DNA of 64,000 nt from a virus. Below are positions 1 through 64,000 of the stretch, piece by piece (within the stretch, counting starts at the first letter, position 1; the number at the start of each line of letters is the position of its first letter). Under the pieces are notes generated by a model, which was not told the origin of the DNA, made no database searches, and saw nothing but the letters and a program-made list of their open reading frames with translations. The position numbers were made by a program, and so were the translations under genes. Location: the IMG/VR virus record IMGVR_UViG_3300045988_176682; one strand, written 5' to 3'.

Positions 1-189
1 GCTCCGGCTGCTCCGGCTGCTCCGGCTGCTCCGGCTGCTCCGGCTGCTCCGGCTGCTCCTGCACCTCAACCGGCACCGCAGCCTTTTGCTCCGGTCAATG
101 CACAGATCAATGCAGGAGTAGCTCCGCAGGCGTTCTCTATGGATCAAATCATGAAGACTGCTTCTATGATGCAGCAGAACCAACAGTAG
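1..189 (+). CDS. 3' end of upstream CDS (partial); C-terminal Ala-Pro repeat linker then Q-rich tail
   Basis: Frame 1 is open from the window edge to TAG at 187-189. GCTCCGGCT x6 encodes (APA)n. Confidence 0.5.
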   Translation, partial: APAAPAAPAAPAAPAAPAAPAPQPAPQPFAPVNAQINAGVAPQAFSMDQIMKTASMMQQNQQ

Positions 190-198
190 GAGGTCAAT

Positions 199-441
199 AT
201 GACAGAAGTAGGAGGAATTGCCGTCGATAGACTTCGCTCTTTAATTGAGCGCATAGAGAGGCTCGAAGAGGAATGTTCTACTATCAGAAGCGACATTAGA
301 GATATTTTCGCTGAGGCAAAAAGTGCCGGTTTCGATGCAAAGATAATGAGAAAAGTTATCAAACTTCGGAAAATGGCAGCAGCTGACCGTGATGAAGAAG
401 AGTTCTTGCTTGAGACTTATCGAAAAGCTCTTGATATTTAA
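199..441 (+). CDS. gapR: GapR-like DUF2312 (UPF0335) small DNA-binding protein
   Basis: 80 aa. VDRLRSLIERIERLEEE...AEAKSAGFDAKIMRKVIKLRK resembles the GapR/DUF2312 family of alphaproteobacteria and their phages. RBS GGAGG lies upstream. Confidence 0.65.
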   Translation: MTEVGGIAVDRLRSLIERIERLEEECSTIRSDIRDIFAEAKSAGFDAKIMRKVIKLRKMAAADRDEEEFLLETYRKALDI

Positions 442-506
442 GAAAAAACTTGTTAAACTGGTTATGTCATCCGTACTAAGGTATGAGTGAAAAAACCGCC
501 GTTGGG

Positions 507-540
507 AAGAACTGGACTTATTGGTCCAGTTCTTTTTTTA
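507..540. terminator. Hairpin terminator between convergent transcription units
   Basis: Stem AAGAACTGGAC / GTCCAGTTCTT with loop TTATTG, followed by T7 on the + strand. Sits between the + strand gapR-like gene and the - strand lysis genes. Confidence 0.55.
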
Positions 541-820
541 TGGCCTCTTTGTCGGCATTACATTTTTTAAGATTTTCATATAAAGAAACTGTGTATTCTA
601 CCAACCCTTTATTCTTATTACCATACCTCTTTGGCATAGGGCACGGTTCAAGGTATTGTTGAGAAACCTTGGGATGAGAATATTCAATTCTGGTACAACA
701 ACTAACGAGGCAGAGAATTATCAATAACAGCAGGAATTTCAGTGTCGAGATATGCAATTCCAGTAGGGTCTTCTTGTGCTTCATGATATAGCTCCTTATA
801 TTTATCAAGCTCTTTTTCAA
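518..820 (-). CDS. o-spanin (Rz1-like outer-membrane lipoprotein), embedded out of frame in the i-spanin gene
   Basis: Signal peptide plus lipobox LVSC-C. Overlaps the 3' part of the i-spanin gene (702..1037) in another frame. Likely start at the internal Met (MKHKK..., about 784). Confidence 0.55.
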   Translation of the reverse strand: MKKSLINIRSYIMKHKKTLLELHISTLKFLLLLIILCLVSCCTRIEYSHPKVSQQYLEPCPMPKRYGNKNKGLVEYTVSLYENLKKCNADKEAIKKELDQ

Positions 821-1037
821 TGCTCTCGGTTTTTTTCCGATAATTCATATAAGCCTCATACCTTAAGGACTCGGATTCCTCGTAGAGAGTTAAATCTTCT
901 TCTGCTTTTCTTAATTTATTTTTATAGGAAGAGGCCAGAAAAGAAGATATGAGAGCCCACAAAAACATAGCCAAAAAGACTAAAATATAGATGATTAATT
1001 TATTTGAGAGGAAGCCCATGCTGATACCCTCCTCCAA
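702..1037 (-). CDS. i-spanin (Rz-like), N-terminal TM plus coiled coil
   Basis: N-terminal TM helix followed by a charged coiled-coil region. Lies immediately downstream of the endolysin gene. Confidence 0.6.
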   Translation of the reverse strand: MEEGISMGFLSNKLIIYILVFLAMFLWALISSFLASSYKNKLRKAEEDLTLYEESESLRYEAYMNYRKKTESIEKELDKYKELYHEAQEDPTGIAYLDTEIPAVIDNSLPR

Positions 1038-1479
1038 TCGGGGAGTATAAAACCTCCTGACGATTGTGCTTTTCTGATTTATAACTTACATGAACCCAGT
1101 CATAAGTAGTTCCGTTTTTTCTCATTCTTTTTTCATAAATTAACTGGTCGAAAGAACAATTCTTACGAATCCATTTGGCTGCTGTCAGATTATCTATATT
1201 CTTGAAACAGAGGTCAGCTGCCTCTCCTTTATTATGCTGAGAATTTTCTCTTCTCCCAAGAACTTTGGCCAGAGCAGGGCAGCTATATCCGGAAGAAATA
1301 ATAATCGGTCCGAGTACATTACGAATCGGTTGAAGAAGATGATTACAAAGGTTGGAGGCCTTTAATTTAATTTCTTCTTCTATTTCTTTGGGAGGATTAT
1401 TATCGATTCCCCGACTGTTTGCAGTATCAGAATAAATAAATTCTTCCCAAGTAAAATTATTTGAAAGGTTAGTTGACAT
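1000..1479 (-). CDS. Endolysin, peptidase M15 (D-Ala-D-Ala carboxypeptidase-like) family
   Basis: FTWEEF...SGYSCPALAKVLGRRENSQHNKGEAADL matches the M15A phage endolysin signature. No signal peptide. Confidence 0.75.
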   Translation of the reverse strand: MSTNLSNNFTWEEFIYSDTANSRGIDNNPPKEIEEEIKLKASNLCNHLLQPIRNVLGPIIISSGYSCPALAKVLGRRENSQHNKGEAADLCFKNIDNLTAAKWIRKNCSFDQLIYEKRMRKNGTTYDWVHVSYKSEKHNRQEVLYSPIGGGYQHGLPLK

Positions 1480-1489
1480 AATCTTTCTC

Positions 1490-2641
1490 CTATAATTTAA
1501 TCTTGAAATTCAAAAAGGCCGTTGGTTGCATAATACTTACAGCAGTACCTTCGCCGGAAGATGTGTCTGCTTTTCCGGCATAATAATCTTCATTAGCCCA
1601 TCTGGAGAAAGCAAACCCGGTAGTACCATATTTTTTAGAACCAAGCATCTTACAATTATAAATACCATCTTTAGAGCCAATAACACCATAATAAGAATCA
1701 AGGTCGCCGTGCGTATGTTTAGGTAATTGGTCCACACTTAATTTTTGGGTTTCAGTTCCGGTGGACGAACCGGTAGTTCTTATTGTAAGGCCTTCACCAT
1801 TACCGGCAACTCCGAGAACTCTTCCCAGGAGTTTAGGGAGGCCTAGACGGGCGTTAGCATACCAATCAATGTCAGCAGTGCTTCCTTTATCTCTAAGAAC
1901 TCCGGTAGCTGAATAAATAGGGGTTACCGGGAGATTCCACAAGAGATAAAACAAGTCTTTCGTTTCGTCGGAGGCGTTAGTTGCTCCGGAGGAAGAGGAA
2001 CCGATAGTTCCATCATCAGCCATAACCCAACCGGCTGGGGCCGAGGTAGCATAAGTAGGCCAACAATCTCCGGTTTGAGGTAAAAACATACCAAGAGAAG
2101 AAATATCCAGCTGATTAATAGTTAAAGTACCATCTTTGATATAAGAGCCATCAATAGGAACATCCAGAAGGGAAGCTCTGCCTAACCCAAGCAACGACCT
2201 TACTTCTTCTTTAGTGGCTTTTGCAATAAGACTGCGGGCAAAATTTGTAAAATCTGTTAAAGACATAGTATCTTTGGCAGAGAAATAGGGAAGAGTATCT
2301 TTCGAATTACTTAACCCGGAAAGGGAGGTAAGGGAAGTATTTTTTTTCTGATAATTTGCAGCGACCTCTTCTTTGGTTGTGGGATTTCCAGCAAGGTTAA
2401 CCGTCATCTGCCATACTGGGTCAGGGGTTACGGAAACGAGTTTATATTCAGCTTTTAAGTCTACCCGGTAACAAGTCATACCAATAAGGTCTTCAGTAAC
2501 CGGAGAGGGGAAACCTCCGGTACAGCGAAAAGAGATACGGGAAGCATTATCCCTGTTAAGTAACTTAATCAGGGATTCGTCAATGTAATCAGTTAATTTT
2601 ACATCATCAAACTGAAAATTGGGTAAATTATCTTCGGCCAT
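1490..2641 (-). CDS. Tail fibre protein with C-terminal phage tail-collar domain
   Basis: LPKHTHGDLD...SIMQPTAFLNFKIKL matches the tail-collar (PF07484-like) C-terminus. Confidence 0.7.
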   Translation of the reverse strand: MAEDNLPNFQFDDVKLTDYIDESLIKLLNRDNASRISFRCTGGFPSPVTEDLIGMTCYRVDLKAEYKLVSVTPDPVWQMTVNLAGNPTTKEEVAANYQKKNTSLTSLSGLSNSKDTLPYFSAKDTMSLTDFTNFARSLIAKATKEEVRSLLGLGRASLLDVPIDGSYIKDGTLTINQLDISSLGMFLPQTGDCWPTYATSAPAGWVMADDGTIGSSSSGATNASDETKDLFYLLWNLPVTPIYSATGVLRDKGSTADIDWYANARLGLPKLLGRVLGVAGNGEGLTIRTTGSSTGTETQKLSVDQLPKHTHGDLDSYYGVIGSKDGIYNCKMLGSKKYGTTGFAFSRWANEDYYAGKADTSSGEGTAVSIMQPTAFLNFKIKL

Positions 2642-2651
2642 ATCATTCTCC

Positions 2652-3389
2652 CTATTTCACTGGCTTTCCTATTTTTAACTTATCAAAGTATTGTCCGGTA
2701 ATTCTTCCGTTTAACATAATCCCGAATCTTTCAAGGTTCATGAAGATTTCGTAGTAAAAAATCCACCAAGACATTACTACTTCTGTGGGTATTTTACTGC
2801 TTGAGATAAGTTCTGACAAGAAATTAATATTAGGGGATAACCATTGAACGAAAATATCTAATGTATATCGGATTTTTTCTTCGCTCCATCCTTCTTCTTT
2901 TAACCTTTTAGTAGCTCTGGATTCAAAATCTTCTCTGGCTTTTTGGATAAGATTTGAGTGATATTTAGAAAAAGAACAAAACATATTTTGGGTTATTTTT
3001 TCTTTTTGAAGATTCTCATATCCTTCTTTGAATTGTTTATACAAGCAGGAGAAAGCTTCGTTAAGAATAAAATGATAAAAAGCATTTCTGCCAATATCTT
3101 TAGATAATACAACCATGTCTATTTTTACAAACAAGGAAGAAATCTTATCAAAAAACAAGGTAGTTTTTATGGCCGAAGAATCTTTTTCTTTCTCTCTTTC
3201 CAGTTTCTCTTCCCGGGAGAAGAAATCCTTAAAAAAGAAAAAAAGACTTCTTACAGAAGGCTCAAATTTAATCCAAGTTATTATGAAGAGACAGATGAAA
3301 AGAAGAACGGTCATTATCCACATAGGAATATTTCCGGCAGCCAATAAATCTATGATATGATTACTGTCAATGGTAGAAATTTTTTCCAT
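2652..3389 (-). CDS. Membrane-anchored hypothetical protein (one N-terminal TM)
   Basis: 245-aa ORF. TM segment IPMWIMTVLLFICLFIITWIKF. Confidence 0.45.
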   Translation of the reverse strand: MEKISTIDSNHIIDLLAAGNIPMWIMTVLLFICLFIITWIKFEPSVRSLFFFFKDFFSREEKLEREKEKDSSAIKTTLFFDKISSLFVKIDMVVLSKDIGRNAFYHFILNEAFSCLYKQFKEGYENLQKEKITQNMFCSFSKYHSNLIQKAREDFESRATKRLKEEGWSEEKIRYTLDIFVQWLSPNINFLSELISSSKIPTEVVMSWWIFYYEIFMNLERFGIMLNGRITGQYFDKLKIGKPVK

Positions 3390-3646
3390 TATTCCTCGCT
3401 ACTTTTTGGATATTTTTCTTTTATCCTTTTAATTTCATTAAACCAATCGTCCGTACCATTCACCTTATCCCAGTAAAGCATATCAAGCTGCTCTTGGATT
3501 GATGGATATTCCTGAGCCCTTAAATCAGAATAAGATAAATTCGATTCTTTTGGTTCGACCAAAGAATTTCCTCTTAAAATTTTTCCTTGTTTATTTGCTT
3601 CGATAGCCAACAAGGCTCTTTGTCTTATTTTTTCCTTATTGAACAT
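3389..3646 (-). CDS. Hypothetical protein
   Basis: 85-aa ORF, start coupled to the upstream gene. Confidence 0.4.
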   Translation of the reverse strand: MFNKEKIRQRALLAIEANKQGKILRGNSLVEPKESNLSYSDLRAQEYPSIQEQLDMLYWDKVNGTDDWFNEIKRIKEKYPKSSEE

Positions 3647-4076
3647 TGGTATATCCCCTAATATAAATATAACGACCTGAATTTGAAGACATATAAAAAG
3701 TTATACTTTCGGTCGTTTTTCCGCTAACCATATTAGACCCCCAACTTATCCCACTGGTATCAGAATAGAAGCCAGAACAAGAAACATAATAGTTAGTATC
3801 TCTCATTTCTATTATTAAATTAATCGTAAGGGAGGTGCCCCCGTTGGGGATAGTTATATATTGTTCACAAAGGCCAGAAGCATAAACAATATACTGGTTT
3901 AAACCATCTTCGGAAATAAAAGAATCGACTATTGGGTCTTCTTCATATTCGACTAAATAAAGCTCATCAGTTTTTTCCTCGGTAAGGGAATCATAAATGT
4001 CCTGAGGCATAAAGTTGATTTTAAGATTTTGTGGTGTAATTTCAGTATTAGCCATAAGAAGACCTCCTAAAATCAT
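3636..4076 (-). CDS. Hypothetical protein (tail fibre associated)
   Basis: 146-aa ORF in the fibre gene block. Confidence 0.45.
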   Translation of the reverse strand: MILGGLLMANTEITPQNLKINFMPQDIYDSLTEEKTDELYLVEYEEDPIVDSFISEDGLNQYIVYASGLCEQYITIPNGGTSLTINLIIEMRDTNYYVSCSGFYSDTSGISWGSNMVSGKTTESITFYMSSNSGRYIYIRGYTNVQ

Positions 4077-4108
4077 CTTAGTTTAGAAATCTGATTTTTA
4101 CAAGTTAT

Positions 4109-5341
4109 TTATGGTCTCTTAAGTTTATTCCGTTTGGGCATATACTTTTTATAAACCTTTTCTTTATAATCGTAATTATCAGAAGTTCCGGGTAAAACAA
4201 AATTAGATTCTGCTAAAGTAGAACGAGATACACCCTGCCACCAAAGTTTATCATTTATTTTTATATGGGATTGTGAGAGGTCAATGGATTTCCCTAAAAA
4301 AGGTAGACCATCATAAACCTTTCCAACATAAATATTGGTATTTCCGGGAGCTCCAGACCAAGACTGACTACCTTCTAAATTATATTCAATACCATCAGTT
4401 GATAAATATAGATACCATCCGTTGGTATTTCTAACAAGTTTAACCCAATACTTAACATTGTTTGTTAAAACAGTAGTACCAAATACATCACCATACCAAC
4501 TACTACCAGTACCTCCGTTTACTCTAAGAACATTATTTGCATCGATTATAATACCGAGCGTAGCATTTGTAGAACACCCAATAATATAACCGGCAGCTGA
4601 TTGAGTTTTATGTATAAAGCTGGTGACTATCTCAAAACTATCCGAAGAACCAATAGCGAATAATTCTGGAATTATTAAATAATTATTTGCATTAAATCCG
4701 CTAACAATACTACCGTTGAAAATAAGATTCCCGATAGGGTTAACATTACGTTTCCAATACTGGTAATAATCTTCCCTCAAGAATTTAGCAAAGACATATT
4801 TTTTTTTGTCCGTTGAACTATATGTATCATGGTCCGACCTCCCGCTCGGTACTAAAGCTGTTTCACCATAAGTTAATCTCATACTATTAACTCCCGAGCC
4901 ACTATATCGGGTATCATCATTTGTAGTATCGAATCGAAGATAACGATAATTATTAGGTGTAGGGATTACCAGAGGGGTATCGATTGTAGTACTTCTGCCA
5001 CCATAACTTGCTGCAATAGTGGTCCAATTATTACCGTCTTCGCTGCATCTAACATTCAATAAAACCAAGGCCGGGTAGTTACCTCCGGAAACAATTCCGT
5101 TATAGGCAATGGAGTAGATACCGTTTTTATGAGGACCAATATCAAAGGTACAAGTAAAACCTCTGGCCGGGGCATGCGTGCTTAAGCTGGTCAAGTAATA
5201 ATAACTTGAGGGAGTAATAGTAATTCCATCGATTCCCATAGAGGCACTTATGTCAGTAGGGAATATGGGAGTAGTAGCAATTTCTCCGGTTGGAGCATAT
5301 TTATAATATTTAATTAATCCTCGAGACGTGATACCCTTCAT
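4109..5341 (-). CDS. Putative tail fibre / receptor-binding protein
   Basis: 410 aa, rich in G/S/T/N/Y beta-rich sequence. Located between the fibre genes. Confidence 0.5.
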   Translation of the reverse strand: MKGITSRGLIKYYKYAPTGEIATTPIFPTDISASMGIDGITITPSSYYYLTSLSTHAPARGFTCTFDIGPHKNGIYSIAYNGIVSGGNYPALVLLNVRCSEDGNNWTTIAASYGGRSTTIDTPLVIPTPNNYRYLRFDTTNDDTRYSGSGVNSMRLTYGETALVPSGRSDHDTYSSTDKKKYVFAKFLREDYYQYWKRNVNPIGNLIFNGSIVSGFNANNYLIIPELFAIGSSDSFEIVTSFIHKTQSAAGYIIGCSTNATLGIIIDANNVLRVNGGTGSSWYGDVFGTTVLTNNVKYWVKLVRNTNGWYLYLSTDGIEYNLEGSQSWSGAPGNTNIYVGKVYDGLPFLGKSIDLSQSHIKINDKLWWQGVSRSTLAESNFVLPGTSDNYDYKEKVYKKYMPKRNKLKRP

Positions 5342-5345
5342 CAGG

Positions 5346-6653
5346 TTACTCCCAATAAATTATAGTGACAGAAGTAGATTCTCCACCACCGCCAATATCT
5401 CCGGCTACTTCATTTAACACGTCAGAAGTAATAACTTTATTACCTCCGGTCTTATTTTTTACCTCTTCCGCAGTGGCAAGCTTAACGACACCCTTAATAT
5501 TGGTGCCGGCATCCGTAACATTAGCGGAAGCCTCATTTATTTTGATTATAACGTCTTGTCCGAGTTTAGCCATAACAACCGAAGAATCTTGCAACATTTC
5601 GGAAGATACCTTATTAACTCCAAGAAACTTTCCGGATAATATGGAAGATAATTTGGATTCGTCTATTGCCCCAGCAACGATTTTATCTGCGGTAACAGCT
5701 CCGTCGGCAATTTTATCCGTCGTAACATTTTTATCCATAATCTTCGCTGTGGTGACGGCACTGTTAATAATTTTGGTATTGGTTACCGAATCCGTCGCCA
5801 GTTTAGACTCCGTTACCGAGCCGTCTTTCAGTTCCATACTCCCCACGGTTCCGGCAGCAGGAGCTTTTAACTGGCCTTTATAAACAGTAATGATTTGAAC
5901 TTTTCCGGTAACCGGAGAATTTAAAATAATATTTCTTCCTGAAACCGTATATTCATCAGTCTGTAATATTTTGCCGGCGACGTTAATTTGAACGACTCGG
6001 GGAGAAGCTATCTCTGCCGGGAACACGAAAGTTGTCTGGTTATCAGCTGTATAACTTGCTTCAAGGGGCATTAAGTCGTATTCTAAAACAGTAGCCGTTT
6101 CTTGAATAAGAATAGGCTCACCGTAAGCCGGAGCCTCATTAAAAACAATCTTATCCCCCGTACTGTTTAATTCATAAGTACTAGGAGATTGTCTAACCCC
6201 ACTAAAGTAAACTTGAACAGTCTCTTTATGAGAAGTCGTCTTTTGTAAATCGTACTCGGTTTTAACGCCGTCAGAAACATATTCTTTACTTTCCGGAGGA
6301 AGAGTAACCGAATTAGGAATTTCCTTATTGGACAGAAAATTTAGGGCGCTTTCAACAGTCTTGGCTCCGGAAGGGAACTCTCCGGTAGGAGTAAAAATAA
6401 CTTCGGAAGCGTTAATAGTATCAAACGGACACCACCAAACAGGTTGGTCTAATTTTCCCAATCCGGTAAAAATATACCACTTCTGCTCGTCTTCCCGAAA
6501 ACACGGAGTACCAACATCATCCTCGGTAACGTCAGGGAACTCGGTTGCAGCAAACTGTTTCTTTACAGAGGCATCTCTCTGTAATAATTTCATCCAGGAC
6601 TGAGAAACAAGCTCTGAGCCTTCTATATTGGGAAAAAGATTTGGGTTAGCCAT
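5346..6653 (-). CDS. Tail fibre protein with short tandem peptide repeats
   Basis: Repeated xxVTxxKIxDxAV motifs (TDSVTNTKI, NSAVTTAKI, DKNVTTDKI, DGAVTADKI) typical of fibre shafts. Confidence 0.6.
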   Translation of the reverse strand: MANPNLFPNIEGSELVSQSWMKLLQRDASVKKQFAATEFPDVTEDDVGTPCFREDEQKWYIFTGLGKLDQPVWWCPFDTINASEVIFTPTGEFPSGAKTVESALNFLSNKEIPNSVTLPPESKEYVSDGVKTEYDLQKTTSHKETVQVYFSGVRQSPSTYELNSTGDKIVFNEAPAYGEPILIQETATVLEYDLMPLEASYTADNQTTFVFPAEIASPRVVQINVAGKILQTDEYTVSGRNIILNSPVTGKVQIITVYKGQLKAPAAGTVGSMELKDGSVTESKLATDSVTNTKIINSAVTTAKIMDKNVTTDKIADGAVTADKIVAGAIDESKLSSILSGKFLGVNKVSSEMLQDSSVVMAKLGQDVIIKINEASANVTDAGTNIKGVVKLATAEEVKNKTGGNKVITSDVLNEVAGDIGGGGESTSVTIIYWE

Positions 6654-6662
6654 GGTTGCCTC

Positions 6663-7364
6663 CTAATATCCTGTTGAAACCCAAGAAACGGTACCGGTTA
6701 CATATTCTCCGGTAGAAATGCTCTTTAGCATAATCTCAAAATAGGTATCGGTCTTTGATATTACTTTTACAAGAGCTGGTTCCTCGGTCTGAGTAACGTT
6801 AAACATTAATTCTTCCGGAGCTTTATAATATTTTTTATTATACGTTATACGATTTGGTGCGGCTTCGTCAATACTGGTAATTTCAGCAGTACCTCTATCG
6901 ACAACATCTTCAACATCCACATTTAACTTAGCCTGATAGAATCCTATTTTATTACCTGTTAAAGATGACTTCATCTGGATGCCGACAATAGCATCTTTAT
7001 AAGTATATTCTCCGGGAAATAGCGGCCGGGTTTCCTCATAACCGAGAGGAGAAATATTAGAGCTGATATTTTTCATATCATTTTCATCATAAACATCTTC
7101 GACAAAGTTTAAATCATTTACAACAATATGGGCGGCTTCAAATTTGAAGTCATTAATAAAAAATTTCTCTCTAAACTTAAAATGAAAATGAAACGATAAA
7201 GAATCGCTTATCTGAAAGCTCTCTTTTATATGAAGTTTTAATTTACCCTTGTTACCAAAAGCCTCCCAAGGTTTGGCATTTTTTATACCATCCCAAGGCT
7301 CTGTGGTATTATCCCAAGATTTATATTCTCCAGGGACGTATGTGACTTCAACTTCTTCTGCCAT
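6663..7364 (-). CDS. Hypothetical tail protein
   Basis: 233-aa ORF downstream of the J-like gene. Confidence 0.5.
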   Translation of the reverse strand: MAEEVEVTYVPGEYKSWDNTTEPWDGIKNAKPWEAFGNKGKLKLHIKESFQISDSLSFHFHFKFREKFFINDFKFEAAHIVVNDLNFVEDVYDENDMKNISSNISPLGYEETRPLFPGEYTYKDAIVGIQMKSSLTGNKIGFYQAKLNVDVEDVVDRGTAEITSIDEAAPNRITYNKKYYKAPEELMFNVTQTEEPALVKVISKTDTYFEIMLKSISTGEYVTGTVSWVSTGY

Positions 7365-7792
7365 TAAATCACACTAATTTCAAACAAAGGTTCTGCCATA
7401 TCTGTCTCGTCGAGACCTTTTGCCATAAAAGTTACACGGTCAAACATAACTCCCCCGGAATCAGCATTAAAGAGACCGGCCTCAGTAACGATAATTGGGT
7501 CTGTAATTGTAACATTAGCAGTAACTGAGACAACTCTGGCTTCAGGGTCCCAAGACCATTCAGCCGGTACTCGGAGGACTTCGTTCTCCAGAGCGGTCAT
7601 ATCCGAGGTTGTTAATGAAGTTCCGCTACCGAAAGCAATATAACCGATAGGAGAGGGACGGTTATTTTTCTCAAACATAGAAGTCATAAGAAACTCATAT
7701 CCGGAATTTACAATCATATTATCTTTCTGCCATGCAATAACCGTACCATCTTTTTTAATTACGTTGCATGAAAACTTACCCTTTATTTTCAT
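7364..7792 (-). CDS. Hypothetical tail protein
   Basis: 142-aa ORF, ATGA-coupled. Confidence 0.5.
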   Translation of the reverse strand: MKIKGKFSCNVIKKDGTVIAWQKDNMIVNSGYEFLMTSMFEKNNRPSPIGYIAFGSGTSLTTSDMTALENEVLRVPAEWSWDPEARVVSVTANVTITDPIIVTEAGLFNADSGGVMFDRVTFMAKGLDETDMAEPLFEISVI

Positions 7793-7793
7793 A

Positions 7794-10700
7794 TTATACT
7801 CCTATGTTAATACTTGTGAACTCGCCTATTGGTTTTGCTTCAAGAGAAGCAATTTGCTGGTAATCAGAATAATCAGACTTAAAGAAGACCGTTCTGGTTG
7901 TTTCACTTTGAACCACAACAATGGTCAAGAAGTCTAAACCCTTCACCCATTTTATAGGAACTCTCAATGATTGTCCATCAGAAACTGTAAGCACCAAAGT
8001 TCCTTCCAAGTTATATAAAAACATAAATTCTGCGGTCTTAGAGTTTGTTAATCTTAAGATATAGAAGTTATTCGGCGTATCGTCAGCTACACGCACTCGG
8101 ATGCTGAAGCTAAAGACCTCAGGAATAGTTACATCATTATAGATAACCTGGGTGTTAGATTGGATATATAACCCATTAGTTAACCTTCCGGTAGAGAAAG
8201 TTGCCGCATTGGCCACAGAGGCGTTAACTTGATGATTAATATCCCAAAAATCTTCTGACAAAGGAAATCCGAGAAGCCCCTCATAGGGCTTGGTAGATTT
8301 AGTGGCAATGATAGTTTTAATGGAGCCGGAATCTCCAAGTTCGTCAGAGTTAATCCAAGTTACATGAGCTTCAGGGTCGGTATATTTATAATGGAGGTCA
8401 TTCCAAGTTAATCTCTTTCCAAATACAAAAGCTTGAGTCTCTAACCAGTTTCTGGCTCTTACTTCTTTCAAAAGATTTACCGGGAAATAATGTTCAGCAA
8501 AAACTGCGCTGTCTTCCATAACCATTACTTCCGGTAAAGTTTCATGAGGCTTAAACCCATAAGTAACTCCCGGAAATCCATCTTTGCCGTTATCGATTTC
8601 GATAATAACATTTCTGTTCGGGTCAAGAGCAAGGTCAGGACGGGCATATCTTGGTTTTAGACTATACAAGCCGGCCGGGGTTAATGCTTTTATTGAGAAA
8701 TAAGTATTGGGATTAGCCGGCATCAGAACAGTGGCGTTATTTCCCTTTGTACGGAGGAGCTCGATACCCGATTCCCAGCTGTCTCCTCTTTTAATAACAT
8801 AAACAATATCGATGCCGGGGACTTCTTCCCAGTCAAAACGCATATAATCGTTATTGGTCGTAATCCAGAAATTAGGAACATTCTCGGGCTCTTTAGCGAC
8901 TACAGTTACAGCAGCAGCATTTATGCTGTAGTTGTCTAAAGCGTCTATAGCTTTTATCAAATAGGTATGTTTCTCAGTGTCTTGAATATAGACAAAGAGA
9001 GTATTTCCGTTATATTTGGTAGATATAACCTCAGCCTCATCCCAAGAAGGACCTTCCCTGATTTCATATCCTACAAGGTCAATATCAGTATTGGGGTCCC
9101 AAGATAACATCGTTCCTTCCAACGTTTGCTCGGCCTTGAAATTTTTAACATCAGCGGGAGGGTCAGATATATTTGAAACTTCATAGAAATATCTCGGAGC
9201 ATTATCGAAAGGAGGTGTATTGCCAAGAAGGTTTTTCGGCAATACAACAAATTCATAATATCCGGAGGGGTGTCCAACAATAACATTGTTATTGATAACA
9301 TTTCTGCGAATCCAAGTATCTTGGCCGACTTCTCTGCTGTAAACGACCAATTCTCCGGAATAATAGAGATAAGCATTAGTATCAAGTTCGGCACTTACCA
9401 GAAGAGAAAATTCTACTCTATCCGGGTCATAAAATTCGCTGAAATCTACACTTAAGGCATAAGGTATATCATCCACATTAGGAAGACCGGAGTATTCATC
9501 TCCACCGACAAATTCAAGATTATCAGCAGCTTTCCATTTGTTACGATTAATTTCAATAGCCGTAACGGTATATTCATCAGAGCCGCTTTCCTTAATATTC
9601 GTAACCCGGAAAGGTTTTGGTGTTCCGGTTTTAGCTGTTCCGTAAACAGTAAAAACACTCTTTTCCGGTATATTGTCGGGAAGAGGTTCTTTTAAATTTA
9701 ACTGATAAATATTCCCCGAACCGGTAAGGGGATTAATCTCGGTTTCATAAATTCCTTCCGGAGACGTAAACTCAACCTTGTAATCAATACCTGCTTCAAG
9801 ATATAAAGCATCTCTTAAATTAACATAATGCCGGTCTTCTTCTACATCTTTAATACGTCCGGAGAGAGCATAACCGAGGGTAGGGTCCGATAATAAGATA
9901 ATATCCCAGACAGAAAGAGCCTGAGCCAGACGGTTTGTGTTAAATGAAACAATTAACTTTTCAGTTAAGCAGGTTATCATGCGATAATATGCTCGACGGA
10001 GGGCTTCTCCTTCATAAATACACCCGACAGCGACAAAATCCTCGGTAACCCTTCCGTTCCTTATAATATCATCATTATTGCTTATTTGTCGAACATCGGT
10101 ATCCCAATTTAGGTCGGGGTTAGTGAAAGCTACGGTAATCTCATTAAATCTGTTCTCGGGCTCGGTAAATGAATATGTTAAACTTCCCTCAACAATATTC
10201 TCGGGTGTGAATAACATTATGGCATCTTGGTCTTTATCAATTTTAAGCCGGAGATAGCCGGTAGCTTCTTCATACAGTACAGCATTAAAAGAAGCCGCCA
10301 CATAGTTTATTTGATTCTTTCCATTTCTAATGTCTGAGATTAAAGTATTAAAAGTATATCTCGGCTGTTTACCACCATGGCCGTCACTTACCAATTCGTC
10401 ACACCATTGCCCTGCTTCATAAGTGTCCCACTTATCAAGTTCGACATCAGAATATGCCCGACAACCATACCGGTCATTCATAATGAGGTCATATAAACAC
10501 CAAGCTGGATTATCACTCCAAGCAATTTTAAATGTTCCATCCCATATCCCGTCATAAGTTTTGGCAATCGGGTCATAGTTAGATGGAATTTTTATCTTTA
10601 ATAACTTATAAACCCCGCTAAATTCCGGGATAGAGGAAAATTGGTCGGTAGCTTGACATGTGAGATGAGCCAGGGCTGTGTGAGGGAAAGACCTAATCGT

Positions 10701-11372
10701 AGCATTAATTTCCTGCATAGACTCCCAACTGATATAGGAAGTAACTCCGGAACCGCCTCTGGTTTCTGTATCCTCAGACAGTTTAGTAACTCTTACATCG
10801 TAAGTTCCTTCAACCTGCTCTACAGGCCAACGGAGCTCCCTTACAAAAGTTGTGGTAGTCTTTCCGGTAATTTGTAAATTCTCATCTTCCGGAAAAACAT
10901 TTTTCCATTCTTCATCCGTAGACTTTTTATATTCAATTTTAAAGACTGCGGTAGCCGCGCTAATCTGAGAACCTTTCTTTCCGGTTTTGGTATAATATAA
11001 GGATTGAACAACAAAACGCAGTTCAATAAAATCAATATTCCCTCCCTGAGTTGAACGAACAAGGGCTTTATCTTTAGTTAATTCCACCCCGACAGTATTA
11101 CTGCGAGTCGAACCTACTAAAGAAAATTTTACCTCTTCATCGACACCACTCCCGGGTAATATCTCTAAATTAAAATTTTCAAAGTTATTGGTACCATTAT
11201 CATTAATCAGTGGGGTATTATCCAAATAAAAGGATTTTCCTCCATCTTTAAGACCCTCAATTTCACCTTCACATAACCCAAGCAATACTTCTACGGTATC
11301 ATCGGAAAATAAACTGTCTGCGGCAGTTGAGCTTAAATTTTTTCCTTTTTTTAACTGAAATTTATTTTCCAT
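7794..11372 (-). CDS. Central tail fibre / host specificity protein (lambda gpJ-like)
   Basis: 1192 aa. Sits after I-like, K-like and L-like genes. Contains FN3-like segments. Confidence 0.75.
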   Translation of the reverse strand: MENKFQLKKGKNLSSTAADSLFSDDTVEVLLGLCEGEIEGLKDGGKSFYLDNTPLINDNGTNNFENFNLEILPGSGVDEEVKFSLVGSTRSNTVGVELTKDKALVRSTQGGNIDFIELRFVVQSLYYTKTGKKGSQISAATAVFKIEYKKSTDEEWKNVFPEDENLQITGKTTTTFVRELRWPVEQVEGTYDVRVTKLSEDTETRGGSGVTSYISWESMQEINATIRSFPHTALAHLTCQATDQFSSIPEFSGVYKLLKIKIPSNYDPIAKTYDGIWDGTFKIAWSDNPAWCLYDLIMNDRYGCRAYSDVELDKWDTYEAGQWCDELVSDGHGGKQPRYTFNTLISDIRNGKNQINYVAASFNAVLYEEATGYLRLKIDKDQDAIMLFTPENIVEGSLTYSFTEPENRFNEITVAFTNPDLNWDTDVRQISNNDDIIRNGRVTEDFVAVGCIYEGEALRRAYYRMITCLTEKLIVSFNTNRLAQALSVWDIILLSDPTLGYALSGRIKDVEEDRHYVNLRDALYLEAGIDYKVEFTSPEGIYETEINPLTGSGNIYQLNLKEPLPDNIPEKSVFTVYGTAKTGTPKPFRVTNIKESGSDEYTVTAIEINRNKWKAADNLEFVGGDEYSGLPNVDDIPYALSVDFSEFYDPDRVEFSLLVSAELDTNAYLYYSGELVVYSREVGQDTWIRRNVINNNVIVGHPSGYYEFVVLPKNLLGNTPPFDNAPRYFYEVSNISDPPADVKNFKAEQTLEGTMLSWDPNTDIDLVGYEIREGPSWDEAEVISTKYNGNTLFVYIQDTEKHTYLIKAIDALDNYSINAAAVTVVAKEPENVPNFWITTNNDYMRFDWEEVPGIDIVYVIKRGDSWESGIELLRTKGNNATVLMPANPNTYFSIKALTPAGLYSLKPRYARPDLALDPNRNVIIEIDNGKDGFPGVTYGFKPHETLPEVMVMEDSAVFAEHYFPVNLLKEVRARNWLETQAFVFGKRLTWNDLHYKYTDPEAHVTWINSDELGDSGSIKTIIATKSTKPYEGLLGFPLSEDFWDINHQVNASVANAATFSTGRLTNGLYIQSNTQVIYNDVTIPEVFSFSIRVRVADDTPNNFYILRLTNSKTAEFMFLYNLEGTLVLTVSDGQSLRVPIKWVKGLDFLTIVVVQSETTRTVFFKSDYSDYQQIASLEAKPIGEFTSINIGV

Positions 11373-11949
11373 CAGACCCTGCCATTACTAAACTTGAAGA
11401 ACTAATATTAAATGATAAATAATGTCCATGAACTTTAAACAGACCATATCCGATAGGGATAGGAGTTCCTGATGCTGTAGTATTTGCAGGAGAGCCTAAA
11501 TATTTATTATCGGCTGAGGAACCATCATCTGATTTATTTTTTAATTTTGGCGTAAGTAAATAAGTTAAAGCACCAAAAGCCATGAGAGTTAAGCCCCAGT
11601 TAGCCAAGTAGGCAGAAGCAGGGTTACCGGGGGCGAATATGTTTGCAACAAAAGCTACGGCAATCATTGTTGCTCCCACAATCATTTGTCCCATTCCTCC
11701 TGATTTACTCATCTCAGTATAGGGATAAATATCAATATTATCTGTATATAATTTACAATAAATACTTTCCCGAGTAGCATATCCAGGAATTTGTATCGCA
11801 TATCTTCCTATTTCTAACGGAGCCTTTAATGCAGGATAGTTATGAGAGACATACATTATAGCATCATGGAGAGTTTCGAACGACCCTTCAATAACTTCCG
11901 GGATTAACTTTTCTAAGAACCCGTGGAATTTTATTTTAACTTTTCTCAA
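11362..11949 (-). CDS. Tail assembly protein (lambda gpI-like)
   Basis: Position after the K-like genes. C-terminal hydrophobic Gly-rich segment. Confidence 0.55.
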   Translation of the reverse strand: MRKVKIKFHGFLEKLIPEVIEGSFETLHDAIMYVSHNYPALKAPLEIGRYAIQIPGYATRESIYCKLYTDNIDIYPYTEMSKSGGMGQMIVGATMIAVAFVANIFAPGNPASAYLANWGLTLMAFGALTYLLTPKLKNKSDDGSSADNKYLGSPANTTASGTPIPIGYGLFKVHGHYLSFNISSSSLVMAGSDGK

Positions 11950-12262
11950 CTAAAATTCCTCCCTGCGTAATAAAACATTTTATACCATCTTTACCACAAA
12001 TATAGTGTTGTAGTCTAGGATAATTTTTGAATGTTAAATAATCAGAAACGCTTAGATTACTGCTACCTCCGGGATGGGTATGGAAAGTTCCCAAAACACA
12101 GGGTTCTTCCAATAAACTGAGGTCTTCTTCACTTAAAGAAAAACCCTCCATCGGATTATCATTAACGTTTTTTAACTCGATTAATGATTTATTGGTGGTT
12201 ATTATTCCACCTCTCTCAGGACCGCTGTCTGAGTAAAAGTAATTGATGTTTAATTCGCTCAT
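11936..12262 (-). CDS. JAB/MPN (JAMM) metalloprotease domain protein (gpK N-domain-like)
   Basis: HTHPGGSSNLSVSD matches the JAMM motif HxHx7Sx2D. Confidence 0.7.
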   Translation of the reverse strand: MSELNINYFYSDSGPERGGIITTNKSLIELKNVNDNPMEGFSLSEEDLSLLEEPCVLGTFHTHPGGSSNLSVSDYLTFKNYPRLQHYICGKDGIKCFITQGGILVEKS

Positions 12263-12707
12263 CTTCCATTAAGTCCCTTTTTACATAAACGTTATCGATA
12301 ACAACGTCTCTATGCCTTAAAACCGATGTAGTGGTATTGTACCAAACGGATTTATAAAGTTCAATAGAGGATTTTCTTCCATAAAAATGGTGCAGGATTT
12401 TTCCATCATCCACATAAATAGCAGCATGGCAGGGATAGAGAGATTTTACCGCCATTAAAATAACATCGCCATACTGAAATTCTTGAGGTCTGATATTATC
12501 TATGGTATGAAAACCCTCTCTCGGAAAATATTCTGCGTAAAGATTCATATCGGCATTCCACCAGAAATCAGGCCGAGCATAATTAGTTAATTCAATACCG
12601 AAAGCAACCCTGTAAAAATCTCTAATTAAAGAGTAACAATCATTAGTCCCATGGAGAAAATCCTTGCCGGTAAAAAGGGATAATTCTTTCTCTGTCAATT
12701 TTTTCAT
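12216..12707 (-). CDS. NlpC/P60 cysteine peptidase domain tail protein (gpK C-domain-like)
   Basis: NDCYSLIRDFY...CHAAIYVDDGKILHH gives the Cys/His catalytic pair of NlpC/P60. Confidence 0.65.
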   Translation of the reverse strand: MKKLTEKELSLFTGKDFLHGTNDCYSLIRDFYRVAFGIELTNYARPDFWWNADMNLYAEYFPREGFHTIDNIRPQEFQYGDVILMAVKSLYPCHAAIYVDDGKILHHFYGRKSSIELYKSVWYNTTTSVLRHRDVVIDNVYVKRDLMEDERIKHQLLLLRQRS

Positions 12708-12711
12708 ATCT

Positions 12712-13197
12712 TTATCCTAATGTTACAGAAGGAAAGTCTGGTTGAATAAACAGTCTGGCCGGAACGTTAAAGTTATTGCCGTCCATCGGATTTCTTAATT
12801 CTAACTCTACATAATTTTTAGTAATTGATTTTACATTCCAGATAATCCATTTTAATCTTTGATAAATTTCTCTGTTATTATCTAAATCTTGTCTCAATAC
12901 ACGATACCGGTATAGTGTAGCTTTTTCAATATCCCCGCTGATAAATAAACTGGAAAAAATACCTTCCGGGTTTACTACCCTTAATGTCGGCCGGGATAAT
13001 TTTTCGGAGTCAAGCTCATGTCCTGATAACTCAATGGGATAACCTTCCCACAAATAACCAGCCCACTCTATATCATCTCCGGCTTTCAACCTTAAAGTTG
13101 TTTTATTATATAAATCAATTTGAAATAAATCGACATAGGCATCGGCCTCTAATTTAAGGTTTTCAATTTTATGGGTATCTGGAATAATTGTAGCCAT
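12712..13197 (-). CDS. Minor tail protein (lambda gpL-like)
   Basis: LFQIDLYN...IEWAGYLWEGYPIELSGHELDSEKLSRPTLRVVNPEG resembles gpL (LWEIDLTE...VTWQGRQYQPYPIQGSGFELNGKGTSTRPTLTVSN). Confidence 0.7.
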   Translation of the reverse strand: MATIIPDTHKIENLKLEADAYVDLFQIDLYNKTTLRLKAGDDIEWAGYLWEGYPIELSGHELDSEKLSRPTLRVVNPEGIFSSLFISGDIEKATLYRYRVLRQDLDNNREIYQRLKWIIWNVKSITKNYVELELRNPMDGNNFNVPARLFIQPDFPSVTLG

Positions 13198-13610
13198 TAA
13201 AATACCTCTTTTAATTTTACTGTAAAATCAGCACACACTCCATTTCCTCCAACTAGCCTTTTTGGTAGGGGAAGAGGCTCCTTAAACCTTACTTTCAGTT
13301 CGCCTTCGGTAGGATGATGATATAAGAAGCTTTTGTGGGTTAAATGTTTTTTATAAAACTCGCGTAAAGCGCCCATATTATTAATAGATTTATTGGTCTC
13401 AAAATCCAATACTGTTCGGTTTCCTTCTTCTTTAGTGTACCATTTATAACCGGTAAAGGTGAGAGAAAATTCCCTCAGTACAGGAAAATTTCCATCTGTG
13501 GCAAAAGAATATCCCCCGCCAAAATCTACGGAAAAACCTTGGCTGACAAATGTTCCTTCTTCACTATGGAGCATAAAATCATCAAAATTATCAAGTGTCG
13601 TATCTGCCAA
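13197..13610 (-). CDS. Minor tail protein (lambda gpM-like)
   Basis: FGGGYSF...FSLTF...FLYHHP resembles gpM. Lies immediately downstream of the tape measure. Confidence 0.6.
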   Translation of the reverse strand: MADTTLDNFDDFMLHSEEGTFVSQGFSVDFGGGYSFATDGNFPVLREFSLTFTGYKWYTKEEGNRTVLDFETNKSINNMGALREFYKKHLTHKSFLYHHPTEGELKVRFKEPLPLPKRLVGGNGVCADFTVKLKEVF

Positions 13611-13611
13611 C

Positions 13612-16600
13612 TTAGCCTCCCATACTTACCTGTTTAATTAATTGTTTAATAGTGCCGTTTGTTTTTATATCCCGACTAACGGTAGCAATAATATTATCCG
13701 GGTCTTCTTGAGGAACTTGGTCAGGTGTAACAACCCATATATTCATTGTAGAATTTTTAGTTCCCGAACTCTTTTCTCCAGTCTGAGAAAGTCCCTCAGA
13801 AGTAGAAGTGAGAAAATCAGTGTTTCCGGCATTAAGATTAGAAAGAAAATCAGTACCGACAGCTTCAACGGCAGATTTTCTCATAACATATTCTCCGGGC
13901 ATTAATCTGGCATTAATCGAATCCCGGTTGGCTATTCCACCTTTTACAAGACCTCCATGAGACGCAGTGAAGAATCCGCCGGAACCGGTAACTCCTCCGG
14001 ATTCAACAACTCCTCCTCCAAATAAAGACCCTATCCCGCTAGAAACAAGACCAAGTAAACCTGTAGGGTTTCCAGAGCTGTCATCCCCACCGAATATTCT
14101 TGATAAGAATAATTTAGCGGTTTCACTATAGAATGTTTGTTCCATAGCTCTTAAAATTCCGTTGCACATATCCCTAAAGGCATCTCCGGTCTTTTCGGTA
14201 CCGTTAATAGCTACGTCAAAAAAGTTTGTAAGAGCCCCTTCGGCTTCATTTAATCCAGTGTACCAAGTCTGGCCAAAAAGCTCTCCAGTAGCGAAATTAA
14301 GGCCACTGTTGAAATAAGTATTCTGGCTCGCATATGAGTCTCTGGCATTTGTGAAAGAGTTTATAAATGCCTGATTAATATTTTCGTTAGACTCTAACTT
14401 ATTAATGGCATCAATAGTACCTTGTAACTCCAACATGGTACCTTCAAGTTCTTTAATCTGTACATCAAGGTCATTAATGGTTGAGGTATATTTTTCTTCT
14501 GCCCGAGCTGCTTCCTCGTAATTTTTCCTAGCTTCTTTTATCTGGTCAGCAGTAGCAGTTGTACTATTTCTAAGATTATTGAAAACTCTTTCAGTTTCTT
14601 CTAAATTTTGTTTTATCTCTCGATAATCTAAACTTTTAATCAGAGAAGTTCTACGTTCATTTAAGTCCTTCCTGGTTGTAAATGCTAAGTTATAACGAGT
14701 TTGATAATCTCTTCTTTGGTCTAATTCTATACGACTTCTTCCAGCGCTTTCTTCAATAGAAGCTCCCATCAGACCATATCCGGTAACTAAACCCTCCCGA
14801 TACCGATATCTGTTTTCTAAGTCAGCAATAGCTTTTTCATACTTTTTATTAATATCATCGATAGAAGAATTAAGAGCCTTGAAATAAGCATTTTGAGACT
14901 CGGCATTTCTGTCGAAAGTAGATTTTACTTTTTCTACCTCGGACTTAATTTGAGCTCTTTTATTTTTATAAGAAGCATTTAAATTAGCCAAATCTTCGTC
15001 AAAAGTAATTGCTTTTACAATATTTTTTCGACCCTCTTCTAAATCAGCTTTTTGTTTTAAGAAATCAAGCTCTGCTTCTCTCTCTAATCTTTTCTGTTCA
15101 GCATCCAAAGAAGATAGAGGCTTACTGGTTAAGGACCGGATACCTTCCTTAAACTTTCGGTCACTTTCTCTCTGAGCCTTCTTAGCTTCCTGTTTTATAA
15201 CTTCAGAATTAATATTTGAAAGTTCTGCTACAAACTCAACATAATTAGAGGTAATTTCCTGATAAATTTTACTCGTTTTATCAGTTAAAGCCTGTTTTAC
15301 TTTGTCGAGATTACCTTTTGTATAAGTATTAGCCAGAGACTGAATATCAGTTCCCATGAATTTAACCATATCTTCGATACTACCCTTTTGAAGATAATTC
15401 AAACGAGTCTCGGCAGCCATGGTTAATTCAGCTACTCCAGCAGAAATTTCTGCGCTCGAATAGTTACCACTGGTTGATAGGTCGGTTAACTTAGCTCTCA
15501 AAGCTGTCAAATCACTGGAAGTAACTTTCATTACTCCTTGAATTACAGCATCGAAAGATTTGTCCAACATATTTTGGAGGTTCTTCGAATTTTCCTGTTC
15601 GACAGTTTTCTGCTGGTCTAAGAACTTAGTGATTAAATCTCTTGTTTCCTCGGTTAAGCCAGAAGTAGAATCAGAAAGAAGTTTCATTAAATCATCAAGA
15701 AATTCTTGTCCTCTTTTCTCATATTGAGATTCAAGGGCAGCAATATAACTAGCGGATTCTTTTTCAGTAGCAGCATATCTTGAAGCTCTATAAGATTCAA
15801 TACCTGCACGCCCTGCTTTTACTCCATAAGAGGCAATATTACCATAAGGGTTTAATCTCTCAAGAGTAGATGCAACATCAATTCCACTCAAAAATTTTGT
15901 TACTGGGGACCGAGATTCTTCTTGTTGAACCCTTAAGCTGTTAGCAGTATTTTTATCAATAATTCCGTACTGTTGAAGAATACTCACTTGCTTATTTTTA
16001 TCCTCAACAGATAATCTATCCTGCATAACTCTTGCAGCCTCTCTGGTAAGGTCTCTGGCTGCCTTTGACGAACCTCTTGCGGCTTCGGCATTAAAATTAG
16101 CAAGTCTTATCTGAGCTTCTAATAATCTGTCAGCAAGTTCCTCAAAAGACTTAATGGGCTCCTTCATAATATCCGCAATTTGAGGGAATCTTGTAATAAT
16201 CATATTAACAAATTTATTTAACTCTTTTTGTCCTTCCGGACCAGAAAACTTTTCTCTCTGTACAAAAGCCCTTGAGATAACATTAGAAAAAGCATCATAA
16301 CTTTCTTGGGCCTTATTTATCTCTCCTTGTTTATCTTCCATAATAGAGGCAGTTTTTTCATAACTTCTGCCAACAGAATCTAAACTTTTATACAGACTAT
16401 AAGCAGCAGCAGCCACAGCACCAATAGCGGCAGCAGCTCCAACATAAGCTAAAAGAGACCCTCCAGCAAAAGCTGCGGCTAATCCTCCGGCAGCTGTTTT
16501 AGCATCTAAAAGACTCTTTCCCAGAACAATAATTTGCCCAATGGTCTTGGCTACTAAACCGACCGTGCCGGCTAACCCTGTACCGATTGCTAACATAGAG

Positions 16601-18267
16601 ATAAAAGAAGCAATTACGTTGCCGTTAGATTTAGCAAGATTATTAAATGCCTCAAGTAAGGATTGTGATATTCTGATAAGAGGTTCAAACCCCTCATAAG
16701 CTAAAGAACCTACTACCGACTGAGTATTTGCAAAAGTATTTTTTAAACCCTCCATTTGGGTCTGGTTAGCTTTAGTGGCAGCGGTACTGAGGGTCATCTT
16801 CTCAGTCAAATCATCCATCAATCCAATCTGATTGAGAATAGCCACCATAGCGGCCGCGCCGCGTCTCTCCATACCTTTATAAGCCTCAGTAACTCCAAAT
16901 CCGGCTTCTTTCATGGTTTTTAAGACAGGTATAAAACCTCTGGTCTTTACATCTACATCAGCCATAGTCAGCCCTATTTTAGCTAACTGGTCCTGAAATT
17001 TCTTAGTCGGTTTAATTAACTCGGTAAAAACAGCACGAAGACCGGTACCTTGAGTAGATACTGATTTAATACCGGACTGGGCCATAGCGGCAGTAGCAGC
17101 TGCTGTTTCTTCGAAAGAAACACCTAAGTTGGCTGCGGTATTGCCGGCGTACTGTAAAACATACTGAAATCCCTTAATTTCGGCCTTAGATTCATTCATG
17201 GCCGTGGTTAAGGCATTGGTAACATATTTAGCCTCATCAGCTTGAAGATTATAAATATTTAAGGCTGAGGTAATTGTTTGGGTCGAAGTAGCAAGGTCGG
17301 TACCGGTTGCGGTGGCGAGTTCGGCAATAGATCCTAAAGTGTCTTTAATCTGTTGAACAGACAAACCGGCCTGTCCCAAAACAACGGCCGCTCTGGTGAT
17401 TTCCAGAGACGTAAATTTAGTAGCATTAGCAACATCAATAATACTATTTTTCAAGGCTTCGAGACCGGCATCAGATACCGCAGTAATAGCTTGAAGATTT
17501 TTAAGCTCCTGGTCAAACTCAACCACATAACCGGTCAGATAAGAAAAAGCCCTTGTAACTGAATTAATTACAGCATAGTTAGCAATTAATTTAGCCTGGA
17601 TAAGAGCCAGAGCTCCTCCACCTACCCTTTGGAGTTTTTCGGATGCTGCAATCTGCTGATTAATAGGGTCAAGAGTTTCTGTATAAAGTTTCTTTACCCT
17701 TTCGAGAGCTTTTATACTAGCCGCTTCTTTAGTTGTTCCTATACTGGCCAGCATCTTAGCTTCATATTGAGAAAAAGCTTTATCTACCATCCCCCGATAT
17801 GCACCGGATTGCTGATACATAGAAGTACTAATACCAAGCCTGTCTCTCGAGTTACTGAACCCAAATCCATACTGGGATAATCTTTTAGTTAAAGTATCAG
17901 AAAAAACAGTAGCGGCATCTCTGGCTATTTTATTATTGACTTGTGCTAACTGGGCATTAGCTCGATTCGGATTAACTGAATAAAGACTGTTTAACTGTTT
18001 TGTTTGCTTCTTCTGAAAAGTGAGAGCTGAAAATTGTTCAGGATTACCTGCTCCAGTCTGGGCCAATATTTTTTTATACTGAACCATACTTGTGGAAAGC
18101 ATTTTGTTAAAGTTCTTTGTCGCAGCAGAGAATTTCTTGCCGGTAGTATCTATATCCTTATTAAGATTTTCGACAAGTTTCTGTAATTCGGTAAGAGTTT
18201 TTTTAGCCTCTTTACCATCCAGATTAACTCTTGCGTTAAGGTCAGATTCTTTATCACTAAATGCCAT
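13612..18267 (-). CDS. Tail tape measure protein
   Basis: 1551 aa, alpha-helical and Ala/Gln-rich with central TM/Gly-rich segments. Sits after the G/GT chaperones. Confidence 0.85.
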   Translation of the reverse strand: MAFSDKESDLNARVNLDGKEAKKTLTELQKLVENLNKDIDTTGKKFSAATKNFNKMLSTSMVQYKKILAQTGAGNPEQFSALTFQKKQTKQLNSLYSVNPNRANAQLAQVNNKIARDAATVFSDTLTKRLSQYGFGFSNSRDRLGISTSMYQQSGAYRGMVDKAFSQYEAKMLASIGTTKEAASIKALERVKKLYTETLDPINQQIAASEKLQRVGGGALALIQAKLIANYAVINSVTRAFSYLTGYVVEFDQELKNLQAITAVSDAGLEALKNSIIDVANATKFTSLEITRAAVVLGQAGLSVQQIKDTLGSIAELATATGTDLATSTQTITSALNIYNLQADEAKYVTNALTTAMNESKAEIKGFQYVLQYAGNTAANLGVSFEETAAATAAMAQSGIKSVSTQGTGLRAVFTELIKPTKKFQDQLAKIGLTMADVDVKTRGFIPVLKTMKEAGFGVTEAYKGMERRGAAAMVAILNQIGLMDDLTEKMTLSTAATKANQTQMEGLKNTFANTQSVVGSLAYEGFEPLIRISQSLLEAFNNLAKSNGNVIASFISMLAIGTGLAGTVGLVAKTIGQIIVLGKSLLDAKTAAGGLAAAFAGGSLLAYVGAAAAIGAVAAAAYSLYKSLDSVGRSYEKTASIMEDKQGEINKAQESYDAFSNVISRAFVQREKFSGPEGQKELNKFVNMIITRFPQIADIMKEPIKSFEELADRLLEAQIRLANFNAEAARGSSKAARDLTREAARVMQDRLSVEDKNKQVSILQQYGIIDKNTANSLRVQQEESRSPVTKFLSGIDVASTLERLNPYGNIASYGVKAGRAGIESYRASRYAATEKESASYIAALESQYEKRGQEFLDDLMKLLSDSTSGLTEETRDLITKFLDQQKTVEQENSKNLQNMLDKSFDAVIQGVMKVTSSDLTALRAKLTDLSTSGNYSSAEISAGVAELTMAAETRLNYLQKGSIEDMVKFMGTDIQSLANTYTKGNLDKVKQALTDKTSKIYQEITSNYVEFVAELSNINSEVIKQEAKKAQRESDRKFKEGIRSLTSKPLSSLDAEQKRLEREAELDFLKQKADLEEGRKNIVKAITFDEDLANLNASYKNKRAQIKSEVEKVKSTFDRNAESQNAYFKALNSSIDDINKKYEKAIADLENRYRYREGLVTGYGLMGASIEESAGRSRIELDQRRDYQTRYNLAFTTRKDLNERRTSLIKSLDYREIKQNLEETERVFNNLRNSTTATADQIKEARKNYEEAARAEEKYTSTINDLDVQIKELEGTMLELQGTIDAINKLESNENINQAFINSFTNARDSYASQNTYFNSGLNFATGELFGQTWYTGLNEAEGALTNFFDVAINGTEKTGDAFRDMCNGILRAMEQTFYSETAKLFLSRIFGGDDSSGNPTGLLGLVSSGIGSLFGGGVVESGGVTGSGGFFTASHGGLVKGGIANRDSINARLMPGEYVMRKSAVEAVGTDFLSNLNAGNTDFLTSTSEGLSQTGEKSSGTKNSTMNIWVVTPDQVPQEDPDNIIATVSRDIKTNGTIKQLIKQVSMGG

Positions 18268-18271
18268 GGTA

Positions 18272-18703
18272 TTACTTTCCCATCTTATTAATTATAGCTT
18301 CCAGCTCTTGTTCTGTTTTTGGAGTTACAACATTTTTCTTACTGCTTCCACCAAAGGCTTGGCTAATAATTTTTGCCATAACTTCATATTGATTGAGAGT
18401 TTGCATATTTAGTTCAGATATTTTTATCTTCACATACTGCTTTATCTCCCGATAAGAATAATAATACTGAATATCAGATATGGGTTTTCTAAAGGCCCAA
18501 AAAACAAGGTCTGAAAAATTAAGGGACTTTAACCATTCTCTGACGGACTGGAACTCTCCTTTTTGTCGTTCGAGTTCGGAATTACGCCTAGCTGCTTCAA
18601 TAAGTTTGCTCTCGCCGTGTACTGGGCCTCGTTTTTCTTCATTAAGAGCTCTTGATTCCGCAGCTTCTTCATAAAAAAATTGTTGACGTGTTCTCCACAC
18701 CAT
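18272..18703 (-). CDS. Tail assembly chaperone, T-like -1 frame extension (expressed as a G-T fusion by programmed frameshift)
   Basis: -1 frame ORF overlapping the 3' end of the G-like gene. Slippery U7 at 18673..18679. Confidence 0.65.
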   Translation of the reverse strand: MVWRTRQQFFYEEAAESRALNEEKRGPVHGESKLIEAARRNSELERQKGEFQSVREWLKSLNFSDLVFWAFRKPISDIQYYYSYREIKQYVKIKISELNMQTLNQYEVMAKIISQAFGGSSKKNVVTPKTEQELEAIINKMGK

Positions 18704-19005
18704 GCAGCAATTTTAATCGCGTCATCGGCTGTCATTTCTTCTTTAAATTCCTCAATCTCCGGAGGGATAACAACATTGCCTTTGTCATCAAACTGGCAAG
18801 TAATTAAATCAATGAAGACAGATTGAATGTCATCATTAATCAAATAAGTTTCAAATTGTCTCGGATTTTCGGAAGCATACTGGGAAAGTCTTAAGAGTTG
18901 TTTATACTTCATTTTTAAGCGGATTTCTTTACCGTTCTTAATTTTAAAGATGAGTTCATCTTCTAACGGAACCAGCAAATCCTCGGTTTTGATTTCATCA
19001 GACAT
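18529..19005 (-). CDS. Tail assembly chaperone (lambda gpG-like)
   Basis: 158-aa acidic protein between the major tail and tape measure genes. Contains a slippery heptamer near its 3' end. Confidence 0.65.
   Translation of the reverse strand: MSDEIKTEDLLVPLEDELIFKIKNGKEIRLKMKYKQLLRLSQYASENPRQFETYLINDDIQSVFIDLITCQFDDKGNVVIPPEIEEFKEEMTADDAIKIAAWCGEHVNNFFMKKLRNQELLMKKNEAQYTARANLLKQLGVIPNSNDKKESSSPSENG
18673..18679 (-). other. Programmed -1 ribosomal frameshift slippery site (U UUU UUU on mRNA)
   Basis: Minus-strand GTC AAC AAT TTT TTT ATG. A -1 slip gives ..TTT TTT TAT GAA.., matching the downstream ORF frame (FFYEE). Confidence 0.65.
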
Positions 19006-19140
19006 AGTTTTCTCCTAATAAGTTTACGAAATTATCATAAGTCATAATTTAACCTTTGTAAATACAAAATCCGGCATCTTTCGATGCCGGACCTGCTAAC
19101 CGCTTATTAGGAGTTTTTCTACGGTTAAGTCTCTCAAATA

Positions 19141-20253
19141 TTACTTCAAGAGATAGAACAATCCGTCCCCATGCTCTTCATACAAGGGGTCTCCTTCAAC
19201 CATACGGAAAGGAGTAAATTCGAACGGAAGGTTGCTATAGTTGTCAGACTGGAAGCCGACATTGAAACCATTCGTGATACGAATTTTCGGATAAATGATA
19301 GTAATCGGAGTTTTTCCATCCGGAAGAATACCGACAACTTTAGCGCCCAAGAACGGCTGAGCTGCACGAGAACCGACGTAAATCAGGTTAACACGTTTTA
19401 CTTTATCACCTTCTTTGAACTGCATAACTTCTGACGGAGCACTTGCCAATTCCAAAGTGAATTTAGCAGAAGTATCTTCGCTCGGAGTCGTCTTAGCAAT
19501 CAATTCACTTTCTACAGAATTAATTGTGATAGCCAAAGAATCGTTATCAGCAATACCCATTGCAGACAATTTTTTCTGTGCAGTAACTGCAACAGTTCCG
19601 GTAATGGAACCGGTACCGTCTTCAAAACCGAAAACAGTTTTAACCGGCTGAGAGAAAGCAACTGTAGCGTCATCAGCAGCGATGAGTTTCAATTTACCTT
19701 CTTCAATCGTCAAAACACCTGCGCCGGCCATCAGGGCGTTCATCTTCTTGAACCACTGGACTACCGTCGAAGACAGAGCGATTTCCGGAGAAAAACCAGC
19801 AGAATAAGAGGCAGTAACAATCTTACCAACAAATACCATATCTTCAGAATCGGCAGATTGAATAATAATGCGGTCTCCGTCGAGATAATCGTCAGAAGAA
19901 GCACCCTCAGCGTCTACAACAACCTCGGTTGCAGAAACTGATTTAAGAGTATGAGCTTTGCTCTCTACCATTTTAGTAGCAGACTGACCCAAACCATAAG
20001 CCAGGTTCTTTGCGGTATATTCATAAACTTCCATGGAGGTAGTGGTATCGGAACCGGTTTTTTCAGACCATACAATATCATTCTGAATACCTTGGGTCAA
20101 ATCCGTGTACTGGTCGGTAGAAGAAGTTGTGAAGTTCTTTACCAAACCGATAGAATGCTCTTTCGGATTAAGTTTTTCTACGTCTCCCATCGGGCCAATC
20201 ATAACGGTAGCGGTACCAATGTTAAACGCAGTAGTTTTAGCTTCGCCAGCCAT
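19141..20253 (-). CDS. Major tail (tube) protein
   Basis: 370 aa directly upstream of the chaperone pair. Preceded by a long 5' region and RBS. Confidence 0.6.
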   Translation of the reverse strand: MAGEAKTTAFNIGTATVMIGPMGDVEKLNPKEHSIGLVKNFTTSSTDQYTDLTQGIQNDIVWSEKTGSDTTTSMEVYEYTAKNLAYGLGQSATKMVESKAHTLKSVSATEVVVDAEGASSDDYLDGDRIIIQSADSEDMVFVGKIVTASYSAGFSPEIALSSTVVQWFKKMNALMAGAGVLTIEEGKLKLIAADDATVAFSQPVKTVFGFEDGTGSITGTVAVTAQKKLSAMGIADNDSLAITINSVESELIAKTTPSEDTSAKFTLELASAPSEVMQFKEGDKVKRVNLIYVGSRAAQPFLGAKVVGILPDGKTPITIIYPKIRITNGFNVGFQSDNYSNLPFEFTPFRMVEGDPLYEEHGDGLFYLLK

Positions 20254-20347
20254 AGCTATTTCCTTTCGTTATATTGATTAATAAAAACATTTACATTGTA
20301 TCGGTTAATATACTATAATTCAATCGTTTATTATAAACTATTAGGAG

Positions 20348-20548
20348 TTGACCATGGTTAAAGAAAAAACTTGCCCGATAACAATTTACCCTCCGGAAAC
20401 ACTAAAGAAGAAAATTGAAAACCGGGCAAGAAATCTTCATCGCTCACAAAATGAGGATATTCTTTATTTAATTGAGCGAGGTCTTGAATTGGAAGACCTT
20501 AAGACTGCCAAGATACTGTCTCTGTTGAAAGAGCAGATGCCAGAATAA
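20348..20548 (+). CDS. Ribbon-helix-helix (Arc/CopG-like) DNA-binding protein; opposite-strand moron inside the structural module
   Basis: 66 aa. PITIYPPETLKKKIENRARNLHRSQNEDILYLIERGLE fits a beta-strand plus two helices. RBS AGGAG lies upstream. Confidence 0.55.
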   Translation: MTMVKEKTCPITIYPPETLKKKIENRARNLHRSQNEDILYLIERGLELEDLKTAKILSLLKEQMPE

Positions 20549-20972
20549 ACTGAATAGACCTTACATTAGTCTTAGCAAATGGAGCGACTTCGGTATCTCC
20601 ATTAATAATAAGTGCCCCTATAACTTCTCCGGTTTCATTGGCAACAAGGTCGATTGTTGACATAGGAACAAGGTCTCCGGCAATTTCACTGATAATTTTA
20701 TTATGAATAACTTTTTCAGCATCATTAAAGGTAGCAACACCAATATTAAATTCTATGGTAACGAATTTCTCATCAATATCAGCCCCAAATCCTTGTAAGC
20801 AAATACAGTGGGTCTCTGGCATCTCAGCCAAATCGGCGTGGGCATCGAGGTCGACATAGACTGCCCCATCAACTATTCCGTTCTCAATGAGCTCTTTTAT
20901 CTTTTTATTAATATAACGAATGACCGAAGACCGGACATCCAAATATAAATCGGTCTTTTTTCTATAAATCAT
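20499..20972 (-). CDS. Hypothetical head-tail/tail completion protein
   Basis: 157-aa ORF, ATGA-coupled. Confidence 0.5.
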   Translation of the reverse strand: MIYRKKTDLYLDVRSSVIRYINKKIKELIENGIVDGAVYVDLDAHADLAEMPETHCICLQGFGADIDEKFVTIEFNIGVATFNDAEKVIHNKIISEIAGDLVPMSTIDLVANETGEVIGALIINGDTEVAPFAKTNVRSIQFILASALSTETVSWQS

Positions 20973-21562
20973 TTAGATAATACCTCCCTAATAGTCTGAC
21001 TTGCAGTTCTTTTTAAGTTTCTGTCTGCAAAATATAATAAACTGGGTTCAAACATCGGTCTTACTTCTTCATTAGAAGCAAATACTACAGAATTTCCTAA
21101 TCTTTTCTTAGTTTTTGCGAAAAGCCTGTTATAAATTCTATCCTGTAAATTCATATTTTTAGCTCTTGGATAAGGTGTAATTCTGATTAAAATTACAGTA
21201 TTACCTCCGGCCTCCTTTTTCTCGGTAACAGAAACTTTAGGAGAACCTAAAACTCTGGTCGGGGAAGTATTATATAACCAGGTATCTAAAACTCCTCGAT
21301 AAAACCAAAAATTATTATGTCCTTTTCTTTTAGCATACGCTCTATTTAAAGGAGGCCAATCGGGTACAGTAGTGTATTCGGCAGGAAATCGATTTCGTGA
21401 CCGATTAACGACGTTTTCTGACATAAACTTAAATAATCCTCGGGCTTCCTTTGTTAAGGATTTTTCCAGACGGTTTCTAATGGAAGCTACCTTTCTACCG
21501 GTAACTCCTTCGAGTTTTTTTCCGATAACTTTACTGAAATCTGTTAAACTATAAACCGCCAT
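20969..21562 (-). CDS. Hypothetical head-tail joining protein
   Basis: 197-aa ORF, positional. Confidence 0.5.
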   Translation of the reverse strand: MAVYSLTDFSKVIGKKLEGVTGRKVASIRNRLEKSLTKEARGLFKFMSENVVNRSRNRFPAEYTTVPDWPPLNRAYAKRKGHNNFWFYRGVLDTWLYNTSPTRVLGSPKVSVTEKKEAGGNTVILIRITPYPRAKNMNLQDRIYNRLFAKTKKRLGNSVVFASNEEVRPMFEPSLLYFADRNLKRTASQTIREVLSK

Positions 21563-21573
21563 TATTGGGTTCC

Positions 21574-22107
21574 TTATACATAAGCCATATAAATGCCGAG
21601 GATTTTATATACTTTTTTTACAACAAATTCCTCGCCGAGTAAATCCCCTTCTTTGATTTCTTTTCCGCACAAGAGACGGAATACGGAACCGGGGACTTTA
21701 AGAGAATCTTCATCTTGTCTTACATATTCAGTAACACATCTTAGGAAACCAAGGTCTTCTGGTTCTCCAGGGACCATTCGGAGAGTTACTGGGTCTTCAA
21801 CCAAGGTTTTTCTCTTCCATGAAAGATTTTGGTCTAAAGTAACAAGGCCGAACAAATGAAAATTAGGCTCATAAAAATAACCGTCTTGCATATCAAAGCA
21901 GAGGCCATAAGTACCATTAGGAAGCTTAAAAACATCTCCCTCTTTGACATCTGACTTGTCAGAAACCTTCAAAATACGCCGAGCAGTGATAAAGGTCGTG
22001 GATTTGGTCTGACTGGCCGGAGGGGCATAAATAAACCCCTTAAAACGTCTCCCATCGTCTCGAGTAAAGGTTATTTCAAATCTTTTACCAACGTTTCTTA
22101 ATTCCAT
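21574..22107 (-). CDS. Hypothetical head-tail joining protein
   Basis: 177-aa ORF, positional. Confidence 0.5.
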   Translation of the reverse strand: MELRNVGKRFEITFTRDDGRRFKGFIYAPPASQTKSTTFITARRILKVSDKSDVKEGDVFKLPNGTYGLCFDMQDGYFYEPNFHLFGLVTLDQNLSWKRKTLVEDPVTLRMVPGEPEDLGFLRCVTEYVRQDEDSLKVPGSVFRLLCGKEIKEGDLLGEEFVVKKVYKILGIYMAYV

Positions 22108-22853
22108 TAAGATTCCTCACCAGTAACAGCATCCGGAGACCGGGCACCTAAAGCAAATGGGGTATAGTTATCTACATAAAGTTCGGACTCTCCGGTAATA
22201 TCCTCAAGAATACCTGACAATTCTTCCTCAAGGTCATTTTTAAGTGCATCCCAGTCAACTATCTTAAGATTTCTTAAAAAGGTGTTAGTTCCGCTCTTTT
22301 CAGATTCAGCTACCCGAAGCCGTAAAGAATTAAAGATATTTAAGGCTGCTTGAATAGCGATTGCCCGATTAGCCCGGAAATTAGACTTATTACCAGATTT
22401 TAGAGCCTCAGCGAACTCTTCTCCCAAATTACCGTACATTGTAAGATAGACTTCTGTCATATCTAATTCATCATCAGAGAGTTCTCCATCGTTAATACCA
22501 AAGATATTTCTGACATCCTTCACTGAGGCCGTAAAATATGGCTCTTCAATCAATCGATAGGGTGTTTTTAAGCGGACAGTATTTCCCTTATAAGTAAATA
22601 ATATTACTATATAGCGGTCTTCAAATAAAACCCCCTCCGGGAGAATATTCTGGTCAGCAGAAATAGGAATAGACACCCAATCTTTATGGTCTTCCGGAAC
22701 TTCGAGAGCATCCTCAGAATAGACAACCTCTCCGGAATTTTTCATAATTTTATATGAATATAAGGAGTCATCAGGTACAACAAAATCTCCGTTGCAGATT
22801 AAATTTACCGCAATCTGAGAATCTTCGTTTGAAATAAGATAAGTGTTATTCAT
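22107..22853 (-). CDS. Hypothetical head completion/connector protein
   Basis: 248-aa ORF, ATGA-coupled. Confidence 0.5.
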   Translation of the reverse strand: MNNTYLISNEDSQIAVNLICNGDFVVPDDSLYSYKIMKNSGEVVYSEDALEVPEDHKDWVSIPISADQNILPEGVLFEDRYIVILFTYKGNTVRLKTPYRLIEEPYFTASVKDVRNIFGINDGELSDDELDMTEVYLTMYGNLGEEFAEALKSGNKSNFRANRAIAIQAALNIFNSLRLRVAESEKSGTNTFLRNLKIVDWDALKNDLEEELSGILEDITGESELYVDNYTPFALGARSPDAVTGEES

Positions 22854-22872
22854 GACAACTCCCTATATTTAA

Positions 22873-23319
22873 TTAATTGCCGGCTGGCTGATTTGATTTC
22901 CCAGCTTCCTCGTCACCAGAGGCATTACCGGCAGTGTTACCAGCAGGTTTAGCAGATTTCCCAGCTTCCTCGTCACCAGAGGCATTACCGGCAGTGTTAC
23001 CAGCAGGTTTAGCAGATTTTTCATCTTCCTGATTTTCCAGCAGCAGCTTAGAATTGAGGCTCTTCTCTTTCAAGAATTTAGCAACTGCCTTATTTTTATC
23101 TTTTTCAGAACTGTAGTATTTAACGAAAACTTCATCAGTACAGTTATCTTTCAAAGTTCCAAGAATGTTCAGACGTTTAGCTGAAACTGCGATATTCAAA
23201 CTAACAGACTCTTCCAGTACATAAGGTCTGTCTGGCATAGCCATTTGGCCTTTATGATTCAAATCAAAGAAACAACCGCCGTCTTTTACCTCGACAAGAA
23301 ATTTTGCTCTTTTTTCCAT
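22873..23319 (-). CDS. Hypothetical protein with C-terminal 20-aa tandem repeats
   Basis: 60-bp DNA repeat x2.3 encoding SAKPAGNTAGNASGDEEAGK. Confidence 0.5.
   Translation of the reverse strand: MEKRAKFLVEVKDGGCFFDLNHKGQMAMPDRPYVLEESVSLNIAVSAKRLNILGTLKDNCTDEVFVKYYSSEKDKNKAVAKFLKEKSLNSKLLLENQEDEKSAKPAGNTAGNASGDEEAGKSAKPAGNTAGNASGDEEAGKSNQPAGN
22898..23017. repeat. 60-bp direct tandem repeat (2 full copies plus partial), coding
   Basis: TTCCCAGCTTCCTCGTCACCAGAGGCATTACCGGCAGTGTTACCAGCAGGTTTAGCAGAT repeated. Confidence 0.8.
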
Positions 23320-23345
23320 ATTAAAAACTCCTTAAAATAAAGGCC

Positions 23346-23376
23346 ACCACCTATAAAGTGGTGGCCTGTTTAGCCT
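23346..23376 (-). terminator. Intrinsic terminator downstream of the major capsid gene
   Basis: GGCCACCAC(CTATAAA)GTGGTGGCC hairpin with a T-rich tract on the minus strand. Confidence 0.6.
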
Positions 23377-23386
23377 TTATAGGGAA

Positions 23387-24592
23387 TTAACCCTTATTAG
23401 CGGTCGTGTAGATAGAACGAGTATCACCGAAGACCAATTTATAACCGGTGGTTTCAGTTTTTACATACGTTACTCTCTGTTCACGGATTGCAGTTTCAGA
23501 TTCTTGAATCTGAGAACCTTCCTCAACCAATTCCTGCAAGGTTTCAGCTTTAGAGAAACCCAGCAACTGTTTGTCCGGCATAGCCGAAGAAACAGCGAAT
23601 TTAATCGGAACAAACAATCCCGGAATAGAGGCAGTCAGAGACGGACCACCTGCGGCAGCAACGGCCTCGGCTTCTGATTTGTTTCCACTCAAAGTCGGTG
23701 TAAACAGCATCATGTACATCAGATAGGTATCGTAGTTACCAACGATGGTATCAATCGGAGTACCTTTCTTAGCCATAGACAGCAACCATTTCAAGAAAGA
23801 AGCATAATCAATCTTGTTCGGGGTATTGGTAGCCGAAGAATTGTCTTCTTTCATCAAATCTGCCTGATAAACAACCGGAGCGGCTTTCTGAACAGAATCA
23901 CCGTTAACCAGAATAGATGTAGCAGCAGCAACCTTAGACAGTTCCAGACGACGATTAATACGAGCGACATACGGTGTCAAAATATCAATCGAAGCTCTGC
24001 GGTCGAACTCATAAGTGAACTCATAACCGGAACCATGTTTGAACCAACGGACAGCCTGTTCGGTCGTCTTAATTTTGCGGATAGGAATACGAGCTCCTTC
24101 TGCAATGGTCCAGGTACCTTCAGCATCTTCATCAGATTCTGCAACGATTGAAATCATTTCGATACCGCTGACAGTACGAGAGCTGCCTACGAGGTCAGAA
24201 ACTTTTTCAATCTGGTCCTGACGGGTAGAGAAGCGAAGAACTTCATCCATAACCGGCTGGAACAGCAAACGAGTACCCGGGTAAGACTTAAAGGTCTCAC
24301 CGGCCTGGGCCAACATGATGCTGTTAGCAAAGTCATTTTTAGTCGGCAAGGACAAGAAAGCCAAAGCGGCCTCATAGCCATCCATGCCGACTTCACGATA
24401 AGCCTTTCCGTCTTCGTCGTTCAGGTCAACGGCCAGTTTCAAGAAGTTAGGAATAGAAATACCATATTCTTTAACTTCGTTCAGCAGCATTTCTGCGGCA
24501 TTACGAGAAGCTTCCGGAGACTTAGAAACAAGGTCACCTAAGAGAACTTTCAGGCCTCTTTTATTCTTGGATAATTCAAGTAAAGATTTCAT
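23387..24592 (-). CDS. Major capsid protein (lambda gpE-like)
   Basis: 401 aa at the position after the decoration gene, followed by a strong terminator. Confidence 0.65.
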   Translation of the reverse strand: MKSLLELSKNKRGLKVLLGDLVSKSPEASRNAAEMLLNEVKEYGISIPNFLKLAVDLNDEDGKAYREVGMDGYEAALAFLSLPTKNDFANSIMLAQAGETFKSYPGTRLLFQPVMDEVLRFSTRQDQIEKVSDLVGSSRTVSGIEMISIVAESDEDAEGTWTIAEGARIPIRKIKTTEQAVRWFKHGSGYEFTYEFDRRASIDILTPYVARINRRLELSKVAAATSILVNGDSVQKAAPVVYQADLMKEDNSSATNTPNKIDYASFLKWLLSMAKKGTPIDTIVGNYDTYLMYMMLFTPTLSGNKSEAEAVAAAGGPSLTASIPGLFVPIKFAVSSAMPDKQLLGFSKAETLQELVEEGSQIQESETAIREQRVTYVKTETTGYKLVFGDTRSIYTTANKG

Positions 24593-24608
24593 TTCTTATT
24601 CCTTCCTC

Positions 24609-25040
24609 TTACGCAACAATACGAGCAACGACATAATCGCTGCCTTTTTCAACAATGTAGGTTTCGTTAACAGCAGCTGCTGTATCAGCCATTGCTTTCT
24701 TAACTTCACCGCTTCCGGCACCTACGATAGAATCACCGATAGCTGCTGCATCACTTGCTTTCAAGGGGAATTTAAACCATCCTCTTGTATATACAGTACC
24801 AACAACAACACCTTCGGCCTCCCGGATTTCTACCTTATCAAGATAACCGCGGATAGCATCTCCGTCCCCAGCCAATTTCATGGTGTTGGGAGCAGAAGCA
24901 TCTACAGCCAGGGCTTTACCCTCATCTTTTTCGGTAATACCGGAAGCCAGATTAACAGTTACGGCATCACTGGATACTTCGAGACCCAGTAAAGTTACAC
25001 CCTGTCCAATTTGACTAGCCATATCTTTATTTCCTTCCAA
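24609..25040 (-). CDS. Head decoration protein (gpD-like)
   Basis: 143-aa Ala/Gly/Val-rich beta protein between the scaffold and capsid genes. Confidence 0.45.
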   Translation of the reverse strand: MEGNKDMASQIGQGVTLLGLEVSSDAVTVNLASGITEKDEGKALAVDASAPNTMKLAGDGDAIRGYLDKVEIREAEGVVVGTVYTRGWFKFPLKASDAAAIGDSIVGAGSGEVKKAMADTAAAVNETYIVEKGSDYVVARIVA

Positions 25041-25041
25041 A

Positions 25042-26271
25042 TTAGTTTTTTAATCTCAAAGCTGCCAACTGATTAGCCGTATATTTACAACCATCATTAT
25101 CTTTGGCATTACTATCTGCTGCGTTAGCAACCCCACCAACGGGGATACTTGCGGCCAGCGTTAATTTACCACTCTCCAAAGCATCTTTCATACTCTGGAA
25201 ATTAGCATCTTCCGGCAATTTTTCTTTTCCGGAAGCAACTAATACTTTATTTACCTCGTCCAACATAAATTTCTTCATGTCTGCAAGTTCGGCTGCAACA
25301 GCCTCACTGGCATCAGGAGCGGGGTTAGCTTCCTCTTCGGAACCTTTCGGTTCTTCTTCGGCAGCTGGCTCGGCAGCGGGAGCGGGTTCTTCAGCAGGAG
25401 CGGCTTCTGCTTCGGGCTCTTCGGCAGCGGGAGCGGGTTCTTCTTTCTTAGCCAGTTCTTCGAAACGACCCTCAACTTTCTCTTCGAATTTTTGAAGGTT
25501 TTCGGACAACTCGGCTAATTTAGCGAGAATTTCATCCATATTTTTTTCCTCTTCATCAGTTAATTTACCGTTAATATGCAAATTAATTGCCTGTTGTTCC
25601 AACTCGGACAAAGAGGCTTTAACTTGCTTACTGTTAGCAGCTAAGGAAAGCTGCTTAGTCTTGTCAAGAATCTTTGCATGGCGAGCAGCACCTCGGTTGA
25701 CAAGAGAAACTTCATATAATTTTTCAACTCCGATAATATTCAAATGAGCGCCGTCTTTACCAAACTTAGCATCACAATGAGGACAAGTACCGGTAAGAGA
25801 GGCAAGCCAACGGAGACCATCATCGGCTTCAAGGAAATCTTTCTGGCATTCAGAACAAATTAATTTCTTTCCTGAGAAGCCAATCGAAACTTCATCAATA
25901 ATTCCGGCATCCAACTTACTGATAATCTCTGGGTGTTCGGTGCTGACAATGAATGTAGCATACAGGGCTCTTGCACCAGTATCCATTTCATCAACAGCCT
26001 TAGCAACGATAATTCTCCCCGTCGGGAGTTCTCTGTCATCGTGCATTACTTGAATAGTAGTATTCCGGAGAGGGTCATTCATAAGAATTTCCAGTTCGGA
26101 AATCGTAGAAGCAGAAACCTGAGCTTTGTCATACATAGAGTTTTGGCTAAGAGGTTCCGTAGAAACTACCCGAGCCTGATAAGCAACAAATTTAGAAAGG
26201 TCAACGCCCTCTCCGCATTTTGCTTCAATCTGCTGTTTTAATCTCTCATCAATTTCTATTCTTTTCGCCAT
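25042..26271 (-). CDS. Capsid maturation protease / scaffolding protein (C/Nu3-like nested arrangement)
   Basis: N-terminal globular domain with CxxC...CxxC zinc ribbon. C-terminal coiled coil plus acidic EEPAPAA repeats. Confidence 0.45.
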   Translation of the reverse strand: MAKRIEIDERLKQQIEAKCGEGVDLSKFVAYQARVVSTEPLSQNSMYDKAQVSASTISELEILMNDPLRNTTIQVMHDDRELPTGRIIVAKAVDEMDTGARALYATFIVSTEHPEIISKLDAGIIDEVSIGFSGKKLICSECQKDFLEADDGLRWLASLTGTCPHCDAKFGKDGAHLNIIGVEKLYEVSLVNRGAARHAKILDKTKQLSLAANSKQVKASLSELEQQAINLHINGKLTDEEEKNMDEILAKLAELSENLQKFEEKVEGRFEELAKKEEPAPAAEEPEAEAAPAEEPAPAAEPAAEEEPKGSEEEANPAPDASEAVAAELADMKKFMLDEVNKVLVASGKEKLPEDANFQSMKDALESGKLTLAASIPVGGVANAADSNAKDNDGCKYTANQLAALRLKN

Positions 26272-26341
26272 GTCTATACCTTTGTTTTGTATAAATAAAG
26301 ATTAACCTCTACAAATCTCATTTTCAATAGTTTATTTCAAA

Positions 26342-27850
26342 CTATTTATTCAAATTCTTCCCTTTTTCTCTTGGTGTCGTCGTTTTTGTCGTATTTGACC
26401 GGGCAGAATCATTATCATCCGGGGTTATTGCTCTTCCAAGAGGGTCACTGTTTGACGACACGTCAGCCGTATTAACTTGATTAGACCGGAAGTTAGTTCC
26501 CGACAATTTTGGATAATTCCAGAGAGGAATACGCCCATTATTAAGGATATGGTATTCTTCATCTGAGATTGTCCCTAAGGACAATTCTTCCATAAGACGA
26601 GACTGGCGCATAACCTTCTGGGCCTCCAGCTCAATCTCGGGCTTCAATTCCACGGGTCTGGATTGAATCTCTACATTTCCGTCAAATCCCTGTAATCTCA
26701 TGGCCAAAGTCAAAGCCTCTGATAAAATATAATCGATAGGCTTATTAATTTGGTCGGCGTTCTTTGCGAAGACTTGAGCCTCTACAGAAGCGGTATTTAC
26801 ACCCGAAGAACCGCGGCCTAATACAGATGATACGGACTTGAGGGCAGCCTGGTTCTGCGCATTAAGGGTCTCAACGACCTCTGATATTTGCAAAGTAACG
26901 CCGGCAGCTTTATCATTAATTATTTTTACTGACATTGAATCAGTATGAGCTACAGGCTGGTCAGCAGCTACGCTAGTGAAGATGTTAGCTGCGGAAGCAA
27001 CGAGATTAGATACCCATTCTTTTACTTTTGCTGGGTCATCTTTTATTGCGGCCGGGACATTTTTAAGGGCAACTTCTTCCATGACCGTAATATCAATCCT
27101 TGGATACCCGGTGATTTTCATAATTCGATAGAGGTCATTAATAACCTGTTGTCTGGCAGCAATCGTATTAATTGCACTTACAAAATATGAATATGTGTAA
27201 GGAGATGTCGGGTCTCTACGAAAAGAGGCCGTAAAAAATGTCGGAATATCGAGACTGATTTTTTCTCCGGATTCAGTTGTTTCCAGCTGGGGTTTATATT
27301 CCCCGGCCTTTTTCTCATACCATTTTACATAATACATATCTACGTTGCGGAGCTCGGAGGGCTGCATTAATTTATCAACCACGAGCTCCACACCGATAGA
27401 CCCACGGAGAAGTAGCATGTATTTTAAATTGGCTCTTATTTCATTAAGAGAAGCTTTATACTGATAACCTAAAGTATAATCATTACGACGGGTTATCTGG
27501 TCGAGAATGGAAAATAATTGTTTTGTACCGTCCTGGCTTAACTCCCCATTACCGTCTCTGACAATATAAACCAAATCAGTGTCAGACATGGTAAGATAAG
27601 CGTTAACCGCCGCGGAGCAGTCCGGGTCGGTACGAAAGAGGTCTTTCAATAATGTCTGACTGTTTGAGGAATGCCGGCTGGTATAGATGTCGGTTAAATG
27701 CTCGTAATAATTTGGAGCTGAAAGAACTTCCGTATTACCTGCCTTATAAGTATCGGTAACGGATGTTCCCCCGGCCTTAGCCGACTTGGTGGGTAATATG
27801 TAGCTAAAAAGTTTGCTGCTTGAAGAAGCTAATCTTGCAATGATACCCAT
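26342..27850 (-). CDS. Portal protein
   Basis: 502 aa immediately downstream of the large terminase gene. Confidence 0.65.
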   Translation of the reverse strand: MGIIARLASSSSKLFSYILPTKSAKAGGTSVTDTYKAGNTEVLSAPNYYEHLTDIYTSRHSSNSQTLLKDLFRTDPDCSAAVNAYLTMSDTDLVYIVRDGNGELSQDGTKQLFSILDQITRRNDYTLGYQYKASLNEIRANLKYMLLLRGSIGVELVVDKLMQPSELRNVDMYYVKWYEKKAGEYKPQLETTESGEKISLDIPTFFTASFRRDPTSPYTYSYFVSAINTIAARQQVINDLYRIMKITGYPRIDITVMEEVALKNVPAAIKDDPAKVKEWVSNLVASAANIFTSVAADQPVAHTDSMSVKIINDKAAGVTLQISEVVETLNAQNQAALKSVSSVLGRGSSGVNTASVEAQVFAKNADQINKPIDYILSEALTLAMRLQGFDGNVEIQSRPVELKPEIELEAQKVMRQSRLMEELSLGTISDEEYHILNNGRIPLWNYPKLSGTNFRSNQVNTADVSSNSDPLGRAITPDDNDSARSNTTKTTTPREKGKNLNK

Positions 27851-27859
27851 ACCTTTGCC

Positions 27860-29629
27860 TTAAAATAAACGATTTTCTCTTGAACTACTATATCCAATTA
27901 AATTTATATTGTCTATAACATTTTTAGATTTATCTTTCAAGGAGTTAGTAGGAACCGCAGTAATCAGACACTCTCTCGTTTCTCCTTTAGCTTCGCCTAA
28001 ACCTTCAACATAATAGATTTTTTCAGCTACCATAGCGTAAGCAGAAGCATGAAAAAAGTGGTCGGTACCGTTTATTTTTCTCCACTCCGGAGCTTTTCCG
28101 GCCTCATCATCTCTAATCATATCGCGGAAATGGAGGATAAGGGTGTCCAAAAGGTCTCCATAACCATAAAGAGACAATTTTTCTTGTGATATACCATCCA
28201 TCACGCGGTCGAGAGCAGCTGTGCGGCTTATGGTATAATAAATTACCTTCCCATCAATATCTTTCTTAGGCTCGGCATCTCGGAACCCGGCATAAATTAC
28301 AGGCATAATTTTACCATTGGACTCCTCAAAAATTTCGTCGGAAAGAGATGTATAAGGGTATCGGTCGATTGCTCCGGCAATAATTCGATACTTATCTTGG
28401 AAATATTTTATTCTTTCTTTTAACTTTTTATAATGTACCTGCTCGAATTTAACAAGAGCCCCTTCAACATATAAAGCAATATGGCAGACTAATCCCACGT
28501 CAATACCAATAAACATAGGCTTGTCTTTGGAAATGTCCGGAGTATTAGGAGATTGTGCCGCCTTACGGATTTTGAACTCTTCCATTCTAGAATTTCCACT
28601 CTCATAATCTTCTCCCAATACAGTATTAAATCCTCGACGGACTTTTCCCTTTTTAATATAATCAGCCATAGTCATAACAAGGTATTTAATGCTGAGAAGG
28701 GGGGAAGAGAAAGGACGAACCTGATAACCTCGGGAATGAAGACGACTTGGATACTTAGGAACCCATTCTCTTCGACTGTCATCATTCAAATCCAAAGGCT
28801 TGCCACACTTGGTACATCTTACATAAGCGGAATCAAGGTCGAGACCAACCGCTATTTTGGCATCAATATCGGTTATAACATTAATTTCTTTAGGCAAATC
28901 AGGAATACAAACACTGTTTAAGTCATATAGCGGAACCTGCTGATGATTACAATGAGGGCATTTATAGAAATACTCATGCTGGTCAGACCCCTCATACTCC
29001 AAGGACACCCCATAACCGGTAAAGGTTGGGGTACTGAACATTTGCTTTATCTTAAAATCAGAGTGTTGGTAGCGGGAATTAAACAGAGCAATGATTTCCA
29101 TATCTGACAAATCAAGCTCATCGTTAATAATCATATCGACCGGGGTGGACGTAGCGTCAGCTTCACTGTTACCGGCAATATAAAGAAAGGAATCTCCCAG
29201 CTGCATAATGGAATTATTACGGACTTCCTTTCCCTCTTTTCCGCCAAACTTAGGAAAATCTCTATCGAGGATGGGTCTGATACGAGTCTTACTGTTTCGG
29301 TCTCTCATCTCGGTAGTTGGGAAAGAATACAAGGCATTAGTTCCCGGGTTTTGTATCAAGAAGCCAAGGGTTTTTCGAATTTGTCCCTCGGTAAGACCAA
29401 CTTGGGATAGCTTTTTACAGCAAAGATTGGGGTGCATGTCGTCCAATATCTGTCTCTGGAACTCGTGTCTCTTAAAAGAAAAAGGCTGTCCTTTTAATGT
29501 GGTATTATTACAAATCCATTCGGCCATGGATGTATCTTTATTAATGGACTCGATTTTTTCAACAATGCTTTTTATGTAGGGGTTAGTATTCCAATCCATA
29601 TCGGTCTCCTTGCTTAAGAGATAAATCAA
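27860..29629 (-). CDS. Terminase large subunit (GpA-like)
   Basis: 589 aa. Internal CPHC...CTKC zinc-finger-like motif typical of GpA-family terminases. First gene of the late arm. Confidence 0.75.
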   Translation of the reverse strand: MIYLLSKETDMDWNTNPYIKSIVEKIESINKDTSMAEWICNNTTLKGQPFSFKRHEFQRQILDDMHPNLCCKKLSQVGLTEGQIRKTLGFLIQNPGTNALYSFPTTEMRDRNSKTRIRPILDRDFPKFGGKEGKEVRNNSIMQLGDSFLYIAGNSEADATSTPVDMIINDELDLSDMEIIALFNSRYQHSDFKIKQMFSTPTFTGYGVSLEYEGSDQHEYFYKCPHCNHQQVPLYDLNSVCIPDLPKEINVITDIDAKIAVGLDLDSAYVRCTKCGKPLDLNDDSRREWVPKYPSRLHSRGYQVRPFSSPLLSIKYLVMTMADYIKKGKVRRGFNTVLGEDYESGNSRMEEFKIRKAAQSPNTPDISKDKPMFIGIDVGLVCHIALYVEGALVKFEQVHYKKLKERIKYFQDKYRIIAGAIDRYPYTSLSDEIFEESNGKIMPVIYAGFRDAEPKKDIDGKVIYYTISRTAALDRVMDGISQEKLSLYGYGDLLDTLILHFRDMIRDDEAGKAPEWRKINGTDHFFHASAYAMVAEKIYYVEGLGEAKGETRECLITAVPTNSLKDKSKNVIDNINLIGYSSSRENRLF

Positions 29630-29653
29630 AAAAAATATTTTTACAAGAAAAAC

Positions 29654-29682
29654 TTGACATAATAAGACAAATGTGATTATAT
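29654..29682 (+). promoter_or_regulatory. Sigma70-like promoter (TTGACA-17-TTATAT)
   Basis: Near-consensus -35 and -10 hexamers with 17-nt spacing. Confidence 0.4.
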
Positions 29683-29779
29683 GAGACTGTTCTTAAGTTA
29701 AAGCATTATAAAAATGTGAACACTCTATTTGTTCCTGCCGATTGAAAATCCTCTCTTTTTAGGGAGGATTTTTTATGTA

Positions 29780-29808
29780 TTGACAAATAGAGAAAAATGA
29801 CATAAACT
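29780..29808 (+). promoter_or_regulatory. Sigma70-like promoter (TTGACA-17-TAAACT) overlapping a 10-bp inverted-repeat arm
   Basis: -35 TTGACA at 29780-29785. IR CTCTATTTGT (29723-29732) / ACAAATAGAG (29783-29792). Confidence 0.4.
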
Positions 29809-29814
29809 AAACCT

Positions 29815-29935
29815 GTGATTTGTAAAGCTCCGCACAGGTTTTTACAAAGGTCCTAAAAGTCCTTATTTAGTTCCTAAACTACATTGATGATTCTTTCGTG
29901 ATTGAAGCCTCCGTCCCCTAAACGGAGGTTTTTTT
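29815..29935 (+). ncRNA. Candidate small RNA / leader transcript (promoter at 29780 to terminator at 29935)
   Basis: About 120 nt bounded by a sigma70-like promoter and an intrinsic terminator. 5' hairpin CCTGTG...CACAGG. No ORF. Confidence 0.3.
29908..29935 (+). terminator. Intrinsic terminator in the divergent control region
   Basis: CCTCCGT(CCCCTAA)ACGGAGG followed by T7. Confidence 0.55.
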
Positions 29936-29936
29936 A

Positions 29937-29965
29937 TTGACAAGGAAAAACGAATGGAATATAAA
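29937..29965 (+). promoter_or_regulatory. Sigma70-like promoter (TTGACA-17-TATAAA) for the early operon
   Basis: -35 at 29937-29942 and -10 at 29960-29965. Suggests the real start codon is at 29984. Confidence 0.4.
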
Positions 29966-30235
29966 GACAAAGTAGGACATAATATGACAGAGGAAAATAT
30001 GAAGAATAAATTAACCCTAAAACAATTCTCTGCCGAAGTTGGCTATTCTACACGCCAATTAAGCAGGTATATTAAGTCTGGTAAGCTATTCCCTCGCCGA
30101 TGGTTGAACGGAAGATGTTATTTTTTGGAAGAAGATATTGAAAAATTTAACAATTTCTTTCAAAATGTTACAAATCCCGCCGTTTTAGACCTTACATTGT
30201 CGGAGAATCCAGATGGAGAAGACGAATTATCCTGA
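29954..30235 (+). CDS. HTH DNA-binding protein (MerR/excisionase-like)
   Basis: LTLKQFSAEVGYSTRQLSRYIKSGKL...RRWLNGRCYFLEEDIEKF. Alternative start at 29984. Confidence 0.55.
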   Translation: MEYKDKVGHNMTEENMKNKLTLKQFSAEVGYSTRQLSRYIKSGKLFPRRWLNGRCYFLEEDIEKFNNFFQNVTNPAVLDLTLSENPDGEDELS

Positions 30236-30656
30236 TATTACCTACCCCCAGGTATTTAATATTCAAACTATTTTTATGAATTTTAAAAAAGACCCTGACT
30301 ATATAAAAAATTCTCCCTACTCAGAGGCGGTAAAGACTGGGTTGGAGAGCATATTCAGGAGAGCCAACGAGCACGAGAACCGTATCCAACGGGTAGATTT
30401 AGTCGATTTGAACCTTGAAGAAGAAGCCAATCTGGTTTATAGTCGAACGAAACAGCTCATGGATAAACCTCTCGAGCCGAATGAGGAACTTTCTATCCTC
30501 AAAAATGCCGCAGTTATGTTGGAAAAATTATTAGACTTGGCTGAAAGAGCTAAAAATCAGCGCTATATTAGGGATTTAGAGCAGAAAATATTGAAAATAG
30601 CTCAAAAGATGCCGGAAGAATCGAGAAATGAATTATTAAATATGTTGAAGGAATAA
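30213..30656 (+). CDS. Hypothetical protein
   Basis: 147-aa ORF in operon context. Confidence 0.5.
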   Translation: MEKTNYPDITYPQVFNIQTIFMNFKKDPDYIKNSPYSEAVKTGLESIFRRANEHENRIQRVDLVDLNLEEEANLVYSRTKQLMDKPLEPNEELSILKNAAVMLEKLLDLAERAKNQRYIRDLEQKILKIAQKMPEESRNELLNMLKE

Positions 30657-30658
30657 AA

Positions 30659-33124
30659 ATGGGAATTTTTAGCGAAAACGCCCCTAAATTATGGGCTTTA
30701 GGGCTACCGGTTATGCCTCTCTACCCCAAAGAGAAGAATCCTATCGTTCCGTCTTGGCAGCAGTTCGCAGAACGGATGCCAACTCCGGACGAACAGGCTT
30801 TCTGGCTTAAAAACTATGCCAACGGTAACATTGGCCTCCCTCTCGGTCCGCAGTCAGGCTGTGTAGCTCTTGATATTGATACCGAGAATGACGAACTCTT
30901 CAAATTAGTTTGCGGCCTTGTTCCGCAATCCCCGTGGAATCGTATCGGTTCTCACGGAAAGGTGATGCTTTTCAAGTACACCGGCCAAAAAACTTTCCGT
31001 ATCAAAGATATTGACGGCGTAACTATTTGCGAGCTGCTTTCAGCCCGTACACAGGTTGTTATTCCTCCGTCAATCCACCCCAAAACTCAGAAACCTTACT
31101 ATTCGGATACTAATCTGGAAGATGTAATAAAAAATCTGCCGGTACTTGACCAGAACATTGAGAACATTCTTCGTCAATCTCTCGAAGATTTTGGCGTAAC
31201 CCTGTCTCACTCAGGCTGGACAAGAACCACGGATTACATTTCCAGAGGAAGCCGTGACGTAAAAATGACTTCTATGGCCGGTTTCTTTGCCAACGGGATT
31301 ACCAGAGGAGAGCTCTCGGTTAAGGAAGCCATTGCAAGAATGTACGCTTGGTATTCTTCCTGCGTGGAACAGATTGCCGGAGATGATGTCGACATTGATA
31401 AAGGCATCAGAAACATGATTTCTTTCCTCGTGCAAGACGTTATCGGGCCAAAGAAGAAGGTTCTGCCGCGAGGGTGGGACGAGGGCCTCTCCGAGGAAGA
31501 AAAAACCCAAATGGGGCTCAATTTTAATACCGAGCTCGAGGAGTGGGACTATAATCGCTTAAAAGAATATCTTTACGAGCAATTCAACCTTCATGCAGAG
31601 GATTCTGTCCAGCGCTCGGAAGCAATCGAATATATCTTATGCCGAATCGCCCGGTCTCCGAGCCTGACATCGCTTGACGAGGACCGAATCCTGAAATATA
31701 TCAGCCAAACTTGCAAAAACATCCAGCTTTCTGCCCTCCGGAAGCGCTTAAACGAGTTAAAAACAGGCGATTTAAGAGGAACCAACCACACAGAAATCGC
31801 CCGTGCCGTTATCGAGGAAGTCCGCCGGTCAACGGATATGCACTTCTTCCAAGACAAATTGTGGCGGTGGAACGGCTCGAACTGGGAATCGCAGCCGGAA
31901 CAAGAGCTGCTTGAAATGATAGCCAACAACTTCGGTCATCTGCCGGCCGCAACTCGAGCCACAGACCATGCAGGTATCATCAGAATCTTAAAAAATATCG
32001 TACCGCAGGGGTTAACCGTTAACGGAGTTCCTCAGGCAAACGGCATTAACTTCGCCAACGGGTTCGTCGATATGGAAGGAATCCTCCATCCACACAATCC
32101 GGCCTATGGTATGACCTACACTCTTCCTTTCCGGTATATGCCGGAACTGGGAACATTAGACCATTGTCCTCGTTTTAAGCAGTTCCTTACCGATGTTTGG
32201 GGAGAAGAAAAAGACTTCACCCAACGGGTTCGGGCTCTTCAAGAGGTAATGGCCTCCACTTTCTTCGGTATCGGCACCTCTTTCTCACGAGCCGTCCTTC
32301 TTTATGGTATTGCCGGTTCGGGCAAATCCCAGTTGTTGGAAATCGTGAAAAACCTGCTGCCGCAGAAAGTGGTATCTTATATCCCGCCCTATGACTTTGA
32401 CGACAGATTTAAGGTGACGGAACTTTCCCGTTCCATCATGAACATCTGCGGAGAGTTACACCGGGATAAAAAGATACCGTCCGCCGCTTTCAAGCAAATC
32501 ATTGACAGCTCCGAACTGTCTGGCCAATATAAAAGCCGCCCCTTGTTTGATTTCCGCCCGAAAGCGACGCATTGGTTTGCCAGCAACCACCTTCCGAAGT
32601 CGGATGACGATACCGAAGGCTTTAACCGTCGGTGGTTAATCCTGTCGTTTAACCATCCGGTTTCTTCGGATAAAAAAGTCCGTAATATTGGCGATATAAT
32701 CGTCGCTGAGGAGAGAGAAGCCATTGCGGCCTGGGTAGTATCGGTGATAAACGAGCTGCGTAAGCAGAGCGAATATTCGATACCCGACAGCCACTATAGC
32801 TTTGTCTCGGAGATGGCTTCTGAAAACGATACACTTTTTTTCTTTCTCATCTCGGACAAGGGGCCGAGAAAGGTATTGAACGACGACGGGAGCTTATCAG
32901 AAAGTACGAAAATACACGCCGACAAACTCTACGAAGAATACACCGCCTTTTGCTACTCTACGGCTCATGCCCGGCCTGTGGGGTTGAAAAGATACTCTCA
33001 GAGGCTGAGGGAATTGTCGATTTTTATGGGATTCAAAGTGGACAGTTTGACGGTGTATGGACTCACAATGGACAAGGGCCAGGCTACAATGGCGAAGAGT
33101 GTACCATTGATAAGAAACTTTTAG
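30659..33124 (+). CDS. DNA primase/helicase: N-terminal Prim-Pol domain plus D5/P4-type SF3 helicase
   Basis: 821 aa. N-terminal bifunctional primase-polymerase-like region. Walker A GIAGSGKSQLLEIV and Walker B in the C-terminal half. Confidence 0.75.
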   Translation: MGIFSENAPKLWALGLPVMPLYPKEKNPIVPSWQQFAERMPTPDEQAFWLKNYANGNIGLPLGPQSGCVALDIDTENDELFKLVCGLVPQSPWNRIGSHGKVMLFKYTGQKTFRIKDIDGVTICELLSARTQVVIPPSIHPKTQKPYYSDTNLEDVIKNLPVLDQNIENILRQSLEDFGVTLSHSGWTRTTDYISRGSRDVKMTSMAGFFANGITRGELSVKEAIARMYAWYSSCVEQIAGDDVDIDKGIRNMISFLVQDVIGPKKKVLPRGWDEGLSEEEKTQMGLNFNTELEEWDYNRLKEYLYEQFNLHAEDSVQRSEAIEYILCRIARSPSLTSLDEDRILKYISQTCKNIQLSALRKRLNELKTGDLRGTNHTEIARAVIEEVRRSTDMHFFQDKLWRWNGSNWESQPEQELLEMIANNFGHLPAATRATDHAGIIRILKNIVPQGLTVNGVPQANGINFANGFVDMEGILHPHNPAYGMTYTLPFRYMPELGTLDHCPRFKQFLTDVWGEEKDFTQRVRALQEVMASTFFGIGTSFSRAVLLYGIAGSGKSQLLEIVKNLLPQKVVSYIPPYDFDDRFKVTELSRSIMNICGELHRDKKIPSAAFKQIIDSSELSGQYKSRPLFDFRPKATHWFASNHLPKSDDDTEGFNRRWLILSFNHPVSSDKKVRNIGDIIVAEEREAIAAWVVSVINELRKQSEYSIPDSHYSFVSEMASENDTLFFFLISDKGPRKVLNDDGSLSESTKIHADKLYEEYTAFCYSTAHARPVGLKRYSQRLRELSIFMGFKVDSLTVYGLTMDKGQATMAKSVPLIRNF

Positions 33125-33148
33125 TTAGAAACGGAAGGATTATCAGAC

Positions 33149-33367
33149 ATGACAAATAACAACCGTATTTACAGAAGGGACCAATTACGGTTCCTTACTG
33201 CTGACGTTAACCGTATCTTAGCCAAAGCCAGGGAAATAGAGAAAGATTTCCCGGACGATGACAGGGACGGCGCTAAGGAAGATTTAGGTCTTGCAATCCA
33301 ACATCTTGACAAAGCGTTTTATCATTTAAGCTGGACGTTAGCCGGAGAAATGGACCCATGGGATTAG
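33149..33367 (+). CDS. Hypothetical protein
   Basis: 72-aa ORF. Confidence 0.45.
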   Translation: MTNNNRIYRRDQLRFLTADVNRILAKAREIEKDFPDDDRDGAKEDLGLAIQHLDKAFYHLSWTLAGEMDPWD

Positions 33368-33972
33368 AAGCTATGATGACGAGAATGCAATCTGATTTAT
33401 TAGAAAAATATACCATTTACAGCAAAGACAAAAAGCTTAAGCAAATAAACTGGCCGATACCGGTAAACGTTGAGGGGATAACTCCCCCCAAGACGTTTGC
33501 CTTGAAAGGTCAAAAAATGACCTTTAAGCTATACTCGACCAAGAAAGCCAAGGCGTTTATCGAATGGGCTCTTACCGAGCTGTCTTTAAGCAAGAAGGAA
33601 TTTTACAGCACTTGCCGGAGAATGGACGTTGTTAAGAAACGGTCACTAATTGTTTATGTGCTAAGGTGTGAATTTGGCGTTCCCTGTGTACAGGCCGGGG
33701 AGATGATAGGCAGAAACGTATCGCAAATTCCTTATCTTCAGATGGTTGCCATAAGGGAATATGGCGAGGAGCTAAAAGAAGTAGGAGACCTTATTAAGAA
33801 ATGGAGAGAATATGATGCAGAACCCCGATGCCAACAACAACGCCAACAGCAATGCCAACAGCAATGCCAACAACACCAGCAACACCAACAGCAATGCCAA
33901 AAGGATAAAGATTGTTCACAAAGACGGAAAAACCTATACCTATCCTCTAAGCAAAGTCCCCTCGTGGCTTAA
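33358..33972 (+). CDS. HTH protein, DnaA C-terminal domain-like (paralogue 1); 3' end uncertain (Q-rich extension overlaps next gene)
   Basis: RSLIVYVLRCEFGVPCVQAGEMIGRNVSQIPYLQ resembles DnaA domain IV. Paralogous to 33812..34396. Confidence 0.45.
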   Translation: MGLEAMMTRMQSDLLEKYTIYSKDKKLKQINWPIPVNVEGITPPKTFALKGQKMTFKLYSTKKAKAFIEWALTELSLSKKEFYSTCRRMDVVKKRSLIVYVLRCEFGVPCVQAGEMIGRNVSQIPYLQMVAIREYGEELKEVGDLIKKWREYDAEPRCQQQRQQQCQQQCQQHQQHQQQCQKDKDCSQRRKNLYLSSKQSPLVA

Positions 33973-34396
33973 GCATAAGGGAGAGTCTACCCAAAGGTAT
34001 GACTGGCCGATTCCGATTGGCGAGAAGAGAGGGCCATGGACGGACACGCCTCCTGAGGTATATTATGTAAAGAATCAGGAGATACGGAAAAAGAGAGGGA
34101 AAGCTGAAACTCTGGGGTGGAAGGATTGGGTGGGAGACTTCATAAGATTTACTTGTGAAAGAGAAGGTGTAGAACTCTATAATATTCTTTCTCCGGACAA
34201 GCATTCCCGTTTTGTAATAGTGAGAGCCCTTATTGTGTATGCGCTCAGGTGCAGGGGTGTTTCACGATGGCAGTTGGGGAAAATGTTACACAGAGACGGG
34301 GCTACTATACAATACTTACAGGGAAAAGCGGTAGCGTTATTTGGTGACAAACTGAAAGAAGTCAGCAAGTTACTTGAGGAGTGGGATGATAGATAA
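33812..34396 (+). CDS. HTH protein, DnaA C-terminal domain-like (paralogue 2) with N-terminal (NANS)n low-complexity region
   Basis: RALIVYALRCRGVSRWQLGKMLHRDGATIQYLQ. RBS GGAGAG lies upstream. Shares WPIPI and ...KEV..L.EEWDD with paralogue 1. Confidence 0.5.
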   Translation: MMQNPDANNNANSNANSNANNTSNTNSNAKRIKIVHKDGKTYTYPLSKVPSWLKHKGESTQRYDWPIPIGEKRGPWTDTPPEVYYVKNQEIRKKRGKAETLGWKDWVGDFIRFTCEREGVELYNILSPDKHSRFVIVRALIVYALRCRGVSRWQLGKMLHRDGATIQYLQGKAVALFGDKLKEVSKLLEEWDDR

Positions 34397-34459
34397 TCCT
34401 TCTAACCCTCCTAATCCCGGAGTTACCCGGAGAGAGCCCAGAAATCGGATTTGGAAAGA

Positions 34460-34483
34460 CCCTTCCTTTTGGAAGGGTTTTTT
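34460..34483 (+). terminator. Intrinsic terminator
   Basis: CCCTTCC(TTTT)GGAAGGG followed by T6. Confidence 0.6.
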
Positions 34484-34492
34484 ATTGGGTAC

Positions 34493-34756
34493 GGGAAAGG
34501 GAAAAGATAAAAGGGTCACAGTTAGGTTACTGGAAGGTGTCCTAATATGTCCTATCCCGAAAAATTTCGGAATCGGATTCGGGAAAGGGAAAAGATAAAA
34601 GGGTCACAGTTAGGTTACTGGAAGGTGTCCTAATATGTCCTATCCCGAAAAATTTCGGAATCGGATTCGGGAAAGGGAAAAGATAAAAGGGTCACAGTTA
34701 GGTTACTGGAAGGTGTCCTAATATGTCCTATCCCGAAAAATTTCGGAATCGGATTC
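34493..34756. repeat. Three perfect tandem copies of an 88-bp non-coding repeat (candidate iteron/origin or centromere-like array)
   Basis: Identical units starting at 34493, 34581 and 34669 (GGGAAAGGGAAAAGATAAAAGGGTCACAGTTAGG...CGGAATCGGATTC). Period is not a multiple of 3. Confidence 0.85.
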
Positions 34757-34960
34757 GGGAGGGCCCTGTCCCCGGTTCCCTTGCCGATTCTCTCTCAAAA
34801 AAAACATACTACCCTTGCACTAAGTCTTTGATTTTACTTATTTACACCCTCTTTGTTCAATTTTTTATATTTATATGTTGTCAAGCTTTTTTATTAATGT
34901 TACCTTACCACTATAAACAGCGTTTTTAACATTCATATTTTACACACAGAGGATAATACC

Positions 34961-35329
34961 ATGACAAATATAGCAACCTTAAACCTGCAAACAATTAACC
35001 AGTCAGACGATTTTATTGCCAACGCAAAAAAAGCACTCCGCGCCGATATGGTTAACAGCCGCAAATTGACGCTTGACAGCATCACAGCAGTTGCCGCCCT
35101 ATCCTATTCTTTGTTTATCCATAATAACCCCGACTCCGATTTCTCGATATATCGGGTAAACTCAACAGAGATTAGCGAGTCCAGATTGCGCCAACAACTA
35201 ATCAACTCTATATTTAACAAGCAGCAGTTGGAAGAATTGCAGAGCTCTGAAGGGCGAGTCATATATAACAAAGTGTGCGCCGGCATGATTATCTTTAAAG
35301 ACAACCTTAACAGATTTCATGCCCTTTGA
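34961..35329 (+). CDS. Hypothetical protein
   Basis: 122-aa ORF with RBS. Confidence 0.5.
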   Translation: MTNIATLNLQTINQSDDFIANAKKALRADMVNSRKLTLDSITAVAALSYSLFIHNNPDSDFSIYRVNSTEISESRLRQQLINSIFNKQQLEELQSSEGRVIYNKVCAGMIIFKDNLNRFHAL

Positions 35330-35446
35330 CACAATACCAAAACCAAATATAACTATCTTATCTCAAATAAAACTATCTATCATACTTTAAAAATAAACAA
35401 ATATAAATTTAATAAAAATAATATTTTTAACTAGGGAGAAAAAGCA

Positions 35447-35983
35447 ATGTTAAATTTAACGATTAAAAACCCGAGACCGGGAACATTTACGAACAAACAT
35501 ATCATGATTGATATTGAATTGAACGGCAAGTTTATTTCAACTTACGAATGCAATCCGTTTTATCAAATGGATACAAAAGGCGAAATTTTCAATCAAATAG
35601 TAAATGCTATAAGTTGGTCAAATTCGAAGTACGATACTGGAACCGCTGCAAGATTATTTAAGATTTATTGTGGTATGGAGTGTGGTAAAGATTTATATTA
35701 CGATACCGTAAAATCTTTCATGAATATAATCCTTAAAACCTTAAAGGATAAGATTTTGGATTTAATTGACCTTAAAGATGTTGAAAGATGTTTGTTTAAT
35801 GATGCCGAGTGTTTTGAATCCGGTTCCGATTTCGAGGACTTTTGCTTTAACCTCGGTTATGATACCGACAGCATTAAAGCTTTAAAAGTTTATGAGGGCT
35901 GTAAGGAAATCTATCTGAAACTGGTTCAAACTATCGGTTCAGAGAAATTGAGAGAAGGCATTGAATATTATCGGGAGAATTAG
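35447..35983 (+). CDS. Hypothetical protein
   Basis: 178-aa ORF with RBS AGGGAGA. Its 5' end is duplicated at 37752. Confidence 0.55.
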   Translation: MLNLTIKNPRPGTFTNKHIMIDIELNGKFISTYECNPFYQMDTKGEIFNQIVNAISWSNSKYDTGTAARLFKIYCGMECGKDLYYDTVKSFMNIILKTLKDKILDLIDLKDVERCLFNDAECFESGSDFEDFCFNLGYDTDSIKALKVYEGCKEIYLKLVQTIGSEKLREGIEYYREN

Positions 35984-36613
35984 CCATATATATTTTTGAG
36001 CGGGATGAGGTTATGAACAGATTATAATCCGGATTCAGAATTATTTAGGGATACTTTACCACGGGTATGGGAGGTTTTAGGTTCGGAGTGTCTCCGAACG
36101 GGGAGAAAGGAGAAAAATTTTAAATCGGGATATGAATCGATTCATAAAAAAGTTAATTTTAGACTAATTTGACGGAAGGAGATTTCAACTACAGGTAGGG
36201 AGATAGGTGAAAAAGCACGCAAAATTTTAACTCAAATGATATTCCTCTCTTGAATATATTTATATTGACATTTGACAAATTTTGAATAAAATATTTCCAG
36301 AATCACCGGATTATAAACAAAACGTCGAATTACGTCAAAATTTCTCTATTTGTCTTTTTTGTCAATCATTCATATTTTAATAAATTATTGATTCTATTAT
36401 ATATTTCTTCTTCTCTATTATTTCTCACTTCGTTTAGAATCTGAGTTTTATTTTTAGACAAAATAATTTTGTATAAAAAAAATAACATAATAGGGTAAAA
36501 ATAAAAACGATGTTTGACTCTTGTAAGGAAAGATTTTATTTTGTAAAAACAAAGACATCTCGTTAGATGATTATCTGGACAAAATTTTAGTCTACATAAA
36601 AAGGAAAAAAATA

Positions 36614-36835
36614 ATGATTTTACAACCAGTTGTTAAAAAAAGCGCTTTAAATTTAAACAAAATTGAACAAAACAACAAATTTAACCGGGTTTTCTGGAAT
36701 CCGAGATATGAATCGATTCATAATCACGAATCAATTCAAGTCAAAAAGCCAAACCCTATTGTAACCGGATTATTCGTCCTGTTAACCGTGGCTGTTGTCT
36801 GGTTTATTATGTTTATGGTTTTCATCATTTTTTGA
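36614..36835 (+). CDS. Small membrane protein (C-terminal TM)
   Basis: 73 aa. TM segment LFVLLTVAVVWFIMFMVFIIF. Confidence 0.45.
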   Translation: MILQPVVKKSALNLNKIEQNNKFNRVFWNPRYESIHNHESIQVKKPNPIVTGLFVLLTVAVVWFIMFMVFIIF

Positions 36836-36848
36836 GGAGGAATTTTTT

Positions 36849-37340
36849 ATGATAATAAAACCGAAAGAGTTTCTAAACGAGCATTGGTATCTGGATTCTA
36901 AAACCGTTACCCCTGTCGAGTTCGTAAGAAGTTTTTATTTGCGTTCCGGGGTACATTTGGGGGGCATCTTCTCTCTAAATCCGTGCAAAGATAAAAAATG
37001 TTGTAATCCGTATCATTTCCGGGTTGGGCTTTATAAAGGAAAAACCGGAGCAATTAGAACAAAGATGTTAAACCTTTTAGATACCGCCGACGACATTAAT
37101 TGGATAGAGTGTATGGCTCATGGCCCTAAGGGTTATCTAAATTTATATAATTCTATGCAGGAAAGGGAGGCCTTTAAAATAACCGAAACCGAATTGGTAC
37201 AGGCGTTTTTTCTAAAAGCCCTAAGTTTAACCCCGGAACAAAAAGCTTTGTCTTTGGATTTTTCGAGGATTTTAAATAATCCTAAAATTATGGGAATACT
37301 AACTAACACAATTATGGGAGCCGATAAGGCCGAAAAATAG
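36849..37340 (+). CDS. HNH endonuclease (HNH_3-like)
   Basis: LNPCKDKKCCNPYHFRVG fits the C.N..C.NP.HL..GT HNH_3 signature. Strong RBS GGAGG. Confidence 0.5.
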   Translation: MIIKPKEFLNEHWYLDSKTVTPVEFVRSFYLRSGVHLGGIFSLNPCKDKKCCNPYHFRVGLYKGKTGAIRTKMLNLLDTADDINWIECMAHGPKGYLNLYNSMQEREAFKITETELVQAFFLKALSLTPEQKALSLDFSRILNNPKIMGILTNTIMGADKAEK

Positions 37341-37419
37341 GCCAAGGAAACGCGAATCAGCTATTTTTGGTATAAGGGTAGCCAAACGATAAAAAAGCCT
37401 CTGTACGGGCAAAAAAAAT

Positions 37420-37737
37420 ATGAATTTGATGAGGAGGGTTATATCTATGAATAAATACGAAATGTGCAGGTTTTGTGCCAAACAGGGCTGGGAAGAGGTC
37501 CGCAAGGATTTAGCAAACGCCAGGGTATTTGATTATAAGGACAAAGAAGAGTTCCTTTGTAATTTTGAAAATGATTTTTATTCGCCTTGTTATTCCAGAT
37601 TTGATAACGGTTTCTATTTTGAAAGCGGTAGCTGCTGTTTTGAGATAGAATGGTTGGATAATAAGGTTACTTTGACGGGAAATGTTAACTATTTTCCGAA
37701 AGACAGCCCGGAAATTTACAATTACTGTTTTGAATAA
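37420..37737 (+). CDS. Hypothetical Cys-rich protein
   Basis: 105-aa ORF. Confidence 0.45.
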   Translation: MNLMRRVISMNKYEMCRFCAKQGWEEVRKDLANARVFDYKDKEEFLCNFENDFYSPCYSRFDNGFYFESGSCCFEIEWLDNKVTLTGNVNYFPKDSPEIYNYCFE

Positions 37738-37751
37738 GAGGAGAAAAACAA

Positions 37752-37832
37752 TGCTTAACTTAACGATTAAAAACCCGAGACCGAGGACATTATCAATTTA
37801 TATTCATATCCGAAAAAAAAGAAATCTTTAAG
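37752..37832 (+). pseudogene. Truncated duplicate of the 5' end of gene 35447..35983
   Basis: MLNLTIKNPRPR then diverges and stops. Perfect 24-bp match to 35456-35479 plus a similar RBS. Confidence 0.5.
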
Positions 37833-37942
37833 AATGCTGAGAGTAGACTAATTGAAAGGGTTTCGTATGTTAATATAATTCAAAACGGAGACCTTGAGGA
37901 TATAGATTTTGTTAGGAAATTTTATAGGGGAGATATAATGCT

Positions 37943-38245
37943 ATGACATGTATAAATCAAATAGAAATCGATAGAGATTTCGAAACCGAAATCGTATTTG
38001 ATTACGAAAAAATTAAGAATATTTTAACCGAAAATGAACATGAATGTATAGAGGAAATTATCCGGGTATTAATTCAAAAAGATTTTACCGTCCAATATCT
38101 CGGTTGTGATATTTATTGTATCGGAAATAAAAAGATAAGCGTTCTAATGGCTGATAAAAAATTACAGCCTCTTATCGAATTATACCGGGAAGGCGGAGAA
38201 AAAATCGGACAGATTACAGTAATTGAGGAAAATGAGGAGAAATAA
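37943..38245 (+). CDS. Hypothetical protein
   Basis: 100-aa ORF. Confidence 0.5.
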   Translation: MTCINQIEIDRDFETEIVFDYEKIKNILTENEHECIEEIIRVLIQKDFTVQYLGCDIYCIGNKKISVLMADKKLQPLIELYREGGEKIGQITVIEENEEK

Positions 38246-38954
38246 GATGAAAACCAACGGCAAATATAGAGCAGCTATTTATATCCCTTTCTTTACGGGA
38301 TTTTATGGTACAGTTTTCGAATCCGATGATGATATAGTTAGCACTATCTTTACAGAGGATATAAAAGAGCGCTTAGAAATCAAAAACCTTAATGATGACA
38401 AATTGGAAGATGCTATCGAAAGGGTTTCGGTTTGGGATTATTTCGATAATAAAGAATATGAGAAAGATATCGGAGAGCAGTTCGTTTATTGGTTAAACAA
38501 TGAGATTTCCGATATTGAAATCTTAAAAGGTTTCGGATTTGAATATGAATCGATTCATCATCCAAAAGAATATAATTTTACAACAGATAAAATCGAGGGC
38601 TACTTAAACGTCCCGGCCGGAGGGATTGACCGAATTATAAAAGAAATCGAAAGCGATGAAGATTTCGATGAATATTGCAAGGAAAATTTCTCTTCCTATT
38701 CTGGTTTTGTTTCCTTTATTCCAAATAATAAAAAAGATTTTTTGGAAACCTTAAAGGAATATGTGAAATGTGATGATGAAGTCAATTTTAGTCGAAATTT
38801 CAGTCTTATGGTTAGGTATCTTATTGAAAGGGAATTATCTGAACGTGATATTGAGAATATAACCCAGAATACCTTAGAAAACGTTTGGGAGGGAAATTAT
38901 TGTAACAGGGATGGTTACGATAATGAATTGATAACGGTTTATAATCACTTATAA
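38223..38954 (+). CDS. Hypothetical acidic protein
   Basis: 243-aa ORF. Likely start at 38247 (MKTNGKY). Confidence 0.5.
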   Translation: MRKMRRNKMKTNGKYRAAIYIPFFTGFYGTVFESDDDIVSTIFTEDIKERLEIKNLNDDKLEDAIERVSVWDYFDNKEYEKDIGEQFVYWLNNEISDIEILKGFGFEYESIHHPKEYNFTTDKIEGYLNVPAGGIDRIIKEIESDEDFDEYCKENFSSYSGFVSFIPNNKKDFLETLKEYVKCDDEVNFSRNFSLMVRYLIERELSERDIENITQNTLENVWEGNYCNRDGYDNELITVYNHL

Positions 38955-38975
38955 CATCTGATAGGGAGAAGAAAA

Positions 38976-39221
38976 ATGATAATGTATGAATTAATACCAA
39001 CAAACGGAAGAAAAAGTTTTAATAAAAAAGCTTTGGTTTTGGAAGAATCAGACGGTAAGGTTTTGCTTAGTTATGGAACCAGAATTATGAAAATTTTTGA
39101 TAATGGTTTCATAGTGAGATATTGGGATGGTTGGATAACCACAACCGGAACGCATATTAAATCATTTTCGGGGCTCAATAAAAAGGAATTTTTGGAATTA
39201 CCATTAATGGAGGATTTTTAA
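38976..39221 (+). CDS. Hypothetical protein
   Basis: 81-aa ORF with RBS GGGAGAAG. Confidence 0.5.
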   Translation: MIMYELIPTNGRKSFNKKALVLEESDGKVLLSYGTRIMKIFDNGFIVRYWDGWITTTGTHIKSFSGLNKKEFLELPLMEDF

Positions 39222-39222
39222 G

Positions 39223-39591
39223 ATGAGAATAAAAGTTATTAAAAAAGACGGCAAGCCCGTCGCTGTTCGCGCCGCTGAGGTTAACGGCCGCGTTATCAAT
39301 ATTGCGCTGAAAGATGAGTCTAATTGTTTGAATTGGTATAATGCCCTTGAAAAGGGTATTCCGTCACTGGCGGAATGGCTGGCAATCTCAGAGAATTTTG
39401 AGGCGGTAAACAAAGCCCTGAAACGTGCAGGTGGCGAGCCTTTAAAAGATGAATATTACTGGTCTTCGTCCGAGTACGGCTACAACTACGACTACCACGC
39501 GTGGGTCGTCAGACCGTCCGGCGGCGGCATGGACTACGGCCATAAGAATACCAGTACCCGCGTTCGTTGTGTTTTTATTGAAGAAAAATAA
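39223..39591 (+). CDS. DUF1566 (Lcl C-terminal-like) domain protein
   Basis: YYWSSSEYGYNYDYHAWVVRPSGGGMDYGHKNTSTRVRCV matches the DUF1566 C-terminal signature. Confidence 0.55.
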   Translation: MRIKVIKKDGKPVAVRAAEVNGRVINIALKDESNCLNWYNALEKGIPSLAEWLAISENFEAVNKALKRAGGEPLKDEYYWSSSEYGYNYDYHAWVVRPSGGGMDYGHKNTSTRVRCVFIEEK

Positions 39592-39679
39592 AAAAGATAT
39601 ATACATCTATAGAACAAATTAATTGATTCTTAAACTTTTTCGTGATAGGACATAATAAGACATATAAAGGAGATTTCTT

Positions 39680-40099
39680 ATGGAAGAAAATGAAAAAATT
39701 TTATCAGGACTGACAGCAGCTTTGAAGTCCGGATATAAATATTTCTATGTTCCGGTTCCAGACGATTTTAGCTATAGTAGCATATATGGAAGAGTTAAAA
39801 CTATCGCTAAAGAAATAGGAATTGAAGTAAAGGTAAGATCGAGAATTATTTTAGACGGGGATACCAAAACCTATTCTAAAATAGCTATCGTTGAAGTATC
39901 GGGAATTGATGATAAATATGTTAAAAAGGAAATTGATAAACAGAAAAAGAAAAAAGATGACCTAGAAAAGAGAGTCGGGTTAATTTGGGAACTTAGAGAT
40001 AAAGGATACAATTATCGGGAAATTGCGGACAAGTTACATTATAAGTCTCCCGCCTCTGTTATGTATATTTTAAGAAAGGCGCTAAAGTATGGCTTATAA
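39680..40099 (+). CDS. HTH (sigma-70 region 4 / LuxR-like) DNA-binding protein
   Basis: C-terminal GYNYREIADKLHYKSPASVMYILRKALK. Confidence 0.5.
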   Translation: MEENEKILSGLTAALKSGYKYFYVPVPDDFSYSSIYGRVKTIAKEIGIEVKVRSRIILDGDTKTYSKIAIVEVSGIDDKYVKKEIDKQKKKKDDLEKRVGLIWELRDKGYNYREIADKLHYKSPASVMYILRKALKYGL

Positions 40100-40502
40100 A
40101 GAAATTGATAAAGAAACCCGGCATGCGATTGAGATGTTAAAGGGTTGCAAATCCGAGACCTTTATCGCCAAACATTTTAATGTATCAGTCCCAACCGTGA
40201 GAAAAATCCACGGGAAAGATAAAAATAAAAAGAAAGTTATATTAACTCCGGAGCAGGTCGAAGCTTTGAAAAAGGCCAGAGACCATATCCGGGCATTGAG
40301 AAAATACGGAACCGAAAGGTATAATGAATTGGCATCTATGCAAGTTTGGGAGACCGAACTCCCGGATGTTAATGTTGTCCTTTTGGAAGGATATCATCGT
40401 TGGAACCTTTATGACCGTAAAGGTGTATTGAGAAACGGTCTTAAATTGACCGATAAATTGAAAGATTGTTCTAATTTCAGAGAAGTAATGGAGGTGTTAT
40501 GA
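40089..40502 (+). CDS. HTH DNA-binding protein
   Basis: N-terminal TFIAKHFNVSVPTVRKI HTH-like segment. Confidence 0.45.
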   Translation: MAYKEIDKETRHAIEMLKGCKSETFIAKHFNVSVPTVRKIHGKDKNKKKVILTPEQVEALKKARDHIRALRKYGTERYNELASMQVWETELPDVNVVLLEGYHRWNLYDRKGVLRNGLKLTDKLKDCSNFREVMEVL

Positions 40503-41068
40503 AAATAGATATGGACTCCCTTAGAAAAGGGGACGTACTAAAATTTGAAAATGGAGAGGAAGCCAAGATTGAAAGCATTGCTTTCCGGATGGACGATAAG
40601 AAATATTATATCGATCTTGGGACGAAAGTTGCTTTCCGTTTCGATAGCGAGGGTAAATGCGAATTTCCGGCATATAATATTTCGGAAGCCGTTTTGGTTG
40701 AAACCGAAGATGATAAAATAACTTATTACGTCCCCAATATCTTTTGGCAGTTAACCCCGGTAGTCTCTATTACCGTGAAAGGAGCCAAGAAACCTCTCAA
40801 ACAAACGATTGTAAAGTCCATTTTTGAGTTGGATGGATTGGGTCCTTTCTATCATGGAGAGATTATAAAAGCCGAAATCCTGCCCGTAGTTTACGCTGAG
40901 CTTCGTAAATGTAAGGGAAGAGATGTCTCTATACTTAAAACAGAAAAAATCTTCTGTAAGGACGAAAAAGAGGCCGTAAAAACGGTCGAGACTTTTAAGG
41001 AAAAATATCTGGTAGCCGCAGAGGAGAAATCAAATGATGACACCGGAAGCGAAGTTAAAACAATTTGA
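40499..41068 (+). CDS. Hypothetical protein
   Basis: 189-aa ORF. Confidence 0.5.
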   Translation: MKIDMDSLRKGDVLKFENGEEAKIESIAFRMDDKKYYIDLGTKVAFRFDSEGKCEFPAYNISEAVLVETEDDKITYYVPNIFWQLTPVVSITVKGAKKPLKQTIVKSIFELDGLGPFYHGEIIKAEILPVVYAELRKCKGRDVSILKTEKIFCKDEKEAVKTVETFKEKYLVAAEEKSNDDTGSEVKTI

Positions 41069-41291
41069 GGACGTTTATGGTAAAATCGACTTTTGTAATT
41101 TGTTGCAAATACCTGATGATATAAAAAAGATTGCCAAATTGGCTGAGGAAAATAGGTTGTTTCAGGTATATGTGAGGAAAGAACATCTGATAATCACTAC
41201 CGAGTTTCAGACCAGGATAGAGGCTCTTGGATTTTTTGCCTCTTCCAAAGCATACGAAGCTCCGGAAACGATAATGATTCATTTACAGTGA
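41034..41291 (+). CDS. Hypothetical protein
   Basis: 85-aa ORF. Confidence 0.45.
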   Translation: MMTPEAKLKQFEDVYGKIDFCNLLQIPDDIKKIAKLAEENRLFQVYVRKEHLIITTEFQTRIEALGFFASSKAYEAPETIMIHLQ

Positions 41292-41300
41292 GGAGTAAAG

Positions 41301-41471
41301 AATGAAAAAATCTTTGAAGGTAAAGGAACTAAGGAAATATTTGGAAACAATGGACGAAGACGCTCAGGTTATTGTCCAGACCAGATATGGGAAAGTTTCT
41401 ATCGGATTAATCCGAGAGGGTGTCAAGGATGAAAAGAATTATGTAATTCTTGATGTAGTTTATGATAATTA
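41301..41471 (+). CDS. Hypothetical small protein (56 aa)
   Basis: ORF with RBS GAGGAG. Below the ORF-track size cutoff. Confidence 0.35.
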
Positions 41472-41740
41472 AGGAGATTAAAATGAAAGATGATATGGAA
41501 GCTATTAAAAAAACTCTTGTTGGACTTGAAGGATTGCCTCTTCTCGATTTCTGCTTTAATAATTACATTATTGCTTTTAAGTCTGGTTTTGGGGATTATC
41601 TCGTTTTATGTAATTCATTCTCTATGGAGGTATCTGAAAAAACAGCTCAGAAGATTTATAAAGTTCAAGAAGATTATTATAAAGACATGAAAGCTCAAAA
41701 CTGGGCTAAGGGTCAATTTGGAAATGCAGGAGATGATTGA
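41462..41740 (+). CDS. Hypothetical protein
   Basis: 92-aa ORF. Confidence 0.45.
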   Translation: MIIKEIKMKDDMEAIKKTLVGLEGLPLLDFCFNNYIIAFKSGFGDYLVLCNSFSMEVSEKTAQKIYKVQEDYYKDMKAQNWAKGQFGNAGDD

Positions 41741-42027
41741 TGGCTTGTTGGTATCCTAAAAGAGAAGAAAAGAATATTCTTGATTTATTGTTGAATGACA
41801 ACAGATACCGTAAGGTTCTTTTGAAAATAAAAGAAATGAAAAATCCGAGAGATTCTTATTTGAGATTTATTTCAAACAATATGGATTGGATTTATTCTGA
41901 AATGAAGAAAGAGTTTGAAAGTCATTTCTACCGGCTGTGTCTTCCTTTCGTTAAATTGATACTAAAGATAAAAACTTTGATGGAGAAAATAATTGAGAAA
42001 GTCAACAATCGAAAGAAAAATTCTTGA
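41737..42027 (+). CDS. Hypothetical protein
   Basis: 96-aa ORF. Confidence 0.45.
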   Translation: MMACWYPKREEKNILDLLLNDNRYRKVLLKIKEMKNPRDSYLRFISNNMDWIYSEMKKEFESHFYRLCLPFVKLILKIKTLMEKIIEKVNNRKKNS

Positions 42028-42397
42028 CACCCTAGCAGTCTACCGGAAGTGGCAGAAAGAAAAATTCCCTCTTCAAAAAGAACAAGGCTGGTTGTGTAAG
42101 GTAAACGAAGAATTTAAAGAATTTTATGCCGAAACCAAGAAAAGAAATAAGGACATTAACCTTATTATGGAGGAAGCTGCGGATTATTTGTTTGTTTTAC
42201 AGGGTCTCAAGGATTATTCCCCGGATTTGGCCAAACATCTGGAGAGTATTTTCTTTCTGGCTTATTCAAAGCTTCTTTTCAAGGAAGAATTTGTAACCAT
42301 CATGGAAATGAAATTTACTTATAATCAAACAAGGGATTTTAAATTTGTTCCACTTCCGGAAGGAGACGGGATTTATAAAGGAGACCACCATGGCTAA
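41993..42397 (+). CDS. Hypothetical protein, possibly MazG-like NTP pyrophosphohydrolase fold
   Basis: EEFKEFYAE...MEEAADYLFVLQGL resembles the MazG EExxD motif. Weak. Confidence 0.35.
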   Translation: MRKSTIERKILDTLAVYRKWQKEKFPLQKEQGWLCKVNEEFKEFYAETKKRNKDINLIMEEAADYLFVLQGLKDYSPDLAKHLESIFFLAYSKLLFKEEFVTIMEMKFTYNQTRDFKFVPLPEGDGIYKGDHHG

Positions 42398-43004
42398 AAT
42401 ATTTTGGTTAGATTTGGAAACCGGAGGAGTTGATAAAAAGATAAATCCGGTATTGCAAATATCCGGTCAAATAGAAATCGACGGAGAAGTGAAAGAAAGT
42501 TTTAACTATTTTGTTAAACCCTTTGACGGACAGGTAATTGACCCCGAGGCTTTGGCTGTATCCCATATTAATCCTGAGGATTTGGTAACATTTGAGGAAC
42601 CGAGACAGGTATTGAATGCCATTAAAAGGATGATGGATAATTATGTCAGCTTTTGGGATAAGACCGATAAATTTCATTTGCATGGTTATAATTCCAGATT
42701 TGATGAGGATTTCTTTCGGGAGTTCTTCAAAAATTGCTCTACAACAGAAAAAGAGTACAAATACGGAAATGGTTTCGGTTCTTATTTTTGGACACCCTCT
42801 ATTGATGTAATGCAAATTGCGGCCAGGGAATTAATGGAAAGGAGGGGAGAGCTTCTTCTCACTAACTTTAAGCTTAAAACAGTCTGCGAAGCTTTTGGTA
42901 TCGGAGAGGATTTTAACTGGCATGATGCTTCGGTAGATATTGAAGCAACCAAACAATTATATAAAGTTTTAACGGCGGGAGAAAAGAATGGGAGAAGTGA
43001 TTGA
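42390..43004 (+). CDS. DEDDh 3'-5' exonuclease (DnaQ/epsilon-like)
   Basis: Exo I FWLDLETGG, Exo II HGYNSRFDEDFF, Exo III HDASVDIEAT. Confidence 0.7.
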   Translation: MAKIFWLDLETGGVDKKINPVLQISGQIEIDGEVKESFNYFVKPFDGQVIDPEALAVSHINPEDLVTFEEPRQVLNAIKRMMDNYVSFWDKTDKFHLHGYNSRFDEDFFREFFKNCSTTEKEYKYGNGFGSYFWTPSIDVMQIAARELMERRGELLLTNFKLKTVCEAFGIGEDFNWHDASVDIEATKQLYKVLTAGEKNGRSD

Positions 43005-43182
43005 TTTTTATAAGTCTCTTGACATTATCAAAAATAAATGTAAAATGAGGACAATATCGGACATTATAAGACAAAAAGAAATTTCTGTTGAAGCTGAAAA
43101 CAAATTAAAAAACCAGTTAGTGTCTGATGCCAATAAATTTTGTTTGATGCTAGGGATATGTAATGGAAAAAATACCAATTAG
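42988..43182 (+). CDS. Hypothetical protein
   Basis: 64-aa ORF. Confidence 0.4.
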   Translation: MGEVIDFYKSLDIIKNKCKMRTISDIIRQKEISVEAENKLKNQLVSDANKFCLMLGICNGKNTN

Positions 43183-43630
43183 CTATTGGGGAATACACGA
43201 ATTAGAGGGGGTTAAATTCTATCTTGAACCAGGAACGGTAGATGATGATTTTTGCCCCTTCCATCCAGTACGAAACATAGTTGAGTGTCCCCATAGAGGA
43301 CTGTCTGAAAAGACTACCAGAAATTGGTATAAAGCGGCCTACATTCGTTCTGATACGATGAAAGCTGACAAATGTTTGGAAATGGTCCCGGAAGGATTAA
43401 TTTTAGATGATAAAACGTTTACATTTTTTCATGCAAAATTAATGCCGGGGCGGAGCTTTCTTTTGAAAGCATTAAGAATGACAAATGCACTTCCCGTTTT
43501 TATTTACGGGATAGATATGGGAACTGATATGGATAAGTTGCTGCCTTTTACACAGCTTCAATATCCAAGACCCATTTATTTTTGCGGAGACCCATATGTT
43601 CCGGTTCCTCCGTATATTAAAATAATTTAA
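43163..43630 (+). CDS. Hypothetical protein
   Basis: 155-aa ORF. Confidence 0.5.
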   Translation: MEKIPISYWGIHELEGVKFYLEPGTVDDDFCPFHPVRNIVECPHRGLSEKTTRNWYKAAYIRSDTMKADKCLEMVPEGLILDDKTFTFFHAKLMPGRSFLLKALRMTNALPVFIYGIDMGTDMDKLLPFTQLQYPRPIYFCGDPYVPVPPYIKII

Positions 43631-43644
43631 GAGGGAGAAAATCA

Positions 43645-43995
43645 ATGGATAACGTAGCTTTATTGAATACTTACATGCAGCTCAAAAGAGAAGAGCTTGC
43701 GGCCAAAGAAAAAAGACTTGAAATCGAGCAGGAATTGCTGGAACTTTATGGAGATAATGTAGCTGAGGACAGAGTATCGGCAACCATTACCGAAGGAAAT
43801 TTCCAGATTAAAATTAAAAGAAACATCAAATATACCTGTAATGAGAAAGGTTGGGAGTTTATCGAATCTCTTCCGGCTGACCTCCGTCCGGTAAAAATTG
43901 AATTAGACCAGACAAAGGCTAAGAAAATGCAATGTATGGCCCAATATCTGGAACAGCATGAAACAAAACCGACTTTCGAAGTTGTAATCAAATAA
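43645..43995 (+). CDS. Hypothetical protein
   Basis: 116-aa ORF with RBS GAGGGAGAA. Confidence 0.5.
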   Translation: MDNVALLNTYMQLKREELAAKEKRLEIEQELLELYGDNVAEDRVSATITEGNFQIKIKRNIKYTCNEKGWEFIESLPADLRPVKIELDQTKAKKMQCMAQYLEQHETKPTFEVVIK

Positions 43996-44005
43996 GGAGA
44001 TAAAG

Positions 44006-44311
44006 ATGTCTTATTCAGTAGAAGATGTAAGAGAAATAATATCTAAAATGGATATTGTTGAATCAACCGAAACACCAGGTTTATTGAAGCAAGCCAGAGA
44101 GGATATTTATATTGGTAATTTTGGTGATGATGAATTTACAAAACATTTTGTTGCCAATCTTCCAAACTTCTATCTTTATCTTAAAAAAATTGTAAATGGA
44201 AAATCGGAAGATGTTCTCGAAGATGCGAAAGAGTTTCTTAATCATTTTGAAAATATGGCTAAGGAGCAGCTTTCTACTTCGGATTTTGTAAACCTTTTGA
44301 AAAAAGAATAA
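44006..44311 (+). CDS. Hypothetical protein
   Basis: 101-aa ORF with RBS AAGGAGA. Confidence 0.5.
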   Translation: MSYSVEDVREIISKMDIVESTETPGLLKQAREDIYIGNFGDDEFTKHFVANLPNFYLYLKKIVNGKSEDVLEDAKEFLNHFENMAKEQLSTSDFVNLLKKE

Positions 44312-44333
44312 TATCAAAACAGGCGGCGGTAAA

Positions 44334-45671
44334 ATGTTAGAGAATTTTAGTTTAAGACCATATCAATCAGCCCAGTTGGGTTTTCATATTCAGCAGGTAA
44401 GAAGCCTTAATCTGTCCTCTCCAGGCACGGGAAAAACTCCCACTGCTTGTTTGTTTATCAATTATCTGGTAAGAAATGAGGGGGTTAAGGTAGCCTTTGT
44501 TATGCCTAAATCTCTTCTTAAGAAAAACTACAGTGAACTTTTTAACTTCGCTGATTTCAAAGAAGAAGAGGTCGCGATTGTGACTGGAACTCCACAAAAA
44601 AGACAGAAAATATACAAGGACCCTAATGTCAAAGTATTTTTGATGGGATTTGACATGTTTTCTAAAGAATGGGGGAAACTTCCATATGAAACTAATGGCC
44701 TGGTTGTCGATGAATTTCATATGGGATATAAGACGGATAGTTCGGCCAGAACTCAATCCTTTTATAAGTCGATGAAAGTTATTAAATGGTTTCTGGGGAT
44801 GACCGGAACTCTTATCGATGGAAGATTGGATTCAGCCTATCCGGCCATTCGGGTTATTAATCCGAATTATTATATGAGTTATAATTCTTTTAAGGCTATG
44901 CACGCTTTGTATGATTGGGATGGTCAATTAATCGGATGGATAAACCACGACCGTTTGGCTAGAATTTTGAGCAAGCATGCTGTGGCCATTAAATTCGAGG
45001 AAGCATATAAGAACTCGCCCAAGCCAATTATTATATCTCAAGAGTGTGAAATTATGAATCAGAAACAGAAAAAAGCTTATAAAGAGATGGAAGAAATGGC
45101 TTTGGTTGAGTTGGAAGACGGTTATTTGGAAGCTCACGGTTCCGGAGGTGTAAAGCAATTAAGATGCCGACAGATTTTGGAAGCTCCGGAAAGTGTACTT
45201 CCCGGTTTCAAAGGAGAGCTCGGAAAAGATGAAGCCTTAAAAGTTCATCTTGAAGATGCCAAGAATAGCGGAAAACCTCTTTTAATCTTTTCAGTATTTC
45301 GAGCTGAACAAGACCGGTTAAAGAAGCTCTGCGAGGAATATGGATTTAAAACGGAGCTGATGAATGGAGACACTTCGGATAAAAACCGAGCAAGAATTGA
45401 CAGCGAATTTAGAGAAGGAAAGATTGATATTGTAATCGGTTCTCCGGAAGTTATGTCTGTTGGCTTTAACTGGCAGCATGTTGATACGGTTATCTTTGTC
45501 AGTATGGATTATAAAGATAGTAATTTCAAACAAGCTATGCAGAGAGCCGACAGAGGAACGAGAAAATATCCTTTGAGAGTAATCCGTCTTTATTATGGCG
45601 TAGCGGTTGAACACCGTCTATGGCAAATTATCAAACGTAAACAAGAAGATGTTAAGAAAGTAGGGTGGTAA
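44334..45671 (+). CDS. SF2 helicase (SNF2/DEAD-like, phage-type)
   Basis: Motif I SPGTGKT, motif II VVDEFH, and a C-terminal helicase domain. Confidence 0.7.
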   Translation: MLENFSLRPYQSAQLGFHIQQVRSLNLSSPGTGKTPTACLFINYLVRNEGVKVAFVMPKSLLKKNYSELFNFADFKEEEVAIVTGTPQKRQKIYKDPNVKVFLMGFDMFSKEWGKLPYETNGLVVDEFHMGYKTDSSARTQSFYKSMKVIKWFLGMTGTLIDGRLDSAYPAIRVINPNYYMSYNSFKAMHALYDWDGQLIGWINHDRLARILSKHAVAIKFEEAYKNSPKPIIISQECEIMNQKQKKAYKEMEEMALVELEDGYLEAHGSGGVKQLRCRQILEAPESVLPGFKGELGKDEALKVHLEDAKNSGKPLLIFSVFRAEQDRLKKLCEEYGFKTELMNGDTSDKNRARIDSEFREGKIDIVIGSPEVMSVGFNWQHVDTVIFVSMDYKDSNFKQAMQRADRGTRKYPLRVIRLYYGVAVEHRLWQIIKRKQEDVKKVGW

Positions 45672-45672
45672 A

Positions 45673-46008
45673 ATGATTAATGCTAAAGAAGAATTAGAAA
45701 AAAAGCTAAAAGAAATTGGAAAGACAATTAAAGATATTTATTGGATTCAGATTTATACGGAAGACTGGGTAAAAAATTCTTTAAGAAAAAAATCCTTATT
45801 GGATTCTGATATTTCTCAGGAAATAGAATCTAATTGGGATAATCTAGATTTCACCTATGATAATGGTTTTGGGGGCCAGGAGCTTTATGGAACAGTTATC
45901 TTCAAAGATGAATCTTGGCTAGAGAGGGGTGAATATGATGGGTCTGAATGGTGGAACTATAAGAAATTACCTGAATATAAAAAAGGAGCTTATTTAGATG
46001 AAATTTGA
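45673..46008 (+). CDS. Hypothetical protein
   Basis: 111-aa ORF. Confidence 0.5.
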   Translation: MINAKEELEKKLKEIGKTIKDIYWIQIYTEDWVKNSLRKKSLLDSDISQEIESNWDNLDFTYDNGFGGQELYGTVIFKDESWLERGEYDGSEWWNYKKLPEYKKGAYLDEI

Positions 46009-46213
46009 AGAAGTAATGCCATATATGCGAGAAGGTAAAAAGGTTATCCGAAAATCTCTTTCACATCCTATCTTCATATCTGATTATACAAATAGCTTTG
46101 GGGAGACTTACAAGGCCTTTTGTTTTCATGGTGATAAATATATAAATTATTATGAAATTACTCAGAATGATTTATTTGCGGAAGATTGGGAAGTAATTGG
46201 TAGGGTTGATTAG
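45998..46213 (+). CDS. DUF2829-family protein (Tad2-like candidate anti-defence protein)
   Basis: MKFEEVMPYMREGKKVIRKS...DLFAEDWEVIG matches the DUF2829 N-terminal M.FxEALxxxxxGKKVxRxxW and C-terminal DWEV. Confidence 0.5.
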   Translation: MKFEEVMPYMREGKKVIRKSLSHPIFISDYTNSFGETYKAFCFHGDKYINYYEITQNDLFAEDWEVIGRVD

Positions 46214-46272
46214 TAACAAAATACAAGCTAATCAAGTAGCTGATATTAAAATACAAGAAAGAGGATGATAAG

Positions 46273-46683
46273 ATGACTTTAAAGAAAGAATGGAAGAATA
46301 AAACTCTTGATACAGATAAAATGTATTGGGTTTTATTTAAGGATTGTAAATCTCCGGAGGTTAGAAAACTAAACCAAAACTGTCAATTTATCGATAAATA
46401 TGGTTTTCCCATTAGTCCAGTAAGGATTATAGACGTTTTGGATGTTTGCGATTATGACCAGTTTGTTGAGCTTAAAGAAAAGTTAAAACAACTAGAAGAA
46501 ACCGCCGCAAAAGCAACAGAAATCGCTCAGGCTGCCAGTAAGGACAACGAACATTTGCGAGAATTGCTTAGGGAAAGTAGAGGTAGTGTATGGCTTGAAC
46601 GTGAAAACGACGGCTCCTTGGGAAATACCGTATGGGATAGATTAACTAAACTTTTAGACGAGATAGATGAGGCATTGAAATGA
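46273..46683 (+). CDS. Hypothetical coiled-coil protein (paralogue of 46867..47277)
   Basis: Shares N-terminal W-K-x-x-T-L...YW and C-terminal ...LDEIDEALK with the next-but-one gene. Confidence 0.5.
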   Translation: MTLKKEWKNKTLDTDKMYWVLFKDCKSPEVRKLNQNCQFIDKYGFPISPVRIIDVLDVCDYDQFVELKEKLKQLEETAAKATEIAQAASKDNEHLRELLRESRGSVWLERENDGSLGNTVWDRLTKLLDEIDEALK

Positions 46684-46895
46684 AAAACCTGTTACACGCT
46701 TTTGCTCCTTTAATGGCTATTACTGCCGTTTATGACGGCTTGTATGAGGGTAATTTATCACCCAAGGTAGTTGATACTCCACAAAGTGAAGAAAGTATTG
46801 CAGCGTACAAAAAAGCTGCTGAGGAAAAGAGAAAACGTAGAGCAGAAAAAAGGAAGGAAAAAAGCAATGAAAAGAGTAATGAATTTAACAGATAA
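46680..46895 (+). CDS. Hypothetical protein with basic C-terminus
   Basis: 71-aa ORF, ATGA-coupled. Confidence 0.4.
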   Translation: MKNLLHAFAPLMAITAVYDGLYEGNLSPKVVDTPQSEESIAAYKKAAEEKRKRRAEKRKEKSNEKSNEFNR

Positions 46896-47277
46896 TTGGA
46901 AACATGGAACACTCCCTCCAGGTTACTATTGGGTTAGAGATAAAGACGGAAAGGTTAGAATTAGTAGATTAACCAGATGGGTTAGTTCTCGTAACGAATT
47001 TCTCGAATTGCATTTTGAGGGAGAGGAATATATTGAAGAAGTTTTATTATCTTGTAATTATGACAAGATTGATAATATGAAAAATACCATAAGTTTTCTT
47101 GAGAGAAGAATCACAGAAGTAAAGGAGGAGAATAAACAACTCCAGCAGCTGCTAGAAAAATGTAGACCATATGTTGACAAATATTTTGAGGAACAAACCA
47201 TAGCAGAAAATTATGACAAATTAAGATGGCAAGAACCTTTGCAAATTTTAGAAGAACTTGATGAGGCGCTGAAATGA
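46867..47277 (+). CDS. Hypothetical coiled-coil protein (paralogue of 46273..46683)
   Basis: C-terminal ...ILEELDEALK. Start chosen at the internal ATG at 46867. Confidence 0.45.
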   Translation: MKRVMNLTDNWKHGTLPPGYYWVRDKDGKVRISRLTRWVSSRNEFLELHFEGEEYIEEVLLSCNYDKIDNMKNTISFLERRITEVKEENKQLQQLLEKCRPYVDKYFEEQTIAENYDKLRWQEPLQILEELDEALK

Positions 47278-47414
47278 CTTTTACTATTCCAGTTTGGGCG
47301 ATGTGGACAATCGGTTTTATTGTCGGCATCCCGGCTCTAGTTTTTATCCTGTTTTGTGCTTGGGTTGGATATGCCTTTCTAAAAGGTGTTATTGAAAATG
47401 GAGGATTTTATAAA
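47274..47414 (+). CDS. Small membrane protein (47 aa, two predicted TM segments)
   Basis: MTFTIPVWAMWTIGFIVGIPALVFILFCAWVGYAFLKG. ATGA-coupled. Confidence 0.4.
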
Positions 47415-47635
47415 TGAATGCAGAGAAAATAGAAGTCGGCGATGTGTGGAAAAATAAATATGATGGTTCTTTATGTCATATTATTTCTGTTAAAAAGGAT
47501 GAGGTTACCTATTTTTGTAAAAAAGATATGGAAATATGGATAAGTAGTATTCCTCACTTTTGGTTTTTAGGGTGGTGTAAATTAGTGGGTAAAAGCAAAG
47601 TTGGAATTGAAGATTTGTTTAAAATGGAGGAATGA
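47414..47635 (+). CDS. Small conserved protein (paralogue A of 48474..48686)
   Basis: EVGDVWKNK...KLVGKSKVGIEDLFKMEE versus EVGDVWQRK...KYLGKSKASIKDLFEVE. Confidence 0.55.
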   Translation: MNAEKIEVGDVWKNKYDGSLCHIISVKKDEVTYFCKKDMEIWISSIPHFWFLGWCKLVGKSKVGIEDLFKMEE

Positions 47636-48066
47636 TGAAATTAAAATATCTCTATAAAGGAACGACCTTAAGAAAATACTGTAAAGAACATAACCTTAAT
47701 TATGACACAGTTGTAAAAAGAATAAAAAACAAAAAGATGTCTATTGAACAAGCTATGACCACACCTAAAATGAATAAGAGTTATTTATTGTGTTCAGATG
47801 GTGTCCCTTTAATTAAGAAATGTAATACTATTTCTGAATATAGAGCTTGTCTCTGGAGAATTAAAAACTATAACAAAACAGTAGATGAAAGTTTAACCCC
47901 TATCAATAAAGGTAGAGCAAGAGCCATTCATTTTCATAATGGCAAATCCTTTCGTGAGCTGTGTGAAACATATCAACAATACAGAAGAGCTATCCAAAGA
48001 TATAGAAATGGACACTCTAAAAAAGTTTCGTTGTTTGGTAATAAATGGGATTTAATCTATGGCTAA
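47632..48066 (+). CDS. Hypothetical protein with two HTH-like repeats
   Basis: TTLRKYCKEHNLNYDTVVKRIKNKKMSIEQAM and KSFRELCETYQQYRRAIQRYRNG. Confidence 0.45.
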   Translation: MMKLKYLYKGTTLRKYCKEHNLNYDTVVKRIKNKKMSIEQAMTTPKMNKSYLLCSDGVPLIKKCNTISEYRACLWRIKNYNKTVDESLTPINKGRARAIHFHNGKSFRELCETYQQYRRAIQRYRNGHSKKVSLFGNKWDLIYG

Positions 48067-48481
48067 ATTAATAAAATCAAAACAAAGGGTTAAGGATTTC
48101 GGTGAAGTGTTTACGCCTATCTGGGTTGTAAATGAAATGCTTGACGAATTAGAAAAAGAATCAGATGCTTTTTCTGATATTGGTAAAACTTTTCTCGAGC
48201 CAACTTGTGGCACAGGCAATTTTGTTGTTGAAATATATAGACGTAAGCTAAACCGATGCAAAAATGACCGAGCAAAAGCCGAAATAGCTTTAAGAAGCCT
48301 TTGGTGTATAGAGCTCTTAGAGGACAATATGATGGAGTGTAGACAACGAGTTAAAGATATTTTCGCTTACTATGGTTGGACAGATTTGCCTTTTGATGAG
48401 GTGTTTGAAAAACAGTTCTTAATAGGGGATTCATTGAAAATTATGAAGCAATGGGAAGAAGAGGAGAAGGAGAATGACTGA
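48059..48481 (+). pseudogene. N-terminal fragment of a gamma-class N6-adenine DNA methyltransferase (motifs X and I only; no NPPY/F)
   Basis: GEVFTPIWVVNEMLD...LEPTCGTGNFVVE gives motif X and the AdoMet motif I. ORF ends after 140 aa. Confidence 0.4.
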
Positions 48482-48686
48482 AAAACGTACGCCAGAAGTT
48501 GGCGATGTGTGGCAGAGAAAATTGCTTTTTGACCGCGTACATATTGTTCAAGTAAGTAAAAACGCTGTGAGATATCAAATAGGAAAAATCAAATTCAAAA
48601 CAATTCCCAAGGATTTTTTTCTAGATGCCTATAAATATCTCGGCAAGAGCAAAGCCAGTATTAAAGATTTGTTTGAGGTGGAATGA
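48474..48686 (+). CDS. Small conserved protein (paralogue B of 47414..47635)
   Basis: See paralogue A. Confidence 0.55.
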   Translation: MTEKRTPEVGDVWQRKLLFDRVHIVQVSKNAVRYQIGKIKFKTIPKDFFLDAYKYLGKSKASIKDLFEVE

Positions 48687-49018
48687 TGAAAGATTCTGAT
48701 ATTAAAAATGACAATGGCGGAGTGTGGATAAATATTTATAAACTTCCTGATAAAGAAATATATTGGAGTGGTTCCGTTGGCCATTCAACCAAAGAAATGG
48801 CACAATACAATAATGCTGGCGAGTATTATAGGATAGCAACTTTGAATATTAAAGAAGTTCTTAATCAGCAATCCGAGATTAAAAGGCTTAGAAAGGCTCT
48901 AGACAAGATTCTAAATTACAACTCCGTAAAAGAACAGACGGATAAATATTATCATATAGTGATGGACGTAAGAGAAATAGCCCAAATGGCCTTAAACGGT
49001 GAAAGTGAGGAAAGATGA
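48683..49018 (+). CDS. Hypothetical protein
   Basis: 111-aa ORF, ATGA-coupled. Confidence 0.5.
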   Translation: MMKDSDIKNDNGGVWINIYKLPDKEIYWSGSVGHSTKEMAQYNNAGEYYRIATLNIKEVLNQQSEIKRLRKALDKILNYNSVKEQTDKYYHIVMDVREIAQMALNGESEER

Positions 49019-49230
49019 CATGGAAAGAACTTTGTGAGAAAGCACAAGAGCTTGGGTATTCTGAATGGGGTTTTTGTTTAGAGGGTAAGGCAGACCTTAT
49101 AAGATTTTATAAAAATGGTCAAATAAAAGTAAGAAATTTTGATACAGTTTTTATACAAATAGCGGAAAACCGTACGCCCGACCAGATGTATCAAATTATG
49201 TTGGCCTTAAAGAGTGAAAATGAGGAATAA
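49015..49230 (+). CDS. Hypothetical protein
   Basis: 71-aa ORF, ATGA-coupled. Confidence 0.45.
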   Translation: MTWKELCEKAQELGYSEWGFCLEGKADLIRFYKNGQIKVRNFDTVFIQIAENRTPDQMYQIMLALKSENEE

Positions 49231-49248
49231 TGACAGAGGAAATAGAAA

Positions 49249-49422
49249 ATGAAATTTGAAGAAGCTTTGAAAGCTATGCGTGAAGGTAAAACGGTTAAAC
49301 GTAAAGAATGGAGTAAGACCGAGTTTAATAGAAGAAAATATCTTTGTCTGGAAAAATACCATTGCGAAACATTGTGGACAGAGGATTTTCTAGCAGATGA
49401 TTGGGAGGTTGTAGATGAGTAA
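49249..49422 (+). CDS. DUF2829-family protein, short paralogue (Tad2-like)
   Basis: MKFEEALKAMREGKTVKRKEWSK...DFLADDWEVVDE. 57 aa, below the ORF-track cutoff. RBS GAGGAA. Confidence 0.45.
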   Translation: MKFEEALKAMREGKTVKRKEWSKTEFNRRKYLCLEKYHCETLWTEDFLADDWEVVDE

Positions 49423-49609
49423 ATTAGTTCAGATAAATATGGTTGATAACGGAAAAACATTTATTTTTAATGGCACCAAATATAAATTGGTTTCACAAAG
49501 TAAATATTGGCGTTCTTTTGTTCGAGATGATGGTACACCCGTAGAACCTAAAGATATACCCACTGAATTTCTTATAGGAAAAATTAAAGTTGAGGTTTTA
49601 GATGATTAG
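49415..49609 (+). CDS. Hypothetical protein
   Basis: 64-aa ORF. Confidence 0.4.
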   Translation: MSKLVQINMVDNGKTFIFNGTKYKLVSQSKYWRSFVRDDGTPVEPKDIPTEFLIGKIKVEVLDD

Positions 49610-49669
49610 GCGCTTGCTTTGTTGGTTACTCGGTCGTTGATGTTAAACGTATTTTTGAGGTAAAGAAAA

Positions 49670-50071
49670 ATGACAAATTATGAGACAAAATTAGTCGTCA
49701 TTATTGCCACAAACGATTTAAGTATTTTACATGAAACTGCTTTCTATGATGATTATATCGACGATGATAATCTGGAAAGTCTTTTGGACGCGTTGGATAA
49801 TGATAGTGTTATTAATTACAAGGCCGATTTTGAAGCAGAAGACCAATTAGAGGCCGTTGAATATTTGGATTGCCGGACACCTAGAGATCATTATTTTATT
49901 GCCATTGAAACACCAGTTACATATCGACCGGAGAAATGTTCAGCCGCGTGGAACTCTTGGGGCTACACTCGAACAATTTGGGTATTTGTTGCCTCTCTGG
50001 CTGAGATTGATAAATACCGCCAAATGGTTGGTAGAATGGCAGATGAAACATTAACAGAGGAGGACTTTTAA
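49670..50071 (+). CDS. Hypothetical acidic protein
   Basis: 133-aa ORF. Confidence 0.5.
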   Translation: MTNYETKLVVIIATNDLSILHETAFYDDYIDDDNLESLLDALDNDSVINYKADFEAEDQLEAVEYLDCRTPRDHYFIAIETPVTYRPEKCSAAWNSWGYTRTIWVFVASLAEIDKYRQMVGRMADETLTEEDF

Positions 50072-50280
50072 TGGATTTTTTTGAAGCGAGAATAGCTTCT
50101 TTGGAAGAAGAAGTATTAAAATATAAGGATGTCTTGGAAGATATAAGGGATGGAGTTTACCCATATAAAGACATGCTAGGGTGCTTAAATTGTAAAAGAG
50201 CCACGATAAAAGAACTTAGGGAGATGGCAAGAAAAGCTTTATTAAATAAGGAGGAACCAGATGATGATATATCATTCTAG
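50071..50280 (+). CDS. Hypothetical protein
   Basis: 69-aa ORF. Confidence 0.45.
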   Translation: MDFFEARIASLEEEVLKYKDVLEDIRDGVYPYKDMLGCLNCKRATIKELREMARKALLNKEEPDDDISF

Positions 50281-50563
50281 GGAAGAATATGAGGTGGCCA
50301 TGAGAGGCGGAGTTCAAGAAAAACGTTTTAATATGGAAGTATCAAAATATTATGAAGAAAAAATAAAAATCCTCGAAAAACAAGTAAGAACTTTAAAAAG
50401 AAATCTTAGGGAAATATCTGAGGTTGTAAAAGAACAATATGATAATATGCCTTTCCATAACAGTTTTACTTTTGAGAAAGATAGTGATTTGAACAGAATT
50501 TATTATATTGCCACTAATGGGAAAAGTTTATTTAGAAGGAGGAGTAATCAAAATGAAATTTAG
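50261..50563 (+). CDS. Hypothetical protein
   Basis: 100-aa ORF. Confidence 0.45.
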   Translation: MMIYHSREEYEVAMRGGVQEKRFNMEVSKYYEEKIKILEKQVRTLKRNLREISEVVKEQYDNMPFHNSFTFEKDSDLNRIYYIATNGKSLFRRRSNQNEI

Positions 50564-50705
50564 TAATGTGCTCTATTTTGTCTTGGGGGCCTATTTTGGT
50601 GCATTAGTTTCCATGGCTATACTTAGTGGATATTTAATAAACGACCAAATCTTTTCAGCTCCGTTTACTGATAGGGTCTATATTTGTGCCGAGGTAATAA
50701 AATGA
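50553..50705 (+). CDS. Small membrane protein
   Basis: MKFSNVLYFVLGAYFGALVSMAILSGYL TM segment. RBS GGAGGAG. Confidence 0.4.
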   Translation: MKFSNVLYFVLGAYFGALVSMAILSGYLINDQIFSAPFTDRVYICAEVIK

Positions 50706-50859
50706 AGAAAAATGAAGAACTCCTCCGGTATCTTAAAAATATAATGGAAGTTCTTGACGAGATGGAACCAAGGCCTTTTACCTTTCCGGAAGATTATTGT
50801 TACAAAATAAGGGAAAACCTTATAAAGGCAATTAACTTAATTTCTAAAGGGAAAGATAA

Positions 50860-51072
50860 ATGATTACTTATATTTTAATCGGAGGAATAATCTTTTTGTT
50901 AGATATGTTTTTTAATGAAGAGGATTATAAGAAATTATCTCCCGAAAGCAGGTATTTTCTAACACATAATATAACGTACTTTTTGGTTACTTTCTTGATT
51001 ATCTCTCTTATATGGCCTCTGATTATACTTCATTGGTTAGTACAGTTAAAAGGAAAGATTAATCATGAATAA
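50860..51072 (+). CDS. Small membrane protein (2 TM; holin-like size/topology)
   Basis: 70 aa. TM1 ILIGGIIFLLDMFF and TM2 FLVTFLIISLIWPLIILHWLV. Confidence 0.4.
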   Translation: MITYILIGGIIFLLDMFFNEEDYKKLSPESRYFLTHNITYFLVTFLIISLIWPLIILHWLVQLKGKINHE

Positions 51073-51280
51073 CGTTTTTATACCTTTTAAAGAGGTAGGA
51101 AGTTCTTTAATTATTCTTATTGATGTAAATAAGATTTCTTATATCAAAGAAGTTTCTTCGGATTCTAAGAAAAAAATAATTCTTGAAATACTTCTTGATA
51201 ATGGAACCTTAGTACTTGTTGATGAGACTCTTAATTCGATAGTTAATAAAATGAAGAGAATGAGGTTATTTAATGTTTAA
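51065..51280 (+). CDS. Hypothetical protein
   Basis: 71-aa ORF. Confidence 0.4.
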   Translation: MNNVFIPFKEVGSSLIILIDVNKISYIKEVSSDSKKKIILEILLDNGTLVLVDETLNSIVNKMKRMRLFNV

Positions 51281-51604
51281 TATAAATAATGATTTTTTAC
51301 TTTATGATTTCGAGCCGAAAAAGCTTGGATTTAGATTAAGGGATTTTTTACGGAAAAAATTTTGGGCCCTCTGTCGCACTGAACTTCTATGTTGTTATAA
51401 GAGAAGATAATTTTAATTATTGGGAAATTATCTTTTTATATCAGAAAAATAAAAAGGCTCCGGAACATTTTAAACGTTCAAGTATTCAGAAAAATCTAAC
51501 GTTAAAATCGGTTATTAAGCTCTCTGTATTTATAGATACCAAAACCAAAATTAAAGACCTTTTCCCTATTTTAGATTCTTTGTGCATTACTCTTAAAAAT
51601 ATGA

Positions 51605-51668
51605 TTGACAATAATCAAGATGAGATATAATGTCTTCTTATGACAATAAGAGTCTTATATTGTCATTT
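51605..51668 (+). promoter_or_regulatory. Promoter-like element (TTGACA-17-TAATGT) plus 9-bp inverted repeat ATGACAATA/TATTGTCAT
   Basis: -35 at 51605-51610. IR arms at 51640-51648 and 51660-51668. Confidence 0.35.
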
Positions 51669-51699
51669 ACCGAAACTTAATAAAAGAAAGGAATTTTTT

Positions 51700-52551
51700 A
51701 TGTCAGAAGTCAATATTAACGATGTCATCTCTCAAGCTCTTGCCAACGGTGAAATAAACTGTCCGGAAGGAGTTAATCCTGCTCAATGGGAAATGGCTAA
51801 GGCTGTTTACTTTAACCAGATTGGTATGTCTGCCCAGGCCGCCTCTGTAGCCGCCCCGCAAGCCGTCCCGGCAGCCTCTGTTCCAGTAGCATCTGTTCCC
51901 GCTACCTTAGGAAACGCTGCTGCTCCTGCTGCATATACCCCGCAAAGTTCTGCTTTCGACCTCGATGCTCCGACCTCTTCTGGTCTGTCTGGTGTAGAAG
52001 GTTATTTGAAATGTAAGCACAGTCAAACAATCGTAGACGATAAGATTGTAACCAATAACTCTTTCATTGCTGAAATTGTTATGGCTAACGTAACCAAAAA
52101 GTTATCTATTCGCGGAGGTTCTGCCGGTAACATTAAATATTTCTCAACAACCGACGGCGTTACGGCTAACGATGGTACTCCTTGGATGACAGCTATCCAG
52201 AACATTCAAAGAATCCAAGCCGATGCCCGTCCTTATACAAGTTACGACATTCCGCTGAAACTGTGTGAAGACTTGGTTAATGTCAGCGTAGTTAATGGTC
52301 AGGCTGCAACCTCAGTAGTAGCTCCGGCAGGGACTGTATTGGGACATACTACGGCTATCACCGGAAGAGCCGGTTTTGAGTCTTTAATCAATGACCTGAA
52401 ACGTGATGGAAAAGTACCGAGTAACGAAATTGTTTATGTCCGCGTTGTCCGTCAAGACAGAAACAAAGGAAGCTTTGCTTGGGCTACTTTTAATTTTGAA
52501 TTGTTGGATGAGAACGAAGCTGCTACTTATGCGGCTAAGATGTCTGCTTAA
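51700..52551 (+). CDS. Hypothetical protein, candidate ssDNA-binding/annealing protein (positional)
   Basis: 283 aa from the internal ATG. Ala/Pro-rich linker. First gene of the replication block. Confidence 0.4.
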   Translation: MSEVNINDVISQALANGEINCPEGVNPAQWEMAKAVYFNQIGMSAQAASVAAPQAVPAASVPVASVPATLGNAAAPAAYTPQSSAFDLDAPTSSGLSGVEGYLKCKHSQTIVDDKIVTNNSFIAEIVMANVTKKLSIRGGSAGNIKYFSTTDGVTANDGTPWMTAIQNIQRIQADARPYTSYDIPLKLCEDLVNVSVVNGQAATSVVAPAGTVLGHTTAITGRAGFESLINDLKRDGKVPSNEIVYVRVVRQDRNKGSFAWATFNFELLDENEAATYAAKMSA

Positions 52552-52651
52552 CAGTCAATTTAATTCCCACCCAGTTAGGGCTCTGGTAAAAAGCCCATCT
52601 CCCCAACCCGAGAACAATTATCTCGGGTTCCCCCTTTCAGGAGAAACGCAT

Positions 52652-53449
52652 ATGGTTTTAATTTATGATGTTAATAACTGGATAAGAGTTAAACTGTCAA
52701 CCGACGGAGACCAGTTAACCATTAACAATTTCTGGTCTGAGGTTTTATACAACTCTTCTAAAGGAGAGGTTCAAATTTTTGTCTCTGATGGTTTTAATTC
52801 GAGAAAAAAGAGAAAAGAAATCTATCCAGAGTATAAAGCAAAAAGAAAGCCTGCCGATGCCTCTATTTATGATGGTATCAATTTCTTTAAGAACCTTTTG
52901 CGTCATGCTCCAAAAAATGTTTTTTATGTAGAAGTCCCGGAAATGGAAGCAGATGATATTATAGCTCATCTGGTAAGATACCGAAATAATTACTACATTG
53001 GAAAAGATATTCATATTATTTCAACCGATAAAGATTTAACCCAGCTTTTAGTTTATCCCGGAGTAACTACTCTGGCTACTCCTCCGGTAGAACCTAGATT
53101 TGTTAGGCTTTATAAAACTTTAGTTGGGGATAATTCAGACAATATTCCGGGAGTGCCGGGAATAGGGAAGTCTTCTTGGGAGAATATCCCGGAAGAAGTA
53201 AAAAAAGAACTTAATATGATGTTGGCCTCCGGCGGGATGTTGACCGAACATTTGGCAGATGAATTAGAAAAATGTTTCAAGCCAAAGCAACTGGAAAATT
53301 TTTATGAAGCTTATTATAATGGTAGTCTGCACATGTTCTTTAAGATTGTAGATTTTATAGATTATCCATTTAATCCGTCAATATTGAAGACAGGAGACGG
53401 AGACTTAAACTTTGTTAACAAGCAACTGAATGAGTTATTTATATTATGA
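52652..53449 (+). CDS. 5'-3' exonuclease / flap endonuclease (FEN, Pol I N-terminal-like)
   Basis: YPEYKAKRK motif, acidic clusters and H3TH GVPGIGKSSWENI. Start at the internal ATG with RBS AGGAG. Confidence 0.7.
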   Translation: MVLIYDVNNWIRVKLSTDGDQLTINNFWSEVLYNSSKGEVQIFVSDGFNSRKKRKEIYPEYKAKRKPADASIYDGINFFKNLLRHAPKNVFYVEVPEMEADDIIAHLVRYRNNYYIGKDIHIISTDKDLTQLLVYPGVTTLATPPVEPRFVRLYKTLVGDNSDNIPGVPGIGKSSWENIPEEVKKELNMMLASGGMLTEHLADELEKCFKPKQLENFYEAYYNGSLHMFFKIVDFIDYPFNPSILKTGDGDLNFVNKQLNELFIL

Positions 53450-55074
53450 GAAACAATGCTTGGCTTAGTTCTGGAGGAGATGAAGCGAGTGATGAAGTAA
53501 TCACTCCCAGATACGTTGTGGAACCTATTGTCAAATATCTTAAGGCTAAAAATTTTAAGGTTGTTTGGTGTCCGTTTGATACGGTAGTGTCCCAATATGT
53601 TCGCGTTCTTTATAAGGAAGGGTTTGATGTCAGGTTTGGACACCGAGACATAGGGCTTGACTTTTTCAAATATGAATGTCCGGAAGCAGATGTCATTGTT
53701 TCAAATCCGCCGTTCAGTTGTTATAGCGATGATACAGAGGTATTTACTAAAAGAGGATGGATTAGATTTCCGAATATATTACCAACTGATGAGATTTTAT
53801 CCGTAAACAATAAAAAAGAAATTAGTTGGGATAAAATTTCGAGAGTTATAAAAAAAGAGGTTAATGAGGATTTATATCATTTTAAAAATAAAAACATGGA
53901 TTTATTAGTTACCTCTGACCACAGGATGTTTGCCTACAATAAATATTCTAATGAGTTATGTATTGGTAAAGATGGGGATTTATTAAGAGCTTCCGAAATT
54001 GGAAGTAAACACTATTTTCCTAAAAATGGATATACTTGGAAAGGAGAGATTAACAACGATTATTTAGTTCTCCCACATACAAAAAATCCCCCTAGGAGTA
54101 AAGTTAGCTTTTATCCTGAACTAAAGATACCTCTAATTGATTGGCTTCCTTTTTTCGGATTATGGTTGGCTGATGGATTCGTTTCTACATATAAAGGAAC
54201 CGGACATGAATATACTGTGGGGATAAAACAAGGAGAATCTAGATGGAGAGAGGTAGAGAATATCTTAAATAAGTTACCTTTTAAATATTCTAAATATATA
54301 AATAAAATATACCCCAGCGATAGGGAAAGAAAAGCTGACTATGCTATATATCAAAAACAATTATGGGATTATATGAACCAATTTGGTAAATCTCAAAATA
54401 AATTTATTCCTTCTTGGATAAAAAATCTTCCTGTGAGGTATTTAAAGCTTCTTATTTATGGCTATACTTTAGGAGATAGTTTTAGACATAAAGGAATAAA
54501 TTCAATAACTACTTCTATTCATTATGGGTCAGTTTCTAAACAGTTGCTAGAAGATATTCAAGAGATATTATTAAAATTAGGAAATATAACTAATATTTCT
54601 CACCAGATTTTAAATAATGGTAATGATTATTATCGCTTAATCTTGAATAAAGATAGTTGCAGTAACAGAGCTATGTATATACGTAAAAATCCTCAAAATA
54701 AGGAACCCTATAATGGGTTAGTATATTGTTTAACTCTAAAAGAGAATAGTATTTTTTTAGTGAGAAGAAACAATAAAATAATATTTTGCGGTAATTGTAA
54801 AGACCAAGTATTGGAAAGACTTTATAAATTAGATAAACCCTTTATGGTTTTATTTCCTGTTCAAGTATTACAGGGAAAGAAAAGAACCAAGTTGTTTATG
54901 AAATATGGGTTGGAGTATCTTGGATTTGATTCCCGTCCTTGTTTTTATACCAAAAATGACTTATCGTCTATAAAAACGGGAAATCATTTTGCCAGCGGAT
55001 ATTATTGCCGGAATGTTCTTCCGGAGAAATTAATTTTTGAAGAATTAAAATTAATACAGGAGCCTTTTATATGA
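53446..55074 (+). CDS. Small phage Dam-like N6-adenine methyltransferase interrupted by an intein (extein about 186 aa)
   Basis: N-extein ...ITPRYVVEPIV...ADVIVSNPPFS. C-extein CKDQVLERLY...FMVLFPVQ.... The intein lies between them. Confidence 0.55.
   Translation: MRNNAWLSSGGDEASDEVITPRYVVEPIVKYLKAKNFKVVWCPFDTVVSQYVRVLYKEGFDVRFGHRDIGLDFFKYECPEADVIVSNPPFSCYSDDTEVFTKRGWIRFPNILPTDEILSVNNKKEISWDKISRVIKKEVNEDLYHFKNKNMDLLVTSDHRMFAYNKYSNELCIGKDGDLLRASEIGSKHYFPKNGYTWKGEINNDYLVLPHTKNPPRSKVSFYPELKIPLIDWLPFFGLWLADGFVSTYKGTGHEYTVGIKQGESRWREVENILNKLPFKYSKYINKIYPSDRERKADYAIYQKQLWDYMNQFGKSQNKFIPSWIKNLPVRYLKLLIYGYTLGDSFRHKGINSITTSIHYGSVSKQLLEDIQEILLKLGNITNISHQILNNGNDYYRLILNKDSCSNRAMYIRKNPQNKEPYNGLVYCLTLKENSIFLVRRNNKIIFCGNCKDQVLERLYKLDKPFMVLFPVQVLQGKKRTKLFMKYGLEYLGFDSRPCFYTKNDLSSIKTGNHFASGYYCRNVLPEKLIFEELKLIQEPFI
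53719..54795 (+). mobile_element. Intein (359 aa) with LAGLIDADG homing endonuclease domain
   Basis: Block A CYSDDTEVFTKRGW. Block B TSDH. LAGLIDADG motifs GLWLADGF and LIYGYTLGDSF. Blocks F/G VYCLTLKENSIFLV...IIFCGN followed by +1 Cys. Confidence 0.75.
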
Positions 55075-55382
55075 CAAAATTCAACTGTGGTCTATTTGAT
55101 ATGGTAGGAAATTGGCAGCATGGAGAAATAATTGAGGGAACTTATCGAACCAGAGATGCCGCTTCAAAATATCTCGGAACAAATCGAGATAAGATTATTG
55201 ACCAAAGATACCTTTGTGTGGTTACGGATAATAAAAATTCAATCGCAGTTTATTTGGTAACCCCTAAAAATATCTTTAATCAAAAAAGTTTGATTGAAGT
55301 TAAACTTGCCGAGGGATTAAGGGGAGATTTAGTAGATGTACTTGTTGATAGCACCCTACACACACCAAAGCTCTCTGGTTAA
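55071..55382 (+). CDS. Hypothetical protein
   Basis: 103-aa ORF, ATGA-coupled. Confidence 0.5.
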   Translation: MTKFNCGLFDMVGNWQHGEIIEGTYRTRDAASKYLGTNRDKIIDQRYLCVVTDNKNSIAVYLVTPKNIFNQKSLIEVKLAEGLRGDLVDVLVDSTLHTPKLSG

Positions 55383-55686
55383 AAAGGCCAGAGCCCGAGC
55401 CACTTTAGATGTAGCCAACAGCCTTGGTACAGAGGTTATGGCTCCCTCTCTTTATGCCCACCTAATCGGCGAAACCGGAGAGACTTTTAATCTTCATGCG
55501 TTAACTTTTTCTCTGCTTAGAAATGTTAACGGAGTTATTGCTTATAAACTTCCCGGCTATCAAATTGACGAGGAATTTAAGAAAACCATAGAGGCTGCTG
55601 TAGCTCTTGATATACCCGTACAAATGATGGACCCTTATCCGTCTCATTTACAGGGTAATTATGCAGACGTTTGGCAGTCTCTTTAA
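55336..55686 (+). CDS. Hypothetical protein (possible nucleoside 2-deoxyribosyltransferase-like fold; weak)
   Basis: 116-aa ORF immediately upstream of the DNA polymerase gene. Confidence 0.4.
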   Translation: MYLLIAPYTHQSSLVKKARARATLDVANSLGTEVMAPSLYAHLIGETGETFNLHALTFSLLRNVNGVIAYKLPGYQIDEEFKKTIEAAVALDIPVQMMDPYPSHLQGNYADVWQSL

Positions 55687-55702
55687 CGAAGGAAAATAAT
55701 CA

Positions 55703-58378
55703 ATGCAGCAACCACAACCAGTACCGTCTTTATTAGTCGATGCCAGAAATTATCATACGATATTCCCGGCTTTAATTGAGAAAATAAAAAACGCTCCCTA
55801 TTGCGGGATTGATATTGAAACTCATAATGGAAAGGCCCACGATGGCATTAAACTTTACAATAAGCAGAAGGGTAAAAATGCGTTTGATATACGGCGCACT
55901 GTTATCACTGGAATTTCTTTTTACCCCAAAGGAGATACTTGTGCTTACTATGTTAATCTTAATCAGCTTGATAAAGATAACAGACTTCCTATTGAAGCCG
56001 TAAAACAACTTCTTGTATCTAAGTTATGGATTATTCATAATGCTAAGTTCGAATTAACGATGTTGATGGCCGTTTATGGTATTGACCTCTCCTCTTATAT
56101 TTGCACTTATCAATTAGCGGTTTCAGCATTTGGGCCGGACAATTACGATATTGGAAAATTCTGTGCCACTCCTTTGGGAGAAATCGGGAAACTTTTACCG
56201 GAAATTTCCCGAACCTTTGAAAATTATGATATTAATAAACAACCCACACCGGCGCAGGCAGAATTGATAGGAAAAGTTTGTGGAAAATCCTCGGATGCCG
56301 CTCACTCTTACAATGGCTGGGTAAAAGAGATTGCCTATGGTTATGGTTTGAAAAAGCTTGTTAAAAGCCTGTTTAATTATGATATGGAACACTATGATGA
56401 ATGTTTAATGTCCTCAAACTATGCCAAACAGCGTGATTTTATTATGAAGAGTAAAGACCCCCAAATCAAAACTCTTCAACCATACTTTGAGGAAGAACCA
56501 CACATGGGCCATTTAACTGGAGAAGAAGTTGTTTCTTATGGTGCCGATGACAGCTATTGGTGTGTTCAAGTTTATGAGTGGTTACTTGAGTTTATTTTAG
56601 CTAACTCCCCGGAAGTTATTCCTACATTCCTTAATCAGGAAAATCCTATGGCTAAAATCTTCTCTAAGATTACTCTCGGGGGATTGAGAATTAATGAGGA
56701 AAACGTATATAAAAAGAGGGACGAGGAACGGGTTAATCTTGCCCATACTCTGAGAGATATAAAAAAGCATATAAGGGAGCTTCTTCCATTCAAATGTAAT
56801 GAATATCCTGAAACTTTGATGAAGTCAGAAACCTGGTACAGTAAAGACCCTGAAAAATACCGGCAGAAGATTAGAGAATTTGCTTATTCTCCGGACTTTG
56901 ATGATTCTCCGGAAGGGATAAAAAACCAAATTTATCAAGTGAACGGAGGAGCGGCTAATTCTTATGGGGAAGATAACAAGACTGGCATAATTAACTTGTC
57001 CCATTATATGCCGCAAAGGGTTCTTTTTTATGACCTGATGGGTTTTAAGGGTATTAGGAGTAAAGGAAAGTTACAGTCGGATAAGAATGCCAGAGGTAAA
57101 ATGATTGAAGAGTGTGAGAAAGATTCTCCTCAACATCTTATCTTAGAATGCTTAAATAAGATTTCTCAGGTTGACCAAGTTTGTAAACTTTACCTTAACC
57201 CTTACTTACTCTTGATTGACCCCGAGACCAAAAGAGTTTATCCAGACATCGGCTCCGACCTCGCTACCCGTCGTATGTCAATGTCTAACCCGAACGGTCA
57301 ACAGCTGGCCAAAGGCGGAGACTCTTCTTATATTCGAGGATTCTATCTTCCTGACAGAGATGACCATGTTATTATGTCATCCGACTGGTCAAATATGGAG
57401 TTGGTAATCCCGGCAGAACTTTCTGGAGACCCGGAGTTCTTAAAATGCTTCGGACAGATACCTTATGAAGACTTACATGCCATTGCCGCGGCAGCGATGT
57501 TAGAGCTTACTGATGAAGAGTTTGCCTCATTAAAGGACCTTCCGGAAGATGTTGATAACATCCGAGGAATCCATTTTAAGAACGAGAGAGGTGAAACATT
57601 GAAACCGAAAGATTTCTGGAAATGGGCAAGAAAGAACCTCGGGAAAGGTGCTAACTTCTCCTACGCTTTCTCCGGAGCCCTGTCTAATCTTCAAGAAAAA
57701 CTGGGTTGGAGTGATGAATATCATTGGGCCAAGGTAGAAGCTTACCGGAACCGTTTTAACGTGTTTGAGGAATGGAGACTGGGTATCATTGCTGATGCCA
57801 AAGCCCAAGGCTTTGTCCAACTCCCTGACGGTCATAAAAGATACCGGTTTGAGGCTACTCAGATGTGGAGGCAGATAATGACAGATAAGTTTTTAGCAAC
57901 CTATGATTCACCCGGCGTTAGAAATTTCTTACAAAAATTCCTGAAATTAACGCAAACTAGGGCAAATAACCAGGCGGTTAACGCTTTGGTGCAAGGTACC
58001 GCAGCGGCGCTGACCAAGAGAAGTATGATAAGGTTATCAGAAGAGATTACTAAACGGGGATGGGATGACGGAAGAGTTAGAATTATGATGCCTATCCATG
58101 ATGAAATTGTGGCTTCTGTACATAAAGATCTTGTTCTTGAATATCGTAAATTGATTAGACAGGTTATGTGTGAACAACCGTGGCTTTTCCACAAGGTTAT
58201 TCTTAACTGTTCAGTCAGTATGGGAAGAACTTTCGAACCCTTTAATCTTGAGAAAGCTCCTCTCGGTCAAATTGAGTTGGACGAGGCTCCTCATGTTGAC
58301 TTTATCGACCAGAAGTTTTGGGGTAAATCAATGGATGATGAAGCTGTCAAAAGATGCCTTGACTATCTTTTTGAATAA
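55703..58378 (+). CDS. polA: DNA polymerase I (family A) with 3'-5' exonuclease domain
   Basis: Exo I YCGIDIETHN. Motif A DWSNMELVIPAE. Motif B RKNLGKGANFSYAFSG. Motif C IHDEIVAS. Confidence 0.85.
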   Translation: MQQPQPVPSLLVDARNYHTIFPALIEKIKNAPYCGIDIETHNGKAHDGIKLYNKQKGKNAFDIRRTVITGISFYPKGDTCAYYVNLNQLDKDNRLPIEAVKQLLVSKLWIIHNAKFELTMLMAVYGIDLSSYICTYQLAVSAFGPDNYDIGKFCATPLGEIGKLLPEISRTFENYDINKQPTPAQAELIGKVCGKSSDAAHSYNGWVKEIAYGYGLKKLVKSLFNYDMEHYDECLMSSNYAKQRDFIMKSKDPQIKTLQPYFEEEPHMGHLTGEEVVSYGADDSYWCVQVYEWLLEFILANSPEVIPTFLNQENPMAKIFSKITLGGLRINEENVYKKRDEERVNLAHTLRDIKKHIRELLPFKCNEYPETLMKSETWYSKDPEKYRQKIREFAYSPDFDDSPEGIKNQIYQVNGGAANSYGEDNKTGIINLSHYMPQRVLFYDLMGFKGIRSKGKLQSDKNARGKMIEECEKDSPQHLILECLNKISQVDQVCKLYLNPYLLLIDPETKRVYPDIGSDLATRRMSMSNPNGQQLAKGGDSSYIRGFYLPDRDDHVIMSSDWSNMELVIPAELSGDPEFLKCFGQIPYEDLHAIAAAAMLELTDEEFASLKDLPEDVDNIRGIHFKNERGETLKPKDFWKWARKNLGKGANFSYAFSGALSNLQEKLGWSDEYHWAKVEAYRNRFNVFEEWRLGIIADAKAQGFVQLPDGHKRYRFEATQMWRQIMTDKFLATYDSPGVRNFLQKFLKLTQTRANNQAVNALVQGTAAALTKRSMIRLSEEITKRGWDDGRVRIMMPIHDEIVASVHKDLVLEYRKLIRQVMCEQPWLFHKVILNCSVSMGRTFEPFNLEKAPLGQIELDEAPHVDFIDQKFWGKSMDDEAVKRCLDYLFE

Positions 58379-58424
58379 ACATAATATGGAAGTAGTTTTT
58401 AATTATGTGTCGGGATAAAAACTC

Positions 58425-61136
58425 ATGCAAACTCTACTTCCTTCTGGCCCTGTTAAATCACAGTACACCGGAGACGGTACTAAAACCGTATTCGAGTTTA
58501 ATGTAGATATTACGGACAATTCTGTTATCCGAGTCTATTTGAACAACGTCGAAAGTTCTTCCGGATGGACTTACAGTGAAGAAGGAAAGTCTGTTACTTT
58601 CACCACCGCCCCTGCTGCCGGGACCAGTATCGTTATAATGCGATACGCCCCGGCAGCTTATACTGAAAGCATTACCGACAAAGGTATAATTTCCCCGGAA
58701 ACTTTAGATAATATGGCTGTCGAGCTGACGGCTCAGATTCAGACTCTGGAAGAGAAACTGTCTCGGGCTCCGGTATTTCCTGTCGATACCGACAGAACCG
58801 GAGAAGAGATATATAATGACTTCAAACAAATGGAAAGTTCCACGGTTTCTGCCGCGGCAGAAAGCACCGCTGCGGTACAAGATGTTAAGGAATTAAGGGA
58901 TGAATCTCTTAATAGCCTTAATACCGCTGTTGAGACCGCCAAACAAACTATCGGAAGTTATACTAACAACATGGTCGGCACCGTTGAAGACGCTACTGCC
59001 GGCTATATTAACCAAGCCAAAACTTGGGCTACCGGAGAGATTGATGAGGTAGCCGAAATCCAACCGGGAGAACGGTCATCTCGAGGTTATGCTGATGTTT
59101 CTGCGGCTTATGCCAGTACTCCGGAAGATGTTCCGATTGAGGACAGCGATATATTGGCCTTGGAAATATTTAAAGGAGATAAGGGTGACCCAGGAAATGA
59201 CGGTCTCCCTGGAGGAGGCTGGGAACTTTTTGACCATAAGTCTTCTGACCACCTCATTAACAACTATGGCTGGGTTCGTTCTAATCTTCAATGGTGTTAT
59301 GGCTCTATGTATCAGAGCGGTTATAATCACCTTATAGAGACCTCTGATGCGATTGCTTATACTAAAAAATATTATCAAGTTAATAACGGGTCTGTTAAGT
59401 ATTTAATTAATTATACTAAGACCCAGTTACAGGCTTTAGTAGATGATATAAGAGTATCTGAAAAAGAGAAAGTAGTTGCCTTATATACTTATCAGAATAA
59501 CTCGGGTCCTCTTCCGGTAGTTTATCAATATAATAAAGCAAGAGATATTCTTAATGATGCCAATTTTACATGGCCTAACGGAAGCACAGAAACTTTTACC
59601 AGAAGTACAAAATATTCCGAAATAAGCTATCTGGACCGGTACAAGGACGGGTATAATTTTACCAATCAAAAGGCTATGATAAAAAGGAACGGTTGGACAA
59701 GGTTTGGTACTACCAGTATCATAACCTTACCGATAGGGGTACCACAAGCAACCGGTACTAATGATAACTGGACTTTCTTTACCCATTTCAAAACCGGGTC
59801 TAATATTAGTGCCAGACAGGTTATCTTAAATATGCAATATAACGGAACCGCAGATTATGGGCTTATTTTAGATATTTATTCCTCAAAAATTAACATATAT
59901 GTTTCAAGCGACGGAACTTCATGGGATGTTATCAGTAACGTATCAGGTACCACTACTTTAACAATTAATACTGAATATTACCTGAAATTAGAAAGATATT
60001 ATGTAGCCAGGGGTAATGCCGGCTATCGGGTTTACTTGTCTCGGGATGGGGTTACTTGGTCTACTGAGATAAATCAAGTAAAAGATGCTGGTATCTTGGC
60101 CGGTAATAAGCCCGGTACTGTTGTTATTGGTAATAAGACCTCAGATATGGCTAGATATTTCAGAGGATATATTGATTTAAGCGAGAGCAGGTTTGAACAT
60201 AAACTTCCCCAATATAACTGGGAACCCTATCATTGGGTGGATATTAATTATTACCGAAATTCCGAGGGAAGAAAAATTTGCTCATCCGGACAAGAGGATA
60301 ATCTTCGTAAAGTTATCCAATTAAGCGGACAGGCATGGTATTATATTCTCGACCGAAGTAATGAGAGATTTAAACTCCCTTATTCCGAAAACTTCGAACG
60401 GTTTGGTACTAAAAATATCGGAAATTACCAGGAAGATATGTCTCAGGATTTTGCTGTATTTTGGGAAGGTTCAGATGATAATTATACTAGGTATCCTGAT
60501 ATGATAAACCTTTCCGGAAATATTATTTTCCCGGAAAGGAATTATGCCGGTATAGATGAATTTGGACCTTATACCAGTAATGAGGCTACCACTTGGGACC
60601 GTCTCGAAGGCAGGATGTCTAATAAGTATAATGCCGGAGACCAGGTATCTCCTCGAGCAACTTTATTTTATCTCTATTTCTATCTTGGAGAAGTTGCTGC
60701 TTCTTCGGCCAGTGTTGACCTGAACGGATTAAGTGAAACTGTTGCTGATAAAATGGATAATGATTTCGGGAACGCAACCATAGGGTTCGACCCGGTAATT
60801 GATTATTATCCTAAGACAGATGCCGAGAAAACAGCTGAATCCAATGCCGGAACTTACAGATGGTGGAGAAAATACAGGAGTGGTTGGATTGAACAGGGAG
60901 GATTTATTGATACTGTATCAGAAAACTCTACGGCTACGATTGAGTTTTTAAAAAATTTCAATAATAAAAAATACTTTGTCTCTTTATTGGAAGTAAAAAA
61001 CAAAGATACTTCAAACAACGGCTCAACTAACGCGAACGCTATTTCTCAACAAGATACATACCGTATGGTTATTATTACCTATTCTTGGGACAATGGTCGT
61101 TTATGGGAAGCAAAAGGATGGGGAGCTGATGAATAA
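58425..61136 (+). CDS. Tail fibre-like protein: T7 gp17-type N-terminal domain, collagen-like segment, LamG/ConA-like domain
   Basis: N-terminal QYTGDGTKTVFEF...VYLNNV...VTF...IVIMR. GDKGDPGNDGLPGGG. YFRGYIDLSE. Confidence 0.55.
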   Translation: MQTLLPSGPVKSQYTGDGTKTVFEFNVDITDNSVIRVYLNNVESSSGWTYSEEGKSVTFTTAPAAGTSIVIMRYAPAAYTESITDKGIISPETLDNMAVELTAQIQTLEEKLSRAPVFPVDTDRTGEEIYNDFKQMESSTVSAAAESTAAVQDVKELRDESLNSLNTAVETAKQTIGSYTNNMVGTVEDATAGYINQAKTWATGEIDEVAEIQPGERSSRGYADVSAAYASTPEDVPIEDSDILALEIFKGDKGDPGNDGLPGGGWELFDHKSSDHLINNYGWVRSNLQWCYGSMYQSGYNHLIETSDAIAYTKKYYQVNNGSVKYLINYTKTQLQALVDDIRVSEKEKVVALYTYQNNSGPLPVVYQYNKARDILNDANFTWPNGSTETFTRSTKYSEISYLDRYKDGYNFTNQKAMIKRNGWTRFGTTSIITLPIGVPQATGTNDNWTFFTHFKTGSNISARQVILNMQYNGTADYGLILDIYSSKINIYVSSDGTSWDVISNVSGTTTLTINTEYYLKLERYYVARGNAGYRVYLSRDGVTWSTEINQVKDAGILAGNKPGTVVIGNKTSDMARYFRGYIDLSESRFEHKLPQYNWEPYHWVDINYYRNSEGRKICSSGQEDNLRKVIQLSGQAWYYILDRSNERFKLPYSENFERFGTKNIGNYQEDMSQDFAVFWEGSDDNYTRYPDMINLSGNIIFPERNYAGIDEFGPYTSNEATTWDRLEGRMSNKYNAGDQVSPRATLFYLYFYLGEVAASSASVDLNGLSETVADKMDNDFGNATIGFDPVIDYYPKTDAEKTAESNAGTYRWWRKYRSGWIEQGGFIDTVSENSTATIEFLKNFNNKKYFVSLLEVKNKDTSNNGSTNANAISQQDTYRMVIITYSWDNGRLWEAKGWGADE

Positions 61137-61768
61137 TGACAGAAGAAATTAGATACAGTGCACTTCACTATGCTGCGAAATCAAAAAGTTCCGCAGATGC
61201 CGCAGCCGCGTCGGCATCTCATTGCGACCAGGTTGCCGCTGACTTCGATGTTAATGCAGCTCAAAAAACTTCAGATTTTGATGCAAACGCGGCTGCCAAG
61301 ACAACAACTTTTAACAATAATGCACAAACCAAGACAAATGAATATAATGCTAACCACAATGATAAGTTAGCCATTATTCAAGGTAAAGTGACCGAGTCCC
61401 AAACTTGGGCAACCCGTTCCGAAAATGCTGCCCATACCACTTTAAGAGATGTTGTCCCTCTTGGAAGCCTCGCTGCGGACAGTACCACTACTTTGGCTGA
61501 AAATAATGTGTATTCTGCTACTATCCCTGCCGCAGGAAATTATAGTTTTGCTCTCAGCATTACCAATACTTCTCCGGCTTATCATGTGCAGATAAAATTA
61601 TTCCTGACAGTTGTCCCGTCAGCGCCGATTATCTCTTGGGGATGTGACAAGTTTTTTAATGGAGCAGAACCCGACATTGAGGCCGGTAACTATGTTATTT
61701 ACTGGGATTACGATAATCTTACCCAGCAATGGGTTTGTGGCGGTATGCCCTATTCTGTAGCCGATTAG
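61136..61768 (+). CDS. Hypothetical protein with Ala/Asn-rich repeats
   Basis: 210-aa ORF, ATGA-coupled to the fibre gene. Confidence 0.5.
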   Translation: MTEEIRYSALHYAAKSKSSADAAAASASHCDQVAADFDVNAAQKTSDFDANAAAKTTTFNNNAQTKTNEYNANHNDKLAIIQGKVTESQTWATRSENAAHTTLRDVVPLGSLAADSTTTLAENNVYSATIPAAGNYSFALSITNTSPAYHVQIKLFLTVVPSAPIISWGCDKFFNGAEPDIEAGNYVIYWDYDNLTQQWVCGGMPYSVAD

Positions 61769-61778
61769 GAGAAAGAAA

Positions 61779-62552
61779 GTGGCTGATGAAAAACTTATAC
61801 GATACAGTCATGACCTTTTAGGAGGAAAAGTTCCGTTCGAGCCGGTTACTTTTGGTGCTGCAGCTTTTTTTCAGGAATGGGAAGTCCCTCCTGGGCACCG
61901 AAAGATAAGAGTAGACATCGTGGGAGGTAAAGGTTACGGTGGAGAATCGGGAAGTTCAGCTCCCTCAGGAGGCTATGGCGGGCGAGTAACATGTGTCTTG
62001 GAAGTAAAGCCAAGACAAAAACTTTATATTTGGGCCGGAAGAGTTCCAACATCCTTAACTGAGGTTTATGATAACTCAGCCCATATTAATACATCAACAT
62101 CTAATTCTAAAGACACTATTTTAGTTATTGCCGGTGGGGGGGGCTCGGTAGGGTCCGGAAATAATGTTACTCCAGGCGGGGCTGGCGGAGGAACTACCGG
62201 AGCCGCAGGTAAAGATGCAGGTTGTTCAGGCGGGGGAAAAGGTGGAACACAAACCGCTGGTGGGGCTGGCGGACAATATATTACTTGGACTTCTCAACAA
62301 GTTGCCGCCGGTTCGGCAGGAACATTTTTAAAGGGAGGAGCTCCCGGAAGTAATCGTGGAGTTGGCGGGGCTGGCGGCGCTGGCTGGTATGGTGGCGGTG
62401 GCGGTGCCGGTGGGTTTACTAAATCAGCCGGAACGTATGGCGGCGGAGGCGGAGGAGGTTCTTCTTATACTCATCCTACACTTTGCAGTGAAGTAACCCA
62501 CTATCAGGGATATAGAAGTTATAGTGGATATGTAAAAATTTCGATGTATTAG
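61779..62552 (+). CDS. Glycine-rich protein (fibre/host-range module paralogue 1); contains a G8 tract
   Basis: Long GGxGGxG runs. N- and C-termini paralogous to 62559..63962. G8 at 62136-62143. Confidence 0.55.
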   Translation: MADEKLIRYSHDLLGGKVPFEPVTFGAAAFFQEWEVPPGHRKIRVDIVGGKGYGGESGSSAPSGGYGGRVTCVLEVKPRQKLYIWAGRVPTSLTEVYDNSAHINTSTSNSKDTILVIAGGGGSVGSGNNVTPGGAGGGTTGAAGKDAGCSGGGKGGTQTAGGAGGQYITWTSQQVAAGSAGTFLKGGAPGSNRGVGGAGGAGWYGGGGGAGGFTKSAGTYGGGGGGGSSYTHPTLCSEVTHYQGYRSYSGYVKISMY

Positions 62553-62558
62553 GAGAAA

Positions 62559-63962
62559 ATGATGACCGAAGAAACAATTCTCGATAAAGCGAAGGGGGGG
62601 GGTGACTGGGACGAACCTCTAATTTATTATAGTTATGAATTATTAGCAGGCAGTTATAGTACTGACCCCATCACTTTCCGACCGGCAAGCAACAATGTTC
62701 CGGTATTATTTAAAGTCCCAGGAGCGTGCAAATATCTAAAGGTAGATTGTGTAGGCGCTACCGGAGGAGGAAATAGCGGCGGCGCTGGTGGACGGGTACA
62801 GTGTATATTAGATGTAAGAGAGAATAAAAGATTATATATCTTTGCCGGGAAATCTCATGGAACTTCTTATGATTCCAGAGTCTATGATGCTTCTCATATT
62901 AGTACATCTTACAGCTATAATGAAGGAAACACGTCGGCTCTTAACCAGAGGTTAGTGGTAGCCGGAGCGGGAGGAAATCGTTATCAAGGTTATGGTGCCG
63001 GTGCCGGAGGAGGTCTGACCGGTGGTACCGCAGCCGGAGATATTATCCATCCCGGTTATGGTGGAACACAAACAGCTGGCGGAGCCCCCTCACATAATAT
63101 TCGAGGGAGTATTCGAGGCACGCCTAATTTCGGAAATGCCGGAGTATTTGGATATGGCGGCTCGGGACCTTATCCGGGCGGGGCTGGCTGGTATGGCGGA
63201 GGTTCGGGAGGTACTTGTTATGTATCTAAAGCTGGTACACAATGGGCCGGCGCTGGTGGAGGTTCCTCTTATACAAAATCAGGCTTATGTAAGGAGGTAG
63301 TCCATACGCAAGGATATAACAAGAACGGTAACGGATGGGTTACGATACAATGTTTGAGGGGGGGGGTAACTATTCCTAATTTCGAGGTTGTTGGTTCTCC
63401 GACGATTGATGAAAATTATAATGTTAGTGGTTTTAGTTTAAATGATTATGTAAAAATAGGCCTAAATAAATCTGTAACTACTAAGAATCTTGAGATACAA
63501 CTTAAGATTACTACACCTAAAACATGGACTATATCTGGTTATGAAGATTTTATAGCATATGCTGGAGATAATTATAAAAAAGGTTTAATAGATATAAATA
63601 TTTATTCAGCGAATAACCCCTATGTTTCAGCAGGTTTTCATACAGATACAGATACTTTTTCTATTAAGGTATTAAAAGTAATAGAATTAAATAAAACTTA
63701 TTGGTTTAAAATTACATATGATGGAAAAATTTTTAGGGGATATAATTCTTTAGATGGTAAAATTTGGAATTTATATGAAGAAAAAATTTATAGTGAAAAC
63801 GAAGAAAAGGATATATCTATCGAAAAACAAACTTATTATGTAGGACTTTGGAATCCAGATAGAGGCACTGATAGAAGTGTTTTCCCTGGAACAATACATT
63901 TATCAGAATCTTATATTAAAGCAAATGGAGAAATTTTATGGGCGAGTACAACAAAGACATAG
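62559..63962 (+). CDS. Glycine-rich protein with C-terminal LamG-like domain (paralogue 2); contains two G9 tracts
   Basis: G9 at 62594-62602 (codon 12-14) and 63358-63366. AT-rich C-terminal domain resembles the LamG-like part of the 903-aa protein. Confidence 0.55.
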   Translation: MMTEETILDKAKGGGDWDEPLIYYSYELLAGSYSTDPITFRPASNNVPVLFKVPGACKYLKVDCVGATGGGNSGGAGGRVQCILDVRENKRLYIFAGKSHGTSYDSRVYDASHISTSYSYNEGNTSALNQRLVVAGAGGNRYQGYGAGAGGGLTGGTAAGDIIHPGYGGTQTAGGAPSHNIRGSIRGTPNFGNAGVFGYGGSGPYPGGAGWYGGGSGGTCYVSKAGTQWAGAGGGSSYTKSGLCKEVVHTQGYNKNGNGWVTIQCLRGGVTIPNFEVVGSPTIDENYNVSGFSLNDYVKIGLNKSVTTKNLEIQLKITTPKTWTISGYEDFIAYAGDNYKKGLIDINIYSANNPYVSAGFHTDTDTFSIKVLKVIELNKTYWFKITYDGKIFRGYNSLDGKIWNLYEEKIYSENEEKDISIEKQTYYVGLWNPDRGTDRSVFPGTIHLSESYIKANGEILWASTTKT

Positions 63963-64000
63963 AAGTAGATTATGTAAAACTTGAAGATGGGATGCTTCAA

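Follow-up and report, generated by a model that had tools for sequence, protein, structure and literature searches.

Which element controls entry into the early operon of a gut phage, and what are the promoter-terminator units that precede it? The host of the gut-phage clade considered here is uncultured, so its early regulation can be read from sequence only. The locus that raises the question lies at positions 29630-29953 of a 64,000-nt stretch of DNA from virus record IMGVR_UViG_3300045988_176682 (the window), between the minus-strand gene of the large terminase subunit (TerL) and the plus-strand early genes. A preliminary description of this interval as a divergent control region between a terminase operon and an early operon was borne out, and the same layout recurs in relatives. 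The interval can be considered the early control region that the host RNA polymerase uses in a ~73-kb, probably virulent phage from human-gut metagenomes. Nucleotide similarity to positions 29400-30300 was absent among 50,697 phage records, and variation among the near-identical public copies (L003-L011) is uninformative in this stretch. Hints as to the host conflict, with relative-holding metagenome-assembled-genome bins assigned to Eubacteriales versus Bacteroidales, Alistipes and Muribaculaceae. A tRNA/tmRNA scan gave no match. From left to right, a weak candidate terminase-strand promoter is followed by P1, T1, P2, T2, P3, a triple GACA array and the first early gene:

27860-29599, minus strand: TerL gene, gpA type (phrog_675, E = 8e-100; Pfam GpA_ATPase, E = 5e-16); its 579-aa product has the same gene call in 16 public contigs.
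29618-29646, minus strand: candidate promoter of the terminase strand, weak, TTGTAA-17-TATCTC, arranged back-to-back with P1.
29654-29682, plus strand: promoter P1, TTGACA, 17-nt spacer, TGn and a poor -10 box, TTATAT.
29744-29773 plus a T6 run, plus strand: intrinsic terminator T1, 13-bp stem, 4-nt loop, dG -15.9 kcal/mol.
29780-29808, plus strand: promoter P2, TTGACA-17-TAAACT.
29904-29932 plus a T7 run to 29935, plus strand: intrinsic terminator T2, 11-bp stem, 7-nt loop, dG -14.8 kcal/mol.
29937-29965, plus strand: P3, the early-operon promoter, TTGACA-17-TATAAA.
29966-29989, plus strand: proposed operator, GACA x3 (aGACA, gGACA, tGACA) at an exact 10-nt period, ~+1 to +20 of P3.
29990-30235, plus strand: Shine-Dalgarno GAGGA and, from ATG 29999, the gene of a 78-aa stand-alone MerR/BldC/Xis-type winged-helix protein, the proposed autoregulator.

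The signals and their positional conservation were computed directly. Exact TTGACA hexamers occur on the plus strand at 29654-29659, 29780-29785 and 29937-29942; the whole window contains 20 of them on this strand, and three within 400 nt correspond to a Poisson P of 3e-4. These three perfect boxes, each followed by a 17-nt spacer, support the stacked host-type promoters of the preliminary description. Its general formula TTGACA-17-TAxAxT applies to P2, the sole one of the three accepted by a consensus scan (10/12), but not to P1, whose -10 box lacks the A at position 2, nor to P3, whose -10 box lacks the T at position 6. For P1, the -10 element can be read as TTATAT at 17 nt or as TATATG at 18 nt. 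The -35 block of P1, AAAAACTTGACATAA, is kept in lineage L012, and a TTGAC(A/T) box is found at the P1 position in every lineage having a promoter-terminator unit. The -10 and start region of P2, ACTAAACCTGT, is common to the P1 promoters of L024 and L025, and P3 falls in a 65-nt block with 85% identity to L012. On the minus strand, the -35 box of the candidate terminase promoter is separated from that of P1 by 7 bp. Relatives exhibit better matches at this position: TTGCAA-17-TAATTT in L012, TTGACT-17-TAATTT in L032, TTGACT-17-TAGGCT in L029 and TTGACA-17-TAAGAT in L046. Two perfect TATAAT hexamers on the same strand (29712-29707 and 29681-29676) are not accompanied by a -35 box.

T1 and T2, both predicted terminators with a G+C-rich hairpin and an immediate U-run, are two of only four strong plus-strand terminators in the whole window. 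While the strong intrinsic terminator previously placed at 29908-29935 was recovered at 29904-29935, T1 had been overlooked. Therefore, two promoter-to-terminator units are present and not the single one that had been described. The T7 run of T2 abuts the -35 box of P3. T2 is orthologous across lineages and its stem changes are compensatory: CCTCCGT/ACGGAGG in the window is replaced by CCTCGGT/ACCGAGG in L026, CCTCAGTT/AACTGAGG in L029 and L032, and CCTCTTG/CAAGAGG in L023, with pairing retained throughout. Strain polymorphisms likewise leave both stems paired, as 29765 A>G in T1 yields a U.G pair and 29907 G>A in T2 converts G.U into A-U.

The architecture around P3 was counted in 14 lineages whose early genes begin with an HTH_17 gene and whose TerL identity ranges from 51 to 100%. 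In 13 of the 14, a terminator is followed by TTGAC(A/T) at the P3 position, and the same count was obtained for the complete order of terminator, TTGAC(A/T) promoter, phased repeats, Shine-Dalgarno and winged-helix gene. At four-fold sites of TerL, divergence between lineages has reached saturation (37-44% identity); despite this, three blocks can still be aligned, namely the 3' arm of T2 with its T-run and the adjoining -35 box, the operator, and the -35 box of P1.

The second of these blocks suggests where the operator lies. It had been sought in an inverted repeat further upstream; the likely operator is instead the GACA array at 29966-29989, which was overlooked and is located just outside the interval flagged at first. 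A triple GACA at a 10-nt period is found twice in the window versus 0.07 expected, each time directly behind a TTGACA promoter, and GACA-N6-GACA occurs at nine sites versus 0.76 expected. Across 19 lineages, the autocorrelation at lag 10 is 0.48 versus ~0.28 at other lags, and it peaks at lag 10 in 17 of them. Each lineage carries three to seven copies of a phased pentamer.

The gene that follows the array had been given a start at 29954. This start is impossible because the ATG there precedes the -10 box of P3 (29960-29965); both the homologues and the Shine-Dalgarno GAGGA point to 29999 instead. The product is a small stand-alone MerR-like winged helix that carries neither a coiled-coil nor an effector domain, and at its gene lie what appear to be direct repeats, which vary in number and are spaced by roughly one turn of the helix. 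It scores 26.8 bits against HTH_17 (cut-off 27) and 21.6 bits against MerR_1 (at the cut-off), HTH_17 is annotated on record for its homologues, and it matches phrog_66, "excisionase and transcriptional regulator." Profile matches of the family include BldC (6AMA), RacA, the Pukovnik Xis (gp37) and P2 Cox. A structure model, built from the single sequence without an alignment (pLDDT 72), predicts a beta-H-H-beta-beta-H topology, for which Foldseek indicated RacA, BldC, MtaN and Xis with weak E-values (3e-3). In the different lineages, the winged-helix proteins comprise 59-89 residues and have in common a conserved short peptide in the C-terminal part (LDLT or EPLILDG). Queried with the 78-aa protein, a word-indexed protein search returned its own cluster only, and an IMG/VR search with the winged-helix alignment returned only two loci, both already known.

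A connection between protein and array is suggested by their covariation. Recognition helices and phased repeats fall into seven classes, with zero discordance in 19 lineages, though the covariation tracks phylogeny and thus represents few independent events:

S-x-R-Q with [AG]GACA
S-Y-R-[TS] with TGACA
S-Y-Q-T with TAACA
S-S-R-T with TGTCA
[SP]-R-R-T with GTGTGC
T-R-Q-T with GTAAC
T-R-P-T with ATGTAAA

Arginine usually contacts guanine, and glutamine adenine. In proteins with the S-Y-Q-T helix, whose arrays consist of TAACA, the exchange of Arg for Gln in the helix matches the exchange of G for A in the site. A scan of IMG/VR for TAACA x3 retrieved unrelated random matches only. Three HTH proteins (29954, 39680, 40089) had been put forward as candidate binders of the inverted repeat. 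The first of them is the likely regulator, which would act via the GACA array; the assignment to the inverted repeat did not stand.

GACA elements and a related repeat array were also identified elsewhere in the window:

29656-29669, plus strand: operator-like GACA-N6-GACA pair, overlapping the -35 box and spacer of P1, with 91% identity to the L026 operator.
34492-34760, either strand: perfect tandem repeat of 88 bp x 3.1, each copy with GGACATATTAGGACA (minus strand) and an iteron-like CGGATTCGGGA.
39649-39662, plus strand: GACATAATAAGACA pair, directly upstream of the Shine-Dalgarno of ORF 39680.
43019-43073, plus strand: second promoter of the P3 layout, TTGACA-16-TAAAAT followed by GACA x3 at a 10-nt period.

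The 88-bp repeats are a candidate replication origin or regulator sink, and L326 carries a related array, CCGGATTTGGGA x 10.8, at the syntenic place. In this lineage, phased TGACA within +/-10 kb is confined to the promoter of the winged-helix gene itself, and the phased motif of L325 is likewise found solely there. A wider GACA regulon, as these motifs would suggest for the window, is not general across lineages.

The position of the pentamers would also allow them to act in the mRNA, where a translational repressor or a different RNA-binding protein would recognize them within the 5' UTR. All three GACA copies of the P3 array are located between the predicted start and the Shine-Dalgarno, and the site at 39649 lies just ahead of one as well. 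However, arrays reach upstream of the -10 box into untranscribed DNA in several lineages (L023, L024, L026, L046 and L191), and they enter the promoter spacer and the -10 hexamer itself in these five and in L115. The strict 10-nt period equals one turn of the DNA helix, the 88-bp repeats bear the motif on the opposite strand and away from any gene, and the neighboring protein, whose fold is a DNA-binding one, covaries with the motif. A site of action in RNA is consequently extremely improbable.

It was also considered whether the repeats are packaging or replication sites and the winged-helix protein a minimal terminase small subunit or an origin-binding protein. A small-terminase gene was not seen beside TerL, the gene which the winged-helix gene adjoins divergently. 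Moreover, a MerR-like winged helix is present in gpNu1, the phage lambda protein that recognizes the R sites of cosB, the motif recurs in the origin-like 88-bp array, and the conserved C-terminal peptide could dock a partner. Against this, the array is situated exactly over the early-operon promoter and start site in every lineage and is found again at the 43019 promoter, whereas the origin-like array of L326 is devoid of the pentamer of that lineage. At its 59-89 residues, the protein lacks the oligomerization domain typical of small terminases, and its gene is the first or an early one of the early operon rather than part of the late operon. A role in packaging or replication is thus quite unlikely.

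The reading that we hold with moderate confidence is a Cro-like autorepression of P3 by the winged-helix protein, in which T2 insulates the regulated promoter. In this model, P1-P3 would be fired by the host sigma-70/sigma-A polymerase upon phage entry. As it accumulates, the winged-helix protein would assemble head-to-tail along the array, with each turn of the helix taking up one protomer, and block P3, resulting in negative feedback on the early operon. The same protein would also occupy the GACA pairs at P1 and before ORF 39680, the 43019 promoter and the 88-bp repeats. Transcripts from P1 and P2 would be stopped by T2, so that the operator-controlled P3 would be the sole entry into the early operon. 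DNA binding and repression, like the transcript ends and any RNA function discussed below, are what we infer from the computed features.

The operator scheme leaves unexplained why constitutive promoter-terminator units exist upstream of P3. Their candidate transcripts and the repeats around them are as follows:

29690-29776, plus strand: candidate non-coding RNA A, ~88 nt, with ends predicted from P1 and T1.
29723-29732 and 29783-29792, either strand: inverted repeat CTCTATTTGT/ACAAATAGAG, a perfect 10 bp, whose arms bracket T1.
29809-29848, plus strand: two interleaved hairpins, 29809-29817/29833-29841 and 29819-29826/29841-29848.
29815-29935, plus strand: candidate non-coding RNA B, ~121 nt, with predicted ends from P2 to T2; the candidate sRNA of the preliminary description.

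Both the P1/T1 and the P2/T2 unit have their own promoter and terminator and are devoid of coding potential. A non-coding transcript running from promoter to terminator, as first proposed, is thereby supported at the level of predicted signals, since the units appear self-contained and the layout recurs in relatives. The proposed length of ~120 nt agrees with RNA B, but its 5' hairpin was retained only in part: the hairpin 29809-29817/29833-29841 directly abuts the -10 box of P2 (29803-29808), and most of its 5' arm is therefore upstream of the expected start (~29815). Only the hairpin 29819-29826/29841-29848 falls entirely within the predicted RNA B.

The number of such cassettes varies from 0 to 4 per lineage. 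No cassette contains a Shine-Dalgarno with an ORF, and the TTG "starts" that were found are the -35 boxes themselves. Their bodies share neither sequence nor fold between lineages, with the exception of the pair L029/L032, and in a multiple alignment into families the alignable parts are promoters and terminators only. Homologues of RNA A were not found beyond near-identical strains. The folding z score is -0.19 for the body of RNA A, -2.1 for that of RNA B, and -0.16 on average for 17 cassette bodies. Judged by their signals, the cassettes are transcription units, and they are lineage-specific, exchangeable and non-coding.

A search of the window and 17 relatives with Rfam 15 gave no match at the gathering score, and no riboswitch or leader family was found in the region at either the gathering score or a permissive E-value. 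A subthreshold resemblance to GcvB (RF00022; 29723-29936, 32.1 bits versus a gathering score of 42) arises because the 214-nt stretch contains two hairpin-plus-U-run elements at similar spacing. The candidate was rejected because the match runs across T1 and P2 and is missing in eight relatives (E <= 0.05); the region is not a member of this family.

According to the preliminary description, the 120-nt transcript from P2 is an sRNA or an attenuated leader for the early/late decision, and CTCTATTTGT/ACAAATAGAG is the operator of an HTH protein. P2 and T2 are indeed present, and the repeat is perfect, with its right arm overlapping the -35 box of P2. As an operator, however, it did not hold up. 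In 89 of 1000 dinucleotide shuffles of 29600-29998, a perfect inverted repeat arose that was 10 bp or longer and had a gap no wider than 100; the repeat itself is absent from every relative, and the near-identical strain L111 carries a substitution within it (29723 C>T). A palindromic operator of a dimeric HTH repressor was rejected, as the arms are 50 bp apart with a terminator between them, not above chance and not conserved. The leader function fared no better. Neither an alternative antiterminator fold nor a leader peptide was found, the folds lack any structure competing with T1 or T2, and P3 directly follows T2, so that expression of the early operon needs no read-through; a transcription attenuator was consequently rejected. 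As to a decision-making sRNA, the body of RNA B lacks conservation, and there are relatives that get by with a single unit or none. Taken together, this earlier model is very unlikely.

It is possible, though on balance doubtful, that the cassettes encode small RNAs with a function in trans, which would be made at once on infection and serve as fast-turnover accessory elements against host mRNAs or defences. They may in addition help to control the region, and such a role is compatible with the P3 operator model. Across all lineages, each cassette retains a strong terminator and a near-consensus -35 box that is intact, including those present in two to four copies, and all are free of ribosome-binding site and reading frame. 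The bodies of L029 and L032 align (z = 7.8) in blocks of ~86% identity, against a background of 39% identical four-fold sites in TerL and 66% in the neighboring winged-helix gene. Substitutions between L012 and L014 are mainly located in the promoter spacers and not in the cassette bodies. Clusters of intergenic small RNAs, of unknown role, have been reported for phage LUZ7 (PMC9163698). On the other hand, bodies that cannot be aligned between lineages, a copy number that may drop to zero, a mean folding score near zero and the lack of an Rfam family count against this reading, and predicted duplexes with 92 phage ribosome-binding regions and three operator-bearing leaders were no better than shuffled controls. 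Within lineages, the intergenic region diverges by 1.1% versus 6.6% at TerL four-fold sites. Synonymous diversity of the next two genes is equally low (2.4%), and the low diversity can therefore not be credited to the RNA bodies.

A bolder and still less probable version of the small-RNA reading regards the cassettes as "non-coding morons": early small-RNA genes, in 0-4 copies, that would be swapped wholesale between otherwise syntenic gut phages, expressed by the host polymerase in the first minutes of infection and directed at host mRNAs or defence systems. If this speculation were true, the recurrent valley of low diversity would reflect selection on an early RNA locus. The variable cassettes offer a defined place to seek phage small RNAs in gut metatranscriptomes.

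The autorepression model provides a concrete, directly testable regulator-operator pair with seven natural specificity variants, including an Arg/Gln switch matched to G/A. This pair could serve as a model of how BldC/Xis-type proteins read direct repeats, and its variants could supply orthogonal repressor-operator parts. The recurring design rule of terminator, promoter and phased operator is of use for annotating related phages from metagenomes, both for their early promoters and for the true starts of their genes.

The region is genuine, but all its components are of known kinds, and current understanding is not overturned. A functional analogy is offered by Cro of phage lambda at OR: made first from the early operon, it damps the promoter from which it is transcribed, and a divergent promoter stands back-to-back with this one. 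Cro has a different fold and binds palindromic operators as a dimer, and terminator-insulated upstream units are not known from that system. With respect to the cassettes, lambda oop and P22 sar are short promoter-to-terminator RNAs that are antisense to specific genes. Like these and the sRNA1-3 of phage LUZ7 (PMC9163698), the candidate RNAs are small, non-coding, equipped with their own promoter and intrinsic terminator, and located in a regulatory or intergenic region. In contrast to oop and sar, the units described here overlap no gene, occur in 0 to 4 copies, are unconserved between lineages and are known from sequence signals alone.

Apl of phage 186, which recognizes direct repeats spaced by one turn of the helix, and Cox of phage P2 (PDB 4LHF), a weak profile match of the winged-helix family, are recombination directionality factors with a second role in repressing early promoters (PMC7498355). 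Their helical-turn-spaced direct repeats are located between or over early promoters and are bound cooperatively by multiple copies. Phages 186 and P2 are temperate and their proteins also direct excision; the phage considered here is probably virulent, and no integrase was found among 18 proteins scanned, with ~10 kb of the genome lying outside the window. A lytic-phage repressor of the small MerR/Xis-like type is Gp36 of mycobacteriophage D29, which binds direct repeats and represses early and late phage genes without a role in excision (PMC12266134). Its site consists of two GC-rich 8-mers 13 bp apart, whereas here three to seven pentamers in AT context and at a 10-bp period are situated over the regulator's own promoter.

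The best sequence-profile match of the phage protein, and one of its top fold matches, is BldC of Streptomyces (PDB 6AMA/6AMK), likewise a small stand-alone MerR-like winged helix lacking a dimerization or effector domain. BldC oligomerizes asymmetrically, head-to-tail, on direct repeats whose number varies (PMC5859096), a mode of binding that the phage protein would share. In contrast to BldC, a cellular developmental regulator that recognizes AATT-N4-C repeats of ~9 bp, the phage protein is encoded by the first early gene, and its proposed site is an array of pentamers spaced at exactly 10 bp over its own promoter.

The 29630-29953 region is a real, conserved control region, and the preliminary description was broadly right about its stacked promoters and its RNA bounded by a terminator. 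In the window, positions 1-29599 hold structural genes on the minus strand, and the plus strand carries the replication genes. The minus-strand gene for TerL, a gpA-type large terminase subunit (phrog_675, E 8e-100; Pfam GpA_ATPase), ends at 29599 and is followed by the portal gene, and the first plus-strand gene encodes a small HTH_17/MerR-type protein and the second a protein of 147 aa; a Prim-Pol/D5 primase comes next, ahead of helicase, exonuclease and family-A DNA polymerase genes. No integrase was found among the 18 window proteins scanned. The closest isolated phages (Achromobacter JWF, Caulobacter Seuss and Pseudoalteromonas KB12-38) reach ~38% TerL identity, and many public assemblies carry the same phage on contigs of 66-75 kb. 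One related contig is labeled human gut metagenome, and metagenome-assembled-genome bins of relatives give conflicting hosts; the TTGACA/TATAAT promoters and strong GGAGG-type Shine-Dalgarno sequences have a Bacillota-like look, an impression by inference only.

Plus-strand elements of the control region
29654-29682, +, promoter P1 (-10 hexamer TTATAT)
29744-29774, +, intrinsic terminator T1 (dG -15.9 kcal/mol)
29780-29808, +, promoter P2 (-10 hexamer TAAACT)
29904-29935, +, intrinsic terminator T2 (dG -14.8 kcal/mol, T7 run)
29937-29965, +, promoter P3 (-10 hexamer TATAAA)
~29690-29776, +, unit A (P1 to T1)
~29815-29935, +, unit B (P2 to T2)

The three TTGACA boxes lie on the plus strand with 17-nt spacers as described (P = 3e-4 for three in 400 nt, given 20 on the plus strand of 64 kb), but the TAxAxT hexamer ascribed to all of them is present at P2 only, and a consensus promoter scan passes P2 only. 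The strong terminator reported upstream of the first plus-strand gene is real (T2), and T1, equal to it in strength, had been overlooked; the two account for half of the four strong plus-strand terminators in the whole window. Consequently, there are two promoter-to-terminator units, of which unit B is the original candidate sRNA.

The 10-bp inverted repeat 29723-29732 / 29783-29792 is present, but its reading as an operator was wrong: 8.9% of dinucleotide shuffles match or exceed its length, its arms merely flank T1, and it is weak evidence. The 5' hairpin assigned to the ~120-nt RNA starts directly past the -10 hexamer, so that its 5' arm is mostly untranscribed. The true start of the first plus-strand gene had also been missed, as the proposed start at 29954 conflicts with P3, whose -10 hexamer occupies 29960-29965. 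Gene callers place the start at 29984, or at the counterpart of 29999 in the closest relative, and homologue alignment together with a GAGGA Shine-Dalgarno sequence favors 29999, giving a product of 78 aa.

A large clade of relatives was retrieved by protein search with the terminase, and the region was compared in lineages at 82, 75, 72, 66, 59, 58, 57 and 54% TerL identity and in further lineages drawn from IMG/VR, metagenomes and genome bins (L-numbers denote these relatives). They remain syntenic, the control region being flanked by the terminase gene and, on its other side, by the winged-helix gene and primase. Four-fold degenerate sites of the TerL gene are saturated between lineages (37-44% identity); therefore, whatever still aligns is constrained. 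Only three blocks do so: one spanning the 3' stem arm and T-run of the last terminator and reaching through the last -35 box, a phased repeat lying between the last promoter and the Shine-Dalgarno sequence, and the P1 -35 box. The stem of the last terminator shows compensatory changes between lineages.

Last-terminator stems
Window: CCTCCGT/ACGGAGG
L026: CCTCGGT/ACCGAGG
L029/L032: CCTCAGTT/AACTGAGG
L023: CCTCTTG/CAAGAGG

Among 12 near-identical strains, both terminator-stem substitutions preserve pairing, and no strain substitution of any kind falls in the -35 boxes or GACA repeats. The order intrinsic terminator, TTGAC(A/T) promoter, pentamers, Shine-Dalgarno sequence and gene was found in 13 of 14 lineages with the winged-helix gene first, with 3-7 pentamers per array at an exact 10-nt period. 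In five other relatives (L190, L192, L193, L116 and L033), a Cys-rich protein of ~190 aa is encoded upstream of the winged-helix gene and promoter-terminator cassettes are absent; their first promoter keeps 2-4 repeats (GTGTGC, GTAAC or ATGTAAA) with a 10-nt period.

Together with the covarying winged-helix protein, these phased direct repeats are the most informative feature of the locus, and they lie just outside the segment initially flagged. Autocorrelation at lag 10 is 0.48 versus ~0.28 elsewhere, and 17 of the 19 lineages have their maximum at this lag. Several lineages have arrays that continue past the -10 hexamer into upstream DNA that is not transcribed, which argues for a DNA site over an RNA site. 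The window has nine occurrences of GACA-N6-GACA (0.76 expected) and two of the GACA triple (0.07 expected): one in the array at 29966-29989, the predicted operator, and one, with the same 10-nt period, directly past a TTGACA-16-TAAAAT promoter at 43019 (site 43019-43073). Of the other pairs, one overlaps the P1 -35 box and one precedes ORF 39680, and every copy of a perfect 88-bp tandem repeat carries one on the opposite strand. The pair before ORF 39680, GACATAATAAGACA (39649-39662), sits just 5' of its Shine-Dalgarno sequence, and this ORF is itself a weak HTH match. The sites at 43019-43073 and 39649-39662 suggest a small regulon of the same winged-helix protein in the window lineage.

On the terminase side, the P1 -35 box of relatives has as its partner an opposite-strand TTGAC box at a variable distance of 1-16 bp, with a TAAnnT-type hexamer 16-17 nt past the latter towards the terminase gene. 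Divergent promoters set back to back explain this arrangement better than a palindromic operator would. The equivalent terminase-strand promoter of the window is a weak TTGTAA-17-TATCTC, relative to which the GACA pair over P1 would lie at about -44 to -57; that the winged-helix regulator also acts on terminase transcription is speculation.

The promoter-terminator cassettes, comprising the candidate sRNA and the unit overlooked before, number zero in L046, one in most lineages, two in the window, L018 and L191, and four in L012. Every cassette retains a good -35 box and a strong terminator, a Shine-Dalgarno sequence plus ORF is found in none, and they appear to be genuine, lineage-specific non-coding transcription units. 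Their bodies are unalignable between lineages except for the L029/L032 pair, though window unit B and L024 share the short start ACTAAACCTGT. The bodies show no unusual degree of structure (mean folding z -0.16, with window unit B alone reaching -2.1); no cassette matches an Rfam family, and pairing with phage ribosome-binding regions or operator-bearing leaders is no better than shuffled. Within lineages, the whole intergenic region shows 1.1% substitutions versus 6.6% at TerL four-fold sites, and those between L012 and L014 fall mainly in promoter spacers, both of which hint at some constraint. Since the two downstream genes have equally low synonymous diversity, this uniformity is no evidence of selection acting on the RNA bodies. 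A conserved attenuator or riboregulator of the early/late decision is unsupported, as is the regulatory role proposed for the candidate sRNA; an RNA-level function is possible, though less likely than not.

A low-diversity valley of ~1.2 kb (window 29600-30656) was seen in five lineages, at the same segment in L012/L014, L018/L019 and L026/L027. Divergence between such strain pairs is 4-12% at the four-fold sites of the terminase and primase genes; synonymous differences are almost absent in the first two early genes, and the control region is likewise nearly invariant. In L191, binned with Alistipes, ~480 nt lie between the second promoter and the last terminator, ~130-650 nt upstream of the terminase gene; this stretch is without a called gene, visibly G+C-richer and hairpin-rich, and has no Rfam match at gathering score.

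Several other sites in the window were recorded. The 88-bp repeat (34492-34760, 3.1 perfect copies) lies downstream of a strong terminator (34454-34483) and is followed by an AT-rich stretch. Each copy contains two small palindromes, operator-like GGACATATTAGGACA on the minus strand and the motif CGGATTCGGGA, which recurs at the syntenic place in L326 as a CCGGATTTGGGA x 10.8 array; the whole site, 34454-34950, is a candidate replication origin. A second long AT-rich non-coding stretch (35984-36613) holds promoter-like TTGACAtTTGACA...TAAAAT at 36265, TTGACT at 36514 and, at 36341-36354, TTTCTCTATTTGTC, a repeat of the left arm of the inverted repeat; the 19-nt palindromic block GATATGAATCGATTCATAA occurs at 36130-36148 and 36705-36723. 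In the late module (19034-19094, minus strand), a terminator with a 12-bp stem (19094-19067) also directly precedes a promoter (TTTACA-17-TATGAT, 19062-19034). A 542-aa ORF with LAGLIDADG and intein-splicing domain matches (53446-55074) is flanked by the 5'-3' exonuclease and family-A DNA polymerase genes, and at the start of the window (1-59) a 9-nt unit is repeated perfectly in tandem, GCTCCGGCT x 6.6.

The 78-aa product matches Pfam HTH_17 and MerR_1 and the PHROG "excisionase and transcriptional regulator," and a 12-homologue profile matches BldC, RacA, mycobacteriophage Pukovnik Xis and P2 Cox. Its single-sequence model (pLDDT 72, rising above 80 in residues 1-50) shows a winged-helix topology of the MerR type and matches RacA, BldC, MtaN and Xis. 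A short conserved C-terminal peptide follows a variable linker, LDLT in the window, L012, L016, L018 and L022 and EPL(I/V)(L/F)DG in other lineages (L023-L046), and could be a partner docking motif. The start of the recognition helix covaries with the repeat, with none of 19 lineages discordant.

Recognition-helix start and repeat
S-x-R-Q: pentamer [AG]GACA
S-Y-R-[TS]: pentamer TGACA
S-Y-Q-T: pentamer TAACA
S-S-R-T: pentamer TGTCA
[SP]-R-R-T: repeat GTGTGC[CA]A
T-R-Q-T: pentamer GTAAC
T-R-P-T: repeat ATGTAAA

Arginine usually contacts guanine and glutamine adenine, and the pairing of Arg-to-Gln with G-to-A is as these contacts predict.

Phasing, covariation, protein family and published precedents lead us to read the array as an operator and the first early protein as a putative Cro-like autorepressor of the BldC/Xis type. 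It would bind 29966-29989 and repress its own promoter P3, which T2 would leave as the sole entry into the early operon. The components are all of known kinds; what is new is the way they are combined and the series of specificity variants that occurs in nature. The proposed behavior is the same as that published for BldC, which binds head-to-tail on direct repeats of variable number (PMC5859096), for Apl and other directionality factors, whose sites between early promoters are direct repeats spaced by one helical turn (PMC7498355), and for Gp36 of the lytic phage D29, a repressor of phage genes that binds to direct repeats (PMC12266134).

Follow-up and report, generated by a model that had tools for sequence, protein, structure and literature searches.

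A young 88-bp copy-number polymorphism near a predicted terminal-repeat boundary in a siphovirus-like human-gut phage

The 64,000-nt stretch of phage DNA analysed here (the window) carries three perfect tandem copies of an 88-bp unit shortly after a primase-helicase gene and two genes coding DnaA-like proteins. An array of this kind in such a position raises the question of whether it is a functional device, for instance a set of origin iterons, a centromere-like site or a protein-titrating array as proposed in the first-pass annotation of the locus, or the product of a DNA region in which repeats arise readily. We favor, with a probability of roughly 0.6, the reading that the array is a very young hypermutable VNTR situated in a repeat hot spot beside a predicted terminal-repeat boundary.

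The array and its genomic surroundings

The window has the organization of a siphovirus-like genome. The structural genes and a large terminase of the lambda gpA type are encoded by the minus strand up to position 29629, while the plus strand codes, in this order, for an HTH_17 protein, the conserved unknown protein g147, the primase-helicase, a 72-aa ORF, and the proteins that we name par1 and par2. A DEAD-box helicase, exonucleases and a family-A DNA polymerase are encoded farther downstream. The presence of a primase gene before the array, recognized initially from the sequence, was confirmed by Pfam and PHROG matches: the gene (30659–33124, plus strand), which is the anchor gene of the family, codes for a Prim-Pol/D5_N/DUF5906 primase-helicase of the SF3 type. 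The encoded protein is 41–43% identical to the primases of Achromobacter phage JWF, Xylophilus phage Lumi and Caulobacter phage Seuss, whose terminase/primase synteny is the same, and many relatives of ~80 kb are found in IMG/VR. This JWF/Seuss/Lumi-like family is widespread and consists mostly of uncultured siphoviruses of ~75–85 kb.

The genes par1 (33358–33972, plus strand) and par2 (33812–34396, plus strand) code for paralogous proteins (30% identity). The 194-aa par2 is composed of an N/S-rich amino-terminus and a DnaA domain IV-like carboxyl-terminal domain (~residues 100–194), whose AF2 model has a pLDDT of 70–89 for residues 101–194. The best nine PDB matches of par2 in Foldseek are all DnaA DNA-binding domains, with a target-normalised TM of 0.74–0.79 for isolated domains. 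Bac_DnaA_C is the top Pfam match of both paralogues, below threshold in each case (E = 0.016 for par2), and a profile search started with par2 reaches true DnaA (P0025) and Bac_DnaA_C proteins. The initial description of the pair as HTH paralogues resembling DnaA domain IV was thus well founded, and small proteins consisting only of a DnaA domain IV exist as tandem paralogues in the replication module of a gut phage. Homologues of par2 form only two clusters among 5.8 billion proteins, all from human-gut assemblies, and no relatives of the protein were found in IMG/VR.

The last ~50 codons of par1 overlap par2 in another reading frame. A second VNTR, with a 12-bp repeat (ATGCCAACAGCA; 33828–33900), lies in this 160-nt overlap, ~600 bp from the array. 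It codes for a Q/C-rich tail in the par1 frame and for the N/S-rich amino-terminus in the par2 frame, and its copy number differs among isogenic strains, yielding par2 proteins of 190, 194 or 198 aa. The homology of par1 to par2 stops before the overlap; the par1 tail may be a read-through extension, or a past fusion or frameshift may have involved the two genes.

The operon formed by the primase, par1 and par2 genes is closed by an intrinsic terminator at ~34454–34486 (plus strand; 13-bp stem, −22 kcal/mol, z = −4.1, followed by a U run), as anticipated for the DNA just upstream of the array. A terminator is found at the equivalent place in the distant relative L106. TRF delimits the tandem array to 34492–34760, with a period of 88, 3.1 copies (3.06 perfect units), 100% matches and a score of 538. 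Its three identical units occupy 34492–34579, 34580–34667 and 34668–34755 (the coordinates first given were off by 1 nt, which is immaterial) and are followed by a 5-nt partial fourth copy, CGGGA, at the end of the periodic region (34756–34760). A chance origin of the array is impossible. Comparison of the flanks of single- and multi-copy alleles (see below) identified CGGGA as a 5-bp microhomology present at both edges of the duplicated 88-bp segment: its left copy (34492–34496) is found in the context GGGTA/CGGGAAAGGG and its right copy (34756–34760) in the context GGATT/CGGGAGGGCC, where the slash marks the edge. An old degenerate partial copy of the unit 3′ end (TCCTAATCCCGGAG...AGAAATCGGATTTGGAAAG) is found at 34405–34452. 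The repeat search detected in it the pair formed by 34443–34463 and 34747–34767 (81%), and the remainder was recognized by inspection.

Each unit carries an imperfect 28-bp palindrome, TCCTATCCCGAAA-AA-TTTCGGAATCGGA (34550–34577, 34638–34665 and 34726–34753). The palindrome core GAATCnGATTC (GAATCNGATTC) is confined to the three units within the window, where 0.2 occurrences are expected, and the left arm is not strictly conserved in the relative L084. No extra copies of the unit k-mers or of the palindrome were found beyond chance elsewhere in the window. A distinct perfect palindrome, (A)TGAATCGATTCA(T), is present in the AT-rich early region of the window at 36133–36144, 36709–36720 and 38546–38557 (0.2 expected) and four to five times in the syntenic segment 7750–8146 of L106. 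This palindrome probably serves an early-gene regulator as operator. The half-site GAATC recurs in the 88-bp unit, with 1 bp of extra spacing.

The period of 88 is not divisible by 3 and, as noted from the outset, a credible ORF is absent. Only short ORFs run over the array: 34374–34598 (plus strand, 74 aa, TTG start), 34723–34929 (plus strand, 68 aa) and 34370–34519 (minus strand, 49 aa). Gene callers place an ORF of 89–95 aa across the terminator and the unit in relatives. This coding reading was rejected because the nine substitutions between the unit and its L083 orthologue (positions read by eye) show no codon periodicity, because the ORF includes the terminator, and because an 88-bp insertion shifts the frame. 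A structured RNA was rejected as well: no Rfam family or tRNA was found at the array, and the predicted folds of the unit (z-scores of −0.9 to −2.1) and of the conserved block described below (−1.4 and −0.9) are not clearly better than those of shuffled sequences. The AT-rich DNA at 34820–34960 doubles as the putative promoter region of the next gene (34961–35329). Inspection identified there a promoter-like sequence, TTGTCA-N17-TACCTT, and a Shine-Dalgarno sequence (34878–34960, plus strand) that the promoter scan did not list; the first hexamer is TTGACA in L083, L084 and L106.

Copy number and sequence turnover in close relatives

The same phage was found in several other human-gut assemblies. 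A single copy of the unit between identical flanks is present in ERZ27250519, ERR636384, ERR14118101 and ERR13966499, and two copies are present in one sample, SAMEA2784483 (two-copy contigs L090/L098). Contigs from three more samples, ERR636383, ZHAN23-2 and SAMEA2784482, break at the array. Among the broken contigs, that of SAMEA2784482 (L087) ends exactly 55 nt into copy 2, which we take as a graph overlap of k = 55; L096 starts exactly at the unit start and L093 starts 3 nt into the unit. Alleles with one, two and three copies differ by 0–1 SNP over ~6.4 kb when the two VNTRs are set aside, bearing out the early deduction that perfect identity of the units implies recent expansion. The diverged relatives L083 and L084 and the more distant L106 have one copy each. 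The single-copy state is the most frequent and the ancestral one.

The locus therefore has the attributes of a VNTR: a copy number that varies between near-identical genomes, identical copies with microhomology at their edges, and single-copy outgroups. The triplication is real, recent and strain-specific. The search for the unit in related phages, suggested in the first-pass annotation, recovered it in the assemblies of the same phage and in L083, L084 and L106, but the multi-copy state is not kept. Variation of copy number, named there as part of what would speak against a function, was found among near-identical strains, which carry one, two or three copies.

It is highly improbable that the tandem copies were made by the assembler, an artefact that had been foreseen as a possible refutation. 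Most assemblies do have one copy, and perfect tandem repeats are handled badly by short-read assemblers, the exact number (two or three) being uncertain. However, the unit-unit junction GGATT/CGGGAAAGGG requires real reads and is present independently in the window, in L087 and in L090/L098. Furthermore, the positions of the contig breaks (L096 at the unit start, L093 3 nt into the unit, L087 55 nt into copy 2) are those that a true repeat would cause in an assembly graph. The graph also explains the contig ends of this phage (L087 55 nt into copy 2 and L096 at the unit start) when these are considered as physical genome ends, a reading that was rejected. Searches beyond the clade were negative: megablast of the locus against 50,697 phage records and an exact search of the unit 3′ part in IMG/VR gave no match, and a scan of GTDB representative genomes for a clue to the host found nothing.

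Conservation of the region is uneven. Identity to L083/L084 is 96–100% up to the par2 stop codon and falls from 34397 to ~36050, a span similar to the direct terminal repeats (DTRs) of relatives. When the window is aligned to L106, coding sequences show 47–75% identity and the intergenic region 53% overall, with a phylogenetic footprint block at 34724–34818 that includes a 28-bp core (25/28 positions identical) and a 14-bp core (13/14). The core blocks are also found in L083, L084, L110 and L111. This conserved block starts in the last ~35 bp of the unit and extends ~58 bp beyond the array; it is whole only at the last copy. Within the unit, the last ~35 bp are conserved while the 5′ ~50 bp are poorly conserved.

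L110 and L111 belong to the same lineage and have the same conserved block. The carboxyl-terminus of par2, readable in L110, is near-identical to that of the window. Nevertheless, the position of the 88-bp array is occupied by an unrelated array with a 12-bp unit (TAGTATAATGAA in the TRF register), present in at least 8.6 copies in L111 and ~2.5 copies in L110. In L111 it ends ~21 nt before motif 1 of the conserved block (see below). The same position has about ten degenerate hexamers in L106. That the arrays at a single site are unrelated in sequence while the adjacent proteins are near-identical argues against sequence-specific iterons.

The DNA past the array shows its own turnover. A mosaic replacement spans 35320–36000 when compared to L083 (11290–12400) and L084, identity being back to 97–100% at ~36050. 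The gene at 34961–35329 (122 aa) corresponds to a protein of 236–240 aa in L083/L084; in the window, an unrelated gene coding 178 aa (35447–35983, phrog_4273) has taken the place of its C-terminal part and of the DNA that follows. The 236-aa-type gene of L111 features, just past the hot spot, a perfect in-frame tandem duplication (57 bp × 2.1, at 904–1024), which indicates that young duplications are frequent in this ~2-kb region.

A conserved element and an array hot spot in the phage family

The conserved block contains a composite element that is conserved in the phage family (34735–34812, plus strand, as delimited by the regex match). Two motifs were defined by alignment: motif 1, GAAAAATTT (34735–34743, plus strand), which is also found in units 1 and 2, and motif 2, an A-tract followed by CATACTACCCTT (34797–34816, plus strand). 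The element is complete only after the last unit. Its pattern, [CG]AAAAWTTT, ~50 nt and A-tract-N4-8-TAC (in a fuller form AAAAAG..GTAC(C/T)CCTT), matched 12 times in 1.21 Mb searched on both strands (69 sources). All 12 matches are located 158–1611 bp past the primase gene; eight of them come from loci that had no part in defining the pattern. The matches other than the window are in L001 (10109), L002 (8847), L003 (9046), L006 (5379), L017 (12867), L020 (12796), L026 (4751), L035 (12616), L043 (12953), L050 (12495) and L065 (13101, minus strand). The evidence that the window element matches those of Seuss and Lumi consists of short AT-rich motifs and the distance between them.

Long DTRs were published for Seuss and Lumi (PMC4591317, PMC9959647). 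DTR lengths determined here by identity of prefix and suffix are 1748 bp for Seuss, 2298 bp for Lumi, 1466 bp for JWF and 1542 bp for phage 2-1. The inner DTR boundary lies inside the composite element in all four phages, just downstream of the primase operon. Counted from the first base of motif 1, the DTR starts after 31 nt in Seuss and Lumi, 30 nt in 2-1 and 17 nt in JWF, so that the element predicts the boundary within ~1 nt in three of the four cultured phages. The metagenomic contig L007 ends ~30 nt after motif 1. By the same spacing, the terminal repeat of the phage studied here is predicted to begin at ~34765/34766, ~5 nt past the periodic end of the array; none of the retrieved contigs of this phage ends at the predicted boundary. 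The element could be used to orient and trim metagenomic genomes and to predict the termini of uncultured relatives.

The large terminase gene (27860–29629, minus strand) codes for an ATPase domain that matches Pfam GpA_ATPase, and the gene upstream of it is divergent. In spite of this terminase type, the cultured relatives carry DTRs of 1.5–2.3 kb instead of cohesive ends. No small terminase gene was found upstream of the large terminase, and g147 (phrog_30421) has no PDB or TerS match.

A census of tandem arrays (period ≥ 10, ≥ 85% matches) across 67 loci of the family gave 0.33–0.47 arrays per kb in the 0–4 kb after the primase gene versus 0.015–0.06 in the 7 kb before it, a density 6–10 times higher. 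Short perfect direct repeats occur at the syntenic site in many relatives, Seuss having five copies of GACCCGCGAGCGG, and in Seuss, Lumi, L006 and L052 a distance of 61–80 nt separates the array end from motif 1. This recurrence of position could reflect selection rather than mutational bias. Searches of the IMG/VR family loci with par1, par2 and most downstream genes gave no match (tblastn, E ≤ 1e-4), and these genes therefore cannot explain a family-wide feature. The arrays of the hot spot systematically break short-read assemblies and may report how genome ends form.

Other repeats were observed in the family and in the window. The contigs L024, L025, L044, L047 and L004 end inside perfect tandem arrays with 12–30-bp units a few kb after the primase gene. 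L005, the closest IMG/VR relative (primase 57% identical), has a 1.6-kb non-coding region after its primase module where four copies of a 16-bp palindrome core, TTCCAACGTTGGAA (GTTCCAACGTTGGAAC in three of them), are accompanied by long A/T runs and 14-bp tandem repeats (15014–15932); the sequence is unlike that of the window but the architecture is alike. Within the window, a 9-bp repeat at 1–59 (GCTCCGGCT × 6.6, perfect) and a 60-bp repeat at 22895–23030 (× 2.3, 96%), inside the ORF 22873–23319, are probably coding repeats of structural genes.

Origin of the array, alternative readings and known systems

The favored reading can be described as a sequence of events. The starting material would be an 88-bp segment of the spacer that separates the terminator of the primase/DnaA-IV-like operon from the operon that follows. 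A first duplication could have resulted from slipped-strand or illegitimate pairing at the 5-bp CGGGA, and the third copy from slippage or unequal recombination between 88-bp units; slippage is the mechanism that we infer. The array would be a by-product of a repeat-prone region adjoining the site of genome-end formation, placed immediately upstream of the ~80-bp conserved element and overlapping motif 1. Its copy number possibly modulates the boundary region. An effect of copy number on binding by the DnaA-IV-like proteins, the primase-helicase or the terminase is also possible, the unit palindrome being unique in the window. The array is best read neither as a dedicated multi-copy protein-binding device nor as a conserved set of origin iterons. 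The initial proposals of origin iterons, a centromere or a titrating array found no support, the multi-copy state not being conserved and a 12-bp array replacing the unit in L110/L111. In itself the array is ordinary: a young copy-number polymorphism and not a new replication or partition device.

A less likely reading, which nevertheless deserves attention, is that the composite element is the end-forming signal (terminase nick or DTR boundary) and that end formation itself creates the tandem-array hot spot. A nicked 3′ end beside ...GGATTCGGGA would slip back onto the upstream microhomology before strand-displacement synthesis, and arrays would be continually born and lost at the boundary. 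If so, formation of the phage terminal repeat would be tied to a predictable, fast-evolving VNTR, and the threefold presence of motif 1 in the three-copy allele could lead to heterogeneous ends or change packaging. In its simplest form, this reading is weakened by array edges that differ between members of the clade. Use of the array right edge as a general mark of the nick site was ruled out, as the L111 array stops ~21 nt before motif 1.

We regard as unlikely that the array is a replication origin in which the units act as iterons or sites for par1/par2 or for the carboxyl-terminal domain of the primase-helicase, and in which the downstream AT-rich stretch unwinds. The position directly after the primase-helicase and the two DnaA-DBD-like genes, the array-unique palindrome in each unit, the AT-rich segment 34820–34960 and the short direct repeats found at the syntenic site in relatives such as Seuss would all suit an origin. 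Yet a single copy is usual in this phage and its close relatives, as opposed to a conserved multi-copy state, and an 88-bp unit is much longer than typical iterons. The poor conservation of the unit 5′ ~50 bp and its replacement by the unrelated 12-bp array in L110, beside a near-identical par2, also speak against specific binding sites. Moreover, par1/par2 are confined to a small clade while the hot spot is family-wide. DnaA boxes are absent from the array and not enriched in the window: no TTATCCACA-like box was found in 34300–34960, and the window has 23 matches versus 18.6 expected. The GC skew turns at ~28–32 kb, away from the array, but this is weak evidence and the skew follows the transcription direction here.

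Recognition of the array during DNA packaging, by a small terminase or an end-processing protein, with extra copies altering packaging efficiency, appears rather unlikely. The lambda gpA type of the large terminase would fit, as would the contact of the array with the element in which Seuss, Lumi, 2-1 and JWF have their DTR boundary, the ~5 nt that separate its periodic end at 34760 from the predicted boundary, and the 61–80 nt spacing between arrays and motif 1 in four relatives. Against it, strains whose proteins are near-identical have arrays of unrelated sequence, the search for a small terminase (g147 included) was negative, the position of the array relative to a genome end is a prediction in this phage, and the L111 array, with its ~21-nt distance to motif 1, shows that the geometry is not fixed within the clade.

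A copy-number switch for the downstream operon, in which 88-bp steps would move or multiply a regulator site relative to the promoter of gene 34961–35329, is very doubtful. The array does lie ~120–390 bp upstream of TTGTCA-N17-TACCTT, at a locus that is hypermutable among isogenic strains, and the palindrome core GAATC-n-GATTC is similar to the half-sites of the ATGAATCGATTCAT operator, of which the early region has three copies; but the promoter scan called none here and the half-site spacing is 1 bp off that of the operator. Finally, a partition (centromere-like) site or a protein-titrating array of a plasmid-prophage is scarcely credible: identical direct repeats that each have an inverted repeat recall F sopC in outline, but the multi-copy state is not conserved, a scan of 20 ORFs (Pfam/PHROGs; a set that covers part of the small ORFs) detected neither a ParA/ParB- or ParM/ParR-type pair linked to the array nor an integrase or plasmid functions, and the phage codes for a family-A DNA polymerase, a helicase and an exonuclease of its own, as in a lytic-type siphovirus.

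Comparison to known systems places these readings in context; a literature search on P4 crr and on repeats at concatemer junctions found nothing usable. The F sopC/parS site shares with the array identical tandem units that each have an inverted repeat. It differs in that no partition genes were found here among the ORFs scanned, in a genome of the lytic type, and in that the copy number is not conserved. The P4 ori and crr have octamer iterons within ~120-bp repeats, which are conserved multi-copy binding sites, and Streptococcus thermophilus phages of the Sfi21 type have a non-coding origin downstream of the primase gene. They resemble the present locus in having non-coding direct repeats immediately 3′ of a P4-alpha-like primase-helicase gene. 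However, their sites are conserved in multiple copies whereas here one copy is usual and the repeated part is the least conserved.

The cos site of lambda combines the cosN nick site with the cosB R-site repeats bound by gpNu1. The GpA_ATPase-type TerL and the repeats beside an end-forming site (predicted here) are common to both. Lambda has 12-nt cohesive ends versus the long DTRs of the relatives of our phage, no Nu1-like small terminase was found here, and the array sequences vary among strains with identical proteins. The T7 concatemer junction has the SRL and SRR arrays that flank its 160-bp terminal repeat, with ~12 imperfect copies of ~7-bp units. To our knowledge, the function of the SRL/SRR arrays is still unclear. 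As in the present locus, where the DTR is predicted, direct-repeat arrays are found just outside a direct terminal repeat, beside the end-forming site. The terminase and replication of T7 are unrelated, the DTRs of the relatives are 1.5–2.3 kb long, and the units here measure 12–88 bp and are often perfect.

With contingency-locus VNTRs of bacteria and duplication mutants of phages, the array shares perfect copies, a variable copy number, a short repeat at the edges and single-copy outgroups, and a second VNTR is found nearby. Ordinary slippage VNTRs differ in that the array described here lies in a family-wide hot spot beside a conserved element, a bias that may be mechanistic (nicking or strand displacement) or selected and not random alone.

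Follow-up and report, generated by a model that had tools for sequence, protein, structure and literature searches.

Two minimal Tad2-family (DUF2829) proteins encoded by a novel siphovirus are candidate sponges for nucleotide immune signals

The closest described relatives of the two proteins analyzed here are the Tad2-family sponges, for which a broad range of ligands has been demonstrated experimentally (3'cADPR, His-ADPR, N7-cADPR, cGG/cGAMP and cUMP/cCMP) and which have repeatedly served as handles for finding bacterial immune signals (His-ADPR, N7-cADPR). Among the 84 sponge homologues tested, 19, about a quarter, inhibited none of seven systems. The proteins with solved structures include SPO1 Tad2 (gp34.65, 89 aa; PDB 8SME/8SMF/8SMG/8WJE), MoTad2/ModTad2 from a Myroides odoratus prophage (88 aa; 8V3E, 9EIB), with His-ADPR and cUMP as ligands, HgmTad2/AcrIIA7 (104 aa; 8KBI-8KBM) and pdAcrIIA7 (158 aa; 9KZR). 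The published contacts of 1''-3' gcADPR (3'cADPR) are W25/N26 and W73/S76/T78/D79 in SPO1 Tad2, equivalent to W21/N22 and S90/T92/D93 in HgmTad2, where W87 is the counterpart of W73; binding of gcADPR is markedly reduced in the W21A/N22A and S90A/T92A/D93A mutants of HgmTad2. According to Li et al., this site is highly conserved across Tad2 homologues. Only about 1% of the canonical Tad2s are predicted to be non-functional at the gcADPR site, and the GWNG loop is present in all four solved Tad2 types. The alpha2 insertion, which follows beta2 and precedes the next core strand, helps form the V-shaped dimer interface, one of the two oligomer interfaces.

In the window, a 64,000-nt stretch of viral DNA, an earlier note had identified two ORFs, here denoted ORF-A (MKFEEVMPYMREGKKVIRK...AEDWEVIGRVD) and ORF-B (MKFEEALKAMREGKTVKRKEW...ADDWEVVDE), as DUF2829 genes. 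Both ORFs are found exactly at the positions given in Table 1, with translations that agree with those quoted in the note, and the family assignment was borne out by a profile search: against the Pfam profile PF11195 ("Tad2-like"; profile length 73, gathering threshold 25 bits), ORF-A scored 42.1 bits (E = 1.3e-10) and ORF-B 35.3 bits (E = 1.8e-8), in each case over profile positions 1-73. From the 991 ORFs in the six frames of the window, an HMM built from 115 homologues retrieved exactly these two (E = 6e-29 and 4e-22), which excludes a chance match; at the sequence level, DUF2829/PF11195 membership of both ORFs is solid. For the comparison with the solved structures, a family profile was required, as single-sequence phmmer searches of the PDB produced only marginal matches, such as that of ORF-B to MoTad2 (8v3e/9eib; E = 0.0014). 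A profile of the short family matched MoTad2 best among the solved structures (E = 2e-8), followed by SPO1 Tad2 (E = 2e-5), SptTad2 (E = 7e-4) and HgmTad2 (E = 1e-3), the last being a weak match at the N-terminal helix of the shared DUF2829 core. The hallmark motifs from which the family had been recognized are indeed its most conserved parts (N-terminal MxFxEAL..M.EGK.V.R and C-terminal AEDWEV, with F3 and W invariant across the 115 sequences), but they represent elements of the fold and assembly rather than ligand contacts.

Table 1. Positions of the two Tad2-family genes and associated features in the window
Feature	Coordinates	Strand	Length	Description
ORF-A	45998..46213	+	71 aa	Minimal Tad2-family (PF11195) protein
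Hypervariable accessory island	46862..49658	+	2.8 kb	Contains ORF-B; conserved flanks, with ORF-A in the left one
ORF-B	49249..49422	+	57 aa	Further reduced Tad2-family protein
64-aa ORF	49415..49609	+	64 aa	8-nt overlap with ORF-B; GGGAGG 6 nt upstream; translationally coupled

Between the genes for the helicase and the DNA polymerase, both ORFs sit tightly packed with small ORFs of the same strand, and ORF-A overlaps the preceding ORF by 11 nt. Shine-Dalgarno-like sequences are located 9 nt upstream of each ATG (AAGGAG for ORF-A, GAGG for ORF-B), and related contigs carry the same gene calls. Chance or non-coding ORFs are ruled out by the HMM E-values, the ribosome-binding sites and the conservation in thousands of homologues. 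ORF-A and ORF-B are thus real genes; under the explanation that we favour, and hold as a whole with moderate confidence, they would be expressed and serve as accessory genes in a novel siphovirus. Synonymous and non-synonymous differences were also compared among near-identical copies, where the differences are too few to be informative.

The AF2 model of ORF-A is confident (pLDDT 95.3), with helices at residues 3-11 and 56-60 and strands at 14-17, 25-31, 37-44, 49-51 and 65-69, that is, a predicted alpha1-beta1-beta2-beta3-beta4-alpha3-beta5 topology. Its best 14 Foldseek matches in the PDB are all Tad2 structures (probability 1.00, TMq 0.67-0.73), and the first match after these has E = 0.66, so that the significant neighbours are Tad2 proteins only; the BFVD neighbours are annotated as Tad2-like, some of them being 71-76 aa long. 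All pocket-forming secondary-structure elements described in the SPO1 structure paper are found in the model. The comparison to Tad2 proposed in the earlier note thus confirmed the Tad2 core fold for the predicted structure of ORF-A. The model of ORF-B is poor (pLDDT 74.9, below 50 for residues 25-35) and confident only for alpha1, beta1, alpha3 and the last strand. All 22 of its 22 Foldseek matches in the PDB belong to the Tad2 family, yet with E values of 0.15-7, and because of the quality of the model, this fold match is only suggestive.

ORF-A shares with SPO1 Tad2 the core topology (alpha1, antiparallel sheet, alpha3 and terminal strand), which is suggested for ORF-B as well; in both ORFs, the N-terminal helix and the AEDW(D/E)(I/V)V sequence at the C-terminus are conserved as in SPO1 Tad2, and the genes likewise lie amid small accessory phage genes. 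The identity in the structural alignment is only about 20-23%. They are shorter than all characterised Tad2s (88-104 aa), by 18 (ORF-A) and 32 (ORF-B) residues compared to SPO1 Tad2, and both lack the alpha2 insertion: in ORF-A, a 5-residue hairpin (32-36) takes the place of SPO1 residues 36-59, and ORF-B is shorter still. MoTad2 has the same W...W-T...D-I-L-A-E-D-W arrangement as ORF-B. Unlike the window proteins, it carries the insertion in full, and it has a GWNG loop as well as a second pocket where Tad2A and Tad2C meet. HgmTad2/AcrIIA7 and pdAcrIIA7 have an insertion of 35-41 residues, which binds cyclic dinucleotides, and pdAcrIIA7 also has a 48-residue head domain; both elements are absent from the window proteins.

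At the ligand pocket, the W-N(-G) motif of the beta1-beta2 loop is replaced in ORF-A by L21-S22-H23 (W25L, N26S and G27H relative to SPO1) and in ORF-B by W21-S22-K23, where the tryptophan is retained and the asparagine is lost (N26S); W-N is present in P0017, a homologue 85% identical to ORF-B. In place of W73...S76-x-T78-D79, ORF-A has Y52...T55-Q-N57-D58, a conservative change (W73Y) that retains the aspartate and, at the alpha3 site, the Y-x-x-x-H/Q-N-D motif conserved in its clade. The corresponding stretch of ORF-B reads W43-T-E-D46, three residues of the beta4-alpha3 loop, including S76, having been deleted; W21, W43 and D46 of ORF-B correspond to W25, W73 and D79 of SPO1 Tad2. That both proteins are canonical anti-Thoeris sponges binding gcADPR would be compatible with the family membership, the Tad2 fold, the three pocket residues kept in ORF-B and the conservation of the site reported by Li et al., but appears unlikely given the L-S-H and Y substitutions in ORF-A, the loss of N26 and S76-T78 from ORF-B, the effect of the equivalent HgmTad2 mutations, the missing alpha2 in both ORFs, and the lack of conservation of the site in the short clade discussed below. 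Of the earlier claim that these Tad2-like proteins sequester Thoeris signals, the family (for both) and the fold (for ORF-A) stand, whereas the function is unsupported as stated because the hallmark motifs are not ligand contacts, the gcADPR contacts are partial, alpha2 is lost, and the family binds diverse signals, with about a quarter of the tested sponge homologues inhibiting nothing that was assayed. The lesson for annotation is that a PF11195 match is not automatically "anti-Thoeris".

Our best guess, held with intermediate confidence and by analogy with the characterised proteins, is that both ORFs encode oligomeric sponges for nucleotide immune signals. The proteins would self-associate via helix alpha1, as characterised Tad2 proteins do, and form an inter-protomer pocket from the beta1-beta2 loop, beta4 and helix alpha3, where a small nucleotide-derived immune signal would be trapped, blunting a signalling defence of the Thoeris, CBASS or Pycsar type. 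Because the alpha2 insertion is absent, the assembly might be a pocket-forming dimer instead of the canonical dimer-of-dimers. Both stacking tryptophans and the aspartate are retained in ORF-B, which makes it a better candidate than ORF-A for an ADPR-derived (Thoeris-type) ligand; the ligand of ORF-A, with L, S and Y replacing W25, N26 and W73, is probably different.

A different type of ligand is suggested by the DUF2829 protein AcrIIA7 (PDB 9kzr, 8kbi), which has been reported to bind tracrRNA/stem-loops via conserved core lysines and arginines, sequestering tracrRNA in the basic groove of the tetramer core and thereby blocking Cas9 RNP assembly. Although an N-terminal K/R cluster (GKKV.RK) is kept in both ORFs and ORF-B contains an additional basic loop, KRKEWSKTEFNRRK, we consider structured nucleic acid, as opposed to a small molecule, a very unlikely ligand of the two proteins: they are acidic overall (pI 5.3 and 5.4) and lack the extended domain of the AcrIIA7 architecture, the Acr activity of AcrIIA7 was not reproduced by another group, and the likely Gram-negative host lends no support.

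Both ORFs fall in a large clade of DUF2829 proteins of 57-75 aa. The short homologues form 2157 clusters at 50% identity (E <= 1e-3), have intact ORFs with strongly conserved terminal motifs, and always sit within arrays of small phage ORFs. The clade includes short phage "Thoeris anti-defense 2-like domain-containing proteins" of the same size class and fold (TM 0.67-0.75), for example, BFVD A0A6J5RW94 (72 aa), A0A516M5P9 (71 aa) and a protein of Bacillus phage vB_BcoS-136 (75 aa), with low sequence identity to the window ORFs, about 20%. To our knowledge, none of these examples has a demonstrated function, and we are not aware of any assayed protein from the 57-75 aa clade. Judging from the alignment, the gcADPR pocket is mostly unconserved in the clade, with W at the W25 position in 41 of 120 sequences and N at the N26 position in 13 of 120; the best-conserved pocket residue is D79 (D in 74 of 120). 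Thus, the two genes are ordinary members of the Tad2 family, and the larger point is the existence of a very large insertion-less clade mostly without the canonical gcADPR contacts. Among the longer relatives, 38 of 58 are tandem fusions of 2-3 domains, implying that the short domain functions in oligomeric form. Conceivably, the short proteins comprise a distinct "mini-Tad2" class of alpha2-less pocket-forming dimers, or possibly, where a phage has two copies, of A/B hetero-oligomers, for non-3'cADPR signals, potentially of an uncharacterised defence. We regard such a class as quite unlikely; if real, it would explain why the W-N-G pocket is unconserved in the short clade. Short proteins of this clade, if active, would be smaller than all signal sponges known so far and might lead to further ligands.

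A related phage contig (L002) is collinear with window positions 41002-46862 (97%) and 49658-50794 (94%) and has a 99% identical counterpart of ORF-A at the same position; between the collinear blocks, it contains mostly other genes, among them a different, 86-aa PF11195 gene. Another contig (L003) matches window positions 49240-49625 at its positions 1802-2189 with 96.7% identity, with unrelated flanks. By sequence comparison, therefore, ORF-B and the 64-aa ORF appear to travel as a single small mobile cassette within a fast-turnover island. Pfam and PHROG searches with the 64-aa protein gave no match. A general module consisting of a DUF2829 gene and a 64-aa partner was rejected because the 64-aa gene that follows the DUF2829 gene of L002 encodes an unrelated membrane protein. 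ORF-A and especially ORF-B might be decayed or neofunctionalised Tad2-fold remnants without sponge activity, acting as a small adaptor or regulator or being carried along without function in a high-turnover island. The position of ORF-B as the shortest protein in its part of the family, its central strands that are not confidently predicted, the unconserved pocket of the short clade, the weak match of both ORFs to PHROG 643, labelled "transcriptional regulator", and the inactive quarter of the assayed sponges are all in line with this possibility, which nevertheless seems doubtful in view of the thousands of intact short homologues with conserved terminal motifs, the persistence of the ORF-B cassette in an otherwise unrelated contig and the good ribosome-binding sites of both ORFs.

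ORF-A and ORF-B are 37% identical (BLASTP E = 2e-9) and belong to different sub-clades; together with the presence of the ORF-B cassette in an unrelated contig, this rules out a recent in situ duplication. Independent acquisition of the two genes is part of the same favoured explanation, to which, as a whole, we attach moderate confidence. The suggestion that two diverged copies reflect counter-defence pressure is plausible in a weaker form only: the hypervariability of the ORF-B island and the different DUF2829 gene in the relative speak for it, but there was no recent duplication, and multiple copies of DUF2829 are not rare, with canonical Tad2 homologues found in 453 places in 428 phage records. 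Searches of the 49 neighbouring ORFs against Pfam and PHROGs detected no other known anti-defence families.

Neither megablast of window positions 44000-51000 nor tblastn of ORF-A and ORF-B (E <= 1e-3) produced a match in the phage collection; in these comparisons, the phage appears to have no close relatives among cultured phages. A pattern scan for genomic relatives of the short clade yielded mostly Bacilli, at 25-40% identity, and is uninformative on the host of this phage. The structural genes resemble those of Achromobacter, Caulobacter, Xylophilus and Pseudoalteromonas siphoviruses (33-48% amino acid identity), an indirect indication of the host, and the endolysin is of the small M15 type.

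ORF-A and ORF-B, which the earlier note had picked out by eye, were recovered exactly by translation, and its assignment of both to DUF2829 was borne out. Both proteins match the Pfam family PF11195 (“Tad2-like”, formerly named DUF2829) over all 73 profile positions, with 42.1 bits for ORF-A and 35.3 bits for ORF-B against a cut-off of 25 bits, and an HMM of 115 homologues picks exactly these two among the 991 six-frame ORFs of the window, so that chance resemblance to PF11195 was rejected. In each, a Shine-Dalgarno-like site lies 9 nt 5' of the ATG, and same-strand neighbours are closely packed around it; ORF-A overlaps the gene before it by 11 nt at its start, and ORF-B overlaps the next gene by 8 nt at its end.

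Coordinates of ORF-A, ORF-B and other features of the window
Feature	Coordinates	Strand	Description
ResIII helicase	44334..45671	+	
ORF-A	45998..46213	+	71 aa: MKFEEVMPYMREGKKVIRKSLSHPIFISDYTNSFGETYKAFCFHGDKYINYYEITQNDLFAEDWEVIGRVD
Coiled-coil pair, first	46273..46683	+	136 aa from ATG
Coiled-coil pair, second	46867..47277	+	136 aa from ATG
Small paralogue, first	47414..47635	+	73 aa
HNH-like ORF	47632..48066	+	144 aa
Methyltransferase-like ORF	48059..48481	+	140 aa
Small paralogue, second	48474..48686	+	70 aa
Direct repeat	48987-49020, 49202-49235		34 nt, 85% identical: TGGCCTTAAA.GGTGAAA.TGAGGAA..ATGACA
ORF-B	49249..49422	+	57 aa: MKFEEALKAMREGKTVKRKEWSKTEFNRRKYLCLEKYHCETLWTEDFLADDWEVVDE
Coupled ORF	49415..49609		64 aa, translationally coupled to ORF-B
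Intein-containing ORF	53446..55074	+	542 aa
DNA polymerase A	55703..58378		

The AlphaFold2 model of ORF-A, for which an alignment of 115 sequences was used, has a pLDDT of 95.3 and the topology alpha1-beta1-beta2-beta3-beta4-alpha3-beta5. In the Foldseek comparison with the PDB, Tad2 structures took the first 14 places (prob 1.00, TMq 0.67-0.73), followed by a match at E 0.66; among viral models, the neighbours of ORF-A were “Thoeris anti-defense 2-like” proteins, some of only 71-76 aa. The ORF-B model is weaker (pLDDT 74.9, with residues 25-35 below 50), and its 22 PDB matches, although all from the Tad2 family, have non-significant E-values. Thus, the structural comparison proposed in the earlier note supports the Tad2 fold for ORF-A, with significant matches to Tad2 only, but not with equal strength for ORF-B.

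No close homologues of either protein were found in cultured phages. The metagenomic homologues of ORF-A are 70-76 aa long and 45-65% identical to it; those of ORF-B comprise near-identical copies, followed by relatives of 61-68 aa at ~45% identity. A profile of these homologues, run at E <= 1e-3, matched 2157 clusters (50% identity); most of the best 150 are 57-75 aa long. Two or three short DUF2829 domains are fused in tandem in 38 of the 58 relatives longer than 90 aa (P0023-P0168 set; 118-141 aa, for example), an arrangement suggestive of pseudo-dimers in which the mini-domains are covalently joined. The short, or “mini-Tad2”, proteins therefore constitute a large clade, the profile of which significantly matches every solved Tad2 type (MoTad2, 2e-8; SPO1 Tad2, 2e-5; SptTad2, 7e-4; HgmTad2/AcrIIA7, 1e-3).

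The Tad2 tetramer consists of two V-shaped dimers interlocked along alpha1, with helix alpha2 and beta2 forming the V-dimer interface and the pocket lying between protomers from different dimers. In SPO1 Tad2 (89 aa), W25 and W73, contributed by two protomers, provide the main hold on 1''-3' gcADPR; N26 and D79 make polar contacts with it, T78, I63 and T65 touch the adenine, and D67, H71 and S76 hold waters. At equivalent sites of HgmTad2, the W21A/N22A and S90A/T92A/D93A mutations markedly reduced binding and inhibition, and only ~1% of canonical homologues are said to have a non-functional site. The counterparts of W25-N26-G27 are L21-S22-H23 in ORF-A and W21-S22-K23 in ORF-B, and W73 is replaced by Y52 and retained as W43, respectively. 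S76/T78/D79 correspond to T55/N57/D58 in ORF-A; in ORF-B, a 3-residue deletion removes the S76 region and is followed by E45-D46. Where SPO1 Tad2 has the alpha2 insertion (residues 36-59), ORF-A has only a 5-residue hairpin, and ORF-B lacks the insertion. With these changes, the inference of Thoeris-signal sequestration in the earlier note is over-extended, although its family call is correct, and we consider canonical gcADPR-binding, anti-Thoeris activity unlikely.

Among 120 short homologues, W25 is W in 41, N26 is N in 13 and D79 is D in 74; judging from these sequences, the mini-Tad2 clade mostly lacks the canonical pocket. By contrast, the N-terminal helix and AEDWEV are nearly invariant, so that the terminal motifs cited as DUF2829 hallmarks do mark the family, but as elements of fold and assembly rather than ligand contacts. 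The ORF-A sub-clade conserves Y-(Y/H)-x-x-x-(H/Q)-N-D-(I/L)-F at the alpha3 site, a pattern that hints at a site maintained but chemically altered.

Published Tad2 homologues sequester 3'cADPR, His-ADPR, N7-cADPR, cGG/cGAMP and cUMP/cCMP; 19 of the 84 sponge homologues tested, from three families together, inhibit none of seven systems; and the DUF2829 protein AcrIIA7 is reported in a 2026 paper to bind tracrRNA instead, using a basic groove in its tetramer core, although an earlier study failed to reproduce its anti-CRISPR activity. Given this variety, family membership alone leaves the target unspecified. The most likely reading, to which we give about an even chance, is that ORF-A and ORF-B are putative oligomeric sponges for nucleotide-derived immune signals. 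Nucleic-acid binding in the manner of AcrIIA7 is improbable; a non-sponge or decayed role is somewhat less so, but still unlikely. Within the sponge reading, ORF-B is a likelier candidate than ORF-A for binding an ADPR-type signal, ORF-A being likely divergent.

The two diverged copies, from which counter-defence pressure had been proposed, are real (37% identity, E 2e-9) but not exceptional: canonical Tad2 homologues occur at 453 places in 428 phage records, phage SpaA1 has three copies, and the sister phage L002, a 74-kb metagenomic contig, also has two DUF2829 genes. L002 is 97% identical to positions 41002-46862 of the window, including ORF-A (99% amino acid identity), and identity resumes at 94% from position 49658 onward; in place of the 2.8 kb between these conserved flanks, it has genes most of which differ. 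Within the replaced island, L002 encodes a different PF11195 protein (7624..7884; 86 aa, E 1.7e-8), with a DUF2829 core ending in NDWVDL followed by a ~27-residue C-terminal extension, which brings the family architectures in this lineage to three. Another contig, L003 (35.6 kb), which carries an integrase and a KilA-N gene, is unrelated to the window except for positions 49240-49625 (96.7% identity), exactly ORF-B and the coupled ORF. These comparisons identify ORF-A as a stable gene of the phage lineage and ORF-B as a small cassette within a high-turnover island; a recent duplication as the origin of the pair was rejected.

The window (GC ~38%, no tRNAs) represents a novel tailed phage, with no nucleotide-level relatives among ~50,000 phage records. 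Its structural genes are on the minus strand, and the terminase, major capsid and GpJ-like tip proteins are 33-48% identical to those of ~80-kb Proteobacteria siphoviruses (Achromobacter JWF, Caulobacter Seuss, Xylophilus Lumi and Pseudoalteromonas KB12-38), which, together with a small M15 peptidase as the endolysin, suggests a Gram-negative host. The plus-strand half encodes a PrimPol/D5 helicase, exonucleases, the ResIII helicase, an intein-containing gene and DNA polymerase A, among which ~50 small ORFs, nearly all orphans, are scattered; ORF-A and ORF-B both lie in this small-ORF stretch, with the helicase on one side and the polymerase on the other. Matches to LAGLIDADG_3 and an intein-splicing domain in the ORF just 5' of the polymerase point to an intein-containing replication-region gene.

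Several other small ORFs lie around the two genes. The small paralogues (44% identity, E 3e-15) carry the motifs EVGDVW and LGKSK..I.DLF and have no family matches; their 3' ends (~47588-47638 and ~48630-48689) match short segments of L002 and L003, so that they look like recurring junctions between modules. The coiled-coil pair (30% identity, E 3e-7), named for its middle region, shares a C-terminal L(D/E)E(I/L)DEALK. The resemblance of the methyltransferase-like ORF to N6-adenine DNA methyltransferases is confined to their N-terminal SAM-binding part (PTCGTGNF motif; phrog_21201, E 5e-17); Pfam N6_Mtase/MmeI_Mtase scored below threshold and no catalytic motif is evident. The protein could represent a truncated methyltransferase or bind SAM on its own. 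The HNH-like ORF, inside the variable island, has weak similarity to HTH domains and an “HNH endonuclease” PHROG (phrog_3377, E 1e-5) and could have been left behind by a mobile gene of the homing-endonuclease type. Just 5' of ORF-B, the direct repeat spans a gene stop and the start of the next gene at two consecutive junctions, and may be a recombination scar or a linker at cassette boundaries.
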